From contig CAVXLD010000003.1 of assembly GCA_963762565.1 (NCBI GenBank), positions 544,001 through 608,000 on the forward strand: a stretch of 64,000 nucleotides of DNA, read 5' to 3'. Below the pieces are notes generated by a model that saw nothing but the letters and a program-made list of their open reading frames with translations, did not search any database and was not told the DNA's origin. The stretch comes from an uncultured Verrucomicrobiae bacterium (GTDB lineage: Bacteria; Verrucomicrobiota; Verrucomicrobiia; Chthoniobacterales; JAFAMB01). Positions 1 through 64,000 of the stretch are shown here, in pieces. A program made the position numbers and the translations under genes. Within the stretch, counting starts at the first letter, position 1. Each line of letters opens with the position of its first letter.

Positions 1-389
1 AGTTCATGTTTAGCGTGATCAATTTTATTAACGGCGACCAGGATCGGTTTTCTCGTTTTACGGAGTTGCTTAGCCAGCAGTTCGTCGATGGGCGTTAGTC
101 CGGCAGCGCCGTCGGTAACGAAAATGATTGTGTCCGCTATCTGCATGGCGAGTTCGGCTTCAGCCTGAACTTGATCGTCCAAAGAATCGCCCATGGCTGC
201 TCCGATTCCACCGGTGTCAATCAGAGTCACCCGGCGGTCATCGAGCTCAAAATCCGCAGCTAATCGGTCCCGGGTTACGCCGGGTTGGTCATGAACAATG
301 GCAACGCGTCGCCGTAAGAGGCGATTAAACAAAGCTGATTTGCCGACGTTTGGACGTCCGACTATGGCAACCGTTGGCACTTTAGCCAT
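1..389 (-). CDS. der: Ribosome biogenesis GTPase Der/EngA, N-terminal part; runs off the window start
   Basis: Hand translation gives MAKVPTVAIVGRPNVGKSALFNRL...PGVTRDR...DTGG...NKID, i.e. the G1-G4 motifs of the first GTPase domain. Not in the ORF track. Confidence 0.95.
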   Translation of the reverse strand, partial: MAKVPTVAIVGRPNVGKSALFNRLLRRRVAIVHDQPGVTRDRLAADFELDDRRVTLIDTGGIGAAMGDSLDDQVQAEAELAMQIADTIIFVTDGAAGLTPIDELLAKQLRKTRKPILVAVNKIDHAKHE

Positions 390-420
390 TGCAGTGCAGC
401 AAACGTTATACCCGGTTTGG

Positions 421-597
421 GGTGAGTGAGAAGTGAGAAGTGATTGCTGAGAGGTGAGAAGCACCACCGAGGGACGGACGACGGATGGGACCTATAGGAC
501 TTATACGACTTATATGGCAGGCGTTTCAGGGCTGCGAAGATAGCCGACAGGCGAATTTATACCAATCACTTCTCACTTCTCACCTCTCACTTCTCAC
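421..597. repeat. Inverted GTGAGA(A/G) heptamer arrays enclosing a GGAC(C/T)TATA nonamer array
   Basis: gtgagaagtgagaagtg... at 426-460 versus ...cacttctcacctctcacttctcac at 567-597; ggacctataggacttata at 488-505. Confidence 0.85.
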
Positions 598-1158
598 TGA
601 AGAAGCGCGTAGCTGCCGGATACCATCCAGGACGTAGCCGGTTCCTGAAATGAGGGTGAGGGACGCGGCGATGAAGACCATGGCATCCAAAAAGAGGGGG
701 ATACGGAAGAGGACCCAGAGGATTGAGGTCAATTGAAATACAGTCGCAATTTTTCCGATCGGGCTGGGATGGATGTCGACTTGGTCGATCAACCGGGTTA
801 AGGCGGTAAAGCCGATCGCTAGTACCACGTCCCGGCCAATGACGGCGCAAGGGAACCAGAAAGGGAGGCTATGAGGCCAACCTGAAAGAGCGAGCACAAG
901 CAGAGCTGCTGCAACTAATCCCTTGTCGGCGATCGGATCCAAAATGGCGCCGAGACGGCTCTGCTGATGGAACTGACGGGCAACGAAGCCATCGAGACCA
1001 TCCATGCACGCTGCGATTAAAAAGATGGCGATAGCGGCAAACCGATAGGGCTCGATCGGCTGACCATCGGCGAACGATCGGCCGTAAGCCCATGCCAACC
1101 AGACAAAGGCTGGAATCAGGCCGATCCGGGCCAGGGTGATCTTATTGGCGGCAGTCAT
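580..1158 (-). CDS. pgsA: CDP-alcohol phosphatidyltransferase (phosphatidylglycerophosphate synthase-like)
   Basis: N-terminal ANKITLARI and DGLDGFVAR...G..LDPIADK motif; start placed at ATG 1158. Confidence 0.85.
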   Translation of the reverse strand: MTAANKITLARIGLIPAFVWLAWAYGRSFADGQPIEPYRFAAIAIFLIAACMDGLDGFVARQFHQQSRLGAILDPIADKGLVAAALLVLALSGWPHSLPFWFPCAVIGRDVVLAIGFTALTRLIDQVDIHPSPIGKIATVFQLTSILWVLFRIPLFLDAMVFIAASLTLISGTGYVLDGIRQLRASSVRSER

Positions 1159-1285
1159 AGCCCGATGAATGACAAATGACAGATGACAGAAGGAAGATAG
1201 CAAGGGGAAGGGTAGGAGTCTGGGCGTGGCCAATCGAGGGACGAGCCACGGATAGGACCTATGGGACCTATAGGACTCATGTGTT

Positions 1286-2170
1286 CTAACGTTGAGCGGT
1301 GCTCGTCTCCTGCAGCGGGGTTCTGCCGCGATAGGCGACGATGCCTTGGTAGATTTGCTCGGCTAAGGCGTCCCGGTAGGCTTGGGAAGCGATCCGTCGG
1401 GACTCAATCGGATTACTCAGGAATCCGCCTTCGACCAGGATCGCCGGATTCGTGTTGTAGCGGATCACAAAATAGGGGGCGGTTTTCACCCGACGATCAA
1501 CGGCGCCAGGCAGTTGCAGAATACTTTGTTGAACCTTGGCGGCCAGTTTAGCGCTGCGGTTTGTGTCGTAATAGGTTTCCAGCCCTTGAATGTCGCGGTT
1601 CGGCGTGCCGTTAAAGTGGAGACTGACAAATATAACGTTGGGCTGAGAATTCGAAATTAGAACCCGGTTCTCTAACGGGACAAACAAATCGGATTGCCGG
1701 GTCATCACCACGTTAAAACCGGCTTGTTCTAAACGACTTTTGAGGCGGTACGCCAGGTCGAGGGTCCAGATTTTCTCTGGCAACACACCGCGCTGGTTTT
1801 CTCCCGGATCGTGTCCTCCGTGCCCGGGATCGACAACGACGGTTCGGAACGTGGGGCGAGTCGCGCAACTAGCCAAAAGAATGACAAATGACAGATGACA
1901 AATGACAGATAGAAGCCCGCGGCAACGTCTGTGGGTTGCATTGTCGGAGCGCGTTGCCGATTTCTGCGGGGTGGCGGCTACCCGCTGCGGCTCAAATCCG
2001 GCGCGGGAAAACACTGGAGAAAAATCGTCTGCGGCGCGCCGAGCCCCGCCGCCGCTACGCTTTGGCGCGGCCCAGCTGTGGATAGAGACCCGCCTTGAGA
2101 CTGGCCGCGACGTAGGCCTTGCGAAGTCGGGTTTTCGTCCTACCGGAACCCCGCATCTGTCATTTGTCAT
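1286..2170 (-). CDS. N-acetylmuramoyl-L-alanine amidase (Amidase_3), probable lipoprotein; start uncertain (ATG 2170 or GTG 2014)
   Basis: VVVDPGHGGHDPG, EK, FVSLHFN and AILVEGGFLSN zinc-binding/catalytic motifs; lipobox LASC. Confidence 0.9.
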   Translation of the reverse strand: MTNDRCGVPVGRKPDFARPTSRPVSRRVSIHSWAAPKRSGGGARRAADDFSPVFSRAGFEPQRVAATPQKSATRSDNATHRRCRGLLSVICHLSFVILLASCATRPTFRTVVVDPGHGGHDPGENQRGVLPEKIWTLDLAYRLKSRLEQAGFNVVMTRQSDLFVPLENRVLISNSQPNVIFVSLHFNGTPNRDIQGLETYYDTNRSAKLAAKVQQSILQLPGAVDRRVKTAPYFVIRYNTNPAILVEGGFLSNPIESRRIASQAYRDALAEQIYQGIVAYRGRTPLQETSTAQR

Positions 2171-2832
2171 TTGTTATTTGTCATTTGCTTGGTCTCGACC
2201 TTTACCTGGTAGCCAAGCGGTTTCAATTTGTCTGACAATTCTCGTTCGAAGGCATGCTGGGCTTCTGCGGGTAGATCGGGTGCCTGCGCCTCGGCGATTT
2301 TCGGCAGAGCGTTCAACTCGGTGGTGACATCTTGGGGTTGAATTTTGTTCCAAAGACCATCTTGGAGTTCTTCGACGTCCCAATGAACGACTTCGGCGCT
2401 CAGGATTTTTGCCGGCGGCAGAGTCACGGTGACGGTGGTTCCCTGCACAGCTACCTGGCATTCTTTATCGAGGTCGAACCCGGCATGTAATCGAAAAGTT
2501 GCCCGGATCCGAATATGTTTTGTGCTTCCTAGCCAGCTTTGATCGCTTTCGTGCATTACCTGGGTGTCCTTGGTCAATACGGTGAGTTGCATGACCTCCT
2601 GAGAGGACTCATAAAAGACTTTGTTCCGAACCACCATGCGAGGTCGAAACTGGAAGGTATCTGCCAGGACATCGCGGAGTTTTGCGACGCTGGCAGCCGA
2701 TTCGTGCGTGAAGGAAGCAAAGGCGCGTTCGGGCCAGGAGGTGATGCGGTCGAAAACAAAGTAAACCAAAACAGCGCCTATCAGCGCGATCAAGACGAAG
2801 GCGAGAGGCCAGGAAAAACGCTTCCGGGTCAT
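2167..2832 (-). CDS. DUF4230-like membrane-anchored protein
   Basis: N-terminal TM helix; ...HAGFDL...VTVTLPPAKILS pattern. Confidence 0.65.
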   Translation of the reverse strand: MTRKRFSWPLAFVLIALIGAVLVYFVFDRITSWPERAFASFTHESAASVAKLRDVLADTFQFRPRMVVRNKVFYESSQEVMQLTVLTKDTQVMHESDQSWLGSTKHIRIRATFRLHAGFDLDKECQVAVQGTTVTVTLPPAKILSAEVVHWDVEELQDGLWNKIQPQDVTTELNALPKIAEAQAPDLPAEAQHAFERELSDKLKPLGYQVKVETKQMTNNK

Positions 2833-2888
2833 TACACGGATGATACAGGGTCGAACGAGCGGGAACGAGCGCGAACGGAACAAAACGT

Positions 2889-2918
2889 GGGAGGGCGCGC
2901 GTCCCCGCGCGCCGCGAA
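2889..2918 (+). repeat. Single REP-like unit GGAG-GGCGCGCG-TCCC-CGCGCGCC
   Basis: Matches the left units at 39511 and 42102. Confidence 0.85.
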
Positions 2919-2987
2919 CGGGTCAATAGTTCCGTAACTCAGTCTTACGCTGGATCGGGTCTGTCGTGGACTTCGAGAACGGCGGAT

Positions 2988-3080
2988 CCAACACTCCATT
3001 ACGCCGGCACTCCAACACTCCGCGCGGCTGAAATCGAGGACGAGGACGACGACGAGAACGAGTACGAGTACGAAGCACCT
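2988..3080 (+). repeat. Composite octamer (CCAACACT) plus hexamer (GAGGAC/GAGAAC) element
   Basis: Reverse-complement copy at about 8058-8140. Confidence 0.8.
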
Positions 3081-3094
3081 AACGGTGCAGGCCT

Positions 3095-3137
3095 AAAAAA
3101 AATACAGCCCCCCGCATCCGCTGGATACGAAGGGCTG
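3095..3137 (-). terminator. Intrinsic terminator
   Basis: Minus strand CAGCCCTTCGTATC-loop-GATGCGGGGGGCTG followed by TA and T8. Confidence 0.8.
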
Positions 3138-3245
3138 CTGTTCCCCCCAGAACAATCCGAAAAAACTTTCATTGTGACAGTGCTACAGATTTTAGGGATT
3201 TCAAATGATTTGTTGTCGATTGTACCGCTAGGTTTAGTTGCATAT
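3095..3245 (-). ncRNA. Putative sigma54-dependent small RNA (or very short peptide mRNA)
   Basis: About 150 nt bounded by a -24/-12 promoter and a terminator, with only a 24-codon ORF contained inside. Confidence 0.5.
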
Positions 3246-3254
3246 TGCATGAAA

Positions 3255-3291
3255 TGCAACTTTTTCGCCAACTCGTCGTAACCTATTGATG
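3255..3291 (-). promoter_or_regulatory. Sigma54 -24/-12 promoter with adjacent IHF-like site
   Basis: Minus strand TGGCGAAAAAGTTGCA (GG-N10-GC) at 3270-3255; cATCAATAGGTTA at 3291-3279 fits WATCAANNNNTTR except at W. Confidence 0.6.
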
Positions 3292-3405
3292 GGGTGGTCC
3301 TTTGCCTAGCTCAAGAGCTGGCGATTTGAGTACATTTCATCCCTCTCATTGCTTTCCGATTTGCTGTCGCTTACCGATAGTCGTTAATTTTTAGCAGCAA
3401 ATCGC

Positions 3406-5064
3406 ATGCAAACTATCGTCATTGGCCATCGCAACCCCGACATGGATTCGATCTTTTCCGCGATTGCTTACGGGGAACTAAAGCGAGAACTCGGCATGCC
3501 CGACGTATTGGTGGCGCGCGCCGGAAACACGAATGAGCGCATTGACTTTGTGCTCGAAAAGTTCGGTGTACCGGCGCCGGAGTTTATCGGGGATGTGACC
3601 CCGAAAGTTGGCGACCTGATGGAAACGAAAGTGGTATCGGTGCTGCACCACTCGACCATCAATAAGGCAATCAATTCCATCGAGCAAAAGCGGTTGCGGG
3701 GATTGCCGGTGGTGGACGATGAAGACCGTTGTCTCGGTTTGCTATCCGCCTGGAAAATCACGAACCACCTGTTTCCTTCGCGAGAAGAAACGAGCAGTTC
3801 TCGGCTGATAAACGCTTCGATCGCGGATCTGGCTCAGGCCTTAGAAGGGAATATCCTGGCCGGCAAAGCTGACACGGAAGAACGCCAGTTGATCATCATG
3901 GTCGCCGCGATGACGCTGGAAGCCTTTTTGGGACGGTTTCAGCACTATGATAGCGGAAAGATCGTTCTATTTGTGGGCGACCGCGACGATGTCCAACTGG
4001 CCGCCATCCGAGAGGGCGTCAAAACGATTGTAGTCACCGGCGGGTTAGGGGTTTCGGCCGACGTCCGACTCGCCGCTAATAACGCGGGCGCTTGTTTAAT
4101 CTCGAGTCGATTTGACACAGCGACGTCGGTTTTGCTTTCCCGGAGTAGCGTGCGGGTCGATCAGTTCGTAGAGCCGAACTTCACGAGTTTCACCGCAGAG
4201 ACCACCCTACAGGCGGCCCGGAAAATCGCGGCCAATGCGCCTGATTTCTTCATATTTCCGGTGCTGGGCGAGGACAAACGGTTGGTGGGGATCCTGTCCA
4301 AGAGCGATTTTTTGAGGACGGTGCCGCGCCAGCTGATCCTGGTCGATCACAACGAGATGACGCAAGCGGTCAAAGGAGCTGATGAGATCCCGATCATCGA
4401 AGTGCTGGATCATCATCGTCTGGGGAGCTTTCGGACGGATGTGCCGATCCTTTTCTGGAACAATCCGGTGGGATCGACTAGTACGATCGTCACTCTTTGC
4501 TACCAGCAGTTCGGGATCGCCATCAAACCGCCGATCGCGGGGCTGTTAATGGCGGGCCTGATTTCCGATACGCTCAATCTGACTTCACCGACCGCGACGC
4601 CGGTTGATGCGCAGGTGTTGCAAGACTTGAGCAGGATCGCCGGGGTGAAGGCGGACGAGCTGGCCAAGGAGATGTTCAGCGTAGGATCGCCGCTGTTGAG
4701 CCTGGCGCCGAAGGATGTGGTGGTAGCCGATTGCAAAGATTACGAAGAGAGCGGTTTCCGGTTCAGTGTGGCTCAAATCGAGGAGCTGAGTTTTGCTTAT
4801 TTCGATGACAAAAAGGCGGCGTTGTTTGACGCGCTGGAAGAGTATCGAAAGAAAAACGACGCTTATTTCAGCTCGTTATTGGTCACCGATGTGAACACCC
4901 AAAATTCGCGGTTGTTGATCGCGGCTCCGCCGGAGTTCCAAGAGCTGATCCATTATCCAAATCTCGGGCCGAATCTGTACGAGCTAAACAATATCGTCTC
5001 GCGAAAGAAGCAATTGGTTCCCTATTTACTGGATTGCCTGCAACGCGTGAACGCTAAACTCTAA
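3406..5064 (+). CDS. ppaC: Mn-dependent inorganic pyrophosphatase, family II, with CBS and DRTGG domains
   Basis: GHRNPDMDS, VDHNE, DHH, SDT and VSRKKQ motifs; internal CBS/DRTGG insert. Confidence 0.95.
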   Translation: MQTIVIGHRNPDMDSIFSAIAYGELKRELGMPDVLVARAGNTNERIDFVLEKFGVPAPEFIGDVTPKVGDLMETKVVSVLHHSTINKAINSIEQKRLRGLPVVDDEDRCLGLLSAWKITNHLFPSREETSSSRLINASIADLAQALEGNILAGKADTEERQLIIMVAAMTLEAFLGRFQHYDSGKIVLFVGDRDDVQLAAIREGVKTIVVTGGLGVSADVRLAANNAGACLISSRFDTATSVLLSRSSVRVDQFVEPNFTSFTAETTLQAARKIAANAPDFFIFPVLGEDKRLVGILSKSDFLRTVPRQLILVDHNEMTQAVKGADEIPIIEVLDHHRLGSFRTDVPILFWNNPVGSTSTIVTLCYQQFGIAIKPPIAGLLMAGLISDTLNLTSPTATPVDAQVLQDLSRIAGVKADELAKEMFSVGSPLLSLAPKDVVVADCKDYEESGFRFSVAQIEELSFAYFDDKKAALFDALEEYRKKNDAYFSSLLVTDVNTQNSRLLIAAPPEFQELIHYPNLGPNLYELNNIVSRKKQLVPYLLDCLQRVNAKL

Positions 5065-5069
5065 CCGCC

Positions 5070-5279
5070 AACCGCGAATGGATACGAATTGACGCGAAGA
5101 GCAAAGACGAACCGCAGATTTCGAAGACTCAAGGCAGGTTGATTATCCGCAGATTACGCAGATTTCGTTTTCAGGTTCCTATGTTGCCCAGGGTTACAGA
5201 AGACGTGACCGAGCCACAAAGATGTTTTTATCTGAAAAGCCGCGCCAAGTCCGAACCGTAATCTGCGTAATCTGCGGAT
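5070..5279. repeat. Nonamer-type palindromic element (CGCGAAT/CGCAGAT family)
   Basis: aaccgcgaatggatacgaat and ccgcagattacgcagat versus atctgcgtaatctgcgg. Confidence 0.8.
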
Positions 5280-5296
5280 GAATCCCTTCTTAATGC

Positions 5297-6133
5297 ATGG
5301 CTAGAGTAGCGACGACCAGTTCTGCGGTTCGGGTTTGGCGGGGTTTTCGACGCTGTTTTTGGCAATCGCCGGAGGAGCGCTTGATGCGGCCGGCGTGGTG
5401 GGCCGTCACCATCAATTGGGTATTGGCTTTCTTGCTTTTGTCTCTGGTGGCGTGGTTCGCGTTTGCCAGCCTGCGATACAATTGGAACTGGGATGCGGTG
5501 AGTAGCTACGCCGGTTTCTTTTGGAGGGGCTGGTTCACCACTATCGGAGTTTCCGCGGTCGCGTTGGTCCTGAGTACGGTGCTGGGCGTGGCGGTAGCCA
5601 TGGTGCGGCGCTCGGGTTTCTTTGTGCTAAGGGCGCTAGGGCGGATTTATGTGGAGACGCTAAGGGGGACACCGCTTCTGGTGCAGGTCTCTTTTGGATT
5701 CTATGTGGTGGCATCCGCGATTCATCTGGAGAACCGCCTGGTGGTAGGCGTGGCCACACTCGCGATCTGCTACGGCGCTTTTATCAGTGAGATTGTTCGC
5801 GGAGGAATTGAGAGCATTGGGGCATCGCAACTGGAGTCGGCGCGGGCGATCGGTTTGACCCGGGTCCAGACCTATCGATATGTGATTTTTCCGCAGGCTA
5901 TCCGTGTCATCCTACCGGGATTGGCCGGTATGTTCGCTTCGATGATTAAAGATTCATCGCTGCTCTCTGTGATTTCGATCGGAGAATTTACCTGGAGTGC
6001 GCAACAGGTTGGGGGACTGACCTATAGTCTGTTTGAAACCTATATTCCGCTGGCTGTTGGTTACCTGGTACTCACATTGCCAATTACGCTTTGGACTCAA
6101 TGGCTGGAGCGGAGGACCAAATTTGAAACTTAG
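5297..6133 (+). CDS. Polar amino-acid ABC transporter permease (GlnP/HisM family)
   Basis: RGTPLLVQ, EIVRGG...Q.ESARAIG and IKDSSLLS motifs. Confidence 0.95.
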   Translation: MARVATTSSAVRVWRGFRRCFWQSPEERLMRPAWWAVTINWVLAFLLLSLVAWFAFASLRYNWNWDAVSSYAGFFWRGWFTTIGVSAVALVLSTVLGVAVAMVRRSGFFVLRALGRIYVETLRGTPLLVQVSFGFYVVASAIHLENRLVVGVATLAICYGAFISEIVRGGIESIGASQLESARAIGLTRVQTYRYVIFPQAIRVILPGLAGMFASMIKDSSLLSVISIGEFTWSAQQVGGLTYSLFETYIPLAVGYLVLTLPITLWTQWLERRTKFET

Positions 6134-6180
6134 AAATGTAATGGAAGACCAGGCTCCTGAAAGCGTCGCGAGCCTGGCGC

Positions 6181-6432
6181 TTATTCGCTTGAATGAGACA
6201 CGGCATTCAACAGCGCTCCGGCTAGCTGAACTACAAATGCTGCGCCATATACTAATCCTTCGCCTAATTTGTCGCTGCGCTGTGACGGATTCATTTCAGT
6301 GATCCATGTCGAGATCCAGAACAGGAGAGAAGCCACATAGACAGGTAGGAGCACGAACTTCATGCTCCAATGCCACCACGCCGACAACCTCTGGAACATA
6401 GCCGACCTTCGGACAAAACCGAACCACGTCAA
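6181..6432 (-). CDS. Hypothetical small membrane protein
   Basis: 83-aa ORF with two hydrophobic stretches; it fills a gap inside an ABC gene pair. Confidence 0.35.
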   Translation of the reverse strand: MTWFGFVRRSAMFQRLSAWWHWSMKFVLLPVYVASLLFWISTWITEMNPSQRSDKLGEGLVYGAAFVVQLAGALLNAVSHSSE

Positions 6433-6463
6433 ATAAAGTTACGAGCAGACAAATTTCTAGAGA

Positions 6464-7195
6464 ATGAAACTTAGGATCCAGAATCTGAGAAAGAGTTTCG
6501 GCCAGCAAGTCGTGTTAGATAACATCTCGTTATCACTAGAAAAGGTCCATACCCTCGCGTTGATTGGTCCCTCGGGTGGCGGCAAATCGACGTTACTTCG
6601 CGTAATCGCAGGCCTGGAACGACCCGACCAAGGCGAGGTTTGGTTGAATGACAACGAGATCGTCTTTGAGGAAAAATTGCTGCGAGAGCATCGCCGCACC
6701 GTGGGAACGGTGTTTCAGAGCTTCAACTTGTTCCCGCATCTGACTGCGTTTGCGAATGTCACGTTGCCTTTGGAGAAGGTGCATCATCATGCGCCTCAGG
6801 AGGCTCGGATGATGGCGGAGGAGATCCTGGAGCGCTTTCAATTGATGGAGCACGCGCATAAGCAACCGGCTCAGCTTTCCGGTGGCCAACGGCAACGGAT
6901 CGCTATTGCGCGGGCGGTGGCGATACGGCCCAAGCTACTTTTGTTTGATGAACCTACTTCCGCTTTGGATCCCGAGATGACGGGTGAGGTGTTAGACCTG
7001 ATCGAGGAGCTCCGAGAAGAAGGCCGCGATTTTTTGCTGGTGACGCATCAGATGGGGTTCGCGCATCGGGTGGCTGATCAGATTGCGATCCTGAGCCAGG
7101 GACGGATCGTTGAGTGTGGCCCGCCTGCGCAGGTGCTGGATCAGCCGAGAGAGGAAGTGACTCGGCAGTTTTTGTCGAGGATCCTGAAATACTAG
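6464..7195 (+). CDS. Polar amino-acid ABC transporter ATPase (GlnQ family)
   Basis: [17 protein letters not shown] and FDEPTSALDPE motifs. Confidence 0.95.
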   Translation: MKLRIQNLRKSFGQQVVLDNISLSLEKVHTLALIGPSGGGKSTLLRVIAGLERPDQGEVWLNDNEIVFEEKLLREHRRTVGTVFQSFNLFPHLTAFANVTLPLEKVHHHAPQEARMMAEEILERFQLMEHAHKQPAQLSGGQRQRIAIARAVAIRPKLLLFDEPTSALDPEMTGEVLDLIEELREEGRDFLLVTHQMGFAHRVADQIAILSQGRIVECGPPAQVLDQPREEVTRQFLSRILKY

Positions 7196-7225
7196 GAGTT
7201 CGAGGAGTTCAAGGAGTTCAAGGAG
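7195..7225 (+). repeat. GGAGTTCAA nonamer array
   Basis: ggagttcgaggagttcaaggagttcaaggag; related arrays at about 7973 and 8998-9028. Confidence 0.75.
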
Positions 7226-7234
7226 AGGGCGGCG

Positions 7235-7846
7235 TTACTGCTCCTTTGTGGTTTTTGTACCCGCGGTGCTGCCGCCGTCTTTTACGCGGTCGCAATCGAT
7301 GGTCCAATTCGTTTCCCAGGTCTTACCTCCATCGGGCGAGAATGCTTGTTCCCATCGGTACGAGTCGAGGCTGTTAATCAGATAGAGATAGCGGACCAAA
7401 ACGGCTTTACCGTCGTAGATTTCGTAGTCGTAGAACTCACCTCGGCGGTCACCGACAAAACGGCCGACGGTCGGCGGCAAGCCTAAGCTTCCTTTTCTGC
7501 TGTTCGCAAAAAAGATGCTCCAAAGGCGGGTGCTCGGGTCGTAGAGCCGCAATGTTAACCCTTGGATGCGGCCGGCGGGATCATTGAACTCGTCTTCATC
7601 CATATTTGCGCGGCCGTCCCAGATTTTCTGGGCAACAGAAGTTCCGCCGAACTCGACCCAATTGTTCGAGCCGGTCAGCGGGTTGCGTAACCGTCGATTA
7701 TGAAGTTTCCAGGTGCCGATATTAAAATCGAAATCATGTTGGTCATCGCGATCCTGATTGATTGAGGTTGGCTGGTCTGCCCAAGCGATTAGCTGAATGC
7801 CTAGCAAAAAGAAGCTTAACGCGAAGAAGAGCCGGTGGAGTCTCAT
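7235..7846 (-). CDS. Secreted beta-rich hypothetical protein (DUF1579-like)
   Basis: Signal peptide; HDFDF..G.W and WEQAFSPDGGKTWETNW motifs. Confidence 0.7.
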   Translation of the reverse strand: MRLHRLFFALSFFLLGIQLIAWADQPTSINQDRDDQHDFDFNIGTWKLHNRRLRNPLTGSNNWVEFGGTSVAQKIWDGRANMDEDEFNDPAGRIQGLTLRLYDPSTRLWSIFFANSRKGSLGLPPTVGRFVGDRRGEFYDYEIYDGKAVLVRYLYLINSLDSYRWEQAFSPDGGKTWETNWTIDCDRVKDGGSTAGTKTTKEQ

Positions 7847-8245
7847 AGTTTGTTTTGATGACTGCGAAGAACGCCGGGTCGGCGATCTGAAATGTGGCTG
7901 GGAATTGGTAGCGAAAAATGTCCGCCCGGTAAATAGCCACTTCCTGCGGCTTCGATAAGGCCAATTATACTAGGAGTTCAAGGAGGGGCGTCTAGGGTCC
8001 TGGAGGGTTAGTGGGCGGAAAGAACCAGGTAGGTCCTGGCACGAATAGGACTCACAAGGCGCTTCGTTCTCGTTCTCGTCCTCGCCGTCGTCCTCGAATC
8101 CGGCCACGCGGAGTGATGGAGTGTGGGAGTGTTGGAGTACTGCGCCAAGTCCGAAAAGCACCCGCGTAGCGGGTTGGAGATGCTTATGAGACAGATAGGA
8201 CTTATAGGTCGCGTAAGTCCTATCTGTGATACGGCCCGAAGGGTT

Positions 8246-8989
8246 TTAGCTGCTGGCGTGTAGCGCTGAGCTTCCGCGCAAGAACTCTGCAACGAAAGGT
8301 GTAGCTGGGAAATCGTGTACTTCAGACGGGGTACCGATCTGCTCGATCTGAGCGTGGTTCATGACGACGACGCGATCAGCTAGATCGAGCGCTTCTTCCT
8401 GGTCGTGAGTGACGAAGATCGTTGTGATCTTCAACTCTTGTTGCAGGGTGCGAACCCAGGCGCGTAATTCTTTGCGCACCTTGGCGTCCAGGGCGCCAAA
8501 AGGTTCATCGAGGAGGAGAATGCGAGGCTTGATGGCAAGGGCTCGAGCCAAGGCGACTCGTTGGCGTTGACCGCCGGAGAGCTGGTGAGGGCTGCGATCT
8601 TCGAAACCGGACAACCGGACCAAGCGCAACAGTTCACTGACTCGGTCCTGTATTTCGCGCCGGCTCATTTGAAACTGGCGGCGGTTTACCTCGAGACCGA
8701 AGGCAACATTTTTGGCCACGCTCATGTGCCGAAACAAGGCATAATGCTGAAAGACGAAGCCAACGCGGCGTTTTTGGATCGGGAGCGAAGTGGCATCGAC
8801 GTCATCAAACAAGATGCGACCGGAATCCGGAAAATCGAGCCCGGCCACTAACCGGAGCAGCGTGGTTTTTCCGGAGCCGGAAGGGCCAAGCAAGGCTACT
8901 AGCTCGCCGTCATCGACGTTCAGAGAAACGCCATCCAACGCGCTAATAGCGCCAAATCGCCGGACTAGTTGTTTTGCTTCGATGCGCAT
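8246..8989 (-). CDS. cysA: Sulfate/thiosulfate ABC transporter ATPase, short form
   Basis: Walker [11 protein letters not shown] and [16 protein letters not shown]; operon context. Confidence 0.92.
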
Positions 8990-9039
8990 TCTTGGAAGGA
9001 GTTAGTTCAAAGGAGTTTAGGAGTTCAGATTGGTTTGAA

Positions 9040-9894
9040 TCAGCCGGGGACGAGATCGGGTCTGCGCCAAGTGAGAAATCCTTTGATCATGAGGGTGAAA
9101 AGGGCGAGCAATGTGAGCAGCGACGCAACGGCGAAAGCGCCAACGTAATCGTAGTCGTTGTACAAGACCTCGACGTGAAGAGGGATGGTATTGGTGAGCC
9201 CCCGGATATGTCCGGACACCACGGAAACCGCCCCGAACTCGCCCATGGCGCGTGCGTTACACAAGATCACGCCATAGAGAATGCCCCAGCGCGCCTTGGG
9301 CAAAGTGATCCGCCAAAAGGTTTGCCACCCGTTGGCGCCTAAGGAGAGCGCGGCTTGTTCTTCGTCGCTACCTTGGGATGTTAGCAGCGGTATCAGCTCA
9401 CGAGCGACAAACGGAAAAGTGACAAAGATGGTAGCGAGCACGATCCCCGGAACAGCAAAAATGATTTTAATGTTCCAGGCGCTAAGCAGGGGTCCGAACC
9501 AGCCGCGAGCGCCGAATAGCAGAACAAACACCAGACCGGATGTGACCGGTGAAATTGAGAACGGCAGATCGATGAGAGAAATGAGAACCGTCTTACCGGG
9601 GAAGTTAAACTTAGCAACGGCCCAAGAGGCGGCGACGCCAAAAATCAGGTTGGCGGGGACTGCAATTGCAGCGACCAGCAGGGTAAGCTGAATGGCAGAC
9701 AACGATGCTGGCTTCGCGAAAGCCGCCAGGTAGCCGGTAATGCCCTTTTGGAAAGCTTCAAAGAACACGGCCAAGAGCGGGACTAGCAGGAATAAGATCG
9801 CGAAAGCGACCGCCGCGACCAGAAGGACTGCTTTCACTATCCAGGGATCGCGGACAGCAGGATGGCTAATGGGAATCGGACTGGTGTTTTCCAT
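9040..9894 (-). CDS. cysW: Sulfate ABC transporter permease CysW
   Basis: DLPFSISPV and NARAMGEFGAVSVVSGHIRG motifs. Confidence 0.95.
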   Translation of the reverse strand: MENTSPIPISHPAVRDPWIVKAVLLVAAVAFAILFLLVPLLAVFFEAFQKGITGYLAAFAKPASLSAIQLTLLVAAIAVPANLIFGVAASWAVAKFNFPGKTVLISLIDLPFSISPVTSGLVFVLLFGARGWFGPLLSAWNIKIIFAVPGIVLATIFVTFPFVARELIPLLTSQGSDEEQAALSLGANGWQTFWRITLPKARWGILYGVILCNARAMGEFGAVSVVSGHIRGLTNTIPLHVEVLYNDYDYVGAFAVASLLTLLALFTLMIKGFLTWRRPDLVPG

Positions 9895-9897
9895 CGT

Positions 9898-10752
9898 TTA
9901 AGCAAACTCGCCCCGGAGTTTTCCCCAGCGCTGCAACCCATTGATGAGGAAAAGTAAGATTAGCGAAACAACGAGCATCATCACCGCGATGACCGTGGCT
10001 TCGGTATAATGGAACTGATCAAGCTCCATCATGATCAGCAGCGGTACGATCTCGGTTTTCATCGGCATATTACCGGAGATGAAAACGACCGACCCGTATT
10101 CCCCAAGCGCCCGGGCAAATGCCACGGTGAAGCCGGTGAGAGCGGCCGGGATCAGCTCAGGAATGACGATCCGAACAATAGTCTGGAGGCGTGATGCTCC
10201 TAAGCTAGCCGCTGCTTCTTCAAACTCGATATTGAGATCCGCCAATACGGGTTGAACCGTTCGGACCACAAAGGGGAAGCCAATAAAAACGAGCGCTAGA
10301 AAAATGCCCATCGGAGTAAAGGTCAATTTCCAACCGGTGAGCATCTGAACGGGGCCACCAATCCAGCCGTTCGCTGAATAAATGGCGGTCAGAGCGATAC
10401 CGGCAACCGCTGTGGGCAATGCGAACGGAAAGTCCACAATGGCATCTAAGAATCGACGGCCGGGAAACCGATAACGGACCAATACCCAGGCCAGGATTGT
10501 ACCCAAGAATATGTTGACCAATGCAGCGTAGAACGAGACCGAAAAGCTGAGTTGAAAAGCGGCCAGAACCCGCGGGTTCAAGATGGTGGCGATGAATCCG
10601 TCAAACCCGATCCCGGACGCCTTGATGAAAAGCGCCGCTAGCGGGATCAGGACAATCAGACTCAGGTAAACAAGCGTAAACCCCAGGCTCAAACCGAACC
10701 CGGGAAGGACTTGGCGCCGCCACCAGAGACTGAAGGGAACAGAATTGGTCAT
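9898..10752 (-). CDS. cysT: Sulfate ABC transporter permease CysT/CysU
   Basis: [20 protein letters not shown] and GEYGSVVFI motifs. Confidence 0.95.
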
Positions 10753-11756
10753 TTAGGTTGGTAGATCTGATCGAAGATGCCGCCGTCAGCGAAGAACTTG
10801 GGTTGCGCAGACTTCCATCCGCCAAAGAACTTATCGATCGTAAACATCTCGATATTTGGGAATTGTTTGCTGTACTTCGCGTAGATCTGGGGATCGATCG
10901 GCCGATAGAAATTCTTGGCAATGATCTCTTGGCCAACTGGAGTGTAGAGATATTGCAGGTAGGCCGTGGCAGCGTCGCGGGTTCCTTTTTTGTCCACCAC
11001 CTTATCCACTACCGCTACCGGAGGTTCAGCCAGGACACTGACCGACGGATTGACAATCACGAATTTGTCTGCCCCAAATTCTTTGAAGCTAAGATAGGCT
11101 TCGTTCTCCCAAGCAATGAGAACATCTCCCAGCTCCCGTTGCACAAAGGTAGTGGTTGATCCGCGCGCACCGGAATCTAGCACCGGAACATTCTTATAGA
11201 GGGCGGTAACAAACTCTTTGGCTTTGGCTTCGTCATTCTGATTGGCTTTCAGCGCGTAACCCCAGGCCGCGATGAAATTCCATCTGCCTCCGCTAGAGGT
11301 TTTCGGGTTTGGCGTGATGACCTGGATGCCCGGTTTAATCAGGTCCGGCCAATCCTTTATCCCTTTTGGGTTCCCCTTTCTGACCAGGAGCACGATGGTG
11401 GAAGTGTAGGGGCAGCTATTCTGCGGAAATTTCGCCTGCCAGTCAGAGGCGACGAGGTTTCCATTGTCGTGAAGGGCATCGATATCTGCGGCAAGACCCA
11501 AGGTCACGATATCGGCTTCAAGTCCGTCGATCACTGATCGAGCCTGTTTGCCCGAACCTCCGTGAGACTGGTCTATCACAACCTGTTTACCGGTCTTACT
11601 CAGGTAATCCTGGGCGAAGGCCTGGTTAAATTCTTCGTAGAGTTCGCGAGTTGGATCGTAGGAAACGTTGAGGAGATGGATGGCGTCTGCCGACACATGG
11701 GTTACAAGCGTGCCGACAAGAGAGAGAATGGCGAGACATCGGAGGAGCGATCGCAT
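10749..11756 (-). CDS. sbp: Sulfate-binding periplasmic protein
   Basis: [22 protein letters not shown] and PNPKTS motifs; signal peptide from ATG 11756. Confidence 0.95.
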
Positions 11757-11864
11757 AAAGAACCCGACCAAATGCATCGGGATTAGAGAAAAGCATACTC
11801 TTTTGATCGGGTAAAGCCGAAATGGTCGGGCCTTTTAGGTTTTAGCGGTCGATGCTGCCGCGCG

Positions 11865-12184
11865 GTGTGTGATCACACAGCACCTGGAGGGGAGCCGCTT
11901 TGTCATGTATCAGGCGACCCTCGCGATTTCGTCTCAGCGCTCCATTCGGAGAAAGGATATTGCAGCGGGCGGCTCCCGAGAATAGCCCAGGGCGAATGTG
12001 TGAACCCCGGGGTTTGGGACCGTTTACGCGCGGCTACAGAGCAGCGAATCGCTGGGTCGTTCGTGGGAGCCGCCTGTTCTCACATGTCTTACCTGGACGA
12101 ATGATGAGGCGAAGTGTGCGAGGGTGACAAGATGTGCGCCAAAGCGGCTCCCCTCCAGGCTCCGGGCGTGTGACTCAACACACG
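11865..12184. repeat. About 320-bp palindromic element with TGGAGGGGAGCCGCTTTG ends (copy 1)
   Basis: Terminal and inner inverted repeats; homologue at 20058-20368. Confidence 0.85.
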
Positions 12185-12611
12185 GCTTTGCCGACGCACC
12201 GGAAGGGACTCAAAAAACAAAAGGATCGAATCGTATTTTTTGCCGGGCTAGGCTTCATTGAGCGCGGATGAACAAACACTGAGTACGCTCCTGGAGAAGC
12301 CGGAGACTGCGCCGGCAATTCAGGCGCAAGTCGTCGCGCTGCGAGGCCGTGCCCCAGCCTAAAGGTTTATTTTCATCTGCGATCACAAATAGGTCCGCGG
12401 CTTCACTAACAGCGGATCGCGAGCACGCGATCCCTCTCGGGTTTGGGTTCGCGCTGTATCGGAGGTGATGGTTTCTGATGTCGGTCCGGGCGAGGTAGCA
12501 AATCAGGGGGCGCGGCTCGGCGGCGTAGAGGCCGAACGCAATCATGGGCGTCAAATGGGCGCGGAGCGTTGCGACCGTTTCGAGGTTACATTGGAGCCTC
12601 GCCCTACCAGG

Positions 12612-13127
12612 CTACGATTCCAGCACCTCGAGCTCGGCGCCTTCTTCGGGGCGAAGCGCTTTGGCGGCAAATGGCAACGGGACTTTATCTCGCCGCATTT
12701 TGCGAAGCGTAACCTCGACGATTTGAGCCAGGGTAAACCGATCCAAAATGTTGGCGATGGCATTGCGAACGTCAGACATGAGCATCCGTAACCCACAATG
12801 CTCTTCGTCCGGACAAGTACAACGCTCGTAGGCCATTTGGCTCACGCAGGCGATCGGCGCGAGCGGTCCGTCGATTAATCGGACCACATGACCGATGACA
12901 ATCTCTTCCGGAGGTTTGGCGAGGAGGTAACCGCCATGTTTGCCACGGCGACTATCCAAATAGCCTGCTCCTTTGAGCTGCATCAGGATTTGCTCCAAAA
13001 ACTTGACGGGCAATTCTTCCTTAGAAGCGAGTTCATTCACTTGGAGAAGCGGCTTACCGAGTGCTTGTGCCAGCCCAAAATCAATCAGCGCCCGGAGGGC
13101 GTACTCGCCCCGCTTAGAAAGTTTCAC
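12612..13127 (-). CDS. Rrf2-family transcriptional regulator (IscR/CymR-like) with Cys cluster
   Basis: MKLSKRGEYALRAL, SRRGKHGGY and C-x8-C-x-C-x5-C. Confidence 0.93.
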   Translation of the reverse strand: MKLSKRGEYALRALIDFGLAQALGKPLLQVNELASKEELPVKFLEQILMQLKGAGYLDSRRGKHGGYLLAKPPEEIVIGHVVRLIDGPLAPIACVSQMAYERCTCPDEEHCGLRMLMSDVRNAIANILDRFTLAQIVEVTLRKMRRDKVPLPFAAKALRPEEGAELEVLES

Positions 13128-13202
13128 GATTGGCTATATTACCTTGCCACAGAGGGAAAAACAACACCTGGCAGGCGAAAGTTGCAGTGGGAGCTCTTTA
13201 TT

Positions 13203-13221
13203 GTTGCAAGTAAGTTGCAAC
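13203..13221. promoter_or_regulatory. Fur-family (Zur-like) operator
   Basis: Palindrome GTTGCAA-GTAAG-TTGCAAC, 16 bp before a metal-binding protein gene. Confidence 0.6.
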
Positions 13222-13237
13222 GGGAGAATGTTTCGCG

Positions 13238-14131
13238 ATGGGCCGTGCCTTCGCCTCTTTTTGCGTCTGTTTTCTCGTCTTTTCAACCCCTAAACTGCAG
13301 GCCGAAATCAAGGTCGCTTCTTTCTCCACTGTTCTCACGGAAATTGCACAGAAAGTGGGCGGGAAGGATGTGACGGTCGCCGGTCTGATCAAACCCGGGC
13401 AGGATCCACACGAGTACCAATTAACGCCCGGAGACCTGAACGCGGCGTCGACAGCCGATCTCGTTCTCTTGAGCGGAAAAGGGATGGAAGCGAGCTATTT
13501 GCAGAATCTGAGTGACGCTTTGCCGAAGCATGTGCAAGTGCTGACGGTTGGTGACAAACTTCCTAGTTTAACCAGGCCGACTGACGAAGAGAAAGAGGCC
13601 CAAAAAGAAACGACGCAAGATCCCCACTGGTGGAATAGCGTCTCGGAAACGGAAAAAGCGACGGTGATTGTGCGGGATGCGTTGATACATCTAGACGGGC
13701 AGCACACTGCCGATTATCTAGCCGGAGCGCAGGCTTATCTGACCGCGCTCAAGGAGCTCGATTCATGGGTCAGACGGAAGGTGGCGGAGCTTCCGCGCAA
13801 TCAGCGTAAATTGGTGACTTCGCACGACGCGTTCCAATACTTTGCGAAAGATTACGGGTTTCAGATCGACTCAATCGAGGGCATGACAACCGATCAGGAA
13901 CCGTCTGTCAGCCATGTGACCGGGTTGATCGCGGAGATCAAGAAGCAGGGGGTAAAAGCGATCTTTTTGGAGAACACGCTTAACCCGAAGGTGAGTGTGG
14001 AGATTACTCGCGAAAGCGGGGCGAAAATTGGCGGTAGCCTTTATGCCGATGGATTGGGGCTGGGGGACGGCGCGACGTACGCCAGCATGTTCCGGCATAA
14101 CGTCAACACGATCGTCGACGCTCTGAAATGA
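13238..14131 (+). CDS. Zn/Mn ABC transporter substrate-binding protein (TroA/ZnuA family)
   Basis: DPHEY, DPHWW and HDAFQY metal-ligand motifs. Confidence 0.95.
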   Translation: MGRAFASFCVCFLVFSTPKLQAEIKVASFSTVLTEIAQKVGGKDVTVAGLIKPGQDPHEYQLTPGDLNAASTADLVLLSGKGMEASYLQNLSDALPKHVQVLTVGDKLPSLTRPTDEEKEAQKETTQDPHWWNSVSETEKATVIVRDALIHLDGQHTADYLAGAQAYLTALKELDSWVRRKVAELPRNQRKLVTSHDAFQYFAKDYGFQIDSIEGMTTDQEPSVSHVTGLIAEIKKQGVKAIFLENTLNPKVSVEITRESGAKIGGSLYADGLGLGDGATYASMFRHNVNTIVDALK

Positions 14132-14547
14132 GGGGATCGCCACTGGCCCAGGCGGTTTTGGTAGTAGCTGTCCTTTTGCTATTGTTGATTCCGCTGCATC
14201 GTCTCACAAAAAGAGAACAAAGGCCTCCCGAGCGTCCGGTCGTTTCATCGCCTGAGAAACAGGTGCATCTGGCCATGAGGACCACCGCGGTGCCATGCCG
14301 ATTTAAAATTACATTTTTGGGGAAGACATTGTGGGCGGAAGAAGCCACGACTCCCGAGCTGGCAAAGGATTTCGATATTGATTTTCCCAAGGAAGGAATT
14401 GACCTGGTGGTGGATGCAGCCTGGCAGACTCAAGCTTTAGCGGCGATCGAGATCACGTTGTCGTTACCGGACGGGACTGCGATACATAAGACGCTATGGG
14501 GCCAAGGAACGGCGAGCGACGTCGTCACGTTCAGAGAAGATGAATAG
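14128..14547 (+). CDS. Hypothetical membrane-anchored protein in metal ABC operon
   Basis: ATGA overlap with the upstream gene; N-terminal TM helix. Confidence 0.7.
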   Translation: MRGSPLAQAVLVVAVLLLLLIPLHRLTKREQRPPERPVVSSPEKQVHLAMRTTAVPCRFKITFLGKTLWAEEATTPELAKDFDIDFPKEGIDLVVDAAWQTQALAAIEITLSLPDGTAIHKTLWGQGTASDVVTFREDE

Positions 14548-14604
14548 CCGCGAAAACTTGTCGCGCCGTAGCTGGCGAAGGCGGAAGGCGCAAAAAGCAA
14601 AAAA

Positions 14605-15345
14605 GTGAAACCTGAGCACGTTTTGGCAATCAAAGATCTGACGGTCAGTTATCGCCGAGTTCCGGCGGTGCATCATGTCGATCTAAGGCTGCATTGCGGA
14701 CGGTGTGTCGGGTTGTTGGGGCCGAACGGAGCCGGTAAGACATCGTTTCTGAAAGCGCTGGCGGGTTTGGTACCCATGGAGACCGGCACCATCGAGTTTG
14801 GCGGCCACAATCACAAGCAAGGGCCAGGAAGTTACACAGCCTACCTGCCGCAAAGATCCGCGGTCGATTGGGATTTCCCTACCACGGTTAGAGGCCTGGT
14901 GGAAATGGGCCGCTACTCAGCTTTAGGCTGGTGGAGGCCGTTTCGAGGAATCGACCGGGAAAAAGTTGATAAGGCCCTTGAAGCAATGGAGCTGGTCGAT
15001 CTGGCCGAAAGACAAATCAGTGCGTTGTCCGGGGGCCAACAACAACGAGCTTTTCTTGCTCGCTCCTTGGCCCAAGATGCGCACGTTTTCTTGCTGGACG
15101 AGCCATTTACCGGGCTGGACCGGCCCTCGCAAGATCTGTTTGGCCAGATCTTGAAAAGGCTGGCTGGGCAAGGGAATCTCTTAATTGTCTCGCATCACGA
15201 TCTAAGGATGGTGCCCACGCTGTTTGACGAGGTTATCTTGTTGAACGGAGAGCTCGTGGCATACGGTCCGACCGAGCAAGCGTTCAGTGAAGACACCATC
15301 GGGCGAACGTTCGGAACGCACACTTTTTCCGGAGCAAGCACCTGA
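14605..15345 (+). CDS. Zn/Mn ABC transporter ATPase
   Basis: GPNGAGKT, YLPQRS.VDWDFP and LSGGQQQR motifs. Confidence 0.95.
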   Translation: MKPEHVLAIKDLTVSYRRVPAVHHVDLRLHCGRCVGLLGPNGAGKTSFLKALAGLVPMETGTIEFGGHNHKQGPGSYTAYLPQRSAVDWDFPTTVRGLVEMGRYSALGWWRPFRGIDREKVDKALEAMELVDLAERQISALSGGQQQRAFLARSLAQDAHVFLLDEPFTGLDRPSQDLFGQILKRLAGQGNLLIVSHHDLRMVPTLFDEVILLNGELVAYGPTEQAFSEDTIGRTFGTHTFSGAST

Positions 15346-16235
15346 TGTCGAACGGCTGGCTGCACCTCTTCTACGCGCAGGATATGTTGCGTCCGCTCTT
15401 TGCGGCGGTTCTGATCGGGTTCACTAACGGCGTTTTAAGTGTTTTCGTCGTTCTGCGCCGGCTTTCGTTGATGGCGGACGCGATATCTCATTCGCTATTA
15501 CCGGGTTTGGCGATCGCCATTCTTCTTTTTGGGCTGGCGCCGGCTACGCTGGTGGCAGGCGCTTTTCTGGCGGCGCTTTTGGTTGCGCTAGGCACCCAGA
15601 TTATCGCCAATAGCACCCGGATAAAAGAAGATACCGCTCTGGGCTTGTTGTTCGCTTGTGCGTTCTCGTTAGGGCAAGCATTGTTAAGGCTAGCTCCGGC
15701 ACAGATCGGGATTACAGAATACCTTTTCGGCAATATCCTGGGACTTAGCGATGGCGACCTGTACTTAACCTATGGGATCACGTTCTTTGTGCTTCCGCTG
15801 TTGGTGCTGCTCCAGCGGCCATTCCTTCTGATGTTGTTCGAGCCGTCAATCGCTTCGACCCAAGGAGTCCCGGTCAGAACCCTGAAATATCTCTTAATGG
15901 TTGTGCTGGTGCTGGCAATGATTTCTTCGTTGCGCGCGGTGGGAATCATCCTTGCCTTGGGAACATTGATCGGGCCGGCCGCAACCGTTTATCTCTTTGT
16001 GGATTCCTTTTCGGTCATGTTCTGGCTAAGCGGTTTGCTTGGCGCCTTCGCATCGCTACTAGGGCTATTGGTCTCTGATTGGACCGATCTACCAGCCGGA
16101 GCATGTATCGTGTTGGTGCTGGGAATCTTATTTCTGGCAAGCTACCTCTTAAGCCCCCGTTACGGGCTGCTCCGCCGTTTGCGTAAGGGGCATTTCCACG
16201 CGCAATCGCTGGCGAGATGGGGAGGTGAGAAGTGA
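15345..16235 (+). CDS. Zn/Mn ABC transporter permease (ABC-3)
   Basis: DAISHSLLPG, EDTALG and LFGNILG motifs. Confidence 0.95.
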   Translation: MSNGWLHLFYAQDMLRPLFAAVLIGFTNGVLSVFVVLRRLSLMADAISHSLLPGLAIAILLFGLAPATLVAGAFLAALLVALGTQIIANSTRIKEDTALGLLFACAFSLGQALLRLAPAQIGITEYLFGNILGLSDGDLYLTYGITFFVLPLLVLLQRPFLLMLFEPSIASTQGVPVRTLKYLLMVVLVLAMISSLRAVGIILALGTLIGPAATVYLFVDSFSVMFWLSGLLGAFASLLGLLVSDWTDLPAGACIVLVLGILFLASYLLSPRYGLLRRLRKGHFHAQSLARWGGEK

Positions 16236-16388
16236 GATGTGAGAGGTGAGAAGTGATTGGTGGCGGAGGGTGATGGCCCGCAAAACGGACATCATTCTCG
16301 TCTGTCACGGATCACACTGTTCCCACTGTGATTCGGCACGGCCGCTGACTACCTCTCACTTCTCACCTCTCACTTCTCACTTCTCACA
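16225..16388. repeat. Inverted GTGAGA(A/G) heptamer arrays overlapping both convergent stop codons
   Basis: gtgagaagtgagatgtgagaggtgagaagtg versus cctctcacttctcacctctcacttctcacttctcac. Confidence 0.85.
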
Positions 16389-17010
16389 CGAGGGTTTCTC
16401 GCGCGGCACGAAACAGGAGGTTAACCGAAGTCGATCCCGGATCCTGGTGGCCGATGCTTCGTTCGCCGAGATAGCTGGCGCGGCCTTTTTTGGCAAGCAA
16501 CGGGACGGTGCTTTCCATTCCTTTTTCGGCGGCGTTAGACGCTGCTAACAGGGCATCCGCAAATGGTTTACCGGATTTCAGTGTGGCTTGATAGGCTTCA
16601 ACCGCCGGCTGGAGAGCGTCTACCATCGTCTTATCGCCGAGGGCAGCTTTACCGCGCTGGAGGATCCCGGCTAGCGCTTTCTCGAGGAGGAGGCCGAATT
16701 CTTCTGCGGAGATTTCAGACTTGCCTCCGGCCGCCATGGAGGCCTGTAGAAAAAAGGTGCCATAGAGCGGCCCGCTGGCTCCGCCGACTGTGGATAAAAG
16801 AGTCATCGCTACGGTCTTGAGGACTGTGGTGATATCTTTACCCTCGAGCTCGGACTTTTTTGCCAACACGGCTTGAAACCCACGATCCATATTGGCTCCG
16901 TGGTCGGCATCTCCGATCGCGGCGTCGAGTTGGGTAAGATAATCTTTGTTTTCGGCTAGAAGCCCCGTAAACCGTTCCAACCAACGAATTACCTGTTCGG
17001 AAGTGACCAT
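16384..17010 (-). CDS. dhaL: Dihydroxyacetone kinase ADP-binding subunit DhaL
   Basis: LDAAIGDADHG.N, GGASGPLYG and GRASYLGERSIGHQDPG motifs. Confidence 0.95.
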   Translation of the reverse strand: MVTSEQVIRWLERFTGLLAENKDYLTQLDAAIGDADHGANMDRGFQAVLAKKSELEGKDITTVLKTVAMTLLSTVGGASGPLYGTFFLQASMAAGGKSEISAEEFGLLLEKALAGILQRGKAALGDKTMVDALQPAVEAYQATLKSGKPFADALLAASNAAEKGMESTVPLLAKKGRASYLGERSIGHQDPGSTSVNLLFRAARETLV

Positions 17011-17053
17011 AGAAGCAGAAATTTGACCACAAACCCGCGAAGACACAAAGCCG

Positions 17054-17233
17054 AATCTAAACCGCGAATGGATGCGAAAACGGAAAGCGAACCGCAGCCC
17101 CGAAAGTCTCCGGGGTGAAATTAACGCAGATGTACGCAGATTAGAGTCAGTGGCGTGGACGAAACCCAGGCCAAAATCTGCGTAAATCTGCGTCCATCTG
17201 CGGTTAGATTTTTATTCTCGTCTATTCGTGGTT
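17054..17233 (+). repeat. CGCAGAT nonamer-family palindrome, copy A
   Basis: Near reverse complement of 17649-17840, including the loop. Confidence 0.85.
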
Positions 17234-17340
17234 AGCCTTCATCTCTTTGTGCCTTTGCGGCGAACATTGATTGTGGGCAGGGATCGGGAAAATGGGTTGC
17301 TTTCGGATTTGGGGAGGGGTTTTATCGCAAGGGAGACGCT

Positions 17341-17619
17341 ATGATTTTCTTCGAGATCCTAGGCGCGATAGTGATTGGCTTTCTAGTCGGGGCATTAGCG
17401 AAACTGATTGTTCCGGGTCGGGAGCGTGGGGGCTGTTTGACCACTATATTAATCGGAATCGCTGGTTCGTTTGTCGCCTTTTTTATCGGCACGTATTTCT
17501 TTGAACACAAATTTACGAGCAGTAACCCACTTCAACCGGCAGGATTCATCTCCTCACTGCTCGGGGCGATTCTGATTCTCGCCATTTATCATTGGATCCG
17601 CCGGCGCCGACAGAAGTAG
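17341..17619 (+). CDS. GlsB/YeaQ/YmgE family stress-response membrane protein
   Basis: IGFLVGALAKLIVPG...G...TILIGIAGS...GAILIL; SD-like GGGAG upstream. Confidence 0.9.
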   Translation: MIFFEILGAIVIGFLVGALAKLIVPGRERGGCLTTILIGIAGSFVAFFIGTYFFEHKFTSSNPLQPAGFISSLLGAILILAIYHWIRRRRQK

Positions 17620-17648
17620 CCAAAATTTCACGCGAGAAACCCTAAGAC

Positions 17649-17840
17649 TAACCGCGAATGGACACGAATGAACGCCAATAAAAGCGAAACCGCAGCCCCG
17701 AAATTCTCCGGGGTGAAATGGACGCAGATTTACGCAGATTTTGGATTCGGCTTCGACTACGCCATTGACTCTAATCTGCGTACATCTGCGTTAATCTGCG
17801 GTTCGGTTTTCCGTTTTCGCGTCCATTCGCGGTTTAGATT
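17649..17840 (-). repeat. CGCAGAT nonamer-family palindrome, copy B
   Basis: Inverted copy of A. Confidence 0.85.
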
Positions 17841-17845
17841 TTGTC

Positions 17846-18460
17846 TTATCGGTAAACCGTTACCGGGGTCCCGAGTGCGACATTGGCGAAGAAAATCTGG
17901 GCCATTTTGCCGGGCATGCGGATGCAACCGTGGGACGCTGGATAACCGGGCAGATAGCCTTCGTGCATGCCGACTCCGCCCGTGATCCGCATGAAATAAG
18001 GCATCGGAGCGCCTTTGAAGATAGCTCCGGGAGGTTTTGGGTCTTTACCCAGTTCGACATCTTTCTGAATCATGTTGCCCTGGGCATCGACGTAGTCACC
18101 GTAAAGACTGGAGGCGTGATTCACGTCCTTTTGGATGATCTTATAACTTCCAGGCGGGGTATCATGACCCTCCCGGCCAGTCGAGAGCTGGGACACGCCG
18201 ACAAGTTGGCCGCCTTTATAAAAATAGGCGCGTTCTTCACTGAGATGGATCTCTACCGACGGTGCGCCAGCTACTCCATCACCGTCCCAATAAGAAATCG
18301 GATCGTATCCGGATGTTCCTTGAGAAGCGGCAGAACCACTTGTTGCCGCTAAATAAGGAGTATTCGGGTTGTTCAGGCGAGAGGTTTCACCATTTTCACA
18401 CCCCGCTACAAAAGCTACCAAAACGGCGACAGCCGCGAAAACTCTTAGACTCATAAACAA
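17846..18460 (-). CDS. L,D-transpeptidase (YkuD family) lipoprotein
   Basis: Lipobox VAGC; STG...TP.G and GMHEG...ASHGCIRM catalytic motif. Confidence 0.92.
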   Translation of the reverse strand: MFMSLRVFAAVAVLVAFVAGCENGETSRLNNPNTPYLAATSGSAASQGTSGYDPISYWDGDGVAGAPSVEIHLSEERAYFYKGGQLVGVSQLSTGREGHDTPPGSYKIIQKDVNHASSLYGDYVDAQGNMIQKDVELGKDPKPPGAIFKGAPMPYFMRITGGVGMHEGYLPGYPASHGCIRMPGKMAQIFFANVALGTPVTVYR

Positions 18461-18529
18461 CGACGAAAGTTCAATAATGGTCTTAGACTAAAAGGTCAAG
18501 TATGCGGAGGAGCCAGGGGAGAGAATCTA

Positions 18530-18673
18530 GGTGATTAGTGATTGGTGATTGGTTACTGGGACGTGGACGGTCGCAAAATGGGCAACAGCGAAACCCTATA
18601 CTTCACATAAGTCCCATTGGCCGTGTGGCTCCACCACCAATCACCGATCACCAATCACTAATCACTAATCACC
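18530..18673. repeat. Inverted GTGATT(A/G) heptamer arrays
   Basis: ggtgattagtgattggtgattgg versus ccaatcactaatcactaatcacc. Confidence 0.85.
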
Positions 18674-18739
18674 CTCCCCGGCTCGTACCCGTCATTGCCT
18701 CAGCCTGCGCCATCTGCTATATGAAGTCTCGTTAGAGCT

Positions 18740-19075
18740 ATGCCGACGTACGAATACCGCTGCGAGAAGTGTAACGAAACGTTCGAATTGTTTCAATCCA
18801 TGAAGGATGACGCGCTGCAGGTTTGCCCGCAGCAGCAGTGCCGGATGGAAACGTGGGGTCAAGGGAAAGTGAAGCGGTTACTTGGTACCGGCGCAGGTCT
18901 TATCTTCAAGGGCTCAGGATTTTACATCACAGACTACAGGAGCAAAAGCTACACTGAGGCTGCCAAAAAGGAGAGCGGCAGCAAAGAAAGCGGCGGGGCC
19001 AAGACTGAGAGTAGCGCCCCGAAAACCAGTCAAGAAAAGAGTTCAGGCGGAAGCACCTCAAAGTCCGAAAGTTAG
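18740..19075 (+). CDS. FmdB-family zinc-ribbon protein
   Basis: MPTYEYRCEKC...CP...C and FKGSGFYITDY motifs. Confidence 0.92.
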   Translation: MPTYEYRCEKCNETFELFQSMKDDALQVCPQQQCRMETWGQGKVKRLLGTGAGLIFKGSGFYITDYRSKSYTEAAKKESGSKESGGAKTESSAPKTSQEKSSGGSTSKSES

Positions 19076-19250
19076 GTCTCTATTGCAGGAATCAGTAAGT
19101 CAGTGATCATCAGTAATCAGTTGCACAGCCTTGACTGAAGACCGGGTGTCGTTTGCCGGAACCGATTCACCGATTACTGATTACTTAATCAATTGGGATC
19201 ATAGACCATAACTCGGGCGTGACCAATACGGTCGCGACCGATTCGTAGGT

Positions 19251-20003
19251 ATGTCCGGGAAGTCGACCAAGCCGCCTGCGGAGAAAGAAAGCGGTGGCAG
19301 TGCCCCTGCTAAACCTAAAGCATCGAAGGAATCGCCCAAGGCTTACACTGCATCGCCCAAGGCTTACACTGCATCGCCCAAGGCTACAGCGGCATCGCCC
19401 AAGGCTACAGCGGCATCGCTGGAAAAGTTTGACGCTGGTCTCCGACATTTTCTGAATCGAGTCGTTGGAGTCCTCATTGCCAGCTTCTTAGTCGGCTGCC
19501 TGATCACAATTTGCGAGGCGCCGGAGGGATTGCCGGCACCCCAATCTGCAGGGAATGGGCTTGCCGTGATGCAGGTGATTGCCCAGGCCAAAGCGTCGCG
19601 GGGCAGTGATGTGGCTGAGCTAGCCCAGGGCGAAATAAACGATTATTTGGCGCAACGGACGGCTCCACGCGGTTTTCTGTTCGATAATATCAGCCGCTTC
19701 GATGGCGTGGTCATTTCTTTTCAGCCAGGGGTCTGCTTGGTCTTCACCCGGTACTCGATTTTTGGTTACCCGATTTATCTAAATGGCCGGTACAGCGCGC
19801 GGGAAGACTTCGGGCGACCCGCATTCGACAACCGCGGCGGCGCAATCGGCCGGCTAGCAATCGCGCCGGCATTCATGCGGATAGTCCAGTACCCATTCTT
19901 TGGGGAGCTCTGGAACGGGTTCGGTATCGAGCGAGAAACGCTTAATCGATTCCGCAAAGTGGAGTTCGAGAAGGGTTTGGTGAGGCTGGAACCGGAGCAG
20001 TAA
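19251..20003 (+). CDS. Hypothetical single-pass membrane protein with SPKA(Y/T)(T/A)A repeats
   Basis: 250-aa ORF; 21-bp tandem repeat; TM helix. Confidence 0.7.
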   Translation: MSGKSTKPPAEKESGGSAPAKPKASKESPKAYTASPKAYTASPKATAASPKATAASLEKFDAGLRHFLNRVVGVLIASFLVGCLITICEAPEGLPAPQSAGNGLAVMQVIAQAKASRGSDVAELAQGEINDYLAQRTAPRGFLFDNISRFDGVVISFQPGVCLVFTRYSIFGYPIYLNGRYSAREDFGRPAFDNRGGAIGRLAIAPAFMRIVQYPFFGELWNGFGIERETLNRFRKVEFEKGLVRLEPEQ

Positions 20004-20057
20004 GGGGGCGGCGGGGCCCATCGTCCTCGTGCTCGAAAGGTTTGACGGGTCGGCGCG

Positions 20058-20368
20058 GTGTGCGATCACCCAGCGCGTGGAGGGGAGCCGCTTTGGCGCG
20101 CGTAAGGTGACCTCGCAATATTTGGTTCAGCGCTCCCTTGGCCAAAGAATATCGCAACAAGCGGCTCCCGCGAATAACCCAGCGGCTCGCAGCTCTACAG
20201 GCCGCGCTTAAACGAATCGAAAGTCACGGGTAAATGCATCACACTGGGTCCTTCCCGGGAGCCGCCTGTTTTCGCACGTTCCGGCTGGACTGGCATTGCG
20301 ACAAAATGTGCTAGGGCGGCCAGATGCGTGCCAAAGCGGCTCCCCTCCAGGCGCTGGGTGATCGCGCA
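20058..20368. repeat. About 310-bp palindromic element (copy 2), flanked by hexamer inverted repeats at 20022-20039 and 20386-20404
   Basis: Same ends and arms as 11865-12184. Confidence 0.85.
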
Positions 20369-20644
20369 TCGCAGCAACCCACACTCTTTCGAGGACGAGG
20401 ACGAGAACGATTGCCGAGGGCCGATGCGGGCCGCTGATTGTCCCAGAAAACCAGCGAGCAGCCACGAAACGAACAACGGATGACAAAACAGGGGACTTTC
20501 GTATATTGGGCCGGTGTTTCGCCTGACGCGAAGGGAACAAATCTTTATAATCCTATTCTTGTCCGCTATTTTCGTCGGAGCGATCGTGAAACACTTTCGC
20601 GACGCCGCCACCCCGGCTCCGCCACTCTTAGAAAACAGCAGGTA

Positions 20645-21049
20645 ATGCAGAAATCGTTCAACGAAATCGTCGAGGAGATTGTAAGAAAAGATCCGCGGTT
20701 CGAAGCAGCCGCTTATGAGTTCGTAAAGGAGGCGCTGGAATTTACGATCAAGCAAAATAAGCGCAGCCAAACGGGTCTCAACGTCCATGTGACAGCAAAG
20801 GAATTGATGGCGGGGTTCCAGCAATACGCTTTGAAGGAGTTCGGCCCGATGGCAATGACTGTTTTCGAATACTGGCGGGTTACATCTTCTCAGGATGTAG
20901 GAGACATTGTGTTCAATCTGATCGGTGCCGGAGTCTTCGGCAAAACAGACTCTGACAGCCCGGGAGATTTCCAAGACGGCGTGGACTTTCAGGAAGCTTT
21001 TGTTGCTCCCTTCGAGCCGCTAAAAACCAGCACCGCGAAAAGATCGTAG
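20645..21049 (+). CDS. Verrucomicrobia/Planctomycetes-restricted protein (Minf_1886 family)
   Basis: DPRF...AYEFV.EAL, HV...EL..G...A..EFGPMA..V...W and D.G.IVFNL motifs. Confidence 0.8.
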   Translation: MQKSFNEIVEEIVRKDPRFEAAAYEFVKEALEFTIKQNKRSQTGLNVHVTAKELMAGFQQYALKEFGPMAMTVFEYWRVTSSQDVGDIVFNLIGAGVFGKTDSDSPGDFQDGVDFQEAFVAPFEPLKTSTAKRS

Positions 21050-21064
21050 CTTCGGGCGCAACTA

Positions 21065-23578
21065 ATGGATGCTCCTGAGATTTCGGTGGAAAAATCCACC
21101 CTGGCAAACGGTCTGACTCTATTAATAGCACCGGATCACTACGCCAATGTAGCCAGTGTGCAGGTTTGGTGTGAAACCGGCAGCGTGCACGAGGGGGAGT
21201 GGGTCGGTGGCGGCCTAACCCATTTGCTCGAGCACATGCTTTTCAAGGGGACAGCCAAACGAAGCGCTAAAGAGATTAGCGGGGAAATTCATCAAGCCGG
21301 CGGATACCTGAATGCCTATACCTCGTTCGATCGCACGGTTTTTTGGGTGGATTGCCCGGCTGCTGCAGTCTCGACCGCTTTGGATCTTGTGGCCGACATG
21401 TTATTCGAGTCGGTAATCGACGAAGAAGAAATGAGCCGGGAGATGGATGTCATCCGGCGGGAGTTCGATTTGGGCTATGACGATCCGGATCGAACTTTGA
21501 GCCATCTGACTTTCGCTACGGCCTATCAAGTGCATCCGTGCCGTTACCCAGTTATCGGTTTGCGCCGGAGCTTCGACCAGATCGACAGGGAGACCCTGTT
21601 AGCCTATTACAGGCGCCGCTATGTTCCGGAGAACGTTTTTGTAGTGGTTTCGGGTGATGTCCAGGTGGAGCAGGTGCAGGGGTGGGTTCAGAGGAGCTTC
21701 GGAGCCGTATCGCCAAGGCCGGCGGCGCCAATGGTAATTCCGGCCGAGCCTCCGCAGGTGGGCCGGCGTGATGAGACGGAGTCTTTTGAGACAGCAATTG
21801 GTTATTTTAACCTGGCATGGCATGTGCCCGCGGTCTTCCATCAGGATGTACCTGCGCTCGATGTGCTTTCTATCCTGCTGGGCGGCGGGGCCAGCTCGTT
21901 TCTTTTCGAGGAAGTGCGGGAAAAACTAGGAGTGGTTCATTCAATCGGGGCATATGCCTTCACTCCGGCTTTTCCGGGATTACTAACGGTATCTGGGACG
22001 TGCCCGATTGAGAATATTGATGGGATCGATGAGATAGTACTCACTAAACTTGCAGCTTGGAGAAAGCAGGGCCTGGGTGCAGATGGGCTCGCTAAAGCCA
22101 AGCGGATTATTTGGGTGAGCGCTTTAGAACAGTTGCAAAGCGTGCGAGGCGTCGCGTCGGATATTGGGCTAAACTGGCTTTACACCAGAAATCTCAAGTT
22201 TAACCGACGTTATCTCGAGCGGGTCGAGGCCGTATCCTTCGAGCAAGTCCAAGCAGTATTTGATCGTTATCTAAAGGAGGACAGTCTGAACGTCGTCTCG
22301 GTGCGTCCCAAGACCTTGGCGCGGAGCGCATCAACGCGGAGCCTGCCTGAAAAGAAGAACCAGGTCCGAGTATTACCGAACGGCGTGCCGGTGGTGCTAA
22401 TTCCCGACGACCGGCTACCCCTTCTGCATGGGACCCTGGTATCGGCAGGAGGCGTGCTGACGGAACCGCCGAAAAGAGGTGGGATTGGCCGGCTCTACAC
22501 CCAGTGCTTGTTGAAAGGAACCGCGAAAAGGAGCGCTCAAGAGATCGCGGACATGGTCGAGAGCTTAGGCGGTTCTCTTTTCGGGGATTCCGGTTACAAC
22601 TCCTTTCGTTTTGGCTTCGGTTCGCTGTCGGACGATTTCGGGCGAGTACTGACCCTATTTACAGAGATTTTGTCAGGGCCCACGTTTCCAGAGGATGCGA
22701 TCGAGAGGGAGAGAGCGAGCCAGATCGCGGCCATCGAGGCGGACGAGTCACAGTCCGGTGTAATCGCGCGCAACACGTTGCGGAGCGCCATCTATGGGAG
22801 TCATCCCTACGCCGCGAACCCGCTGGGGACCACGGCGAGCGTCGCTAACATTGAGCGCGCGGATCTGACCCAGCTCCACGAGTGGGTGAAAACCAGCACG
22901 GCCTGGGCTCTCGGTATCTGCGGCCATTTTGATGAAGAGAAATTGTGGAAAGAGCTTTGCCAAACTGTTGGATCGCTCCCGCAGCGGCCTGCTGGCTACT
23001 CATTCGACATGCCGGCGGTGAAGCCGTTTGCGGCGCAGACAATCGTGGAACGGAACGAAAAACATCAGGCATTCGTAACCATGGGGTATCTTGCCTGTAC
23101 TCTGTCTGATCCTGACCGGGTCGCTTTTGAAGCTCTGGATGAAGCGGCCGGGGATGCCAGCTCGCGCTTCTTTGTTAAACTCCGAGAGGAGCTGGGACTC
23201 GCTTATTCTGTCGGAACCTCTCTGGCGCTGGGCTTGGCGCCGGGTCTATTTACAATGTATGCCGCTACGGCTCCAGAGACGGCGGAAGAGGTGGCGAAGC
23301 TGTACCACGAAGAAATCGACGCGCTGGCGTCAGACGGCTTATCTGAAGAAGAATTGCGCCGGTCTAAGAAGAAGCTGCTAGCCCAGTTGGGATTCCAGAA
23401 ACAAAATCTGGAGTCCTATTGCCACAGTCTAACGCTCAACCAGTTGTACGGATTCAGTCTGGACTACTTTGACCAACGCCAGAGACAGATCGAAGAACTG
23501 ACGACCCAAGATTTGCTGGGGGTATGTCACAAATATTTGATGGATAAACCGGCCACAACGGTGATTGTAAAGTCTTAG
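21065..23578 (+). CDS. M16 family zinc peptidase (inverzincin)
   Basis: HLLEHMLFKGT and NAYTS motifs; duplicated, degenerate second half. Confidence 0.95.
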   Translation: MDAPEISVEKSTLANGLTLLIAPDHYANVASVQVWCETGSVHEGEWVGGGLTHLLEHMLFKGTAKRSAKEISGEIHQAGGYLNAYTSFDRTVFWVDCPAAAVSTALDLVADMLFESVIDEEEMSREMDVIRREFDLGYDDPDRTLSHLTFATAYQVHPCRYPVIGLRRSFDQIDRETLLAYYRRRYVPENVFVVVSGDVQVEQVQGWVQRSFGAVSPRPAAPMVIPAEPPQVGRRDETESFETAIGYFNLAWHVPAVFHQDVPALDVLSILLGGGASSFLFEEVREKLGVVHSIGAYAFTPAFPGLLTVSGTCPIENIDGIDEIVLTKLAAWRKQGLGADGLAKAKRIIWVSALEQLQSVRGVASDIGLNWLYTRNLKFNRRYLERVEAVSFEQVQAVFDRYLKEDSLNVVSVRPKTLARSASTRSLPEKKNQVRVLPNGVPVVLIPDDRLPLLHGTLVSAGGVLTEPPKRGGIGRLYTQCLLKGTAKRSAQEIADMVESLGGSLFGDSGYNSFRFGFGSLSDDFGRVLTLFTEILSGPTFPEDAIERERASQIAAIEADESQSGVIARNTLRSAIYGSHPYAANPLGTTASVANIERADLTQLHEWVKTSTAWALGICGHFDEEKLWKELCQTVGSLPQRPAGYSFDMPAVKPFAAQTIVERNEKHQAFVTMGYLACTLSDPDRVAFEALDEAAGDASSRFFVKLREELGLAYSVGTSLALGLAPGLFTMYAATAPETAEEVAKLYHEEIDALASDGLSEEELRRSKKKLLAQLGFQKQNLESYCHSLTLNQLYGFSLDYFDQRQRQIEELTTQDLLGVCHKYLMDKPATTVIVKS

Positions 23579-23595
23579 ATCATCAGGAGTTTTGT

Positions 23596-24030
23596 ATGGC
23601 AGAATACCAAAACACGCCCGTTTCTTCGGGCGAAATGGCGCAGCGATTCATCGAGTTTGTGATGATGCAAGCCCAGAATGCGGCGTTTATGCTTGGGCAA
23701 ATCCCGCATCCACAGACCGGAAAGGCGGAAGTGAATCTGGATATGGCGCAGTTGTTGATCGATCAACTGGTCATGATCCAAGAGAAGACCAAGGGCAATC
23801 TGACCCACGACGAAGGCCGGATCTTGGCAAATGCGTTGGCGAATCTGCAGATCGCCTTTGTAGAAGTCGCTCAAAGGCAGCGGTCGGGCGGCTCAGTGAG
23901 TCCAGCACCGGAACCAGTCAGCCCCTCGAAACCGGAGGCTGAAAGTCAGGGTTCTCCCATTGGTGAAGCCACTGGAACCGGCGCCGAAGGCGACGGTAAA
24001 CGGAAATTTGTAAAAAGTTACGGCTCTTGA
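23596..24030 (+). CDS. DUF1844 domain protein
   Basis: LGQIPHP.TG...NL..A...ID.L....EKTKGNL motif. Confidence 0.85.
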   Translation: MAEYQNTPVSSGEMAQRFIEFVMMQAQNAAFMLGQIPHPQTGKAEVNLDMAQLLIDQLVMIQEKTKGNLTHDEGRILANALANLQIAFVEVAQRQRSGGSVSPAPEPVSPSKPEAESQGSPIGEATGTGAEGDGKRKFVKSYGS

Positions 24031-24842
24031 CGCGTACGTTTACGGTTGGGTCGGTTCAGACCGGCGGAGCCAGGCCGCTTTTTATTCTGGGGCCGTGTGT
24101 CATCGAATCGGAGGCGTTCCTGTGGACGATGGCAGAGGAGCTGTCTAGCCTGGCGCAGTCGCGACAGCTGTCTTGGATTTTCAAGGCCTCCTACGACAAA
24201 GCCAACAGGACATCTGCAAAATCGTACCGTGGTTTTGGGGTCGAAGAAGGTTGCAAACTCCTCCGAGCGGTTGGTGATAAGTTCAAAGTACCGGTTACGA
24301 CCGATGTCCACTCGCCGGAGGAAGCGAAACGCGCCGCCGATTACGTCGACTTGCTACAGATCCCGGCCTTTCTTTGCCGTCAGACCGACCTGATTCGGGC
24401 GGCCGCGGAGACGGGGAGACCGGTCAATGTAAAAAAGGGACAATTTTTGGCTCCGTGGGACGTTCGAAATATAGCCGAAAAATTAGAAAACTTTGGTTGC
24501 AAGAGCTACGTCTTCACAGAGAGGGGCGTAAGCTTTGGCTACAATAATCTTGTGGCTGACATGCGTTCGTTGTACTGGATCAAACAACAGGGCTATCCCG
24601 TGATTTTCGATGCGACGCATTCCGTGCAGCGACCGGGGAGCGCCGGTGACGCAACCGGCGGTGACGGGGAGTTGGCTCCAGTTCTGGCGAGGGCGGCAGT
24701 GGCTGCGGGGTGTGACGGGATCTTCATTGAGACGCATATTGACCCGGCCAAGGCGCTCTCGGATGGGCCGAACCAAATCCCTTTAAAAGAATTACCCAAT
24801 TTATTGTCTCAACTACAACGGATCCATGAAATCGTGCATTAA
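24027..24842 (+). CDS. kdsA: KDO-8-phosphate synthase
   Basis: GPCVIES, KASYDKANRTS and DATHSVQ motifs. Confidence 0.97.
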   Translation: MTRTFTVGSVQTGGARPLFILGPCVIESEAFLWTMAEELSSLAQSRQLSWIFKASYDKANRTSAKSYRGFGVEEGCKLLRAVGDKFKVPVTTDVHSPEEAKRAADYVDLLQIPAFLCRQTDLIRAAAETGRPVNVKKGQFLAPWDVRNIAEKLENFGCKSYVFTERGVSFGYNNLVADMRSLYWIKQQGYPVIFDATHSVQRPGSAGDATGGDGELAPVLARAAVAAGCDGIFIETHIDPAKALSDGPNQIPLKELPNLLSQLQRIHEIVH

Positions 24843-25338
24843 GCTCGTCGCGATTCTCGGCCTTGTAGGGCTCACCGGGGTAGAGCTATGGGCTGATAAA
24901 CCGAAACAACCGAAACCGGACCGTAAGATCGATATTCCGATACCGGTGGGCCACGATGCCAAGGGATTGAGGCTGCCGATTCGAAATGATGACGGAAAAC
25001 TGCAAGCCGTGGTGGACGTAGAAAAGGTACGCCGGCTGGACCAAGCCAATGTCGAGATGCACAATTCGACGATTCAAACCTACGACGAGCAAACGGGAGA
25101 GCCGAGCGCGAAGGTTGAAATGGTCAACTCCGTAATGAATACGGAGACGAACGTCATAACGACCCATGATCCGGTGATCATTACCCGAGCTGACTTCCGG
25201 CTCACTGGGGACAGCGCCGTATTCAACACTAAGACGCGCCAGGGAAAAGTGATCAAGAACGTCACCTTGATTATCTTTAATCGGGATGAGCTAAAGAAGA
25301 AGAACCCGGAAGAAGTATCGGCCAATGAACAGAAGTAG
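24826..25338 (+). CDS. lptC: LPS export protein, LptC-like
   Basis: N-terminal anchor, beta-rich sequence, and position between kdsA and lptA. Confidence 0.65.
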   Translation: MKSCIKLVAILGLVGLTGVELWADKPKQPKPDRKIDIPIPVGHDAKGLRLPIRNDDGKLQAVVDVEKVRRLDQANVEMHNSTIQTYDEQTGEPSAKVEMVNSVMNTETNVITTHDPVIITRADFRLTGDSAVFNTKTRQGKVIKNVTLIIFNRDELKKKNPEEVSANEQK

Positions 25339-26206
25339 ACTTATTTGGTTCTTAGTTATTGGCTTTTGTCCTGGCCTCGTCTGGGCGCAGACTACGGGTT
25401 CTCCAAAACCTAGCGCACGAGCTTCGGCCCACGCGGCGGGTTCCGCAGCCGGAACAAATAAAAAGGGGACGGAAAAGGGTACGGCCGACGCCAAGAAAAC
25501 GCCGGGCGCGTTCGGGACTGAGGACTCGGAAAACAAAGGTCCCACGGAAATTACTGCGAAAGAGGAGTCGGATTTTGACGGCAACGCTCATACGGCGACT
25601 TTTGTAGGGAGCGTCAAGGTGATCGACCCTCAATTCACGATGACCACAGACAAGCTGACTGTGTGGATGAACAAGCAGGAGGACGGGGGTGGTATTAAGG
25701 AAGCTCATGCCGATGGAAATGTCATCATTGTTCACGTGAATCAGTCGAAGGACAAAACACAGACCGCCGATGCCAGTGGCAGTCCTCGGACGACACCGGT
25801 TGCGAACACCGCTGTGACTCCGGAGGCGAAGACCTTTGGAAGCACCGGAGTGTTCGGCGAGGGAACCCCGTCCGCCAGCCCCGGCGCTACGCCGCCGGTA
25901 CTGGACACCGGGCGAGCTCAAAAAGCGATTTATAATGCGAAACAGGATGCCGTTACTTTAATCGGCTGGCCGCAAGTGACCCAGGGAGTGAATACGCATA
26001 TCGCCACCGAAGAAGGTACCCGTATGATCCTTTACCGAGACGGACGGTTGCAGACTTTCGGTCCTAGTAGGACTGTTATTGAAGACAAGAAAACGATGCA
26101 GTCGCCTTCCCCTTCCCCCTCTCCCGGAGAGCCTCAACTGGGCCCAAACAACTCGCAGAGGAGACTCGATCCGGATAACGCTCAGAAGAATAATGCTATC
26201 CACTAA
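25325..26206 (+). CDS. lptA: LPS transport periplasmic protein, LptA/OstA-like
   Basis: Signal peptide; ATFVGSVKV...DKL...A.GNV OstA pattern; lies upstream of lptB. Confidence 0.8.
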   Translation: MNRSRLIWFLVIGFCPGLVWAQTTGSPKPSARASAHAAGSAAGTNKKGTEKGTADAKKTPGAFGTEDSENKGPTEITAKEESDFDGNAHTATFVGSVKVIDPQFTMTTDKLTVWMNKQEDGGGIKEAHADGNVIIVHVNQSKDKTQTADASGSPRTTPVANTAVTPEAKTFGSTGVFGEGTPSASPGATPPVLDTGRAQKAIYNAKQDAVTLIGWPQVTQGVNTHIATEEGTRMILYRDGRLQTFGPSRTVIEDKKTMQSPSPSPSPGEPQLGPNNSQRRLDPDNAQKNNAIH

Positions 26207-26978
26207 CCTGACGACCGCCCCGGTACCGCTCCTCTCGACTGAGGATAAGGTCAGCGAGGCTATTCTGAGGACCGAGAAATTGGTCAAGATCTATGGGGGC
26301 CGGGCTGTCGTTAACGGAATCGATATTCATGTGAATCGTGGGGAGGTCGTGGGGCTATTAGGACCAAATGGTGCTGGTAAAACGACGACTTTTTATCTTA
26401 TTGTGGGTCTTGTGCGGCCGAACGGTGGTCGAGTTTTCTTTGATAATCGCGATGTCACTCGCTTCGCGATGCATCGCCGGGCCAGAATGGGGATGGGGTA
26501 TCTGCCGCAGGAAGAGTCGATCTTTCGAAAACTGACCGTCGAGCAAAATATCATGGCGATTCTCGAGATGCTGCCAGGTAAGCGCCGAGAGAAGAAGCAG
26601 CGCTGCGAGCAGCTGCTCCGCCAGTTTGGCATCGAAAATTTGGCCAGGAACCAAGCGTTGACTCTCAGCGGCGGTGAAAAAAGGCGGCTAACGATCGCAC
26701 GTTCGTTGGTCACGAATCCGCAGATGATCATGCTGGATGAACCCTTTAGCGGCGTTGATCCGATTGCCGTCGCTGAGATCCAGCAGCATATCTCAAATTT
26801 GCGGAGCTCCGGCCTGTCCATTCTGATTACCGACCATAACGTCCGCGAAACGCTCGAGATCGTGGACCGAGCCTACCTAGTTTACGATGGCCGGGTTGAA
26901 AGCCAGGGTAGCCGAGAATTTTTGATTAATGACCCGATTAGTCGCCAACTCTATTTGGGTGAACGTTTTCGCATGTGA
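26193..26978 (+). CDS. lptB: LPS export ABC transporter ATPase
   Basis: GPNGAGKTTTFY, YLPQE.SIFRKL, ITDHNVRETL and YLGERF motifs. Confidence 0.97.
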   Translation: MLSTNLTTAPVPLLSTEDKVSEAILRTEKLVKIYGGRAVVNGIDIHVNRGEVVGLLGPNGAGKTTTFYLIVGLVRPNGGRVFFDNRDVTRFAMHRRARMGMGYLPQEESIFRKLTVEQNIMAILEMLPGKRREKKQRCEQLLRQFGIENLARNQALTLSGGEKRRLTIARSLVTNPQMIMLDEPFSGVDPIAVAEIQQHISNLRSSGLSILITDHNVRETLEIVDRAYLVYDGRVESQGSREFLINDPISRQLYLGERFRM

Positions 26979-27022
26979 CGGAAAGAGAGACGGTTCTCTT
27001 CCCGGAAGAACAAGCCAAATCG

Positions 27023-27104
27023 TTGCCGGTCAGTTCCGCTCGCACCAGCGACTGACTTGCGAGATCTCGCAACTGCCGTCGTTGGAGCGGCTGATGATCG
27101 GCAA
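27023..27104 (+). promoter_or_regulatory. Long imperfect hairpin in the hpf leader
   Basis: Nested complementary blocks around the palindrome TTGCGAGATCTCGCAA. Confidence 0.55.
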
Positions 27105-27127
27105 ACAAACAACCAGAAAGGGTTCCC

Positions 27128-27757
27128 ATGCAGATTAGAAATGCAAACCCATCGATCCAAGTAACCGGAAGACATGTCAGCGTTACCGAGGCAATGAAGG
27201 AGTATTGCCGTCGGAAGGCATCAACGCTTCACCTTGATTACCCCAAAATTATTGAGGTGCAGGTTATTCTTGATGTGCAGAAATATCGGCATCAAGCGGA
27301 AGTGATTTTGCACTGCAGCAATCACATCACTCTAGAAGCGAGCTCCACGTCGAATGACATGTACGCGTCGATCGATCAGGTTATGCTGCGCATTGCCCGG
27401 CAAATGCGGAAGTGTAAGACCCGCTTAATAATGCGCAACCATCGTCCAGGACGGCAACAACTAGGACGTGAGATGGCTGAGAACTCAGCTAAGTGGCGCT
27501 GGCTCACAAGCAAAGCGGCATTGGACGGCACTTCAATCGAGGAGTTTGAAAACGAGGAAAAGGTAAGCGGCGAGCCCGAATTGATCCAAACCGAGAAATA
27601 TCCGGTAAAACCGATGTCACCTGAGGAAGCGGTTTTGCAGATGGAGTTTTCGAAGAAACAATTCCTGGTTTTTCTGAATGCGAAAACGGAAAAAGTGAGT
27701 GTGCTGTATCGACGAAAGCATGGCGACTTCGGCCTGATTGAGCCAACTTTCACCTAA
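27128..27757 (+). CDS. hpf: Ribosome hibernation promoting factor, long form (HPF/RaiA)
   Basis: VTGRH...T.A, DMYASID and C-terminal KPMSPEEAVLQM...VLYRR..G.FGLIEP. Confidence 0.95.
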   Translation: MQIRNANPSIQVTGRHVSVTEAMKEYCRRKASTLHLDYPKIIEVQVILDVQKYRHQAEVILHCSNHITLEASSTSNDMYASIDQVMLRIARQMRKCKTRLIMRNHRPGRQQLGREMAENSAKWRWLTSKAALDGTSIEEFENEEKVSGEPELIQTEKYPVKPMSPEEAVLQMEFSKKQFLVFLNAKTEKVSVLYRRKHGDFGLIEPTFT

Positions 27758-27821
27758 CGCGTTCGCGCAGCCATTGACGAACTGAGTGACCGACAGACTC
27801 ACTGACTTTGTGAGAAGATGA

Positions 27822-27923
27822 GGTAGGGACGAGCTCCGGCTCGTCCCTTGATTTTAACAACCGCGGCCATGCTGAATCATCGGAGGACACGTGCCAACGG
27901 ACGAGCAGAGGCTCGTCCCTACC
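27822..27923. repeat. GTAG-type REP doublet
   Basis: GTAG-GGACGAGC-TCCG-GCTCGTCC and an inverted partner ending ...GCTCGTCCCTACC. Confidence 0.85.
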
Positions 27924-27954
27924 GTTCCATCGAGCCAAATGATTTATCCGCCCG

Positions 27955-28911
27955 ATGATCAAAGGCAAACGTCCGTTCATCGAGGTCGGTGAGTTTTACA
28001 GCCGGCACGCGGAAGCTCTTCAGCTCAAATTAGTCGGGCCGGCAATTGGGTTTGACCGCAAAGTCCGGGAGCCAACCATTAATCGGCCCGGCCTAGCGCT
28101 TTCCGGTTTTTTTGTCTACTTCGCCGGAAAACGGATCCAAGTCCTAGGGAACGCCGAATCGAGTTATTTGAAAAGTCTCGACGAGGCGGAAGAGCGCGCG
28201 CGTTGTTTCCAGCTCTGCGCTCAACACATCCCGTGTGTAGTGGTCTCGCGCAGTCTTCCGGTACCGCGTGGTCTACTTGAGGCAGCTGCTGAACATCATG
28301 TGGCCATATTCCGGACCCCGCTGGTCACGATGCGATTCATCAACGCGGCCACGATCGCCCTGGAGATGGATTTCGCGCCGACCTGTACCGAACATGGCAG
28401 CATGGTCGATATTATGGGGATAGGAACCCTGATTCGGGGAAGTAGTGGAATTGGCAAGAGCGAATGCGTGTTGGGCCTGATTGAACGGGGCCACAGCCTG
28501 GTCAGCGACGATGTGACCCGATTCCGGGCGATCGAGGGACGAGAGTTAGTCGGTACAGCTCCCGACCTGACCCGATATCACATGGAAGTGCGAGGTCTCG
28601 GCATCATCAATGTTGCATCCATCTTTGGCGTCGGCAGTATACGCCTGGAGAAGCGCCTTGACTTAGTCGTAACCCTCGTGGATTGGCACGAACTGGAAGA
28701 GGTTGATAGGATTGGACTTGAACGGGAATATTATGACATCCTCGGGATTCGTATTCCCCATATCACCATTCCGGTACGTACCGGGCGAGACCTTGCCCGT
28801 TTGGTGGAAGTTGGGGCGCTGGACCAGAAGCTAAAAAGTTTGGGCCAAAACAGCGCAGTGGAATTTAATCAGCGGCTATTGAGCTTGATGCAAAAGAACA
28901 AGGAGAAGTAA
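27955..28911 (+). CDS. hprK: HPr(Ser) kinase/phosphorylase
   Basis: NRPGLAL.G, G.SGIGKSE, LVSDD and MEVRGLGII motifs. Confidence 0.97.
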   Translation: MIKGKRPFIEVGEFYSRHAEALQLKLVGPAIGFDRKVREPTINRPGLALSGFFVYFAGKRIQVLGNAESSYLKSLDEAEERARCFQLCAQHIPCVVVSRSLPVPRGLLEAAAEHHVAIFRTPLVTMRFINAATIALEMDFAPTCTEHGSMVDIMGIGTLIRGSSGIGKSECVLGLIERGHSLVSDDVTRFRAIEGRELVGTAPDLTRYHMEVRGLGIINVASIFGVGSIRLEKRLDLVVTLVDWHELEEVDRIGLEREYYDILGIRIPHITIPVRTGRDLARLVEVGALDQKLKSLGQNSAVEFNQRLLSLMQKNKEK

Positions 28912-29211
28912 ATGGGGTTATTGAACAAACGTTCGGGGCCAGAAAAAGTTAAGCGAGAGGTGACCATCGTGAACAAGCTTGGTCTCCACGCTCGCCCTGC
29001 CGCGATGTTTGTCCGGGTCGCGAATAAGCATCGGGCTGAGATTTGGGTCGAAAAAGACGGGGAACAGGTGAATGGCAAAAGCATCATGGGACTAATGATG
29101 CTGGCTGCCGGTCAGGGAACGAAGCTATTGATTTCCGCAGAAGGTTCCGATGCCGACAAAGCGGTGCAAGAGCTTGAGACGCTGATTGAAGGCAAGTTTA
29201 ATGAGGAATGA
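28912..29211 (+). CDS. ptsH: Phosphocarrier protein HPr
   Basis: GLHARPAA (His15) and GKSIMG (Ser46) motifs. Confidence 0.97.
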   Translation: MGLLNKRSGPEKVKREVTIVNKLGLHARPAAMFVRVANKHRAEIWVEKDGEQVNGKSIMGLMMLAAGQGTKLLISAEGSDADKAVQELETLIEGKFNEE

Positions 29212-29291
29212 CGTTTAGGGCGCTACATTTTACGCAAAACCTTTCTTTCTAATCGAATCTTCCGTTTCTTTCATTAGGTTCTGATCGCGAA

Positions 29292-31067
29292 ATGAGTGAT
29301 GAGGAAGTACGGCTTCGAGGTGTCGGCGTTTCCGCCGGAATTAGTCGCGGCACTGTCTTCATCCACCATCCCGAGGATGAAGAACCACCGAAGAAGAAGA
29401 TAGATAGCAGCGACGTGCCGGCAGAAATTGCTCGGTTCGAGGCTGCTCTTATTGCCACCCGGGCGCAGATCCTGGAGATGCAGCAGAAGATCGCGGAGGC
29501 AATCGGCGCCAAGGACGCAAGTATCTTCGATGCGCATCTCCTGGTGGTCGAAGATCACACGCTGATTGACGAGGTGTTACGCACTCTGCAGCGCGATCTG
29601 TGGAATGTAGAGTTTATCTTTTCCGAGGTCGCCAACCGTTATGCCCGCACGCTGAGCGAGATCGATGATCCCTATCTGAGGGAGCGGGCCTTCGATATCC
29701 ACGACGTCACTAAACGGATCATCCGCAATCTGCTCGGTCGATCCGGACGGCCGCTATCACAGATGGAGGAGCCGCACATCATCCTGGCCCATAATCTTAC
29801 TCCGTCTGATGCAGCTAATTTGAATCGGCAGTTTGTGCTCGGTATCGCCACGGATATTGGGAGCCGGACTTCGCACACGGCCATCATGGCTCGGTCGTTG
29901 AATATCCCGGCTGTAGTGGGCCTGAAAGACGCCAGTACACGTCTTAAAAACGGCGATCACATTCTGTTGGATGGCAATACTGGGTTGTTGATTCTCAATC
30001 CAGCAGATCAGGCCCTGTGGGAGTACGGAGAATTAGAGGTACGCCTGGAGAAGGTGGAAGAGCAGTTGACCACCCTCAGGGAGACCGCGTGTATCACCAC
30101 CGACGGCACGGAGATTATCCTTTCGGCAAATATCGAGCTTCCCGAGGATGTGAATCTCGTCAACCAGGCTGGCGCCAGGGGTGTCGGGCTCTATCGAACT
30201 GAGTTTTTTTTCCTGAACAAGACTGAACTGCCAAACGAGGAAGATCAGTTCCGGGCCTACCAAGCGGTTGCTCAGGCCATCCACCCGCACAGCGTCATTA
30301 TTCGCACCTTGGACTTAGGTGGAGACAAGTTTCTGAGTCATTCTCACATGCCGATGGAGATCAATCCGTTTCTGGGTTGCCGAGCGATCCGGTTTTGTCT
30401 GGACCGACCGGATATCTTCAAGGCTCAGCTTCGAGCGATTCTGCGCGCGAGTGTGGGTGGTAATGTGAGCCTTATGTATCCCATGATTTCGGGTCTATCC
30501 GAGCTGCGCCAAGCCAATGAGGTCTTAGAAAGTTGCCGGGCTGAGCTGCGTGAGGATGGGGTCGCGTTTAACGAGGAGATGGAGATCGGTATCATGATCG
30601 AAATACCGAGCGCTGTCTTAGTGGCTGACGCTCTGGCCAAGGAAGCGGACTTCTTTAGTATCGGTACGAACGATTTGATTCAATACACCGTGGCGGTCGA
30701 CCGGGTGAATGAGCGCATTGCCCATCTTTATGAGCCGACGCATCCCGCCATTGTTCGTCTTTTGGAGATGACGGTAGAGGCGGCGCACTCGAACGATATT
30801 TGGGTCGGTGTCTGCGGGGAGATGGCGGGTGAGGTGACTTTGACGCCGCTACTCGTCGGCCTAGGGGTTGATGAACTGAGCGCTAGCCCTGGTCTGGTGC
30901 CGCGCGTGAAGAAAGCAGTTCAGACGTTGAACGCGAAAGAATGCGCCCAACTCGCCGCCGAGATCCGCGCCATGACATCGGCCAATGAGATCTTAGCGAA
31001 ATGCGAGGCGGTAGCCCGCAACCACTATCCTGAGCTGTTGACGATGTCGGGAGGGGGGGAGGCGTAA
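29292..31067 (+). CDS. ptsI: PTS Enzyme I
   Basis: TSHTAIMAR, GLYRTEF and SIGTNDL motifs. Confidence 0.97.
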   Translation: MSDEEVRLRGVGVSAGISRGTVFIHHPEDEEPPKKKIDSSDVPAEIARFEAALIATRAQILEMQQKIAEAIGAKDASIFDAHLLVVEDHTLIDEVLRTLQRDLWNVEFIFSEVANRYARTLSEIDDPYLRERAFDIHDVTKRIIRNLLGRSGRPLSQMEEPHIILAHNLTPSDAANLNRQFVLGIATDIGSRTSHTAIMARSLNIPAVVGLKDASTRLKNGDHILLDGNTGLLILNPADQALWEYGELEVRLEKVEEQLTTLRETACITTDGTEIILSANIELPEDVNLVNQAGARGVGLYRTEFFFLNKTELPNEEDQFRAYQAVAQAIHPHSVIIRTLDLGGDKFLSHSHMPMEINPFLGCRAIRFCLDRPDIFKAQLRAILRASVGGNVSLMYPMISGLSELRQANEVLESCRAELREDGVAFNEEMEIGIMIEIPSAVLVADALAKEADFFSIGTNDLIQYTVAVDRVNERIAHLYEPTHPAIVRLLEMTVEAAHSNDIWVGVCGEMAGEVTLTPLLVGLGVDELSASPGLVPRVKKAVQTLNAKECAQLAAEIRAMTSANEILAKCEAVARNHYPELLTMSGGGEA

Positions 31068-31196
31068 TCAGTGAGAAGTGAGCAGTGATTCGTGAGAGGT
31101 GATTGGTGGCGCAGAGCGGCGCTGCGATAATCACATAAGTCCCATAGGTCCTATCCGCGACTAGGCCCTAAAAGCCGTTACGTCCGGGCGTCTTTC

Positions 31197-31604
31197 TCAA
31201 CGCCGCTTATAATAATTAGTCACCCGGCACTCGCAGAGCTGGTTCTTGGTTTCTTCGTGGATGATTTGTACGGAGTGAACCGCGAGAGCGTGTGATCGGC
31301 GCAAGACGCGGGCAACGGCAATGACGTGGCCTGAGGTTGCCGAACGCAGATGTGAGCCGTTGATCTCGATTCCGACCGGTATCACTTCTTCAGGATTAAT
31401 ATCCCAAGCTGAATGCATGCTGGCAGCGCTTTCCGCCAGCAGCAGGCTAATGCCGCCGTGTAAGAGGCCGAATGGTTGCCGAGTCGCGTTTGTGATGGGG
31501 ATTCGCAGGGTCAACCCTTTTTCGTCCACCGATACGACCTCAGCGGCTAGAGGCTCGAGCGCCGTGTTGGGAATGAGCTGTTGAAAGTCAGCCAGCGATT
31601 TCAA
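31197..31604 (-). CDS. PaaI/hot-dog thioesterase (MenI-like)
   Basis: QPFGLLHGG...LAE and GIEIN.SHLR motifs. Confidence 0.9.
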   Translation of the reverse strand: MKSLADFQQLIPNTALEPLAAEVVSVDEKGLTLRIPITNATRQPFGLLHGGISLLLAESAASMHSAWDINPEEVIPVGIEINGSHLRSATSGHVIAVARVLRRSHALAVHSVQIIHEETKNQLCECRVTNYYKRR

Positions 31605-31667
31605 AACTGAGCCCCGGAATAGTTGACCATAAAAGCGCGGATTCGAGCCAGCTCGACGGTCACCCGG

Positions 31668-32231
31668 CTACACCGGGTGCTGTTTGATCCACGCGAGAGT
31701 ATCAGCCGCACTTTTGTCCGGCGGAAATACCGGATAGAGAACGTGAGTAATCACCGCATCATCAACGATCAAGGTGAGGCGTTTAATCAGGGTTTCGCCA
31801 TCAAAGTCAAATGTGGGCAGGTTCAGTGTATGAGTGAAGGCCAGTTTTTCATCGGAAACGAGCAGATAGGGTAAATGCAGCCGTTCGGCGGCTTCTCGTT
31901 GATAGCTGGAACTCTGGGTGCTTAGCCCGAACACCTGTTTCACGCCCGCCCGCTGCACATTAGCGTACTCGTCTCGGAACCCACAATTCTGTGGCGTGCA
32001 TCCTCGTGCCCCTGGAATTTCGTTCCAGACCGCCGACGGTTCTTTTCCAGGCAGGCCTGTTTTCGGGTAACAAAAAATAACGCTTCGACCGGTGAGGCTT
32101 GAGAAATCGATGGTGGATCCGGCGGTGGTGAGCAGCGCTACCTGAGGCATCTTCAGGCCCGCGAGGTGACCACATGCCCCATCATCTTGTGGAACGGGCA
32201 GATTGTCAGGGAGAGAAAGAGACTGAGGCAT
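31668..32231 (-). CDS. Peroxiredoxin (AhpC/TSA, BCP-like)
   Basis: PGARGCTPQ peroxidatic motif. Confidence 0.92.
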   Translation of the reverse strand: MPQSLSLPDNLPVPQDDGACGHLAGLKMPQVALLTTAGSTIDFSSLTGRSVIFCYPKTGLPGKEPSAVWNEIPGARGCTPQNCGFRDEYANVQRAGVKQVFGLSTQSSSYQREAAERLHLPYLLVSDEKLAFTHTLNLPTFDFDGETLIKRLTLIVDDAVITHVLYPVFPPDKSAADTLAWIKQHPV

Positions 32232-32299
32232 GAAACAGTTACGGGTTTTAGGTTATAAGTTTTAGGTTATAAGTTGCAGGTTTAGGCTGGCTCGCTGGA

Positions 32300-32791
32300 T
32301 CAGATCGCGGCGGTTAGGATTTGGACGAATTTTTGGAGTTCGGCTTCGTCCTGGTCGTCGAAGCGAGCGAACTCGGGGCTATCGATATCGAGAACGCCGA
32401 TTAACGCGTCGCTTTTAATTATCGGGAGGACGATCTCGGAGTTTGAAGCGCTATCGCAGGCGATGTGGCCTGGAAATTCGTGGACGTTCGCTACCGCTAC
32501 TGCTTGGCGTTGTTCAGCGGCGGTTCCGCAGACGCCTTGACCAAGTTTGATCCGGACGCAGGCGATTCTTCCTTGAAACGGGCCGAGTACCAGCTCTTGG
32601 TCCTTAAGGAGATAAAAGCCGGCCCAGTTAACAGCAGGCAGGCTCCAGAAAAGTAACGCGGCGGCGTTAGCGAGATTCGCGATGAAGTCGGTCTCGCCGG
32701 CCAGTACCGCTGGCAACGCGCGAAGGATCTCTGCGTACAGGGTTTTCTTGTCTGTGGTCTCAGGTGATGAGCTGATTACGGATGAGAACAT
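32300..32791 (-). CDS. msrC: Free methionine-R-sulfoxide reductase (GAF domain)
   Basis: NWAGFY, LGPFQG..AC, GVCG and HIACD motifs. Confidence 0.92.
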   Translation of the reverse strand: MFSSVISSSPETTDKKTLYAEILRALPAVLAGETDFIANLANAAALLFWSLPAVNWAGFYLLKDQELVLGPFQGRIACVRIKLGQGVCGTAAEQRQAVAVANVHEFPGHIACDSASNSEIVLPIIKSDALIGVLDIDSPEFARFDDQDEAELQKFVQILTAAI

Positions 32792-32859
32792 CGGTCGGTA
32801 GTCAGAGATCCTAAAATAGTTTTTTAACCTAGCCGGATATTGGCGTTAGGCAAAAGAAG

Positions 32860-32992
32860 GCGGAACTCGCCTTAGGCTCCTTCAATGACAAATGACAAAT
32901 GACAGATGACAAAATTATGGAGCCCGGACCTGGTCCATTTGTCATTTGTCATCTGTGATCTGTTATTGGAACGAGCCTAAGGCGAGTTCCGC
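32860..32992. repeat. 133-bp hairpin: perfect 20-bp outer IR plus inverted ATGACA(A/G) arrays
   Basis: gcggaactcgccttaggctc / gagcctaaggcgagttccgc. Confidence 0.9.
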
Positions 32993-34230
32993 TACCATTT
33001 TACGTTCTGGAACCGCTCGGCTACGACTTCAGCATTTTCGCGGGAATTAAAGGCGGAGACCCGGAAGAAACCTTCTCCTTGGGCGCCGAATCCCGCCCCT
33101 GGGGTGATTACCACCTGGATCTCGTTTAGAATCTTATCAAACACGGCCCAACTCCCGTAGCCGGACGGGGCTTTCACCCACAAGTAGGGAGCATTGATTC
33201 CGCCATAAACGCTCAGACCGGTCTTCTGGAGGGCGGCCACCAGCAGGCGCGCATTTCCGAGATAGTGATCAATCAGGGATCGAATCTGTTCTCGGCCGGC
33301 CTTGGAGTAGAGGGACTCTGCTCCGCGCTGGACTGGATAGCTGACGCTGTTGAATTTGGTGCTGAATCGACGGTGCCAAAGCGGATGTAACGGTCTGCTC
33401 TCGCCCGATTGAGTGGTGGCTGACAATTCTTTCGGCAAGACGGTAAACCCGCAGCGGACACCGGTGAATCCACCATTCTTGGAAAAACTGCGAAACTCGA
33501 TGGCACATTTTCTAGCCCCCGGTATCTCGTAGATAGAGTGGGGTATTTCGGGCTCCGTAATATACGCTTCGTAAGCCGCATCGAAGAGTATGATTGCTTG
33601 GGAAGCCAGCGCGTAATCGACCCACTCGTTCAACTGGTCCCGGGTAGCCGTTGCTCCCGTGGGATTGTTTGGATAACAAAGATAAATCAGGTCGACTTTT
33701 TCTTTGGGCGGCGCGGGAACAAAGCCGTTTGTTTCGTTACACCGCAAATAGACGAAACCGGAGTAGGCGCCGGCCGAGTCCGCTTCTCCAGTGTGACCGG
33801 CCATAACATTGGTATCGACGTACACCGGGTAAACCGGATCCATGACTGCAATCCGATTCTGCGGCCCAAAAATATCGAGGATATTTGCGCAATCACATTT
33901 GGAACCATCCGACACAAAGATTTCGTCCGTAGCCACTTCGAGTCCGCGGGAGCGATAGTCATTTTCGACGATTGCATTCCGGAGAAATTCATAACCTTGC
34001 TCCGGCCCATACCCGCGAAAGGATTCTCGACGAGCCAGTTCGTCTACTGCACGATGCATCGCCTCAATGGCGGCTGCAGGTAATGGCTCGGTGACGTCCC
34101 CGATTCCGCAACGAATGATCTTCTTGCTCAGGTCCGGCTTCTCTTCGCCGAACTGTCTCACCCGGCGAGCAATTTCTGGGAATAGGTAACCAGCCTTAAG
34201 CTTAAGATAGTTATCGTTGAGGTATGCCAC
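32992..34230 (-). CDS. dapL: LL-diaminopimelate aminotransferase
   Basis: [20 protein letters not shown] and SFSK.GGFTGVR motifs; start placed at GTG 34230. Confidence 0.96.
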
Positions 34231-34279
34231 AGTTTGCACCCTCTACAAATGCATCAGTCATTTGTAAAGGGCGCAGGCT

Positions 34280-34497
34280 GGTAGGGCGAAAATCTCGGCG
34301 CGCCGTGGACGGGCCATTCAGGTCACGAGTATACGCCCCGGATTTGAGCCGCGCCGTGGGGTTGCTACCTCGCTGGACTCGCTGGTCCTGAGAGCGATGA
34401 CGGGCTGGATGTCGCCGCGCACGCATGGCTCAAATCCGGCGCGCATACACGTGGTTAGAATGGTCCATCCACGGCGCGCCGAGATTTTCGCCCTACC
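34280..34497. repeat. GTAG-type 218-bp palindromic element
   Basis: GGTAGGGCGAAAATCTCGGCGCGCC terminal IR and inner CCGGATTTGAGCC IR; relatives at about 1987-2145, 44201-44223 and 63732-63976. Confidence 0.9.
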
Positions 34498-34509
34498 GGC
34501 GTTTTAACG

Positions 34510-35121
34510 TTATTTAGCGGCCAGGAAGTTCTGTTCGGCTTGGTCCCAGCTGACGACGTTCCACCAAGCCTTCAGGTAGTCAGGTCGCCGATTTTGGTAG
34601 AGCAGGTAGTAGGAATGTTCCCAAACATCGAGACCAATGACCGGTTTCAAACCATCCATAATCGGGCTATCCTGGTTTGGAGTAGAGATGACTTCGAGGT
34701 TGCCTTCTTTATTCACCACTAGCCACGCCCAACCGCTGCCAAATCTACCGGCGCCGGCCGCCTGAAATTTCTCTTTAAATGCGTCAATGCTGCCGAAAGT
34801 CGCAGTAATCGCGTCGGCCAGTTTTCCCTTTGGAGTACCGCCGGCGTTCGGAGCCATAATTTTCCAAAAGAACGAGTGGTTAGAGTGACCGCCTGCGTTG
34901 TTCCGTACTGCGGTCCGAATCGATTCGGGTACCTGGCTAAGATTAGCGATAAGCTCGTTGACAGGCTTCGCAGCTAAATCCGGGTGGTCCTTTAGCGCAT
35001 TATTTGCGTTGGTAATATACGCTTGGTGATGCTTGTCATGATGGATTTCCATCGTCTTGGCATCAATATGTGGCTCCAGAGCGTTAGTTGGATAGGGTAG
35101 AGGAGGAAGTTCGTAAGCCAT
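34510..35121 (-). CDS. sodA: Superoxide dismutase, probably Mn-type
   Basis: HHDKHH, GGHSNH, FGSGWAW, NQD and DVWEH motifs. Confidence 0.93.
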
Positions 35122-35280
35122 AGAATTTCATCAAGGAAACTGGTTTGTGCGAGCCCTGTAACGGCTTGTTCCTTGGCTCGCATAGCAACTAAACCCCTGC
35201 CGCCCAACGCGTCAAATTGATGCAAAGTCAGGCGGCCACCCTATTAAGCTATGCGGGCGTGCGGCGTTTGGTCGTAACCC

Positions 35281-35516
35281 TGGAGCGCTGCCTCGCTTGC
35301 CAGGCCGTGGTGACGGGGCGACTGACGTCACACGCTACACTTGCCTTTGCTGGCTCTATTGTCAGCCGATCGAGGCTCTGGGCAGGTTTCTATCCGCGGC
35401 AACGATTAGCACTTCGAGCTGCAAATCGGCCCGTTACAGAGCGTAGACAAAGAAATGGCGTAAGTGAACTGTATCGCCTTGCTCACCACGGCCTCGCAAG
35501 CGAGGCGGCGCTCCAC
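35281..35516. repeat. REP-like doublet TGGAGCG-GCCTCGCTTGCGAGGC
   Basis: Inverted pair; same family at 48645-48905 and 60296-60544. Confidence 0.88.
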
Positions 35517-35521
35517 AGGTA

Positions 35522-35848
35522 TTAGTCGGTTAGCGTCGGCTCGATGACCTCCGATTTGGGTCGAGGGATGGATTCCGGGCCATTCGCACTTTCCAATGTA
35601 GGCGCTGAGGTTATCAGCGGTTCTAGGTTGTATCGTTCGAGCCCTTCCTCGATGAGCTCGGCAGCACAAAGGTGCATGGGGATATCGCGTGACGCACTCA
35701 GCTTCCGCAAAGCGGCTTGCATGTCTTCGGTGAGGATTATCTGAAGAAAGGCTTTATGCTCTTCCTTGAGGCGGGTCCGCCGGCGGCGCTGTGCTTCACG
35801 TAGTTGCAAGAGGCGTTTTTTGCGCTTCTGGGCTACTTGCTGAATCAT
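35522..35848 (-). CDS. Hypothetical protein, possibly a ribbon-helix-helix DNA binder
   Basis: Basic helix followed by LQIILTEDMQAALRKLS...AELIEEGL; start placed at ATG 35848. Confidence 0.5.
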   Translation of the reverse strand: MIQQVAQKRKKRLLQLREAQRRRRTRLKEEHKAFLQIILTEDMQAALRKLSASRDIPMHLCAAELIEEGLERYNLEPLITSAPTLESANGPESIPRPKSEVIEPTLTD

Positions 35849-36041
35849 ACTGGGGGAAATCGCCCAACGATAACCACCCGCAGCCAGGAAGTCGAGCCCG
35901 CAACGTTCAAAAATGATCAGCATTTGAGGAACTCTGGGTTCGACTTCCTGGCTATAGCCCGGCTGGCTGGCAATCGTTGACGATTTTGCCATCCAGCCGA
36001 GCTGTTGACATAGGGGCCGGTCACGCCTAAGCAAAGGACTT

Positions 36042-36491
36042 GTGGTAAACCTGACGTTTTCGTCTTCTTTGCCGGTTGACCGCCGGGAAGAGTTAGAAGC
36101 GCTGATGTTTTTCCACCCGCAGCAGGGCGAACATGAATCGGGGATAAACGCTTCAATTCTTAGTTACGGATTCCCGAAGATCATCGTGGAACACGAGCAA
36201 ATCAGAATCGGGATTGAAGGGCGAGAAGTGCAGACGTTATACGCATTCATGGACCGCGGCCGAGAAAAGGACCTGGCTGGGGTGGTTGTCTACACGAGGA
36301 CTGGTGAAGACACACTGGCGCTGCTCCACATGGCGGTGAAACCGGAGTATTCATACTCGGTCGGTTACCGGAACGAGCTGGTTCTTGTGCGCATCTTGGC
36401 CCAAGTGCGCTCGATTGCGAAGAGAATAAAAGGAGTAAAACGGCTCTCGATTGCCTACGCGGGGCAAATCGTTCCGAGAGTGGAGATCTAA
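36042..36491 (+). CDS. Hypothetical protein, possibly with a GNAT-like fold
   Basis: 149-aa ORF with globular composition; LLHMAVKPEY resembles the start of GNAT motif A. Confidence 0.6.
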   Translation: MVNLTFSSSLPVDRREELEALMFFHPQQGEHESGINASILSYGFPKIIVEHEQIRIGIEGREVQTLYAFMDRGREKDLAGVVVYTRTGEDTLALLHMAVKPEYSYSVGYRNELVLVRILAQVRSIAKRIKGVKRLSIAYAGQIVPRVEI

Positions 36492-36528
36492 GCTCCTCGA
36501 ACTCGCCTATTTATTACGTCGGACGCCG

Positions 36529-37299
36529 ATGAATTCTCCGACTCACGCAGCACTACCAGCGATCACGGAATACTTGGACCGCCTCTTGGACATTCCGGCA
36601 TTTCCGGATTACCCGAACGCATTTAACGGGCTACAACTCGAAAACTCGGGCCGGGTCACGAAGATCGGCGCAGCGGTCGACTCGGGTTTGCGGGTGGTTG
36701 AGATGGCAATCGCCGAAGAGGTGGATCTGTTGCTGGTTCACCACGGATTATTCTGGGGTGGTTGTGCGCCAATCGCAGGTCATGGCTATCGGAAGCTGGC
36801 CAAAGCAATCGGAGCGAACCTCGCGATCTACAGCGCCCACCTTCCGTTGGATGCTCATCCTGAGATTGGGAACAACGTTCTGCTCGCGGCGGAGCTCGGA
36901 TTGATGCCAGTAGAGCCGTTCTTCGAATTCAAGGGCCGTTCCGTGGGCTGTTTCTCCGGTGTCGAGATTGATTACGCGACATTACTGGGGAGAATCGAAC
37001 AGAAATTTGCCCGAACGGTCTGGCATTGTCATGCGGGTCCCGATCGTGTCAAAAGAGTTGGCATCGTCACAGGAGGCGGCGGATCTGAGCTGGCGCAGGC
37101 TAAGAACGAGGGCGTGGATACTTTTATTACCGGCGAAGGGCCGCATCACACGTTCACGATGGCCGAGGAGTTGGGAATCAATCTGATCTATGCCGGGCAT
37201 TATGCGACGGAGACGGGCGGAGTAAAAGCGCTGGCGGGTCGCGTGGCGAGCGTTTTCGAGGTGCCCTGGGTTTTCCTGGATCATCCCTCGGGGCTCTAG
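36529..37299 (+). CDS. Nif3/YbgI-like dinuclear metal protein (DUF34)
   Basis: NGLQ, VHHG, HLPLDAH, GNN and GHYATE motifs. Confidence 0.95.
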   Translation: MNSPTHAALPAITEYLDRLLDIPAFPDYPNAFNGLQLENSGRVTKIGAAVDSGLRVVEMAIAEEVDLLLVHHGLFWGGCAPIAGHGYRKLAKAIGANLAIYSAHLPLDAHPEIGNNVLLAAELGLMPVEPFFEFKGRSVGCFSGVEIDYATLLGRIEQKFARTVWHCHAGPDRVKRVGIVTGGGGSELAQAKNEGVDTFITGEGPHHTFTMAEELGINLIYAGHYATETGGVKALAGRVASVFEVPWVFLDHPSGL

Positions 37300-37419
37300 G
37301 AAATCGCGCTCTGGTCGTGGTAATCTTGGTTTCTTTCGGCTTCAGGGGTATGTCACGAATGGGACCTATGGGACTAATAGGACTTATGTGACCTTACGCC
37401 TTTCAAAGACTAGAGATCG

Positions 37420-38013
37420 ATGCAGAACGAGACCCTGACGAGACAGTTCTTTGAGCGGCCGCCGCTGGTTTGTGCCAGAGAAATGCTGGGGTGCACGCTG
37501 ACGTGGGGCGAAACAGCCGGCATCATTGTAGAAACGGAGGCCTATGCGGAACACGGAGACGAGGCATCCCACGCATTTGTACGGCCGACGACCCGGACCT
37601 TTATCCGAGATCTGCCCCCTGGGACCGTGTATATCTATCTAAACTACGGAGTGCATTGGCTGCTGAATTTTCTGACCAAAGGCGGCGATTTGCGTGGATT
37701 TGTCCTCATCCGGGCGCTGCAGCCGGTGTCGGGTCTAGATGTGATGAGACGGAGACGTCGTGTAAATCAGGACAAAACGCTTTGCTCCGGCCCGGGTAAG
37801 CTTACCCAGGCAATGGGGATCACCGCTCAATGGCACGGGCAAGATTTTTTCTCCATCCCTGGTGTTTCGCTGAGCCGAAACTCGAAACAGCCGGCCGTAG
37901 TCGTCGACCGGCGAGTCGGCATTACAAAATCTCCTGACTTCGAATGGCGATTTTCGATCGCCAACTCGCAGTACGTGAGTCTTAAGAGAGGAAAACCCGC
38001 CTCAGATCGCTGA
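37420..38013 (+). CDS. DNA-3-methyladenine glycosylase (MPG/AAG family)
   Basis: IVETEAY, YIYLNYG.H, GPGKL and RVGI motifs. Confidence 0.95.
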   Translation: MQNETLTRQFFERPPLVCAREMLGCTLTWGETAGIIVETEAYAEHGDEASHAFVRPTTRTFIRDLPPGTVYIYLNYGVHWLLNFLTKGGDLRGFVLIRALQPVSGLDVMRRRRRVNQDKTLCSGPGKLTQAMGITAQWHGQDFFSIPGVSLSRNSKQPAVVVDRRVGITKSPDFEWRFSIANSQYVSLKRGKPASDR

Positions 38014-38045
38014 GGCGGGTATCAAATACTCTCCGAGGCGCAGGC

Positions 38046-38171
38046 CTACTTCGAGTAACCGGTGGTCGTCTTCGCCGGTGCCGGGGGTGGGGTATTGTTA
38101 CTGTGGCAGGCCGACATTCCGAGGGCCAGAGCGGCAAAAGCCGCCAAGGTGATGCACTTCACGATCTTCAT
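38046..38171 (-). CDS. Small 41-aa lipoprotein, not in the ORF track
   Basis: MKIVKCITLAAFAALALGMSA-CHSNNTPPPAPAKTTTGYSK*; GGAAAGGAGG upstream. Confidence 0.75.
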   Translation of the reverse strand: MKIVKCITLAAFAALALGMSACHSNNTPPPAPAKTTTGYSK

Positions 38172-38334
38172 TGTATTTATCTCTCGCCTCCTTTCCTAGC
38201 TAGCAGCATGTTGGTATTAGGCTGAACGTTTGGTTCAGACAAATGCATTTTTGTAAATTCGAACCCGACGGGCCGCAGAAGTAAAAGGGTCAATCCGAAG
38301 CAATTAAGGTGGATTTTCCGGGGCAATAGGGCCT

Positions 38335-38487
38335 TCATGGCAAGATCTCGACTTCCGTCCCGACGTCTATCAGATCAAACAACTGAATTATGTCTTGGTT
38401 GCGCATCCTGATGCATCCACGACTCGCTGCTTGCCCGATCAGCTGCTCATTCCCGTAGCGCGAGTGATTTTTGCACGCTACGTTCAT
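38335..38487 (-). pseudogene. C-terminal remnant of an L,D-transpeptidase (YkuD)
   Basis: EQLIGQAASRGCIRMRNQDIIQLFDLIDVGTEVEI; the catalytic His and the N-terminal two-thirds are absent. Confidence 0.7.
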
Positions 38488-38496
38488 GCTCCTTCC

Positions 38497-39501
38497 ATGG
38501 CTAACGGTTTCAATTTGGCAATAGCGGGCGCTACCGGTGCGGTTGGCGTTGAATTTATTAAGTTGCTCGAAGAAGGAGACCTTCCTGTCAAGAACTTGAA
38601 GCTCCTGGCCTCGGCCAAATCTGCGGGGAAACAGCTCAAGTTTAAGGGAGATTCGCTGACTGTGGAGGAGTTGAAAACTGATTCGTTCGCCGGCGTTGAT
38701 CTGGCGTTCTTCAGCGCAGGCGCCGGCACTTCGAGGGAATTTGCGCCGGCGGCGGTGAAGCAGGGAGCCGTCGTGGTGGATAATTCGTCCGCCTTCCGGA
38801 TGGATTCGGAAGTACCGCTGGTAATTCCGGAGATTAATCCAGACGATGCTGGAGCGCACAAAGGCACGATTGCGGTGCCAAACTGCACGACGATTGTCGC
38901 TTTAATGGCGCTTTATCCGCTCCATAAAGCATTTCACGTCAATCGGGTGGTTGCCACAAGTTTTCAGGCTGTTTCTGGCGCCGGGGCCAAGGCAATTGCC
39001 GAGCTGACGAGTCAGACAGAAGCCTATTTGGCGGATCAACCGGTCAAGCAAAGCGTGTTTCCGCACCCGATTGCGTTCAACGTCTTACCGCAGGTCGACA
39101 TCTTTCTCGAGTCCGGTTACACCAAAGAGGAAGAAAAGTTTCGGAACGAGAGCCGGAAGATTATGCATCATCCGACGTTTCGCGCTTCCATCACCTGTGT
39201 TCGGGTGCCGGTTTACCGATCGCATTCCGTGGCGATAACAGCGGAATTCGCCAAACACGTCTCCGTGGACCATGCACGTGACGTTCTGGCTAAGGCGCCA
39301 GGCATTGCCCTGGTCGACGACCCGGCCCGCTTGGAATACCCGATGCCGATCACTTGTTCAGGCAAAAAGGAGTGTGCCGTGGGCCGTCTGCGCATCGATT
39401 GGGCATTCGAGAACGGGCTAGCATTCTGGACCTGCGGGGACCAGCTCCTGAAAGGAGCTGCCTTTAACGCTTTGCAAATCGCGGAACTGGTGCTGCGTTG
39501 A
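38497..39501 (+). CDS. asd: Aspartate-semialdehyde dehydrogenase
   Basis: GATGAVG, DNSSAFRM, PNCTT and CVRVPV..SH motifs; start at ATG 38497. Confidence 0.97.
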   Translation: MANGFNLAIAGATGAVGVEFIKLLEEGDLPVKNLKLLASAKSAGKQLKFKGDSLTVEELKTDSFAGVDLAFFSAGAGTSREFAPAAVKQGAVVVDNSSAFRMDSEVPLVIPEINPDDAGAHKGTIAVPNCTTIVALMALYPLHKAFHVNRVVATSFQAVSGAGAKAIAELTSQTEAYLADQPVKQSVFPHPIAFNVLPQVDIFLESGYTKEEEKFRNESRKIMHHPTFRASITCVRVPVYRSHSVAITAEFAKHVSVDHARDVLAKAPGIALVDDPARLEYPMPITCSGKKECAVGRLRIDWAFENGLAFWTCGDQLLKGAAFNALQIAELVLR

Positions 39502-39509
39502 GAGGGACT

Positions 39510-39640
39510 GGGGAGGGCGCGCGTCCCCGCGCGCCGCGAGGACGTGCCCACCTAAAAAGTGTCTTTTCATCCTCGAATGCAATACGCGCACGGCTTCGTT
39601 GACAAGGGATCGCGGGGACGCGATCCCCTCCCGGCGATGG
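39510..39640. repeat. GGAG-type REP doublet (copy 1)
   Basis: GGAG-GGCGCGCG/CGCGCGCC unit plus inverted GGATCGCG unit; homologue at 42101-42231. Confidence 0.88.
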
Positions 39641-39760
39641 GCATGCATTCGGTCCACCGAGTCCACGGCGTCTATTAGTTGACATACGTATCTCTCACCT
39701 CATAAGCGACTTACGCCGAGAAAGACGCATTGTCTGGCGCTATACGGCGCATTACGGCAA

Positions 39761-39830
39761 AATCAGGAGAGATCATGAAATATCTTGACGAATCATGCAT
39801 CAAACCGTACTTTGGCGCCCAATCGTGCAT
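39761..39830 (+). promoter_or_regulatory. Sigma70 promoter overlapped by 10-bp-phased direct repeats (probable DeoR operator)
   Basis: TTGACG(39785)-17 bp-TACTTT(39808); nATCnnG units at 39761, 39771, 39781, 39791 and 39821. Confidence 0.65.
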
Positions 39831-40604
39831 GATACAGCAGCTCCCGACCTAGAATTGTTCCCTATCGAGCGCCGGGAACGGATTCTGGAAGCTTTGACCA
39901 ACCATGGCAAAGTGATCGCGGCGGACTTGGCTACTTCATTGCGAGTCTCCGTGGACACAGTGCGTAGAGACCTCAATCAGTTGGTTGCAGAAGGGTTGGC
40001 TCGGCGGGTCCATGGCGGCGCATTGCGCGCTGCTCCGTTTCCGCCGAAAGTCACAGAGCGTTCCGCCCAGCCGTCTTCCCTCAAGCCGGAGCTAGCGCAA
40101 AAGGCTGTGGCGCTGATTCAGTCGAGGAACGTCGTTTTATTCGATGGCGGGAGCACAAACCAGGAACTGATTCGCTCGATCCCACGTGAGCTGCCATTTA
40201 CGGCGGTCACACCAAGCCTTCCGGTGGCGACGGCGCTTTCTGAGCTGCCTTTGGTTGAAGTGATCGTTCTTGGCGGCAGAATTTTGGCCCGGGAACTAGT
40301 GACTACCGGGGTACGAGCCGTCAAAGAAATAAGCGATTTTCGGGCTGACCTTTGCTACCTAGGCGTCTGTGCTGTTCATCGGCATGTGGGGGTTTCAACA
40401 TTTTCGGTGGAAGAGTTAGAACTAAAACAGGCTCTGATCCGTTGTGCAGGCACGGTTGCAGCGGTCATTTCAGCGGAGAAGTTCGGAAAAATGGCGCCTT
40501 TCGTAGTTGGGCCGGCAAGGATCCTTAGCAACGCCTTTGTCGAAGCAGGAGCAGACCCGAAGGAAATTGAGCAGCTCCGAATCGACGGGGTTTGTGTAGT
40601 CTGA
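39825..40604 (+). CDS. DeoR/GlpR family transcriptional regulator
   Basis: ERRERI, VSVDTVRRDL, RVHGGA and FDGGST motifs; start placed at GTG 39825, downstream of the promoter. Confidence 0.93.
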   Translation: MHDTAAPDLELFPIERRERILEALTNHGKVIAADLATSLRVSVDTVRRDLNQLVAEGLARRVHGGALRAAPFPPKVTERSAQPSSLKPELAQKAVALIQSRNVVLFDGGSTNQELIRSIPRELPFTAVTPSLPVATALSELPLVEVIVLGGRILARELVTTGVRAVKEISDFRADLCYLGVCAVHRHVGVSTFSVEELELKQALIRCAGTVAAVISAEKFGKMAPFVVGPARILSNAFVEAGADPKEIEQLRIDGVCVV

Positions 40605-40610
40605 GAACTG

Positions 40611-40900
40611 GTGTCCTGTCCCATAAATAGCGTGGCTTTCGTTGCGATCAAAATGGGCCGCCGGCAAGGCGGTCCGAGCTGGACTGGCGGTAGAGGGCGC
40701 ATATCTAGATTGATACGTAACCGACGAGCAACGCAGCCGCCGGCCCATTTTCATCGCAACCCTCCGGGCCGTGGCCAATTGGCTGTTTTTCCGCGCTGCT
40801 CGCTCGACCCTTATGAACCAGATATGGGCGCTTCGCTCGCGCCTTGAAAAACAGCCAACTGGCCGACGGCGAAAGCCACGTTATTTATGGGACAGGACAC
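40611..40900. mobile_element. 290-bp MITE with 31-bp terminal inverted repeats
   Basis: GTGTCCTGTCCCATAAATAGCGTGGCTTTCG / CGAAAGCCACGTTATTTATGGGACAGGACAC (1 mismatch); flanks TG and TA; two internal hairpins. Confidence 0.8.
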
Positions 40901-42083
40901 TATAAAGGACTTCTTTTACTTGGACGAACATCGTTCTCTTCGTATCGCGACGATTGCGCTCTTTGTGGCAAATGGGCTGGGTATGTCGAGCTGGATATCC
41001 CATATCCCTCTCTTGAAAGAGCACTTAGGGCTAAATGACCAGATGCTAGGGCTAGCGCTCCTCTGTGCCGGGCTGGGGGCTCTGGCCACGATGTGGATCA
41101 GCGGCTGGCTGATGTCCAAGTATGGCTCCCGCAAGATCGCGATTCTGGCAGGAATCGTTTTCCCGATCTCCCTTATCGGGCCTGGGATCGCCACGAACTT
41201 TTGGTCCTTGGCAGGTTCATTGTTGTTCCTGGGAGCCGGTAATGGGTTGATGGACATCGCGATGAACAGCCAGGCTGCATCCTACGAGAGCCTGATCAGG
41301 AAGCCGGTAATGTCGTCCTTTCACGCCTTTTGGAGCTTAAGCTGCTGGTGTGGTTCGTTGTGTGGCAGCCTGTTTCTGGCGGCTCCAGCTTGGACTTGGG
41401 CGCATTTGCCATTGATTGCCGTGCTCGGCGTTTCTCTAACCCTATTCGCGCGCGGTGGCTTGCTCCGAACGGGAGCTGGGGCCGGCGGTGGGTCCGTTTT
41501 AAGTTTTCCGAGGGGGATCCTAGCGGTTTTCGGATTACTATGCCTGCTCGTGATGATGACCGAAGGAGCGGTGGCGGATTGGGCCGGCGTTCATCTTCGA
41601 ACGAGTTATCATGTCAGCGAATACATGACGGTATTCGGGTACAATGCGTTCGCACTGTTTATGACGATTGGCAGATTCGCCGGCGACACTCTGGCGAGGA
41701 GTTTTGGACGCAAGACCGTGATCGTAGGGAGTGCCGCGGTCTCGGCGATCTGCCTCGGTATCGCCTCTTTTGCACCGACGCCGTGGGTAAGCATCGGCGC
41801 CTTTGGTTTAGCGGGTTTCGGAATCGCTAACCTGGTGCCCTTGCTTTTCTCGTTAGCTGCCAAACGGGCTGGCGGGGAGATCGAGCAAGCAACGTCATCG
41901 GTTTTTGCTACCGGTTACCTGGGGTTCTTGATCGGTCCGCCTTTGGTTGGCTTCATCTCGAGCAGGACAAGTCTTCCGATCGCTCTTTTGTCATTGGCTG
42001 GAGGCCTTTTTGTTGTGGCCTCGACGGTATTGCGCCTCAATGGGACCAGGGAAGAGGAGTCTGGAGCCAGGATCCAGGGGTGA
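40887..42083 (+). CDS. MFS transporter
   Basis: About 12 TM segments; G.LMSKYGSR, DIAMN, FHAFWS and EGAVADW motifs. Confidence 0.93.
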   Translation: MGQDTIKDFFYLDEHRSLRIATIALFVANGLGMSSWISHIPLLKEHLGLNDQMLGLALLCAGLGALATMWISGWLMSKYGSRKIAILAGIVFPISLIGPGIATNFWSLAGSLLFLGAGNGLMDIAMNSQAASYESLIRKPVMSSFHAFWSLSCWCGSLCGSLFLAAPAWTWAHLPLIAVLGVSLTLFARGGLLRTGAGAGGGSVLSFPRGILAVFGLLCLLVMMTEGAVADWAGVHLRTSYHVSEYMTVFGYNAFALFMTIGRFAGDTLARSFGRKTVIVGSAAVSAICLGIASFAPTPWVSIGAFGLAGFGIANLVPLLFSLAAKRAGGEIEQATSSVFATGYLGFLIGPPLVGFISSRTSLPIALLSLAGGLFVVASTVLRLNGTREEESGARIQG

Positions 42084-42100
42084 GTGAGTAGGTGAGCAGA

Positions 42101-42231
42101 GGGGAGGGCGCGCGTCCCCGCGCGCCGCGAAGACGTGCCAGAACCCCCCTGGGGGTATTTTCCTCATTGATCACAATACGCCGGGCTTCGGTGACAACGG
42201 ATCGCGAGGACGCGATCCCTCCCGGGCGATG
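42101..42231. repeat. GGAG-type REP doublet (copy 2)
   Basis: Alignable with 39510-39640 through the spacer. Confidence 0.88.
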
Positions 42232-42261
42232 AGTCTGCACACAATCTGAGAACGAACCGCC

Positions 42262-44196
42262 TCACCGCGCGTGCGGAGCAATGATAGCGCCTAGCAGATC
42301 CGCCTGGCCCTCGGTTCGCTCCAGATGCGGATAACGCAGGCCGCCGTGGTAATCGATGTGCACCGTCTCGAAATAGTCCGAGTTGGTGACGATCAACTCG
42401 ATCGGGGCAGATTCTGACTTAGTTGCGTCTTTGATTGCTCCGCGTAGGCGGTCCACGGAATATGCACGCGAATTCACTGCTACGACTTTCATACTCGGGG
42501 CCAATTTAGCGATGTCGGCCGGGCTATTGGCAGCGACATCAGTGATGGTGCCGTCTTCGTCCAAGAGCAGACCGATCGACAAGAGTTCGTTGCAACGTTT
42601 CTTCTCTCTCGCGGCCACGTCCATGGGAAGGTTTCTCTTGTCTGAATAGACTAGTTTCCAGCCGGCAGCGGTGATTCCGTTTAGCGGGGCGTGTGGCGAC
42701 GTGGAGTTCAGGCGAGTCAGCCAGAATTTCTGCCAATCATAGGGAGCTACCGAATTGAGCGTCTGGATTACATCATCAAACGTGTACGTTTTTAGCATCG
42801 GGGGACCGCTCTGGCCGCCATGGAAAGCATGGCAAAAATCATCGAGGGAGCGTTGACCATTCGTTTGCTGCCGGATGATCGTATCTGCTTCCAGCCATAG
42901 CAGCACTCCTTCCGGATAAAAATCGACCGCGCGACGCCGGTTTTCCCATTCGTCCGGCGCGGCATAAAGACGCGATGCATCGTCGGCGGTATCCTGGAGA
43001 TTACGCCATTGCCGTCCGCTTGTGGTGTCCATTGCAGCTGCGTAGAATGCCAGCCAGTCTCTGCTTAACTCAGGGGAACGTAGACCAGAGCGGGCGGTTA
43101 GAACAAAACTGCCAAGATATTCGGTTGCTCCTTCGTACACCCATAGCAAATCGTCTCGCATCGGCTGCTGGAAATCCGGGGTGGCTAGGTCGGCCGGACG
43201 GCGGTATTTGCCATTCCAAGAGTGAACGAACTCGTGCGGCAAAAGGTCAGAAGCGGCATCTAACTGGTCTTTGTCCGTGAAGTAATCTTCGGGGGCCGCA
43301 TTCAAGCTGGACTCGTGATGTTCGATTCCGTCGTGGAAGGTCTGGTCGCTCAGGGAAACGAGGAAGTGATAATGTTCGTAGTGGGTGGCGGAGAAAAGTG
43401 CGCCGGCTTCTGTCACCAGGCGTTTGTATTCGGCAATCTTCGCATCCGGGAGTTCCAACGCCTCCCTACTGTCCGCCACGATATCCATTTCGTTGGTGGG
43501 CGCCGTGGTAATGAGTTCGACATGGCGATAATAGAGCCCGGCAACGAGCGGCGAATCGGCTAGCGTGGTCAAAGATACCGGGCGGAATCGCACCGGATTC
43601 CCGTTCTCGAGAATCGGCAGGGCAGTGCCGAATTGCCAGTGTTCCGGCAACCTCAATTCTGCCTGGAAGGTGAGATCGCTGGTCTTGAAACCTGCCGGAT
43701 AAACAAGCAACTCATACCAGTTGATCATCGCCAGCTTGGCGGACGCAGACGCCTCCGTGGAGAATGCACCGGGTTCGACTGGGATTGCAAAATCGAGAGA
43801 GACCTCTATATGCGTGGCTCCTGCTGGCACCTCGCAATGGAATGCGTACAGATCGACCAGATCGCGTCTCCAGGGGATTGGCTGACCGTTTACGGTAAAC
43901 TTCATACCAACGACGCCGTCGATCGGACCGGTGGGCGCATGTTCGCCAGGGATCCATTTGGGATAATACAGAGTGAGGGGACCTGGTGTGACCGGTATGC
44001 TGAGATGTGAGTGCAGTAGCTTTCGGGCTGCGACGTCGGTCGCATCAACCTGTAGCGAAATTGGTTCCGGGGGAGTGCTGCTGGGAGCAGGTGTTTGTGC
44101 CGCTAACCGGATCGTCGGGATCGTGAGGGAAAAGAGAAGGACCAAACTGATGCCTCGCATGCCGTGCCTTATTCCCTGCGTTGAGTTGGTCGTCAA
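42262..44196 (-). CDS. M61 glycyl aminopeptidase with PDZ domain, secreted
   Basis: PKWIPG, GIEH, HEFVHSW and LWVYEG motifs; C-terminal PDZ; start uncertain. Confidence 0.93.
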   Translation of the reverse strand: MTTNSTQGIRHGMRGISLVLLFSLTIPTIRLAAQTPAPSSTPPEPISLQVDATDVAARKLLHSHLSIPVTPGPLTLYYPKWIPGEHAPTGPIDGVVGMKFTVNGQPIPWRRDLVDLYAFHCEVPAGATHIEVSLDFAIPVEPGAFSTEASASAKLAMINWYELLVYPAGFKTSDLTFQAELRLPEHWQFGTALPILENGNPVRFRPVSLTTLADSPLVAGLYYRHVELITTAPTNEMDIVADSREALELPDAKIAEYKRLVTEAGALFSATHYEHYHFLVSLSDQTFHDGIEHHESSLNAAPEDYFTDKDQLDAASDLLPHEFVHSWNGKYRRPADLATPDFQQPMRDDLLWVYEGATEYLGSFVLTARSGLRSPELSRDWLAFYAAAMDTTSGRQWRNLQDTADDASRLYAAPDEWENRRRAVDFYPEGVLLWLEADTIIRQQTNGQRSLDDFCHAFHGGQSGPPMLKTYTFDDVIQTLNSVAPYDWQKFWLTRLNSTSPHAPLNGITAAGWKLVYSDKRNLPMDVAAREKKRCNELLSIGLLLDEDGTITDVAANSPADIAKLAPSMKVVAVNSRAYSVDRLRGAIKDATKSESAPIELIVTNSDYFETVHIDYHGGLRYPHLERTEGQADLLGAIIAPHAR

Positions 44197-44240
44197 CGGC
44201 GGTAGGGCGAAAACCTCGGCGCCATGAAGGATGCGCCAGC

Positions 44241-44481
44241 TTGGTGGGGCGAGGCTCCGGAACGGCCGAGAAAATCGAACAGGGCGACTTGGCTTGCCTC
44301 AACTAAGGGTAGGCATGGACCAAAACGCGGCCGAGCCGGGACCAACGATTTGCCACGTCCTCGACGGCGCCAGACGCTGGGCCCGGCTCGGCAGCGAATC
44401 GGCCTTGTTCACCGGCACCGATACGCACCCGATTTTACTCCGTTCGACTTTCGTGGCCGTGCCGGAGCCTCGCCCCACCAA
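44241..44481. repeat. GTGG-type palindromic element
   Basis: TTGGTGGGGCGAGGCTCCGG / CCGGAGCCTCGCCCCACCAA plus inner GCCGAGCCGGG IR. Confidence 0.85.
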
Positions 44482-44487
44482 AATTCC

Positions 44488-46512
44488 CTATCGCGAGGCG
44501 GTCTTTGGACTCGACTGGCTTAAATGCTGGTCCAGGAATTTTTCCATCGCGCTATAAAAATCGAATTGGTTCTCCTGGTTGCTGAACCCATGGCCTTCAT
44601 TTTGCTTGACCATGTACTCGATGGTAATCCCTCGTTTTCGCAGCGCGGCTACAATCTGGTTCGACTCGTCGATGTTGACTCTGGGATCGTTTGCTCCCTG
44701 GGCTACGAACAGTGGTTTCTGAATCTTGTCGGCGTTAAGAGCGGGGGAATGATCTGTCAGCCAAGTCCGATCTTTTTCTGGGTCCCCGATCATGGCGTGC
44801 ATCATATCGAGTTCTGGTTTCCAATAGGGCGGAATCGTATCCAAGAAGTTCAAGAGGTTAGAAACTCCGACGTAATCAACCCCGGCAGCGTAGAGGTCGG
44901 GTTCTTTCACCAGGGCCTCCAGTACGGCATAGCCACCGTAGCTTGCGCCGTAGATCGCAATCCGGGTCGGATCGGCGATCCCTTGTTGGATCAGCCACTT
45001 CGTACCGTCGGTGATATCGTCCTGCATTGAGCCTCCCCATTGTTTGAAGCTCAATTCCCAAAATTTCCTGCCGTACCCAGTCGACCCCCGATAATTCGGT
45101 TGGAACACGGCGTAACCTCGGTTTGCGAGAAATTGCACCTCAGGGTTAAAGCCCCATTCGTCTCGGGCCCATGGTCCGCCATGCGGGTTAACGATCACTG
45201 GCAGATGTTTTGGGTCGCGGCCTTTGGGCAAAGTTAAGTAGCCATGAATTGTGACCCCATCGCGTGTTTGATATTCGACGGGCTTAATTTCCGCCATCTG
45301 ATTCTCTTTTATCCATGGCCCAAGGTCACTCAACTTTCGCAGATCCCCGGTGCCGACGTTGAAGAGATAATAGGAACCCAACGTCCGGTCGCTGCTGGTG
45401 CGCACCACGAAGTTTTGTTCGTCTCGGTCCGCGCTCACTCGAGCTACTTCGTAGCCCGGCAATTGGTCGCGCAGCTTCTGGTAAGCAGCTTCAGTTTGTG
45501 GGTCCAAAAACGCGATTTCTGCTTTCCAATCGTCATAAGTGACGAAGGTCAACACCTTCCGCTTTTTCGAGTAGCCGATGTGAGAGACATCGACCTCGGG
45601 ATTCTCGTAGATGATCCGGACCTCTTTGCCTGACTCCGGGTCGAACTCTACGGCTGCGGCTTTGTCGCGGCCGATATTCGAGACGCCATAGAGATTCTTA
45701 TTATCGAAAGTGAAACATTCTGGATCGAAGGTTTCTCGAAAATTCGTGGTTAGAACCGTTTTCCAGGGGTCCTGTTCTGTCTTGCGATAGAGTAAGCTGG
45801 TATTGACGCCGTCCGTGGTGGTGGCGGCACGAATCTGACCCTGCCAGTCCGTGATCCAAGCATTGATGTTTCCGGGATTCTGCGCCACTAATTGCGATTT
45901 GCCGGTTAGAACGTCCAACCGGTAGGCGTCAAACACCTCTTTGTCTCTCTGATTTGTCTGGATCAGGACATGAGTCGGATCGTCCTCTAAATCGTCGATA
46001 ACGGACACCTTTACCCCCGGAAACGGGGTTAGATCACGCGGTTCACCGCCCGTGCGCGAGACGGCAAAAAGATGGTAATTTTCGTCTCCGCCGTTGTCCT
46101 TCTCGAACAGAATTGTGTCGTTACCTTTCCAGGATACCCCAGCGAGGTCGCGATCAGTCACATCCGTCAGGCGTTTGGCTTCACCTCCGGCTGCGCTCTG
46201 AAGCCAAACATTTAAACGGTTTTGCCACGGCGCCAGAAACGCCAAATTTTTGCCGTCATCAGATAGGGTATATCCGGCGGCCTGTGGGTTACGAAAGAAG
46301 TCCTGAAGCGGGAGCTTCGGAGGAACGCTGTCCTCGGCCGCTAGGGCCGCCGTTGTGAGAAGTGAGAGGTGAGAGGTGAGAAGTGAGAGGTAACGGGCGA
46401 GGCGTGAAAAGTGAAAGGTGAAAGGTGAAAAGTGAAAGGGAAACCGTCCTGGGGCGCGGTTTCGTTGAGGGCGGGCAAGCCCAGTGGAGTCGCTGCGGTT
46501 CGTTGAAGGCAT
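44488..46512 (-). CDS. S9 family (prolyl oligopeptidase/acylaminoacyl) peptidase
   Basis: HGGPW, GASYGG, DPRV and EGHG triad; start placed at ATG 46512. Confidence 0.95.
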   Translation of the reverse strand: MPSTNRSDSTGLARPQRNRAPGRFPFHFSPFTFHFSRLARYLSLLTSHLSLLTTAALAAEDSVPPKLPLQDFFRNPQAAGYTLSDDGKNLAFLAPWQNRLNVWLQSAAGGEAKRLTDVTDRDLAGVSWKGNDTILFEKDNGGDENYHLFAVSRTGGEPRDLTPFPGVKVSVIDDLEDDPTHVLIQTNQRDKEVFDAYRLDVLTGKSQLVAQNPGNINAWITDWQGQIRAATTTDGVNTSLLYRKTEQDPWKTVLTTNFRETFDPECFTFDNKNLYGVSNIGRDKAAAVEFDPESGKEVRIIYENPEVDVSHIGYSKKRKVLTFVTYDDWKAEIAFLDPQTEAAYQKLRDQLPGYEVARVSADRDEQNFVVRTSSDRTLGSYYLFNVGTGDLRKLSDLGPWIKENQMAEIKPVEYQTRDGVTIHGYLTLPKGRDPKHLPVIVNPHGGPWARDEWGFNPEVQFLANRGYAVFQPNYRGSTGYGRKFWELSFKQWGGSMQDDITDGTKWLIQQGIADPTRIAIYGASYGGYAVLEALVKEPDLYAAGVDYVGVSNLLNFLDTIPPYWKPELDMMHAMIGDPEKDRTWLTDHSPALNADKIQKPLFVAQGANDPRVNIDESNQIVAALRKRGITIEYMVKQNEGHGFSNQENQFDFYSAMEKFLDQHLSQSSPKTASR

Positions 46513-46663
46513 TGTTGGCGTTAAGAAATGTGAAAGAACATCCATTTTGACAGATAGAGATACGAAATATTCGAGAAAAGGTTCTAGACCAGGTGGCTCG
46601 CATAAGTCCCATGTGTCCCATAGGTCCCATCCGCACCACTCGACTGACATTGAGAACAGCCAA

Positions 46664-48556
46664 TCAACTCTTTGCTGCCTCGGGTCTAAGGTGTTCCGCT
46701 AAAAACTTCTCCATCGCGGTATAGAAATCGAAGCGGTTTTCTTCGTTTAGGAAGCCGTGACCCTCGTTGTCTTTGACCATGTATTCCACCTGAACGCCGC
46801 GTTTTCGCAGTGCTTCCACGATCTGGTTTGACTCGTTGATGTTGACTCGAGGGTCTTTAGCGCCTTGGGCTACAAAGAGCGGAGTCTCGATCCGATCAGC
46901 GTTCAGAGCGGGCGAATGTTCCTGGAACCAAGCCTTGTCTTTGTCCGGGTCACCAAGCATCTCATAGATCATATCAAGCATGGGTTTCCAGTAGGGTGGG
47001 ATGGTCTTTAGGAAAGTGAACAGGTTCGAGACACCGACATAATCAACGCCGGCTGCGAAAAGTCGGGGTTCTTTGACCAAGCCTTCAAGCACGGCATATC
47101 CTCCGTAGCTTCCTCCATAAATCGCAACCCGCTTCGGATCCGCGATTCCCTGCTTAATCAGCCAATTCACCCCATCGGTGATATCATCCTGCATTTTGCC
47201 GCCCCATTCTTTAAATCCGAGTTCCCAGAATTTGCGACCGTACCCAACGGAGCCGCGGAAGTTCATCTGCAGAACCGCATATCCTCGGTTAGCCAGAAAT
47301 TGCACCTCGGGATTAAACATCCAGCTGTCGCGAACCCACGGTCCGCCGTGCGGGTTGACCACCACCGGTAGGTTCTTCGGTTCCCTGCCGTTAGGTAGCG
47401 TCAGATAGCCATGAACCGTAAGTCCGTCCCGCGCCTGGTAATCGATCGGCTTCATCTCACAAAGGTCATTCTCGTGCAGCCATGGCGCCCTATCGGCGAG
47501 CTTCGTCAATTCTTTCGAGGCCCCGTCATACAGATAAAAGGCGCCCATCGAACGATCATTCATAGTGCGCACCACGAACACATTCTCGTCGTCGTTTCCC
47601 GAGATAATGAAGACTTCATAACCCGGCAGCTTTTGTTTGAGATCTTCAAAGCGCTCCTCCGATTGGGCGTCGAAGCAATGACGTTCGGTGCGCCAAGTGG
47701 TGTAAGTGGCCTCAGTTAAAACTTTACGTTTCCGGGAAAAGGCGAGCGACGAGATATCGACATCCTGGTGCTCAAAGATCAGTTTGGTTTCTTTGCCCGT
47801 CGCAGGATCCAGTTCGACGGCTGCAGCTTTGTCCCGCCCGATATTCGAGGTGCCATACAGGCGCTGATCATCAAAAGTGAAAAACGCCGGCGTGAACGCC
47901 TCTTTGAAGCTTGTAGTGAGAACGGGTTTCCAAGGATCGCCTTCAGACTTTCGGAATAGCAGGCTGGTGTTAACCCCGTCAGTGGTACTGGCGGCACGGA
48001 TGTTGCCATCGTGATCGGTGATCCAGTCGGAGATATTTCCCGGGTTTTCTGCAGCCAACTGCAGATCACCGGTCTCGACGTTGAGACGGTAAGCGTCAAA
48101 GATCTCTTTGTTGCGCCGGTTCAGGCCGATGATCACCTCTTTCGGGTTCAAAGGCAGATCGTCGATCATACGAGTCTGTATGCTCTCGAACGGAGTTAGA
48201 TCGCGTACACTTTTCCCATCGCGGTCTGCTGCGTAGAGGTGATAGTTCTCGTCTCCGCCAGAATCGCGGATAAACAGGATATACTGGTCGGTCTTCCAAA
48301 AATAGGCCGTGATGTCGCGGTCGGTCACACCGGTTACTCTCTGCGGTTCGCCGCCTTTTCGAGGTTGGATCCAAACGTTCAGGCGGTTCTCGTAAGGGCG
48401 TAGGAACGCGGTATAATCGCCGGACGGCGAGACTTGATAAAAAGTCGTTGTGGGATTGCGAAAGAAATCGCGTAGAGGAATCAAAGGGGCGGGTTCAGCG
48501 GACGCGAGCGAGCTAGTAGACATGCTAATGGAAATGGCGATAAGCTGCTTGTTCAT
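46664..48556 (-). CDS. S9 family peptidase, tandem paralogue
   Basis: HGGPW, GGSYGG, DPRV and EGHG; start at 48556 or 48523. Confidence 0.95.
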   Translation of the reverse strand: MNKQLIAISISMSTSSLASAEPAPLIPLRDFFRNPTTTFYQVSPSGDYTAFLRPYENRLNVWIQPRKGGEPQRVTGVTDRDITAYFWKTDQYILFIRDSGGDENYHLYAADRDGKSVRDLTPFESIQTRMIDDLPLNPKEVIIGLNRRNKEIFDAYRLNVETGDLQLAAENPGNISDWITDHDGNIRAASTTDGVNTSLLFRKSEGDPWKPVLTTSFKEAFTPAFFTFDDQRLYGTSNIGRDKAAAVELDPATGKETKLIFEHQDVDISSLAFSRKRKVLTEATYTTWRTERHCFDAQSEERFEDLKQKLPGYEVFIISGNDDENVFVVRTMNDRSMGAFYLYDGASKELTKLADRAPWLHENDLCEMKPIDYQARDGLTVHGYLTLPNGREPKNLPVVVNPHGGPWVRDSWMFNPEVQFLANRGYAVLQMNFRGSVGYGRKFWELGFKEWGGKMQDDITDGVNWLIKQGIADPKRVAIYGGSYGGYAVLEGLVKEPRLFAAGVDYVGVSNLFTFLKTIPPYWKPMLDMIYEMLGDPDKDKAWFQEHSPALNADRIETPLFVAQGAKDPRVNINESNQIVEALRKRGVQVEYMVKDNEGHGFLNEENRFDFYTAMEKFLAEHLRPEAAKS

Positions 48557-48644
48557 ACTGTAGGACGCGGCCCAGCGGGCCGATCCGCGTGAGTTAGGAA
48601 TGAAGACCGACAGAAGAACCCACGCAAGTGGTCGTTGGAAATAC

Positions 48645-48905
48645 TGGAGCGCGCCTCGCTTGCGAGGCCGTGGGGGCGCCACCCGTGGAGCGTTGCCTCG
48701 CTTGCGAGGCCGATGGTGAGCAAGGATGACGGCGGGTTGGGCCTACGGACTGTCGGTGCTCTGCAGTGGGTAAAAGCAGTGTCCGCAATAGAGCGCCGAC
48801 AAAAATTGGATCTGCTTGACGATTTCCCCTGCTCACCATCGGCCTCGCAAGCGAGGCAGCGCTCCACGGGTGGCGACCCCTACGGCCTGGCAAGCACACA
48901 CGCCT
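48645..48905. repeat. Four-unit REP-like palindrome (GCCTCGCTTGCGAGGC family)
   Basis: Two direct units followed by two inverted units, the last one degenerate. Confidence 0.85.
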
Positions 48906-48956
48906 GCCTATTAATTTGGTTTGACAAATCAAAGTAATTTGTTTTATGTCTCACCG

Positions 48957-49421
48957 ATGGTCCCGGATGTCGATAAACTCATCGGCTGGTATGCTCGCAT
49001 CTATTTTGCCTGCCATCGCCGTCACGTCCGTGATCCCAAGACCAAGAAGGTCCTAAGTGCTCACCAGGCGAGCATCCTGGATCATCTCGATGAGGTCGAC
49101 GGCACGAGTCTTTTCACTTTGGCAAACCATTTGGGTGTCACGGCTTCGACCATGTCCCTTTCGATTCAGCGCTTGGTCGATGCCGGTTATGTACGGCGAG
49201 AGCGCGACCAGAAAGATGCGCGCCGGGTCCAGATTCGGCTGACCCGAGCCGGGGTACGAATCAAGCAACAGCAATCGGTGCTCGACCCGGCTTTGGTGGA
49301 GGCTTTGCTGGAACGGCTCTCGCCGATCGATCGGGTGGCGGCTTTACGCGGGCTGGCTCTTTTCGCCCACGCGGCGGAGGAGCTGAGGGCATCTCTCAAA
49401 GGAACCGAGGAACCGAAATGA
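48957..49421 (+). CDS. MarR-family regulator
   Basis: wHTH with STMS..IQRL...GYV.R...DARR; TTGACA and ACAAAT-N7-ATTTGT upstream. Confidence 0.9.
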   Translation: MVPDVDKLIGWYARIYFACHRRHVRDPKTKKVLSAHQASILDHLDEVDGTSLFTLANHLGVTASTMSLSIQRLVDAGYVRRERDQKDARRVQIRLTRAGVRIKQQQSVLDPALVEALLERLSPIDRVAALRGLALFAHAAEELRASLKGTEEPK

Positions 49422-49933
49422 AAATAGCTCTATACGCCGCAGCGTTTGCTTTATTGATCGTTGTGGTCTTGGTGGCAGTGGCTGCGTCTCTGCCAATACA
49501 ACACACTGTGTCGCGGTCCATGCGATTGAAAAAGACACCCAGTGAAGTGTTCGCCTTGATTTCCGGACCACCAAATTGGCGGCCGGACGTAAAAGAGAGT
49601 ATCAACCTACCTGCGAACGACAGCCTGCGACGGTGGCGGGAAGTCACCGGCGATGGGAAATCCATGACCTATGAAGTGGCCGAAGAATCTGCGCCTTCGC
49701 GGCTAGTAACGAGGATTGCCGATAAAAACCTGCCGTTCGGCGGTACGTGGACCTACGAGATCAAACCGGCAGAGGGTGGCTGCGTTCTGCGCATCACTGA
49801 ACGAGGTGAAATCTACAATATCATTTTCAGGTTCGTCGCTCGTTTCTTTCTGGGATATGCCTCAAGCATGGAGAGCTACCTGCGAGCGGTTGCCAATCAG
49901 TTCCATGAGCAGGCAGCGATTGGACAAGGGTGA
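49418..49933 (+). CDS. SRPBCC/polyketide cyclase-like protein
   Basis: V.RS......P.EVF..I...P.WR and GTWTYEI motifs. Confidence 0.8.
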   Translation: MKIALYAAAFALLIVVVLVAVAASLPIQHTVSRSMRLKKTPSEVFALISGPPNWRPDVKESINLPANDSLRRWREVTGDGKSMTYEVAEESAPSRLVTRIADKNLPFGGTWTYEIKPAEGGCVLRITERGEIYNIIFRFVARFFLGYASSMESYLRAVANQFHEQAAIGQG

Positions 49934-50544
49934 GTAAAATGGGCTACGAGATCAACTGTCGAGCACGTTTTGGGGACCGGCATAGTGATGGGAAAGCGCT
50001 TTTGGAATCTGATCATGTCCTCTTCCGAGGCGATTTTCGCTGCAAAATCTTCTTTCGGGATTTGGCGAAGGTCGTTGCTAATAAGGGGACGCTTAGCTTG
50101 TGTGGTCCGGAAGGCGAGCTTCGACTCGAACTTGGCGAAAAGGCTGGGATCTGGGCCGAAAAGATCCTGCATCCGAAGTCGCGGGCTGAGAAGCTCGGGG
50201 TTAAAGCCGGTAGCGAAGTTGTGCTGATGAATTTATTGGATGCCGAGTTTGAAGCCGAGCTGGACCGTTCAGGAATAGTATTGGTGGCGGCTAGAAGCAA
50301 AGCCCAATGCGACTTACTCTTCTGGGGAGCGCAAAAAGCAGACGAACTTCCAAAGATTCCTGACCTGCTTCCGCGCTTAAATGAACGTGGGGCTCTTTGG
50401 ATCGTCTATCCGAAAGGGCAGTCTCACATTCCGGAATCCAGTGTCATTTTAGCGGGCAGAGCTGCAGGATTAAAAGATGTTAAGGTAGTTTCGTTTTCGC
50501 CGACACAAACGGCTTTGAAGTTTGTTCGTCCCTTAAAACGATGA
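49930..50544 (+). CDS. Hypothetical protein (DUF3052-like C-terminal domain)
   Basis: KLGVK.G, GALWIVYPKG and GLKDVKV motifs. Confidence 0.65.
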   Translation: MSKMGYEINCRARFGDRHSDGKALLESDHVLFRGDFRCKIFFRDLAKVVANKGTLSLCGPEGELRLELGEKAGIWAEKILHPKSRAEKLGVKAGSEVVLMNLLDAEFEAELDRSGIVLVAARSKAQCDLLFWGAQKADELPKIPDLLPRLNERGALWIVYPKGQSHIPESSVILAGRAAGLKDVKVVSFSPTQTALKFVRPLKR

Positions 50545-51398
50545 AGATCATTTTCGATGATGCCGCAACGAAATATGGAGAAAGCCAGCATCCGGAACGG
50601 CCGGAACGTCTGCTGAGCACTGTCCCGCATCTCAAGAAGGTTCTACCGCAACTGGTTTGGGAACGGCCGTTAATCGCAGACGATAAGGCCCTGTTACTAG
50701 CGCATGATGAGGCACATCTGGCCAGACTGCGTCAGCCCATCGATTTCGATATAGATACCCCATATTATCCAGAGATCGATCAACATGCGAGGCGCGCGAC
50801 TGGCGGCGCTCTGATGGCGGTGGAGTCAGCCAGGAAGGGCGAGCCAGCGTTTTCCCTTCTCCGGCCGCCGGGACATCATGCCAAGCGAGCACAGGCCATG
50901 GGATTTTGTTATCTGAACTCGATTGCGGTGGCAGCTCTGGTTGCCCTTAGGGACGGATGCGAGCGGGTCGCGATCTGGGATTTTGATGCGCATCATGGCA
51001 ACGGCACCGAAGCGATCGTTACGGGAAATGAACGCATCTTGTTTGCATCGATTCACCAATATCCTGGGTATCCGGGGACCGGGACTCATTCTTTTCAGAA
51101 CATTCTCAACTGGCCGGTTCCACCGATGACGGACGGCGAAATGCACGCTGACAAGGTCAGAGAAGCTCTAGATCGGTTGGTGGCTTTTCGGCCGGATTTA
51201 TTGCTCGTCTCAGCAGGCTTCGACGCCTATCTCAACGACCCAATAACCAACTTACGACTCGAAGCCGACCATTTTTACCGGTTCGGTACCTGGCTTCGCG
51301 AAACCAATATTCCCGCAGCAGCGGTCTTGGAAGGCGGCTACAGCGACGAGTTGCCGGAGCTGATCGAAAGCTTTATCCGCGGCTGGACCGGAGATTAA
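50541..51398 (+). CDS. Histone deacetylase superfamily (Zn-dependent) amidohydrolase
   Basis: HPERPERL, RPPGHHA, DFDAHHGNGT, SAGFD and EGGY motifs. Confidence 0.95.
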   Translation: MKIIFDDAATKYGESQHPERPERLLSTVPHLKKVLPQLVWERPLIADDKALLLAHDEAHLARLRQPIDFDIDTPYYPEIDQHARRATGGALMAVESARKGEPAFSLLRPPGHHAKRAQAMGFCYLNSIAVAALVALRDGCERVAIWDFDAHHGNGTEAIVTGNERILFASIHQYPGYPGTGTHSFQNILNWPVPPMTDGEMHADKVREALDRLVAFRPDLLLVSAGFDAYLNDPITNLRLEADHFYRFGTWLRETNIPAAAVLEGGYSDELPELIESFIRGWTGD

Positions 51399-51414
51399 AG
51401 AACCGGGAGAAGGC

Positions 51415-51672
51415 AGTGGACGAAGTGGACCTAGTTGACGGAGTGGACCTAGTGGAGCACGCGCTGCCTCGCACTCTACACGTTGGCGACGCCAGTGGCG
51501 TCCACTCGTCCACTCAGTCCACTCCGTCCACAGTGTCTACTCTGTCCACTAATCTTCTCCCCTTTCGGATCTGCGTAAGTCCGCGTTCATTTCACCCCGG
51601 AGAATTTCGGGTCTGCGGTTAAAATTGTTGTGTCCCGTGTTTATTCGGGTTCATTCGTTTCCATTCGCGGTT
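51415..51672. repeat. Inverted GTGGACnnA nonamer arrays plus a CGCAGAT/CGCGAAT family arm
   Basis: gtggacgaagtggacctagttgacggagtggac versus gtccactcagtccactccgtccac. Confidence 0.82.
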
Positions 51673-51678
51673 CGTTGA

Positions 51679-52644
51679 ATGAACTGGTTTCATTTTAGTT
51701 GGCAGAACTTTTGGTATTCGTTCCTGGCGCTGGCGTTTGAAGGGCTGCCCTTTGTCTTAGTGGGATCGTTGATCTCCGGATTTATTGCGGCGTTTGTACC
51801 TTCCCGGTTCATTACTCGGTTTCTGCCGAAGAACCGTTTTCTGGCGACGTTGGTCAGCGGTCTGTTGGGTCTGATCTTTCCGGTTTGCGAATGCGGTGTC
51901 GTGCCGGTGGTTCGACGGCTGTTGGACAAAGGGCTTCCGCTGTATTGCGGCCTTACCTATATGCTGGCCTCGCCAATCGTTAATCCATTGGTGGCGATCA
52001 GCACCTACGCGGCTTTCCGCGCCCAACAACCTGGGCTGACTACCGTTGTGCGATTAATTAGCGGTTACTTGGTAGCGGTGATAGTCGGGCTCGTCGTGTC
52101 CCGGCTGGATCCCGCCCGGCTGTTAGGCAATCAGGCGGTCGCAACGCGAACAGGTCGGCGGCGAACCACCTTAAGTATTGCCGCGATGCCGGACGCGCCA
52201 GACGTCAGTCGGAGCGTATCGATTAGACAACGCCTGATTGGAGCCGTGCAACTTGCGAGCGACGACTTTATCGACACGGCCATCTATTTCATGATCGGGG
52301 CAGCGGTCGCGTCCGTTTTCAATACTGCGGTCGATCAACGGATTATCTTGCCTTGGGCATCGAGCCCGATCCCGTCGGTCGTCGCCATGATGGTGATCGC
52401 GGGAATCTTGACCTTGTGCAGTTCGTCAGATGCTTTCATCGCGGCTACGTTTACCTCGTTCCCGCTACCGGCACGAATGGCGTTTCTCATATTCGGGCCG
52501 ATGTTCAATTTTAAGCTCCCTTTTCTGTACAGCTCGTTGCTAAAGAAACGCGCAGTCATCGCGCTGGGCGTTGGACTTTTTATTATTGTAGGGGTACTCT
52601 GCGTCGCGTTTTTGCCAGCCGTCTATGCGAACTTGGGCCGCTAA
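51679..52644 (+). CDS. DUF318/ArsP-type (YcgR-like) permease
   Basis: EGLPF, PVCECG, P.VNP, LCSSSDAF and FGPM motifs. Confidence 0.9.
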   Translation: MNWFHFSWQNFWYSFLALAFEGLPFVLVGSLISGFIAAFVPSRFITRFLPKNRFLATLVSGLLGLIFPVCECGVVPVVRRLLDKGLPLYCGLTYMLASPIVNPLVAISTYAAFRAQQPGLTTVVRLISGYLVAVIVGLVVSRLDPARLLGNQAVATRTGRRRTTLSIAAMPDAPDVSRSVSIRQRLIGAVQLASDDFIDTAIYFMIGAAVASVFNTAVDQRIILPWASSPIPSVVAMMVIAGILTLCSSSDAFIAATFTSFPLPARMAFLIFGPMFNFKLPFLYSSLLKKRAVIALGVGLFIIVGVLCVAFLPAVYANLGR

Positions 52645-53542
52645 GCTTTTTAACGGAATTACGTTGTTAGGGTTGGGTGGCGTGCTGATCGCCTTTTTTA
52701 TTAACGGTCGTATCGACCAATATCTGCATCCCGCATTTCGTCTGTGGGAACTGGCGGGTGGGATCGGCTTCTGCGTTGCTGGTGCTATCTATCTTGTTAC
52801 CAAGAGATCGATGGACTGCTGCGTCGACGGGCAATGTATTCACAGCAATCCGCGTAACCCAGTTCGGGCGATGCTGGCTTTGGGAGTGATCACAGTACCA
52901 TTGGTAGCCGGCACCGTGTTTTCGAAGGATAGCTATGATCAACAGGCGATCTTAAATCGGGGTTTTGTACAGGATGTCAGCGGGCTTCCCGTGCGCAACG
53001 TAGCGAAGGATGCCAGCACTGCGGCGAAAGACCCTAATCAACCCGCCATTCCTTCAGCCGCATTAGGCGGAGATCAGGATGAGAGCTCAATCGAGCCGCC
53101 TTTGCCGCAAGATGGGAGTGGGAACACGGTGAGTCAGAACTCCACCGGACAAGGCTCTCAGGATGATGCCGAGCAATATCTACCAAAAGCGCCTGACGGT
53201 AACATTGCTTTGGAAGTGAGCGACCTTTTGTACAGCCAGACAGAGGAGAGTCTGCGCAAAATGTTTTCCGGAAAAACCGTCGAAGTGATCGGACAATATC
53301 TACCCGGCTCTGACAAGAGCGAGTTCAAGATTGTCCGGATGTTCATTGTCTGTTGTGCAGCTGATGCGCGACCGATTTCTGTGCCGGTGAAAGCGGGAGG
53401 GCCAGTTTCGATTGCGGACATGAGTTGGGTGAAGGTGATCGGCCAACCTGAGTTCGTTACGAACGGAAGTCAGACCAAAGTGATGCTAAAGGCCGCTCAA
53501 GTGGTGCCCACTGATCCTCCGGCGGAAGCGATGTTGTATTGA
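52625..53542 (+). CDS. TIGR03943/DUF1980 (YcgQ-like) permease partner subunit
   Basis: YLHP, RMFIVCCAADA and WVKV.G motifs; overlaps the permease gene. Confidence 0.88.
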   Translation: MRTWAAKLFNGITLLGLGGVLIAFFINGRIDQYLHPAFRLWELAGGIGFCVAGAIYLVTKRSMDCCVDGQCIHSNPRNPVRAMLALGVITVPLVAGTVFSKDSYDQQAILNRGFVQDVSGLPVRNVAKDASTAAKDPNQPAIPSAALGGDQDESSIEPPLPQDGSGNTVSQNSTGQGSQDDAEQYLPKAPDGNIALEVSDLLYSQTEESLRKMFSGKTVEVIGQYLPGSDKSEFKIVRMFIVCCAADARPISVPVKAGGPVSIADMSWVKVIGQPEFVTNGSQTKVMLKAAQVVPTDPPAEAMLY

Positions 53543-55935
53543 GGCCCGAAGCCAGAGTGGATGGGGATTCGGTCCGAACCGGAGAATCAGCGGACTATCG
53601 TTACTGGGCGTTCATCAGTTATAGCCACGCCGACAAAAGACTGGGTGATTGGTTACATCGGGCGCTGGAGACCTACCGTGTGCCCAAGCGTCTAGTCGGT
53701 AAGAACGGAATCTTTGGTCCGGTGCCGCGCCGGCTTTATCCAATATTTCGGGATCGGGAAGAGCTCTCCGCGTCGTCGAGTCTCGGCGCCAACATTCAGC
53801 GTGCTCTCCAACAATCACGGTCTCTGATCGTGATCTGTTCGCCCCGCGCTGCGGGTTCTCGTTGGGTCAACGAGGAGATCAAATATTTCAAGAGCTTGAA
53901 CCGGGAAGACCGAGTCCTGGCCTTAATCGCAGCGGGAGAACCGAATGCCGCAGAAGCTAAGAATGGCGCGTCGCCGGAAGAAGAGTGTTTCCCTGAAGCA
54001 TTGCGATTCCGAATGGACGCGAGCGGGGTGCTCACACCGGAACGGACGGAGCCGATTGCGGGCGACGCGCGGAAAGGGAAAGACGGAAAACTAAACGCGA
54101 AACTTAAGCTGCTCGCGGGCTTAATCGCGGTTGACTATGCTGCTCTAAAGCAGCGTGAACAGGAAAGACGCCGGCGTTACTTGATCGGCTTAGTTACGCT
54201 GGCTTCCACAGTCGCACTGGTGATGACCGGCCTAGCGATCTTTGCGTTTGGGGCCGAGCGTGAAGCGCAAAGACAGGCCAAAGCGGCGAACACAGCGCGT
54301 GACCAGGCGGATGGATTGATCAACTACATGCTCGGTGATTTGCGAGACAAATTGAAGCCCAGCGGGCGCTTGAAGATTTTAGGGGATGTTGCCGACAGGG
54401 CTAAGGCTTATTTAGACGGCTTACCCAGCGAGCAAATGACCTCGGGCCGGCTACGGCAACGAGCGGTCATGCTGACCAATCTTGGTGACGTCTTGAAAGA
54501 TAAAGGTGAACTGCCGCAAGCGCTAGACGCCTATCAGCAAAGCTTGAGCATAAAAAAAAGCTTGGCCGAAAAGGCCCCATCAGACTTCAGCTTGCAAGGC
54601 GATCTGGCGGCGGGTTATATCTTGCTTGGGGAGGCGCTGAGAGCCAAAGGGGATTCACAGGCGGCGCTCGATGCTTACCGGCAAGGATTGGCATTCTGCC
54701 AACACTTGTTAGAACAGGATCCCTCGAACACTGAATGGCGATCTAATCTTGCTAATGGTTATCAAGGTATAGGCTATGTCCAGGAGTCGGGAGGCAACCT
54801 GAAAGCGGCACTCGAAGCCTTTCAAACGAGTCTCGACATCCGGCGAGCGCTAGCCGAACAAGACAAAACCAACGCGGAATGGCAACGCAATCTTTCGGCT
54901 AGTTACAACCGAGTTGCCGACGTTTTATACGAAAAAGGTCAGTTTCCAGAAAGCCTGGACGGTTATGAAGAGGGCTTGAGAATCATTAAACATTTAGTTG
55001 AACACGATAAGTCCAACATCCCTTGGCAAAACGATCTCTCGGTCAGTTACGAGGAAGTAGGCGACCTGCTCAAGGATCAGGGCAAACTTGCAGACGCTCT
55101 TGAGTCTTATCAATTGTGCCTAAATATTCGCCGCTCGCTCGTCGATCAAGACAAGTCCAACACCTTTTGGAAGCGCAATCTTTCGATCAGCTACACCAAC
55201 CTGGGTGATGTCTTCAAACTGGAGAGCAAGTTGCCAGAAGCGCTCTCCGCTTATCGTCAGGCACAAGCCATTGCTCAGCAGTTGGTCGACGAAGATGGAT
55301 CAAATGGGAGCTGGCAAGATGATCTTTCCTGGGCCTGTAACAAGGTCGGAGACGTCTTTCTGCTGCAAGGCAATTTGGCCGAGGCTGCCGCCGTTTATCA
55401 ACAAGGGTTAGCAATCAACAAGCGGTTGGTTGAGCAAGACCCAAAAAGCACCGTTTACCAAAACGATCTATCAACCAGCTACGAGAAGATCGGAGACGTT
55501 GCGTTGAGGCAAGGCCATCCAGCTGAAGCCCAGAGCTCATACCAGCTCTGTCTTAAGCTTCGGCAGGGCTTGGTCGAATTGGATAACTCCGATACCACGT
55601 TTCGAGATGGGTTATCTGCCATTCACGCAAAAATTGGCGATGCGCTAAAAGCCCAAGGCAAATTGGATGCGGCCGTTGAAGAGTACCAACAAAGCTTGGA
55701 CCAGCGGCGAACACTGGCAGACCAATATAAGTTTAACGCCGGGGCGAAGCGTGATTTGATTGCTGTGCTCTGTAAGTTGGCTACCGGGAAGGCGAGAATC
55801 CAGGGCGATGATAACGAGCTTAAGGCAAGAGCACTTTTGCAAGAAGCAGCGAGCTTAGCTGTGGACTATAACGGGTCAGACCGCCAGACGCTGATCGATT
55901 CGATCAATCAAGCATCCCAGGGGCTCGGTAAATAG
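53539..55935 (+). CDS. TIR domain-transmembrane-TPR repeat protein
   Basis: AFISYSH.D, FRD and S.WVNEEI TIR motifs; TM helix after RRRRY; about 8-9 TPR-like repeats of about 49 aa. Confidence 0.92.
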   Translation: MRPEARVDGDSVRTGESADYRYWAFISYSHADKRLGDWLHRALETYRVPKRLVGKNGIFGPVPRRLYPIFRDREELSASSSLGANIQRALQQSRSLIVICSPRAAGSRWVNEEIKYFKSLNREDRVLALIAAGEPNAAEAKNGASPEEECFPEALRFRMDASGVLTPERTEPIAGDARKGKDGKLNAKLKLLAGLIAVDYAALKQREQERRRRYLIGLVTLASTVALVMTGLAIFAFGAEREAQRQAKAANTARDQADGLINYMLGDLRDKLKPSGRLKILGDVADRAKAYLDGLPSEQMTSGRLRQRAVMLTNLGDVLKDKGELPQALDAYQQSLSIKKSLAEKAPSDFSLQGDLAAGYILLGEALRAKGDSQAALDAYRQGLAFCQHLLEQDPSNTEWRSNLANGYQGIGYVQESGGNLKAALEAFQTSLDIRRALAEQDKTNAEWQRNLSASYNRVADVLYEKGQFPESLDGYEEGLRIIKHLVEHDKSNIPWQNDLSVSYEEVGDLLKDQGKLADALESYQLCLNIRRSLVDQDKSNTFWKRNLSISYTNLGDVFKLESKLPEALSAYRQAQAIAQQLVDEDGSNGSWQDDLSWACNKVGDVFLLQGNLAEAAAVYQQGLAINKRLVEQDPKSTVYQNDLSTSYEKIGDVALRQGHPAEAQSSYQLCLKLRQGLVELDNSDTTFRDGLSAIHAKIGDALKAQGKLDAAVEEYQQSLDQRRTLADQYKFNAGAKRDLIAVLCKLATGKARIQGDDNELKARALLQEAASLAVDYNGSDRQTLIDSINQASQGLGK

Positions 55936-55998
55936 GGGCAGCCGCGAAGGTTCTTGAATTGTCCGCCGCTTCCCCCGGAGTGGGGCTAAATTCGCTGC

Positions 55999-56186
55999 GC
56001 CGCGAACCTGTCTTGGGCGATATAGCCCAGCTCGAAAGGAACAAAGTCAGGGTCTGGTAAAACAGGAGTCGTTGTATCTTTTGCGAAGCGCCAGGGCAAT
56101 CCCGTCACCAGCCGCGGGATCGGGAACACTGACTGAAACGCTTGATCCCCGCTAGGTAGCAAAGCCGAAGCTCGGCAATTCGCGAC
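55999..56186 (+). ncRNA. Putative structured RNA of unknown class (6S-like size)
   Basis: End pairing CGCGAA/TTCGCG, inner AGTCAG/CTGACT, local hairpins, TAAATT just upstream; strand uncertain. Confidence 0.35.
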
Positions 56187-56234
56187 CCGTTTTCAGTCCT
56201 GCAGGGAGACCTCGCACCCACCACCCACCAAAGT

Positions 56235-56981
56235 CTACATGGCTAAACCGCCGTCAACGGACAGCACCTGGCCCGTGATGTACTTCGCTTCTTTGCTTGC
56301 GAGAAACGCAACTGCGGCGGCTACGTCTGCGACGTCGCCGAACGACCGCAAAGGGATGTGGTCGAGCATTTGCTGGCGAACCGCTTCCGGCAACTCTTTC
56401 GTCATATCAGTGCTGATAAACCCAGGGGCTACAGCGTTAACGGTTACTTGGCGTCCAGACACTTCCTTGGCCAAGGCTTTGGTTAAACCGATGAGGCCGG
56501 CTTTGCTGGCCGAATAGTTGACCTGTCCTGCTTGTCCGACCAGTCCGCTGATCGAGGTAATGTTGATGATCCTGCCGTAATGCTGTTTCATCATCGGACG
56601 TTGAAGGTTTTGAATGAAATGGAAGGCCCCTTTCAGGTTGGTATCCACCACCGTGTCCCAATCCTCTTCCGACATACGCATGCTCAGCCGGTCGCGGGTG
56701 ATGCCGGCATTGTTCACGAGAATCATGACCTGGCCAAAATCTTTGAGAATCTGACTGCAGACTGTGGCCACGGCTTGAGCATTGGCCACATCGACCGCAT
56801 AAGCCCTGGCCGTCTCCGGTTTCTCGTTGTTAAGCCTGTCGGCGGTTGCTTGAGCGTTCTCTTGGGTCCGGCTAATGACCGCGACTTTCGCGCCTTCAGC
56901 GGCAAAGCGCTCGGCGATCGCTTGCCCAATTCCGCGGCCCGCTCCAGTCACAACTGCAACCTGATCAACAAAACGATTCAT
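56235..56981 (-). CDS. fabG: 3-oxoacyl-ACP reductase
   Basis: TGAGRGIG, NNAGITRD, YSASK and VDGG motifs. Confidence 0.93.
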   Translation of the reverse strand: MNRFVDQVAVVTGAGRGIGQAIAERFAAEGAKVAVISRTQENAQATADRLNNEKPETARAYAVDVANAQAVATVCSQILKDFGQVMILVNNAGITRDRLSMRMSEEDWDTVVDTNLKGAFHFIQNLQRPMMKQHYGRIINITSISGLVGQAGQVNYSASKAGLIGLTKALAKEVSGRQVTVNAVAPGFISTDMTKELPEAVRQQMLDHIPLRSFGDVADVAAAVAFLASKEAKYITGQVLSVDGGLAM

Positions 56982-57047
56982 GCGCTAAAAGCGATGACAA
57001 ATGACAAATTGCAAATGACAAATGTAAGGATCTGTCATCTGGGATTG

Positions 57048-58448
57048 TCATTTGTCATCATCTTCGGCCTCGCCCTTCAGCTGATTCAGCTTATTCCGCA
57101 GGGTTCGAATACTGATCCCCAGCATCTGAGCGGTTTGGGTGCGATTGCCTTTCGCTTGCCGGAGCGCATGCATGATGTATTCCCGTTCGACTGATTCGAG
57201 CGGAATCACTTCTTCCGGGAAGGCCAAAGTTGTGCCGGACGCGAGCGTGATTCGCTCGATTGGCGGTTCGCCGATGTCGATGTTTGGAAACATAGGCGAC
57301 ATAACCTCCGCGTTGATGCCTTCTTCTGGGTCATGCAAAATCACGGCCCGTTCGATGACATTCTGTAGCTCGCGCACATTGCCGGGCCAATCGTATGCCA
57401 TCAGGATGGCCATGGCTTGTGGTGTCACCGCGGGCGAGTGAATACCGGTGCGCTGAGCAATCCTCTTTAGAAAAGCATCAACCAGCAGAGGGATATCTTC
57501 CTTCCGCACTCGCAGGGGCGGAACGGTGATCGGGAAAACGTTCAAGCGATAGTACAGGTCCTGCCGGAACTCCTGACGCTCAACTGAGGTAGCCAAATCA
57601 CGGTTGGTGGTTGCTAACACTCGCACATTCACGCGTATCGTGCGGCCTCCGCCGACCCTTTCGAATTCGCGTTCCTGTAGCACTCGCAAGAGCTTGGCCT
57701 GAAGTCTCGGGGGTATTTCACTGACTTCGTCCAACAGAATGGTCCCCTGGTCTGCGAGCTCGAACCGGCCTTCTCTCTTTTCTGTCGCCCCGGTAAAAGC
57801 TCCTTTTTCGTGTCCAAAAAACTCGCTTTCGATCAGGTTGTCAGAAATCGCTGCGCAATTGACCTTGATAAACGGTTTGGCAGAACGCGCACTGGCCCGA
57901 AAGATCTCGGTCGCAACGAGCTCCTTGCCGGTTCCATTCTCACCGCCGATGAGAACCGTGGCTTCGGTGGAAGCGACCTTTTGGATCAGCTGACGCAATT
58001 GGCGGATTCTCTGGCTTTCACCGATCAAAGGCGCCGGGTCGGTTGCTTGGTACGAGAGAACCTGGTTGACTTTAAGGGCCTGAATGAAGCTGGCCGCCTT
58101 GTTCATGACGACCTCGATTTGCCCGGAGGAGAATGGTTTGATGATGTAATCGAAGGCTCCGGCCCGGATGCAACTGACGGCGGACTCAACTGACCCGTGC
58201 CCCGTCATCATCACAATGACCGGCTTACGCGGCTGGCTGCTTAGCCTGGCTAGGAGATCAGTACCGTCGCCATCCGGCAAACGCACATCGACAAACATTA
58301 AGTCAAAGGGTTCCGCGGCAACCGTTCGTTCGGCCTCGCTAATGGTCGCGCAGAGGGCCACCGCAAGACGTTTGCCTTTTAATTGCAACTCAAGCGAGCG
58401 ACGAATTGTGGCGTCGTCATCAACGACGATTACTTTCTCGATGGCCAT
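57048..58448 (-). CDS. Sigma54-dependent response regulator (NtrC/AtoC family)
   Basis: Receiver domain (DD, D, KPF), GE.GTGKE, GAFTGA and Fis-type HTH. Confidence 0.96.
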   Translation of the reverse strand: MAIEKVIVVDDDATIRRSLELQLKGKRLAVALCATISEAERTVAAEPFDLMFVDVRLPDGDGTDLLARLSSQPRKPVIVMMTGHGSVESAVSCIRAGAFDYIIKPFSSGQIEVVMNKAASFIQALKVNQVLSYQATDPAPLIGESQRIRQLRQLIQKVASTEATVLIGGENGTGKELVATEIFRASARSAKPFIKVNCAAISDNLIESEFFGHEKGAFTGATEKREGRFELADQGTILLDEVSEIPPRLQAKLLRVLQEREFERVGGGRTIRVNVRVLATTNRDLATSVERQEFRQDLYYRLNVFPITVPPLRVRKEDIPLLVDAFLKRIAQRTGIHSPAVTPQAMAILMAYDWPGNVRELQNVIERAVILHDPEEGINAEVMSPMFPNIDIGEPPIERITLASGTTLAFPEEVIPLESVEREYIMHALRQAKGNRTQTAQMLGISIRTLRNKLNQLKGEAEDDDK

Positions 58449-58708
58449 ACCTCGACACCAATGTTTCTTCTGCTACGTCGCGTGTTTCCGGGCTAGCGCT
58501 GTCGGGAAGAACTCCAGAGTATTAAAAGAGCAAAAAAAATCCTAATAGTCCTTCTTGTAGCTGATCCTGCTAAATTGTTCTAAGTGTTTGTGAATAAAAG
58601 CCTTGCGCTGAATGTAAGGTGTTCAAACGGATTGAGGAATAGGTAATTTTACCATATTCCATTTTCTCAGGCATCCCTTAAGATAATTGGATCTAAAAAG
58701 TTTGGATC

Positions 58709-59362
58709 ATGGAGGAATTAGAGGACAGTGGCTCGCCGGTCTGGCGGTTTGTGCTCGAGCGGGCCGTACACGAGTTCAACAATCGGGTGGGTGGTATTCT
58801 CTCGGTGAGCGATGCCCATCTCTCCCGGCGAATCGAGAATCGTGAACTACGGGAAAGTCTTTGGCTGATTAGGGACGGCGCGAAAGCCGCCAGTGACTTT
58901 GTGGTGACAATGGCTGATCTGTTGACGGCCGACGAAGCCGGGCCGGAAATGACCCGGCTAAGCGAGTTACGAGAATATCTCGTGGCAAAACTGCGGCTTT
59001 TCTTGCCGCGCCACATTCAGATAAATACGCCGGCTGGTTCCAGCGATGCGGAGGTCAAAGTAAATGCCAAGCAGCTTTTGTTCTGCTTATTAGCGTTGCT
59101 CCAGAAAGAGCTGTCCGGCGAGCAGCCACCATCATTCTTGTTGGAACTGTCGATTAAGGTCGAACGCTCGACCGCTTGGCTGGTCTATCGCTCGACTGGT
59201 CACACGGGAGGTGTGCAAGCTGAGTTCTGTAAGACGGTGTTTACCAAGATAAGGCCGTCGCTGAGACGCTTGGAGATTCAGGAGAACCCGTCTGAATTCG
59301 AGGTTGCCATGGGCTTTCCGAACTCGCCTGAGGCTCGTTCAAAAATGACAAATCAAAAATGA
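58709..59362 (+). CDS. Degenerate histidine-kinase-like protein (DHp plus decayed ATPase domain)
   Basis: H-box-like AVHEFNN..GGIL; no recognisable N, G1 or G2 boxes. Confidence 0.55.
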   Translation: MEELEDSGSPVWRFVLERAVHEFNNRVGGILSVSDAHLSRRIENRELRESLWLIRDGAKAASDFVVTMADLLTADEAGPEMTRLSELREYLVAKLRLFLPRHIQINTPAGSSDAEVKVNAKQLLFCLLALLQKELSGEQPPSFLLELSIKVERSTAWLVYRSTGHTGGVQAEFCKTVFTKIRPSLRRLEIQENPSEFEVAMGFPNSPEARSKMTNQK

Positions 59363-59435
59363 CAGATGACAAATATTGGTTGGGGCCAGCGTGTTCCGGC
59401 AAAATTTGTCATTTGTCATTCTGTCATCTGTCATT
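59345..59435. repeat. Inverted ATGACA(A/G) arrays overlapping both convergent stop codons
   Basis: atgacaaatcaaaaatgacagatgacaaa versus tttgtcatttgtcattctgtcatctgtcat; similar arrays at 56993-57057. Confidence 0.85.
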
Positions 59436-60110
59436 CGCAGGCGAGTCTCCGATCAGCTGCCGCAGCCTTTCGACGCTGAGTTCGTCGAGTTGGTGAACGG
59501 CGACATCTGCACCCTTCAATAAGTCAATTGAGTTGGTGGTAGCGACCGCTACCACTTTCATACCGCCGCGATGTGCTGCCTCGATTCCGACCAAAGCGTC
59601 CTCGAAAACGACGCACCTCTCGGGAGGCAGGCTCAGACGGCCTGCCGCTTTCACGAACACCTCGGGATCGGGCTTACCATGGGAGACATCTTCAGCCGTG
59701 ATGATAGCTTGAAAGCGATCCTTGAGGCCGATCGATTTCAAACCGGTCTCAATGTTCAGCCGATGCGTCGAGGAGCCGATCGCGCACGGGATTCCGGCAT
59801 CCCTCAGCCGGCTCAACCACGTCACCACACCGGCTAACGGCTCAAGGCCCCATTCCAGAACGATCTCCCGGTAGAGAGCCTCCTTCCGCAGTGAAAGCCG
59901 GTTAATCTCGGCTGGATCCAAAGTCCACTGCAGAAAATTCGGAATAATGACTTCGTTCTTCATCCCGAACCCTTTCTTGAAGTGGCCCGGCGGAAGGCTG
60001 TGCCCGGTTTCTTTGGCTAATCTTTCCCAACTTTCCTCGTGATGAGCGGAGGAGTCGATGACCACTCCGTCCCAATCGAATATTGCGCCAATAGAGCCCT
60101 GATCAGACAT
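59424..60110 (-). CDS. HAD-family phosphatase (beta-phosphoglucomutase-like)
   Basis: FDWDGV, SS, KPDP and FED motifs. Confidence 0.93.
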   Translation of the reverse strand: MSDQGSIGAIFDWDGVVIDSSAHHEESWERLAKETGHSLPPGHFKKGFGMKNEVIIPNFLQWTLDPAEINRLSLRKEALYREIVLEWGLEPLAGVVTWLSRLRDAGIPCAIGSSTHRLNIETGLKSIGLKDRFQAIITAEDVSHGKPDPEVFVKAAGRLSLPPERCVVFEDALVGIEAAHRGGMKVVAVATTNSIDLLKGADVAVHQLDELSVERLRQLIGDSPANDR

Positions 60111-60118
60111 AGGAAATT

Positions 60119-60642
60119 AAACCGCGAATGTACACGAATGGATCCGCCTGCGCCAAGCCTACGGCGCGACAGGCTGCGAAGTTAAGCCAAAGTGGGGTGG
60201 CACGTCGAGGGCGGAAAATTCAACCGCAGCCCCGAAATTCTCCGGGGTGAAATGGACGCAGATTTACGCGGATGGCGCGGAAGGATGCCGAACTTGTGGA
60301 GCGTGCCTCGCTTGCGAGGCCGTGGTAACCAGGGCGAGATTGTGAGCACGTCTCTGCGCGATCTGCACTCTGCGAATTTCGATCGGAGAATTGTCCCTTG
60401 TTTAGCATGAAGCCAAAGTCGGTGATGACCTGGCGAGAACCGTACTCGCCCGTCGCGACTGCGCTACAGAGCGCAGACTGCGCAGTGGCCCACTCCATTC
60501 ATTTCCCCGCGTCACCACGGCCTCGCAAGCGAGGCACGCTCCACAAGTCGACATCCGGCGGTTCACCTATCTGCGTAAATCTGCGTCCATTTCACCCCGG
60601 AGAATTTCGGGGCTGCGGTTGAAGCTTTGGCCTCTCGCGGTT
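60119..60642. repeat. Three-level nested palindrome
   Basis: Outer AACCGCGA/TCGCGGTT, middle 60222-60621, inner 60293-60548. Confidence 0.85.
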
Positions 60643-62180
60643 CAGAAGCGACGCATGGCAGGGAGTGAATACGTTTTTTGGAGCTGGGCGGCGTCCTGCT
60701 GGACTTGGTTGGCATCGAGATACATCACCTTGGGATCCAGATCGAATTCGATCTTGTGAAATCCGTTAATCGGTTTCTCGATCGCTTTGGCCACATCTTC
60801 CAGCCGATAGATCGGTTGGCCATTGACCCGTTCGACGGCCATATAATTCAGCTGCGGATAACCGATGGTATCGTTGTTTGGCAAGATCTGGCTTAAGAAA
60901 ACGATCTTACGCGGCTTAGGAAAAAGATCGCCTTGGTAATGATCGAAATATACGAATCGCTGCGGAGCTTCCCTCTGCCAGGCCGGTCCCCATTCTCGCA
61001 GATATTGGCGGCTAAGCTCTCCAAAAACTAACCCACCCAAGATCAGGTAGCGCGGAGCTCGCCCGATGATATATGGATCGATCACGTAATCTTGGGGCGG
61101 TTTATGGAACAAGGACACAACGACGTCCTTGCGTTCGCCATGCCGGAGTAATGTGACCGGCACTTTTTGGCCCGAGTACGACAACGTGGTGATGAGATGC
61201 GTAATCGAGAGCCGGCCATAAAGCGAGTCGTCGTAATCGCCGTCTGAGTCGATAGACTTTCCGGCAACCGATAACAAGACGTCACCGGTTTGAATATCGG
61301 CCTGGGCAGCGGGTGCGTCGGGCTCGACATCGTCGACGTAGATACCGCCTTCGGAATCGGCCAGCTTTTCATACTGGCGGAACTGCGGATCTCGGGTCGG
61401 CGAAAACGAGATGCCGAAGCTCGGGAACCCTTGGTACGGTTGATGGTCGGCTTCCTTCAGAAAATGTTGAATGACCGGCGTTGAGATGCCTTCGATGGTC
61501 TGAGAACGGGGATCATACCGAAGGAGCATCGAGATCAGGTGATGATCCTGTACAATCGGCAACGTGAAACTGTTGTCTCGGTACTGCAGAGGACAGCTCA
61601 TCTTGAACAGAAGATAGCTATAATCTTCCAGTGCGTAGTGACCTACCTCAGCGCTGGTCATGAGCGCCTCTGTGGACACCGGTGTGCCGTTCGCCTCCAA
61701 CTGGACCACAGACAAATGGTCTCCGACTTTCGGATCCAGGCTGGTGTCCAGCGGTTGGAGATCTTTCAGGAAATCCGAGCTGGTGGGCTTTAGCAGCGCC
61801 AGGTCCGTTTCGTAATCGACAACGGCAACCTTGGCGCTGGTTCGTTCACCCGTATCTGGTTTTTCCAGTTCAATGAAATTGCTGTCCTCGACCAACTCCG
61901 CGGTCACCAAAACTTCCCCTCCGTCGATGACAGCGCCCAGACCACGCCGATTATAAGGCGCCTTCTTGCTCCACGGACGGAAGAAATCGTATGTCTGATT
62001 GGTTGAGTTTACTCGGAGTACGGAACCGCCTTTTAATTCTGTTGCCAGTCTCTCTTTGGGTGCTGCCGATGGACCCGCTTCCGGAGCCGGCGTTCCCGCC
62101 GGGGTGGGGCTAGGATTTTCGGCGGCTAACGCAGATGCCGTGAACAACACTAGTATCTGAAAACAGAGTAAAACTCTCAT
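60642..62180 (-). CDS. Deg/HtrA-like PDZ protein with degenerate protease site
   Basis: Paralogous to the neighbour; VTAELV replaces TNAHV and DNSFT replaces GNSGG. Confidence 0.8.
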   Translation of the reverse strand: MRVLLCFQILVLFTASALAAENPSPTPAGTPAPEAGPSAAPKERLATELKGGSVLRVNSTNQTYDFFRPWSKKAPYNRRGLGAVIDGGEVLVTAELVEDSNFIELEKPDTGERTSAKVAVVDYETDLALLKPTSSDFLKDLQPLDTSLDPKVGDHLSVVQLEANGTPVSTEALMTSAEVGHYALEDYSYLLFKMSCPLQYRDNSFTLPIVQDHHLISMLLRYDPRSQTIEGISTPVIQHFLKEADHQPYQGFPSFGISFSPTRDPQFRQYEKLADSEGGIYVDDVEPDAPAAQADIQTGDVLLSVAGKSIDSDGDYDDSLYGRLSITHLITTLSYSGQKVPVTLLRHGERKDVVVSLFHKPPQDYVIDPYIIGRAPRYLILGGLVFGELSRQYLREWGPAWQREAPQRFVYFDHYQGDLFPKPRKIVFLSQILPNNDTIGYPQLNYMAVERVNGQPIYRLEDVAKAIEKPINGFHKIEFDLDPKVMYLDANQVQQDAAQLQKTYSLPAMRRF

Positions 62181-63643
62181 CGAAGGGTCTCCTCTCCCAG
62201 GTTCCGCTCAAGGCGTACCCCATAATTTTCCCCGATGCGTGCTTTCGCTTCTTCTACCGCACTCCTTTGAAGTACTGCCGGGCGACTCGCTCCGATAAAC
62301 TTGATCACATAGAAATCCGAGGTTTCATCGAATGCGTTTGCAGCGTCGGCCAGGGTGCGAATCTTATGGCCATTGATCTCGTCCACGATCTGATAACGGA
62401 ATTCAGAAAGGTAGGCATTAACAGGGTCTGGCAGAATATTCGAGAGAATGATGACTTGGGGATGTTCCTTGAAGATCTCGTCATTGATGAAGTTGTTGTA
62501 GAAATAGCGCACCCGCAGGTCTTCGATTTGATAAGCTTCGATCAAGTTCCTGGATAACGGCTGGAAAACTAGGCCGCCGAACATGACGAAACGGGGATAC
62601 TCGTCAAAGATGTTAGCCTGTATGAGGTAGGAATTATTTGGTTCTAACTCGATCTCGGCAGTGAGCCGCTGGTGATTCCGCAATAGATCGACGTTAACTT
62701 TGTCACCTTTCAGTTTCCGCTCGATGATCTCAGCCAAGTCGACATTCTCGCCATCTAGTTCAACGGTTTCGTCGCTGATGACGCGATGACCATCGACCGC
62801 GAGCAGGACGTCGCCGGGTTGCAGTTTGCCGGCGGCACAGGCGTCGCTTTCGATTGAGCTGACCAAGACTCCGGTGTCATCGTCGGGAAGACCTAGCGCC
62901 CGGCGCGCCGCGGCATTGGTGAGGCCTTCCACAACAATCGACCAGTCGACGTACCGGTTGTAATGTCCGCTGGCGATATCGGCTAAAAACCGTTGTATGA
63001 CCGGTGTCGGAATCATGAACCCGACGTTTTGAGCGACGTCGCCGGAGTAACCTTGAAAGGCGATCCCTACAACTTTGCCGTTCTGCAACACCGGACCCCC
63101 TGAGTTACCCGGATTAATCGCAGCGTCGATTTGGACAGCGAGATGGGAGTCGGCTCCTGAGTGGCTATAGCTTTCGAAATCGATTCGCGAGACAATGCCT
63201 TGGGTGACCGAGATTCGTTCACCGCCAATGGGGTAACCGTACACGTCTACCCCGCTCTGGATCGTCGGTAACGGTCCCAAATGCAGGGGCAGCATCGTCT
63301 TAAAAAAATTCGGATCTGAAATCTTGACGATGGCCAGGTCGCAGTCGTGCGCGACGAATTGAACCTGGCCGCTGTATTGACGAGGATCGTTCTCTCTCTG
63401 AACGGAAATGAACCGGGCGTTGCTGATCACGTGGGCGTTCGTCAGGATTCGGTTGCCGTCGATGACAAATCCTGCGCCGATTCCTGTTGAAATGCTGCCT
63501 GGATTCCACGGTACTCGATAATCGGGTTCCTGAGCCGTTGTCGTGATACGGACAATGCTCTTGTAGACATCGACCTTGGGAGTATCGGCAACCGCGCTCG
63601 TGGCAACCAAGTACGCGATAGCGAAAAGTGTACTACGAATCAT
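62177..63643 (-). CDS. Trypsin-like (Deg/HtrA) serine protease with PDZ domains
   Basis: TNAHV, CDLA and AAINPGNSGGP triad; GGLVFQPL PDZ segment; signal peptide. Confidence 0.95.
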   Translation of the reverse strand: MIRSTLFAIAYLVATSAVADTPKVDVYKSIVRITTTAQEPDYRVPWNPGSISTGIGAGFVIDGNRILTNAHVISNARFISVQRENDPRQYSGQVQFVAHDCDLAIVKISDPNFFKTMLPLHLGPLPTIQSGVDVYGYPIGGERISVTQGIVSRIDFESYSHSGADSHLAVQIDAAINPGNSGGPVLQNGKVVGIAFQGYSGDVAQNVGFMIPTPVIQRFLADIASGHYNRYVDWSIVVEGLTNAAARRALGLPDDDTGVLVSSIESDACAAGKLQPGDVLLAVDGHRVISDETVELDGENVDLAEIIERKLKGDKVNVDLLRNHQRLTAEIELEPNNSYLIQANIFDEYPRFVMFGGLVFQPLSRNLIEAYQIEDLRVRYFYNNFINDEIFKEHPQVIILSNILPDPVNAYLSEFRYQIVDEINGHKIRTLADAANAFDETSDFYVIKFIGASRPAVLQRSAVEEAKARIGENYGVRLERNLGEETLR

Positions 63644-63731
63644 CTGTATGTAAGGCCGGAACCTTGCCTAGAAGGGCGGGAGTGTAAAATGGATTGTGGT
63701 TTTTGCGAAGGGGGGCGCAAAGCGGTTCTCC

Positions 63732-63976
63732 GGTAGGGCGAAAAACTCGGCGCGCCCATGACTTTGATTTCTGTTGCATAAAAAATCGCGCCGGTTTCGA
63801 GCCGCTCCGTGTGGCCGTTTTTGTTCGACCGCATGCGATTGCGGGCGTTCAATCTTAAACCCACCTTTGATGCTGCTAAACGCACGGCGCGGCTCAAATC
63901 CGGCGCGGAAGGCCGACAAGAAATGGCGTCATCCTGGGCGCGCCGAGACCCGCCGCCGCTACGCTTTGGCGCGGCC
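63732..63976. repeat. GTAG-type palindromic element with interrupted right end
   Basis: Same IRs as 34280-34497. Confidence 0.82.
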
Positions 63977-64000
63977 TTGTTCTGTATCGTGTCAGGCCTA

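Follow-up and report, generated by a model that had tools for sequence, protein, structure and literature searches.

The window, that is, the whole 64-kb stretch of DNA that was analysed, carries on its plus strand a gene for a CBS-domain DHH/DHHA2 pyrophosphatase and, divergent from it on the minus strand, an RNA signal of about 75 nt (about 3170 to 3096), which comprises a short tail, the hairpin GUUCUGGGGGGAAC, a 16-bp terminator and U8. Downstream of this signal, the minus strand contains a DUF4230 gene, an amidase gene and a CDP-alcohol phosphatidyltransferase gene. The features of the locus are collected in Table 1, and all those listed by a sequence-only reading of this DNA are present on the minus strand where it had placed them. 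The predicted folding energy of the 75-mer is −35.2 kcal/mol (z = −4.9), and none of the 200 shuffled sequences was equally stable.

Table 1. Positions of the small RNA, its parts and the surrounding elements, in window coordinates.
Feature	Position	Strand	Remarks
Intrinsic terminator T8 tract (U tail)	3095..3102	−	Terminator scan; T-rich tail kept in aligned copies
Proposed small RNA, ~75 nt	3096..3170	−	5′ tail, G-loop hairpin, terminator, U tail; 5′ end predicted
Intrinsic terminator hairpin	3104..3138	−	16 pairs, 3-nt loop; terminator scan
Motif TCTGGGGGGAACAG	3151-3138	−	Read in the sequence
Hairpin 1	3139..3154	−	Stem U3154-A3139 to U3149-G3144, loop GGGG 3148-3145; includes invariant GUUCUGGGGGGAAC (3153-3140)
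G6 run	3143..3148	−	Invariant; proposed seed for C-rich mRNA leaders
24-codon ORF	3243-3169	−	Judged non-coding; upstream of predicted start
Predicted −10 hexamer CACTGT	3177..3182	−	nAnnnT ends 21-26 nt before hairpin motif in 22/22 family loci
Predicted −35 hexamer TTGAAA	3199..3204	−	Invariant ATTTGAAAT block, placed inside the RNA by the sequence-only reading; TTGA invariant in 22/22 family loci
Conserved upstream block AACTAAACCTAGCGGTACAATCG	3217..3239	−	Imperfect palindrome; ~47-69 nt upstream of predicted start; kept in 18/22 family loci
Palindrome AGTTGCAT-N10-ATGCAACT	3261-3236	−	Read in the sequence
Sigma-54-like motif TGGCGAAAAAGTTGCA	3270-3255	−	GG-N10-GC; 9/11 against TGGCAC-N5-TTGCA
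IHF-like site CATCAATAGGTTA	3291-3279	−	Read in the sequence
CBS-domain DHH/DHHA2 pyrophosphatase gene	3406-5064	+	Divergent from the RNA

The comparison of window positions 3090-3300 with 40 relatives by BLAST revealed that conservation is confined to the last ~70 nt (window about 3165-3096). In 19 loci of same-family relatives from at least 10 genera, the 3′ 63-71 nt share 95.7-100% identity, and the conserved ~70 nt are still recognisable across the order, at times in several places of one genome. The exact 14-mer GTTCTGGGGGGAAC was observed in all 45 copies, which come from 44 loci found by BLAST. A consensus fold deduced from the alignment of 32 diverse copies contains two hairpins with 20 pairs, of which 15 belong to the terminator. 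The pairs of hairpin 1 (GUUCU-GGGG-GGAAC) are invariant in all 32 aligned sequences, while 10 of the 20 consensus pairs show compensatory changes, and all 10 sit among the 15 pairs of the terminator. Several terminator pairs are G-U, so that the helix forms only on the minus strand, which argues for an RNA and not for a DNA element. The conservation of hairpin and terminator is far beyond chance. The earlier proposal of a stand-alone regulatory RNA on the minus strand that ends at the T8 terminator is supported.

A covariance model (R1) was built from the 32-copy alignment, with a score of 89.9 bits at the RNA locus of the window (3096..3170), and was searched against genomes of the order with a completeness of 90% or more. 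It detected the RNA in 119 of 121 genomes, at one to seven copies each; all 16 families and all 54 genera are represented, and the two genomes that gave no R1 match are both 0.9-Mb genomes. In a sample of 151 genomes from the phylum, scores of at least 78 bits were obtained only in the three genomes that belong to the order Chthoniobacterales, and the matches outside the order (20-27 bits) resemble ordinary terminators, so the RNA is not convincingly present outside Chthoniobacterales. An exact-pattern scan with one genome per species gave at least 120 stretches, and 77 of the 80 matches listed bear Verrucomicrobia-type titles, among them Chthoniobacterales, Terrimicrobiaceae, Chthoniobacteraceae, Udaeobacter and 'Spartobacteria'.

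At the gathering score, Rfam gave no match anywhere in the 64-kb window, and the Rfam scan that had been proposed earlier as a check thus yielded nothing usable. A permissive search (E up to 10) returned a sole match, to the Pseudomonas sRNA P35 (RF01677), which covers the terminator only (19.9 bits, E = 1.5); membership of that family was rejected, since its gathering threshold is 70 bits. The RNA was likewise undescribed in a literature search that included the motif strings, and no paper on any regulatory RNA of Chthoniobacterales was found. The RNA is a new family of a known kind, the short regulatory RNAs, and stands outside every Rfam family.

The core (3096-3165) was also detected with one or two differences in assembled contigs from all four of the soil RNA libraries, whose contigs show neither ends nor strand, while the window-specific flanks had no coverage in the contigs of these libraries. 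The 24 matching sequencing runs each held at most 0.24 of the sampled words, equal to the conserved core only, and the ends of the Logan contigs scatter: upstream of 3165 they lie at distances of 3, 19 and 133 nt, and beyond the terminator at 23-222 nt, some contigs extending 95-222 nt past it. The contigs come from relatives, and DNA carry-over or longer transcripts may be behind them; the support for expression from this occurrence is weak.

The surroundings of the RNA bear on whether it belongs to a neighbouring gene. Throughout the window's family it points away from the pyrophosphatase gene and precedes the DUF4230/amidase/transferase/EngA group, always on the strand of that group, as would be expected of a cis element, that is, a leader or attenuator of the downstream DUF4230, amidase and CDP-alcohol transferase genes or else the 3′ end of an upstream transcript. 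In other families, however, the RNA was found between a NUDIX gene and a YhdP-like gene, before SecA, after holA or in tandem pairs, and this difference in context rules out a leader or 3′ UTR as a general explanation. Some genomes carry up to seven copies, the gene upstream is divergent in the window, and no riboswitch or leader family was matched in Rfam, which leaves the cis reading very improbable. The change of context from family to family and the one to seven copies per genome show the RNA to be independent of its neighbouring genes.

The region directly upstream of the hairpin was analyzed for promoter geometry. In the window's family, the ATTTGAAAT block corresponds to a −35 element TTGAAA/T, and it is followed by a spacer of variable sequence that measures 16 nt in the window (3204-3199 to 3182-3177) and 16-17 nt among the family loci. 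The −10 hexamer of the window is weak. The pattern TTGnnn, 16-18 nt and nAnnnT, with its end 4-26 nt ahead of the hairpin, was present in 74 (61%) of 121 unique copies with enough flank, against 11 in a control window 70 nt further upstream and a mean of 13.5 (maximum 22) in shuffled flanks. All 22 loci of the window's family contained it with fixed spacing, as a consensus match from which the start is predicted. In copies from other families, an A-tract, TTGCnn, 16-17 nt and TAnnnT were observed within about 50 nt upstream, and an A-tract (UP-like) accompanies 38 of the 74 predicted promoters. From this conserved geometry we infer that the RNA is probably transcribed from a sigma-70-type promoter directly upstream, starting near 3170, and that the sigma-54-like motif, 100 nt further up, would not be its general promoter.

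A start near 3170 places the 'A/C-rich body' and the 24-codon ORF of the sequence-only reading in promoter DNA. That reading had proposed an RNA of ~150 nt starting near 3244, a proposal that does not agree with the family alignment: RNAalifold detected no base pairing conserved among the 22 family loci in the 100 nt that precede the hairpin, whereas the −35/−10 geometry is kept in all 22. The single-sequence fold of the 150-nt RNA is weakly significant (z = −2.74), and the 150-nt model was rejected for its lack of conserved structure upstream of the hairpin. The suggestion that the locus might instead be a micropeptide gene fared no better. The ORF exists, and its ATG is found at the same place in two relatives of the genus (L003 and L004), but an indel changes its frame and length in both, the ATG is missing in a third (L002), and no counterpart was found in the loci compared from other genera. 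As it also overlaps the conserved −35/−10 geometry and lies upstream of the likely start, a coding role for it is hardly credible.

The sigma-54-like motif had been taken as the promoter of the RNA, and the corresponding alternative holds that this promoter, with IHF and an enhancer-binding protein, starts the ~150-nt RNA near 3244 in the manner of Qrr or CrcZ. The motif has the correct GG-N10-GC spacing and matches 9 of 11 positions, GG-N10-GC lies at −117/−118 in all five loci of the genus, and BLAST similarity to the genus relatives starts at or just upstream of it. The genome also contains rpoN and 14 strong matches to the enhancer-binding-protein family (Sigma54_activat; 20 in all), so that sigma-54 transcription is possible in the organism, the motif alone linking sigma-54 to the RNA. 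However, a site of at least 8/11 at the same place was observed in only 4 of the 45 copies (L001-L004), all from the window's genus; the fifth copy of the genus keeps GG and GC and scores 5/11, and a site of this quality is absent upstream of all 40 copies from outside the genus. The genus relatives are ~84% identical overall, which makes retention of the motif among them weak evidence. Moreover, 566 sites in the genome match equally well (9/11), and 69 of these (12.2%) lie between crude ORFs, compared with an intergenic fraction of 12.9%. The motif is not beyond chance and shows no intergenic enrichment. The body of the supposed longer RNA has no conserved structure, the conserved blocks fit a −35/−10 promoter of fixed spacing, the copies of other families have their own such elements close upstream, and no Rfam match to Qrr or CrcZ was obtained. 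Sigma-54 control of the RNA is therefore improbable, and the motif is probably incidental or at most a genus-limited promoter.

The sequence-only reading had itself tied sigma-54 dependence to conservation of the −24/−12 motif in related genomes, and the dependence falls with the counts above; of the two elements compared among relatives, the terminator holds, with compensatory changes across the order, and the sigma-54-like promoter does not. The activator gene that it had named at 57048 is real (57048-58448, with a Sigma54_activat match at 57528-58028), but it lies 54 kb away and is one of the 14 strong matches, so nothing ties it to the RNA locus. The case illustrates that a good-looking −24/−12 match can mislead when relatives go unconsulted.

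Other elements were observed further upstream. The block at 3217-3239 has the form TTrACCGnnCGGTyAA in other genera, and a PWM scan of the genome for it found no second strong copy (next score 24.5, against 32.9). This block may be an activator site or a UP-like element, or it may supply the −35 of a further promoter that lies more distally. Palindromes of the related form TTGCA-N3/4-TGCAA were also seen in several other genera.

Taken with its promoter and its probable mode of action, the locus is read as an independent gene whose product is a short, trans-acting small RNA of ~75 nt that is a core feature of the order Chthoniobacterales of the phylum Verrucomicrobiota, that is transcribed from a sigma-70-type promoter and that acts by pairing with mRNAs, a combined reading that we place slightly on the favourable side of an even chance. 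As the hairpin with its G-run is the only invariant part, the function must sit there. The G-rich hairpin would pair with C-rich leaders that lack a Shine-Dalgarno (SD) sequence, just upstream of their start codons, and the pairing would prevent initiation on a group of mRNAs in which functions of carbon-source uptake are prominent. Candidate targets would include a MalK-type ABC ATPase, MFS carriers, a solute-binding protein and a LacI regulator, and the RNA would then be a global brake on the import of sugars and organic acids. Judged from the complementarity described below, this pairing model may well describe the function of the RNA, with a likelihood somewhat short of even.

The translation-initiation regions of the window's genome were examined in this respect. 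The 3′ end of its 16S rRNA is the canonical CCUCC (anti-Shine-Dalgarno), and SD-like motifs are barely enriched before crude start codons (15.3%, background 11.8%). Among hexamers in the 25 nt that precede starts, the strongest enrichment (~5-fold) is that of CCCCCT, CCCCCC, TCCCCC and ACCCCC, and C5 runs precede 2.7% of starts against a background of 0.67%. The enrichment of C-runs may reflect only the G-poor composition of the leaders: no extended consensus was found around the start-proximal C-runs, AG coming next in 11 of 165 cases, and CCCCAGAA is enriched only 1.9-fold near start codons. A role of the G-run as an anti-Shine-Dalgarno mimic was set aside; it would give only ~5 pairs, wobble included.

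Start regions (−35 to +8) of the same genome were then compared with shuffled cores for contiguous complementarity to UUGUUCUGGGGGGAACAGC. Sites of at least 10 nt numbered 9, against 2.9 in the shuffles, with 5 of 200 shuffles reaching 9, and this was unchanged when the C6 run was kept; at 9 nt or more the excess was not significant (20 against 14.3, with 39 of 200 shuffles reaching the count). The 20 genes with sites of at least 9 nt comprise four MFS carriers, a solute-binding protein, a MalK-type ABC ATPase, an ABC permease and LacI and IclR regulators, while the remainder encode an alpha-galactosidase, GlgE, OpcA, an amidohydrolase and seven unrelated or unknown products. With ~75 MFS_1 matches among ~5,500 crude ORFs, four in 20 is unexpected (~2e-4 by binomial arithmetic). 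For two of the MFS carriers the complementary site lacked conservation: it is not kept in orthologues of the one (L050) and is absent in genus orthologues of the other (L051); for the solute-binding protein, no orthologue above 42% identity was found.

The leader of the MalK-type gene, located in the window's genome at contig C12, 187561-187600, was compared among homologues. Among 28 unique homologous leaders from 11 genera, 26 contain a C4-7 run that ends 7-15 nt before the ATG, followed by AGA in 12 and by GAA in 4; run and following bases together are complementary to GUUCUGGGG(GG), and the remainder of the leader is variable. On average the longest match spans 6.9 nt, a mean reached by none of 500 shuffled cores, and leaders with fewer C tend to prolong the match into AGAACAA, a pattern that would be expected if pairing with a single fixed partner were maintained. 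The MalK-type sugar-transport ATPase would accordingly appear, from these leaders, as the best candidate target, although, the leaders being homologous, the motif that they share amounts to about a single evolutionary observation. A MalK homologue (E ≤ 1e-90) was found in only one of five genomes from other families, with a leader that lacks the motif. In these five genomes CCCCCCAGAA had 38 matches, several of which are the sRNA genes themselves, against 5 for a backwards control; as C6 runs are under-represented overall, the excess is ~3-fold at best by our own arithmetic. The 30 loci listed include 23 sites outside the sRNA genes, of which ~4 lie at a plausible start, one of them that of an MFS carrier, and most lie away from starts. 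Overall, the evidence for targets is modest.

A more far-reaching form of the pairing model can be put forward, in which the order is largely SD-less with leaders that are often G-poor and C-rich, and in which the near-universal, multi-copy RNA would use its G6 hairpin to read the C-runs at start codons and serve as a master switch for carbon uptake, silencing the MalK-type ATPase and MFS carriers, possibly with an additional sigma-54 input in the window's genus. We regard this extension as doubtful, though far from negligible.

Without any pairing to mRNA, the RNA could also bind or sequester a protein that recognises the invariant hairpin, such as a regulator that binds RNA, or a factor of the ribosome or of RNA processing. 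The stem and loop of hairpin 1 are invariant and show no covariation in 32 of 32 sequences, which fits sequence-specific recognition, though a small RNA with many targets would equally show an invariant seed. That the RNA is near-universal in the order and multi-copy in some families, and that the A-tracts of its predicted promoters suggest abundance, would also suit a protein ligand, and the genome has two CsrA genes, while Hfq was not found. On the other hand, the analysis yielded no candidate protein, GGA motifs beyond hairpin 1 are confined to the window's family, and the MalK-type leader conserves the complementary motif. We consider protein binding as the sole function rather unlikely.

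Members of Chthoniobacterales, the order to which Udaeobacter and Chthoniobacter belong, occur widely in soils and have rarely been cultured. The RNA is a first candidate core riboregulator for this major, poorly studied soil order, and it offers a defined gene model, a covariance model and an invariant 14-nt motif that is searchable in metatranscriptomes. It also brings a target hypothesis linked to sugar uptake, with a G-run seed that is unusual.

A comparison with known RNAs reveals several partial likenesses. The Qrr1-5 RNAs of Vibrio are sigma-54/LuxO-dependent, Hfq-binding sRNAs, and they resemble the present RNA as short stand-alone sRNAs with an intrinsic terminator and one to several paralogues per genome that share an invariant core. 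They differ from it in phylum, and the present RNA has a −24/−12 element in only 4 of 45 copies, no Rfam match and a G-rich seed; no match to Hfq (PF17209) was found in the window's genome, which is 93.7% complete. A protein sponge of the CrcZ/CrcY type was rejected, as there is no Rfam match and the A/C-rich stretch precedes the likely start and shows no conservation at the RNA level. The restriction of GGA motifs outside hairpin 1 to the window's family makes a CsrB-like sponge unlikely, and a CsrA sponge of the CsrB/RsmY type was rejected on the loss of these motifs in other families. An SRP RNA (contig C10, 21130-21224; 56.9 bits) and a 6S-like match (contig C12, 361132-361312; 37.7 bits) occur elsewhere in the genome, so the RNA of the window does not represent a diverged form of either housekeeping RNA.

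In its likely working style, the RNA comes closest to Yfr1 of cyanobacteria, a near-housekeeping sRNA of ~60 nt that is clade-wide and has an ultra-conserved short motif next to its terminator. Both are very short, clade-wide RNAs with one ultra-conserved motif, but their sequences are unrelated, and the motif of Yfr1 is single-stranded and C/U-rich, whereas here a G-run sits in a hairpin loop. In RsaE/RoxS of Firmicutes, C-rich motifs in loops pair with the G-rich Shine-Dalgarno sequences of many metabolic mRNAs. The homopolymer-type seed in loops and the invariance of the motif across an order-level clade are shared features, although no Rfam match was obtained and the G-run here would pair with C-rich, SD-less leaders; if true, a G6 run that reads C-runs would be the mirror image of the familiar pairing between a C-rich seed and the Shine-Dalgarno sequence. 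RsaI (RsaOG) of Staphylococcus has G-tracts that pair mainly with C-rich sRNAs and is linked to sugar uptake. The G-tracts and the link to sugar uptake, the latter as proposed for the window RNA, are common to both, but RsaI is longer, unrelated in sequence and mainly targets C-rich sRNAs with its G-tracts.

Spot 42 of enterobacteria represses several genes for the uptake and catabolism of carbon sources and is Hfq-dependent. By analogy, the proposed logic of one small RNA acting on several carbon uptake genes would be alike, although the two RNAs have no homology and Spot 42 depends on Hfq. In three copies of the RNA from other families, a CRP-like palindrome overlaps the −35 element.

In three copies of the small RNA (sRNA) gene from two other families (L031, L034 and L035), a CRP/FNR-like palindrome, TGTGAAATTTTTCAC or GTGAAAAATTTCAC, overlaps the predicted -35 element and takes a class II position before the gene, which hints that a cAMP-receptor-type regulator might control the sRNA gene in these two families. 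In three copies from one genus of the window's own family (L010, L012 and L013), CTTGGCGTGAG(A/T)TCCCTTC(C/T)GATAGCG is present as two or three direct repeat units in tandem, which are located about 60–150 nt upstream of the hairpin and stand in place of the conserved upstream block found in other genera.

The element that immediately follows the sRNA terminator is a member of a family of dispersed repeats, for which a loose pattern search of the source genome (GCA_963762565.1) returned 155 copies, apparently situated between genes, with TCGAGGACGAGGACGACGACGAG(A/G)ACGA... being the predominant form. This dispersed nature explains the depth spike observed at window 3033-3070 in the soil RNA libraries compared. 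The hairpin motif itself has a 13-nt second copy in the genome, which is not followed by a terminator and was not matched by the sRNA covariance model.

Many gene leaders of this genome were also observed to contain no G and to consist of tandem 7-8-nt repeats (units seen include CACCAAT, CTCACTT, GAACTCC and TGTCATT), followed by a C-run and then the start codon. G-free 20-nt leaders precede 1.3% of the starts versus 0.29% in the background. Shine-Dalgarno-like motifs before the start codons of all predicted genes are almost unenriched (15.3% vs 11.8%), these figures resting on a crude start assignment, the first ATG of the longest ORFs; the 16S 3′ end carries the canonical CCUCC.

Features located in the window and in the source genome
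Feature	Location	Strand	Remark
Dispersed-repeat member, ATCGAGGACGAGGACGACGACGAGAACGAGTACGAGTACGAAG	window 3033-3075	+	directly downstream of sRNA terminator
Sigma-54 enhancer-binding protein gene	window 57048-58448	-	Sigma54_activat match at window 57528-58028
13-nt second copy of hairpin motif, GTTCTGGGGGGAA	C1:659097-659109	-	adjoins heptamer repeats
Full-length 6S RNA model match	C12:361132-361312	+	37.7 bits
Example starts with G-free tandem-repeat leaders	C12 488266, C1 866566, C11 100499		strand coordinates

The 6S RNA model match scores below the gathering score of 46.4 bits, and it probably represents the divergent 6S RNA of this lineage. The genome also contains rpoN, together with 14 strong matches to the sigma-54 enhancer-binding protein family.

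Follow-up and report, generated by a model that had tools for sequence, protein, structure and literature searches.

The SDR1-8 repeats of Nostoc and Anabaena were reportedly described by Elhai and colleagues in 2008 as "very small mobile repeated elements" of 21–27 nt. In these cyanobacteria, repeats of ~20–30 nt were then described as coming and going precisely within other repeats, without an established mechanism. The SDRs are cited in later work (PMC3116915, PMC4390886), where SDR5 is reported to be inserted between nucleotides 3 and 4 of HIP1 (PMC4390886).

A second comparison is provided by the Ssn nucleases and their hairpin repeats, described in 2025 (Chenal et al. 2025, PMC11893778). 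SsnA, a protein of 94 aa, is reported to bind its hairpin only as single-stranded DNA and in an orientation-specific manner, to depend on the 3 nt upstream and on the base just after the palindrome, and to cut a few nucleotides upstream. The ssnA gene is flanked by hairpins, and the NTS-ssnA-NTS arrangement was noted as resembling an insertion sequence; the NTS sites modulate transformation in Neisseria (PMC11893778). The available part of that text gives neither evidence of hairpin movement nor filled and empty hairpin sites. In the REP/REPIN-RAYT systems, short extragenic high-copy hairpins are proposed to be mobilised in trans by a hairpin-binding nuclease (PMC3116915, PMC3733652; Messing et al. 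2012, PMC3479197). A REP palindrome carries at one end an unpaired tag, GTAG or CGTC, and some REP families, such as GTAG-23 in T. roseum, have palindromes as their regular insertion sites, with empty copies of these palindromes also occurring (Di Nocera et al. 2013, PMC3733652). The replicative unit of a REPIN is an inverted doublet (Bertels & Rainey 2011, PMC3116915). IS200/IS605 elements are mentioned in both PMC11893778 and PMC3479197.

The window, meaning the whole stretch of 64,000 nt that was analyzed, was searched for the 22-nt insert pattern CCCCGAAAKTCTCCGGGGTGAA with ≤ 2 mismatches, and 5 matches were obtained versus 0.00 expected (100 shuffles). These were the five copies given by the initial annotation: 17098..17119, 17696..17717, and 60230..60251 on the forward strand, and 51591..51612 and 60591..60612 on the reverse strand. 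Four of the five had 0 mismatches and the copy at 51591..51612 had 1 (first base A). The three empty sites that had been reported were also found, the empty word AACCGCAGAT giving 3 matches versus 0.14 expected at 5110..5119 (+), 17196..17205 (−), and 17794..17803 (−). Each insert was flanked by ..CCGCAG on the left and AT on the right, and because its junctions (left G|C, right A|A) cannot be shifted, there is no target duplication, in agreement with the initial annotation. The insert at 17098..17119, a G variant (CCCCGAAAG..), occupies the word AACCGCAG|AT that lies outermost in the left arm of its host (element A) and folded as DNA with a 5-bp stem and an 8-nt loop (−4.4 kcal/mol).

The remaining sites of the window lie in similar hosts. 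The empty site AACCGCAG|AT at 5110..5119 lies in a further host element (about 5070–5330), in its left arm, and the insert at 51591..51612 in a right-hand host arm (about 51569–51672). A 523-bp composite element (60120..60642) holds the inserts at 60230..60251 and 60591..60612 in its left and right arms, both filled, with further nested repeats inside. The likeness to the SDRs, drawn by description, extends to size class (22 nt here versus 21–27), hairpin-like form, nesting in tandem short-word or other repeats, and a single exact position in the host word (SDR5 in HIP1, the 22-mer after CAG). The phylum and the sequence differ, the host words here being CGCAGAT-type 9–10-mers, and a candidate enzyme gene is here framed by the same hairpin.

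Element A (17060..17233) is an intergenic palindrome with arms built from CGCGAAT-type and CGCAGAT-type 10-nt words; its fold is a long hairpin (z −7.0) from which the 22-mer projects as a side branch. Pattern matching and alignment of A with a second element, B (17650..17834), placed a T variant of the insert at 17696..17717 in the left arm of B and empty sites AACCGCAG|AT at 17196..17205 and 17794..17803 in the right arms of A and B, respectively. Element A (+) was collinear with the reverse complement of B at a mean column identity of 81%, which held also for the outer flanks and for the loop, itself not palindromic, and the only large differences were two reciprocal 22-nt gaps, one per arm. 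These gaps bear out the description of A and B as inverted twins that carry the insert in opposite arms, and in a comparison of 188 arms by similarity theirs is the third closest pair. Inversion of the loop of one ancestral copy is excluded by this collinearity in loop and flanks, and recombination between A and B would, by reasoning, not alter the fill pattern.

In the five relatives of the genus (G001–G005), the gaps orthologous to those of A and B contain other word-palindromes, so there is no clean ortholog comparison for 17098 or 17696; the sole related element, in the A-gap of G005, is empty and in the opposite orientation. Among the Logan indels listed for window positions 1–20000, none was a 22-nt gap at 17098 or 17696, and no listed piece bridges 17006–17957, the stretch with elements A and B. 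The Logan joints listed (e.g., 17205>17814) have sides of ~22 nt and derive from repeats.

Across the whole genome (G000), 81 matches to the 22-mer were found at ≤ 4 mismatches (30 exact) and the empty word AACCGCAGAT occurred 209 times versus 11 expected from base composition, so that the feature is far beyond chance genome-wide. In the genome-wide count of filled and empty sites that the initial annotation had proposed, 60 copies were of the exact form CAG|22|A(T/A). CAG directly preceded 71 of 95 hairpin-core matches, the tails of these 95 being TGAA in 44, TAAA in 23, and TTAA in 5, and only one orientation relative to the host word was seen, always the same. Blunt ligation of a free duplex, which predicts both orientations, was rejected on this observation.

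Three hosts were distinguished. In the first, arms with the 10-nt word AACCGCAG were filled in 45/188 cases; in the second, arms with a 9-nt word were filled in 4/149; and the inner words held the insert in 5/60. The third host is a different repeat, CCTAGG..CAG|CGCTTCGCGCC, with 13 filled copies and 9 empty copies of the CAG type; no gene association of this repeat was found. The three hosts have only CAG| in common, and the insert variants track host family, with TGAA in the 10-nt arms, TAAA in the 9-nt arms, and ATGC..TAAA in the third host. Filled arms of the first host were clustered regionally (11/18 in C12:480-526 kb versus 34/170 elsewhere, p 4e-4), and partner arms had rare insert variants in common; judged from these two observations, spread of the 22-mer depends on proximity. 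Of the predicted ORFs of ≥ 90 aa in the C12 cluster, 31 were compared to Pfam and yielded no transposase or nuclease, all matches being ordinary metabolic or transport genes.

The filled or empty state was then compared between partner arms and between orthologs. Among 34 filled arms with a detectable partner, the partner was empty in 28 and filled in 6. A contig from G031, 96–99% identical to G000 and with orthologous arms in differing state, aligns with G000 along its final 47 kb alone and does not reach elements A and B. The arm at 60591 is filled in G000 and empty in G031 (a 22-nt gap) within flanking alignments that are 96–98% identical, while the arm at 60230 is filled in both, in G031 as a G variant. 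The arm orthologous to 51591 is empty in G031, but its inner part is replaced there. Further orthologous filled/empty pairs, from related metagenome loci, were L215 versus C5:248962 (flanks identical), L036/L211 versus C12:383450, both arms of L045 versus C12:407798/408057, and the right arm of L212 versus C5:372427.

The filled state was kept at the orthologs of C5:372082, C5:109506, C9:77818, and C5:337332, where the flanking genes are only 78–88% identical. A metagenome scan gave 119 related stretches, all compared by BLAST and mostly 77–90% identical to G000; the only near-identical one (L152, 98% over 584 bp) was filled in both. G002 to G005 have 102–179 empty arms each, and their 22-mer copies number 2, 6, 22, and 0, respectively. 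Filled and empty sites contrast cleanly at three levels: the two arms of an element, paralogous elements, and orthologs (near-identical to ~80%). The insert is derived and dynamic, and its expansion is lineage-specific. The independent gain or loss that had been proposed from the window has occurred many times, as borne out by the A/B twins, by the empty partners, by the orthologous arms in opposite states, and by a clustering of insert presence on host-arm similarity that is no more than weak, with no excess of flank identity; presence of the insert is not monophyletic, nor is it explained by loop inversion.

A reading in which the host repeat ancestrally included the 22-mer as an optional module, passed on when host elements were copied and repeatedly lost by deletion, would be compatible with the conserved filled orthologs and with a weak clustering of insert presence on host-arm similarity (18/45 nearest neighbors filled versus 10.5 expected). 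It is largely refuted by the distribution across relatives, G005 having 179 empty arms and no 22-mer at ≤ 1 mismatch. The A/B twins need at least two gain or loss events, which argues against it as well; the junctions offer no direct repeat to guide an exact 22-nt deletion, and the insert also occupies unrelated hosts and inner words. This reading is considered extremely improbable.

The initial annotation had linked insertion without duplication next to a short motif to IS200/IS605 transposition. Single-strand transposition, in which one of the Y1 (HUH) or RAYT transposases of the genome acts in trans on a minimal unit of IS200/IS605 or REP type, would account for the hairpin, the constant orientation, and the lack of duplication at a site 3' of an invariant short motif; IS200/IS605 elements are themselves strand-specific and hairpin-dependent. 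The genome has 13 Y1_Tnp matches, and with its insert (..TCAG|CGCTTCGCG) the third host repeat is RAYT-associated, being the one that flanks the RAYT-like gene at C9:102253. Within 2.5 kb of the 13 own Y1 genes, however, the search for the 22-mer that had been suggested found no copy (0/13), the sole near match being a loose, diverged hairpin-like match with 2 mismatches 1.8 kb from one of these genes. The loci of Y1 genes in the five relatives were also without the hairpin (0/15). Of 172 foreign 22-mer loci, 1 had a sizeable Y1-like ORF nearby, one short fragment being the only addition, and G001 and G005 have Y1 genes yet hairpin copy numbers of 0–1.

The RAYT-like genes of G000 are flanked by their own, different repeats, and the 22-mer has no GTAG or CGTC tag, its tag being TGAA/TAAA (or TTCA on the other strand). 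The 22-mer further differs from REPs and REPINs in lacking a RAYT association and in being mostly single rather than in inverted doublets. IS200/IS605 "peel and paste" elements are roughly 30–60 times larger than the 22-nt unit and have an orientation bias relative to replication. The 22-mer is a single hairpin instead of two distinct ends and has no Y1 gene, and no lagging-strand bias was seen in a comparison with local GC-skew sign (28:22, p 0.48), a weak test in a 15-contig assembly. The proposed IS200/IS605 link was thus not upheld, given the absence of the 22-mer at Y1 genes, the single hairpin, and the lack of strand bias. What stands of the earlier proposal is a very small, motif-oriented unit with exact boundaries, and a Y1 origin, already weakened, is judged very unlikely.

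A different candidate enzyme was found beside tRNA-Lys(TTT), where an 84-residue single-domain GIY-YIG gene, P0001, is located (G000:C1:180032-180283). P0001 is framed by partial tRNA copies in which CCCCGAAAGCTTTCGGGG, and then T, stand in place of the anticodon arm, immediately after ..GTAGAGCAG. The resulting hairpin, of the form CAG|CCCCGAAA....CGGGG|T, is present on both sides of the gene. It has in common with the 22-mer the CAG| 5' context, the first 8–9 bases, the last 5 bases, and the next T; it differs from the main 22-mer core at 4/18 positions, or at 3 when compared with the 17098 G variant, and is followed by TTGG rather than by TGAA or TAAA. The 22-mer and the cassette hairpin are connected by one-substitution intermediates, in the series AGCTTT (cassette) > AGCCTT (G098) > AGCCTC (G000 C7:642443 and G004) > AGTCTC (window 17098) > ATTCTC.

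P0001 matched Pfam GIY-YIG with an E of 8e-14, and comparison to NCBIfam gave nothing above cut-off. In 19 homologs Y5, Y15, R25, H29, and E62 were invariant and N70 nearly so, and the predicted structure (pLDDT 90.9) had its best fold matches in UPF0213 BH0048 and Slx1. On the family match, the invariant residues, and the model, P0001 looks active. The same layout of tRNA-Lys, GIY-YIG gene, and CAG|hairpin|TTGG is found in G004, with two tandem genes at 80–81% identity, and homologs across the order (42–62% identity) keep the cassette layout. Other genomes of the order likewise contain solo hairpins far from the gene, in every case preceded by CAG|. DUF559, for which a search was also made, gave one match, inside a 396-aa frame.

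In order to compare the distributions of hairpin and nuclease, 151 genomes of the order were searched for the pattern CAGCCCCGAAANNNNYCGGGGT, which was found in 13/21 genomes with a P0001 homolog versus 2/130 without one (Fisher p 1e-11, a value that overstates the support, the genomes being kin). Nine of the 13 double-positive genomes belong to one family and 4 to another. Copies numbered 53 in G000, 32 in G004, 11 in G080, 5 in G098, and 1–2 in the others. The remaining 8/21 genomes with a homolog are without CAGCCCCGAAANNNNYCGGGGT, and some of these have other hairpin sequences in the same layout. Within the genus, a close P0001 ortholog was present in G000 and G004 only; G001, G002, G003, and G005 have 0, 2, 4, and 1 hairpin copies, and no close ortholog was found in the assemblies of G002, G003, and G005 (95, 78, and 81% complete). 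Sequence resemblance and co-occurrence together make P0001 a candidate partner of the 22-mer.

We give about an even chance to the reading that the 22-mer is the "solo" hairpin of an Ssn-like mini GIY-YIG nuclease cassette, expanded into the words of host repeats by a mechanism that we infer. The hairpin would have escaped the nuclease cassette and then multiplied outside it in this genus, at sites precisely 3' of CAG, both in the palindrome-arm words ..CGCAG|AT.. and in the RAYT-associated third host. By analogy with Ssn nucleases next to their hairpins, the nuclease may bind the folded hairpin and/or nick at CAG|. The 3' end at CAG could then be extended for a short tract on another filled arm before returning, so that the empty site would receive a copy of the 22 nt and, in some cases, of a few bases next to them. 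This copying step is pure conjecture, and it would need host functions because the nuclease cannot join DNA. A stronger version, in which the 84-residue nuclease itself mobilizes the 22-nt hairpin from a home in the anticodon arm of a tRNA copy, solo hairpins colonize accessible ..CAG| sites, and the pair is the smallest known trans-mobilized bacterial DNA element, is put forward tentatively and is more doubtful.

The likeness to the Ssn system lies in a single-domain GIY-YIG protein of ~90 aa (94 in SsnA, 84 in P0001), in which Tyr, Tyr, and Glu at 6/17/64 of SsnA correspond to 5/15/62 of P0001, and in a gene framed by a 20–30-nt hairpin with tens to hundreds of genome copies, clustered in places, for which oriented flanks just outside the palindrome matter. 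Against this, the CCCCGAAA..CGGGG hairpin bears no relation to the SRM/NTS consensus (CGTC ATTCCC..GGGAAT type), and the nearest solved relatives of P0001 are UPF0213 BH0048 and Slx1. The word tRNA has 0 occurrences in PMC11893778, and that paper, in its available part, is without the filled and empty hairpin sites seen here. A survey of the literature on GIY-YIG proteins with hairpin repeats or tRNA-linked miniature elements found, among the titles and abstract openings listed, no description of the cassette or of its link to a tiny insert, beyond PMC11893778.

An alternative without any enzyme, which follows the gene-conversion possibility raised initially, is that the insert is gained and lost solely through ectopic gene conversion, or through template switching from one palindrome arm to another, the arms matching by AACCGCAG on the left and right by AT..ACGCAGAT words, respectively on either side of the insert. 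Its likeness to the cassette hairpin would then reflect common descent with no present function. This alternative draws on the arm at 60591, where the spacer next to the insert reads ATGGAC in G000 and ATTAGAC in the empty G031 ortholog (a 1-nt indel plus a substitution), and on the two G000 arms of 60120..60642, which are identical to each other across the insert and nearest flanks. The first spacer was the sole biased flank feature (GG in 23/45 filled versus 35/143 empty arms, p 0.0014), and a downstream nearest-neighbor flank test gave P 0.0065. The tracking of host family by insert variants, the rare variants common to partner arms, and the regional clustering also fit, as does the exchange of the 22-mer for another module at orthologous CGCAG|AT sites (L037, L227).

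Homology on the left, however, is only ~8 nt, the upstream flanks of filled arms were no more alike than chance, and mean flank identity among filled arms was not raised (P 0.06–0.90). The three hosts offer nothing but CAG| as a match, inner words are filled as well, and partner arms are empty in 28/34 cases although arm-to-arm correction should give symmetry. The tracking of copy number with a close nuclease ortholog is left unexplained. The flank analyses barely separated templated copying from clean insertion, and the GG enrichment and the one orthologous case with altered adjacent bases weigh slightly in favor of conversion. Spread without an enzyme is regarded as a real but rather unlikely explanation.

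Hairpins might also be kept because the nuclease, or some other protein, binds or cuts them, much as NTS sites act on transformation in Neisseria; the pattern would then be one of selection for useful positions and not of selfish spread. The near invariance of loop bases 6–8 (AAA) and 11–13 (CTC) and of the stem in 215 copies, with variation at positions 9, 10, and 20, points in this direction, the count being subject to ascertainment bias at foreign loci, and so do the filled orthologs between diverged flanking genes. NTS are reported to cluster around Neisseria genes (PMC11893778), as the 22-mers do in C12:480-526 kb. Selection on sites accords less well with the absence of orientation bias versus neighboring genes (14 sense, 14 antisense), with the occurrence of the 22-mer in every class of intergenic gap, with 0 matches to Rfam at gathering threshold across the whole window, and with the flips of state between close relatives. 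It concerns the maintenance of the hairpins and not their arrival, is compatible with the other readings, and as the main explanation is decidedly unlikely. A role as a terminator is unlikely as well, the 22-mer being without a T run.

If the stronger version is true, mini GIY-YIG nucleases would be the engine that accounts of "very small dispersed repeats" have lacked since 2008, and hairpin repeats of the Ssn type would count as mobile DNA and more than regulatory sites. The locus family offers a short target rule, 3' of CAG, common to unrelated hosts, and a specific candidate enzyme: its gene lies between copies of the same hairpin, and its close ortholog is found in both genomes of the genus where the hairpin multiplied. 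An old descriptive puzzle would become testable at the bench with an 84-residue protein and a few oligonucleotides. The findings also bear on the construction of the crowded and layered palindromes found between the genes of these soil bacteria. Within the composite element of the window, a different nested module of ~30 nt (CCTGTCGCGCCGTAGGC..GGCGG type) lies at 60144..60173 (−), after ..CGCAG and before AT.., and modules of this type substitute for the 22-mer at orthologous CGCAG|AT sites elsewhere.

The 22-nt hairpin insert, CCCCGAAA(T/G)TCTCCGGGGTGAA (the 22-mer), was located by pattern search of the window at 17098, 17696 and 60230 on the plus strand and at 51591 and 60591 on the minus strand (five matches versus none in 100 shuffles). 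The empty site, AACCGCAGAT, was found at 5110 (+) and at 17196 and 17794 (-), and the search thereby recovered all five filled and three empty positions listed in the initial annotation. At every filled site in the window, ..CCGCAG lies 5' and AT.. lies 3' of the 22 nt. Because the bases differ at the two junctions, the boundary of the 22-mer is unique and no target duplication is present, as had been read from the sequence initially. The predicted fold of the 22-mer as single-stranded DNA (-4.4 kcal/mol) has a stem of 5 bp, a loop of 8 nt and a tail of 4 nt. Genome-wide, with up to three substitutions allowed, CAG precedes 71 of the 95 matches to the 18-nt hairpin core, and the tails of these 95 matches include TGAA (44), TAAA (23) and TTAA (5).

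The source assembly (G000) comprises 6.1 Mb in 15 contigs, designated C, and the window corresponds to C3:544001-608000. Host arms are strings of short words inside intergenic palindromes, with AACCGCGAAT/GGACACGAAT-type words outermost, followed centrewards by AACCGCAGAT, NNACGCAGAT and NNACGCAGAT; AACCGCAGAT occurs 209 times genome-wide against approximately 11 expected from base composition. Taken whole, element A (17060-17233), one of the host palindromes, folds into a long hairpin from which the 22-mer branches off at the side (z -7.0). The genome-wide count of filled and empty sites that had been proposed as a check was carried out on arms that contain one or more further words, and 45 of 188 AACCGCAG arms (10-nt period) and 4 of 149 ATCCGCAG arms (9-nt period) were filled. 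When up to four substitutions were allowed in the 22-mer, 60 sites of the form CAG^22-mer^A(T/A) (^ marks a junction) were found genome-wide, the insert occupying the outermost word at 55 of them and an inner word at 5. A third, unrelated host reads CCTAGG..CCTAGGCTAAAATCT..CAG^CGCTTCGCGCC; 13 copies hold a close variant of the 22-mer (..ATGC..TAAA), and nine CAG-type copies lack the insert. A hybrid arm at C5:58421 joins an AACCGCAG left flank to a third-host right flank, with the hairpin at the join. Since the empty third host (CCTAGG..CCTAGGCTATCTTGAGTCAC^CGCTTCGCGGC) flanks a RAYT-like Y1 gene of G000 (C9:102253-102588, locus L014), this host is probably the gene's own REPIN-like repeat. 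Outside the window, a palindrome at C3:873390 contains no CGCAGAT words and carries a bare 18-nt hairpin at its tip, which reads AACCGCAG^hairpin^CTGCGGTT and lacks the 4-nt tail.

Elements A and B (17650-17834) had been described as inverted twins with the insert in opposite arms, gained or lost independently, and both parts of this description held. Element A (+) aligns end to end with the reverse complement of B; the alignment takes in the asymmetric loop and the outer flanks and contains two reciprocal gaps of 22 nt. Inversion of the loop, the alternative named initially, cannot yield this alignment and is ruled out as the source of the fill pattern by the collinear loop and flanks; we also reason that recombining A with B would not alter the pattern. 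Ranked by similarity among the 188 arms, the A/B filled/empty pair comes third. A 92-aa ORF (17341-17619, +) lies exactly between the twins, and the two gaps flanking its ortholog contain different word-palindromes in five genomes of the genus, which marks these gaps as hot spots of repeat turnover.

Among 34 filled arms with a detectable partner arm, the partner was empty in 28 and filled in 6 (no partner was detected for 26 further filled arms), and variants of the 22-mer are common to partner arms. Filled arms clustered weakly by host-flank similarity, the nearest neighbour being filled in 18 of 45 cases versus 10.5 expected (P 0.03); by one flank, P was 0.08 upstream and 0.0065 downstream. 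Mean flank identity of filled arms did not rise in any of five flank windows (P 0.06-0.90). Flank types are common to filled and empty arms, with an excess of GG as first spacer among the filled (23/45 versus 35/143, p 0.0014). By position, 24 filled arms have another filled arm within 5 kb (13.7 expected), and in C12:480-526 kb of G000, 11 of 18 arms are filled versus 34 of 170 elsewhere (p 4e-4). This 46-kb region (C12:480000-526000, outside the window) holds metabolic and transport genes, with a filled arm in nearly every intergenic gap.

With up to one mismatch allowed, four of the 31 genomes contained the 22-mer, and these belong to a single genus (G000, 48 copies; G004, 22; G003, 6; G002, 2); it was not found in the same-genus G001 and G005 or in 25 genomes of other genera. 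Empty arms AACCGCAGATNNACGCAGAT, at the same tolerance, number 127 in G002, 102 in G003, 108 in G004, 179 in G005 and 1 in G001; the many empty arms where the 22-mer is rare or absent indicate that the host repeat is older and wider than the insert. Several extracted loci (L) are filled where the orthologous site of G000 is empty: L215 versus C5:248962, flanked by identical bases over 10 nt to the left and 37 nt to the right; L036/L211 (9-nt family, inner word) versus C12:383450; both arms of L045 versus C12:407798/408057; and the right arm of L212 versus C5:372427, the left arm at this last locus being filled in all three genomes with a common locus-specific C variant. C5:109506, C9:77818 and C5:337332 have kept the filled state, despite flanking genes that are only ~78-83% identical.

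Over its last 47 kb, contig G031:C6 matches C3:563817-604341 of G000 at 95-99% identity. For the window element whose right arm carries the 60591 insert, that arm is empty in G031 and the left arm is filled with the G variant; the spacer beside the 22-nt gap reads ATTAGAC in G031 and ATGGAC in G000. The 51591 arm is also empty in G031, but its interior has been replaced. This 326-kb contig (L094-L110) looks chimeric or mis-binned: outside the last 47 kb no match to G000 was found, the 22-mer was not found in the rest of the G031 genome, and the contig end is an inverted duplication of the window 58.4-61.8 kb region. An exact variant of the 22-mer (..ATAC..TGAA) was also found in seven records from another phylum, Rhodobacteraceae and relatives (L040, L055, L056, L058, L061, L070 and L076), within a conserved unit ..TTTTGG^22-mer^TGGCC..CAGAGGGGCAGAGCCCCT. 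It could represent chance (~1 match expected in 596 Gb, by our estimate) or a related hairpin family.

Transposition of the IS200/IS605 HUH type, to which the initial annotation had linked the insert, was not borne out by the proposed search beside Y1 genes. The 22-mer was found within 2.5 kb of none of the 13 Y1_Tnp matches in G000 (a loose hairpin-like match was seen once, 1.8 kb away from a Y1 gene), and the hairpin core in none of 15 loci of G001-G005 Y1 genes. Five RAYT-sized genes in G000 have flanking repeats of their own, unlike the 22-mer, and across 172 foreign 22-mer loci (497 kb) a sizeable Y1-like ORF was found in one and a short fragment in one. Orientation of the 22-mer showed no bias with local GC skew (28:22, p 0.48) and was split 14:14 with respect to co-directional neighbouring genes. 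Most REPs are defined by a GTAG or CGTC tag (PMC3733652) and TnpA-REP reads GTAG (PMC3479197), whereas the 22-mer contains neither tag. The 22-mer fails the defining features of IS200/IS605 and of REP/RAYT.

G000 was also searched for GIY-YIG genes. An 84-aa single-domain GIY-YIG protein, P0001, is encoded at C1:180032-180283 (outside the window; L249/L252; Pfam E 8e-14), directly downstream of tRNA-Lys(TTT) and between partial copies of tRNA-Lys whose anticodon arm has been exchanged, straight after ..GGTAGAGCAG, for CCCCGAAAGCTTTCGGGG and then TTGG. In the downstream partial copy a second small hairpin (~23 nt) is nested in the first; this inner hairpin has the reverse orientation in G015. 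The same tRNA-Lys/GIY-YIG locus is present in G004 with two tandem genes (80-81% identity), and homologs of 42-62% identity occur in another 19 genomes from the order, often with the tRNA-adjoining layout ..AGAGCAG^CCCCGA..TCGGGG^TTGG. Residues Y5, Y15, R25, H29 and E62 are kept by P0001 and the 19 homologs, and N70 nearly so. By fold, the predicted structure (pLDDT 90.9) best matched UPF0213 BH0048 and Slx1, the latter a nuclease that acts on branched DNA in a structure-specific manner, and the sequence matched 1zg2 (E 2e-5).

The hairpin of this cassette and the 22-mer have in common the preceding CAG, CCCCGAAA, CGGGG and the following T. Observed single substitutions form a series from AGCTTT through AGCCTT (G098), AGCCTC (G000 C7:642443 and G004) and AGTCTC (window 17098) to ATTCTC, and the cassette hairpin itself, unchanged and followed by a TGAA tail, is present in a 9-nt-word arm at C7:345309. 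Pattern CAGCCCCGAAANNNNYCGGGGT was present in 15 of the 151 genomes searched for a P0001 homolog, 13 of 21 with a homolog versus 2 of 130 without (Fisher 1e-11, which overstates the support because the 13 double-positive genomes fall in two families). Most of these genomes have 1-11 copies at or near the nuclease gene, plus a small number of solo copies elsewhere, each placed after CAG^. Dozens of copies occur only in G000 (53) and G004 (32), the two genomes with a close P0001 ortholog among the genus members examined; G001, G002, G003 and G005, which are 78-95% complete, have 0, 2, 4 and 1 copies and GIY-YIG matches of only 38-59% identity, some of them short.

The 22-mer has a fixed target 3' of CAG, a fixed orientation, exact ends and no duplication; its events were many and independent, its spread depends on proximity, and the presence of copies co-occurs with the nuclease gene. 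The Ssn/SRM system combines a GIY-YIG nuclease with hairpin repeats: SsnA binds its hairpin as ssDNA only and in one orientation, binding depends on the three upstream bases and the one that follows the palindrome, the cut site lies a few nt upstream of the hairpin, the ssnA gene is framed by hairpins, and the authors remark on a likeness to insertion sequences and REP/RAYT (PMC11893778). The 22-mer and the GIY-YIG gene match this genomic partnership, but the hairpin sequence differs. On the most likely reading, the candidate nuclease would nick at or near CAG^ while the arm is single-stranded, after which the nicked 3' end would pair with another arm through the common AACCGCAG and copy the hairpin, at times together with a few bases beyond it, before returning within ACGCAGAT words. 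Such a nick-and-copy route would add 22 nt cleanly and occasionally alter the first spacer (compare 60591 and the GG excess), and would account for rare jumps to hosts sharing only CAG. The main rival is the same copying without an enzyme. The hairpins may also be selected binding sites, a role that fits both enzyme-driven and enzyme-free copying.

In behaviour, the 22-mer matches cyanobacterial small dispersed repeats, as these are portrayed in two papers that cite their 2008 description. New here are the clean filled/empty 22-nt hairpin sites in three host repeats, together with a lineage-specific burst and a hairpin-framed, tRNA-linked mini GIY-YIG gene as candidate partner; among the titles listed by literature searching, none described this combination.

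A second nested module of ~30-32 nt, of the CCTGTCGCGCCGTAGGC..GGCGG type, was observed in the window at 60144-60173 (-) and has ~250 matches genome-wide (for example G000 C3:521801-521897, C5:119892 and C13:130942). It occurs within many different repeat words, including between CGCAG^ and AT, and is also arranged as tandem arrays. At two orthologous CGCAG^AT sites, G000 holds a 32-nt module of this type where the relative has the 22-mer (L037 versus C5:119892 and L227 versus C13:130927).
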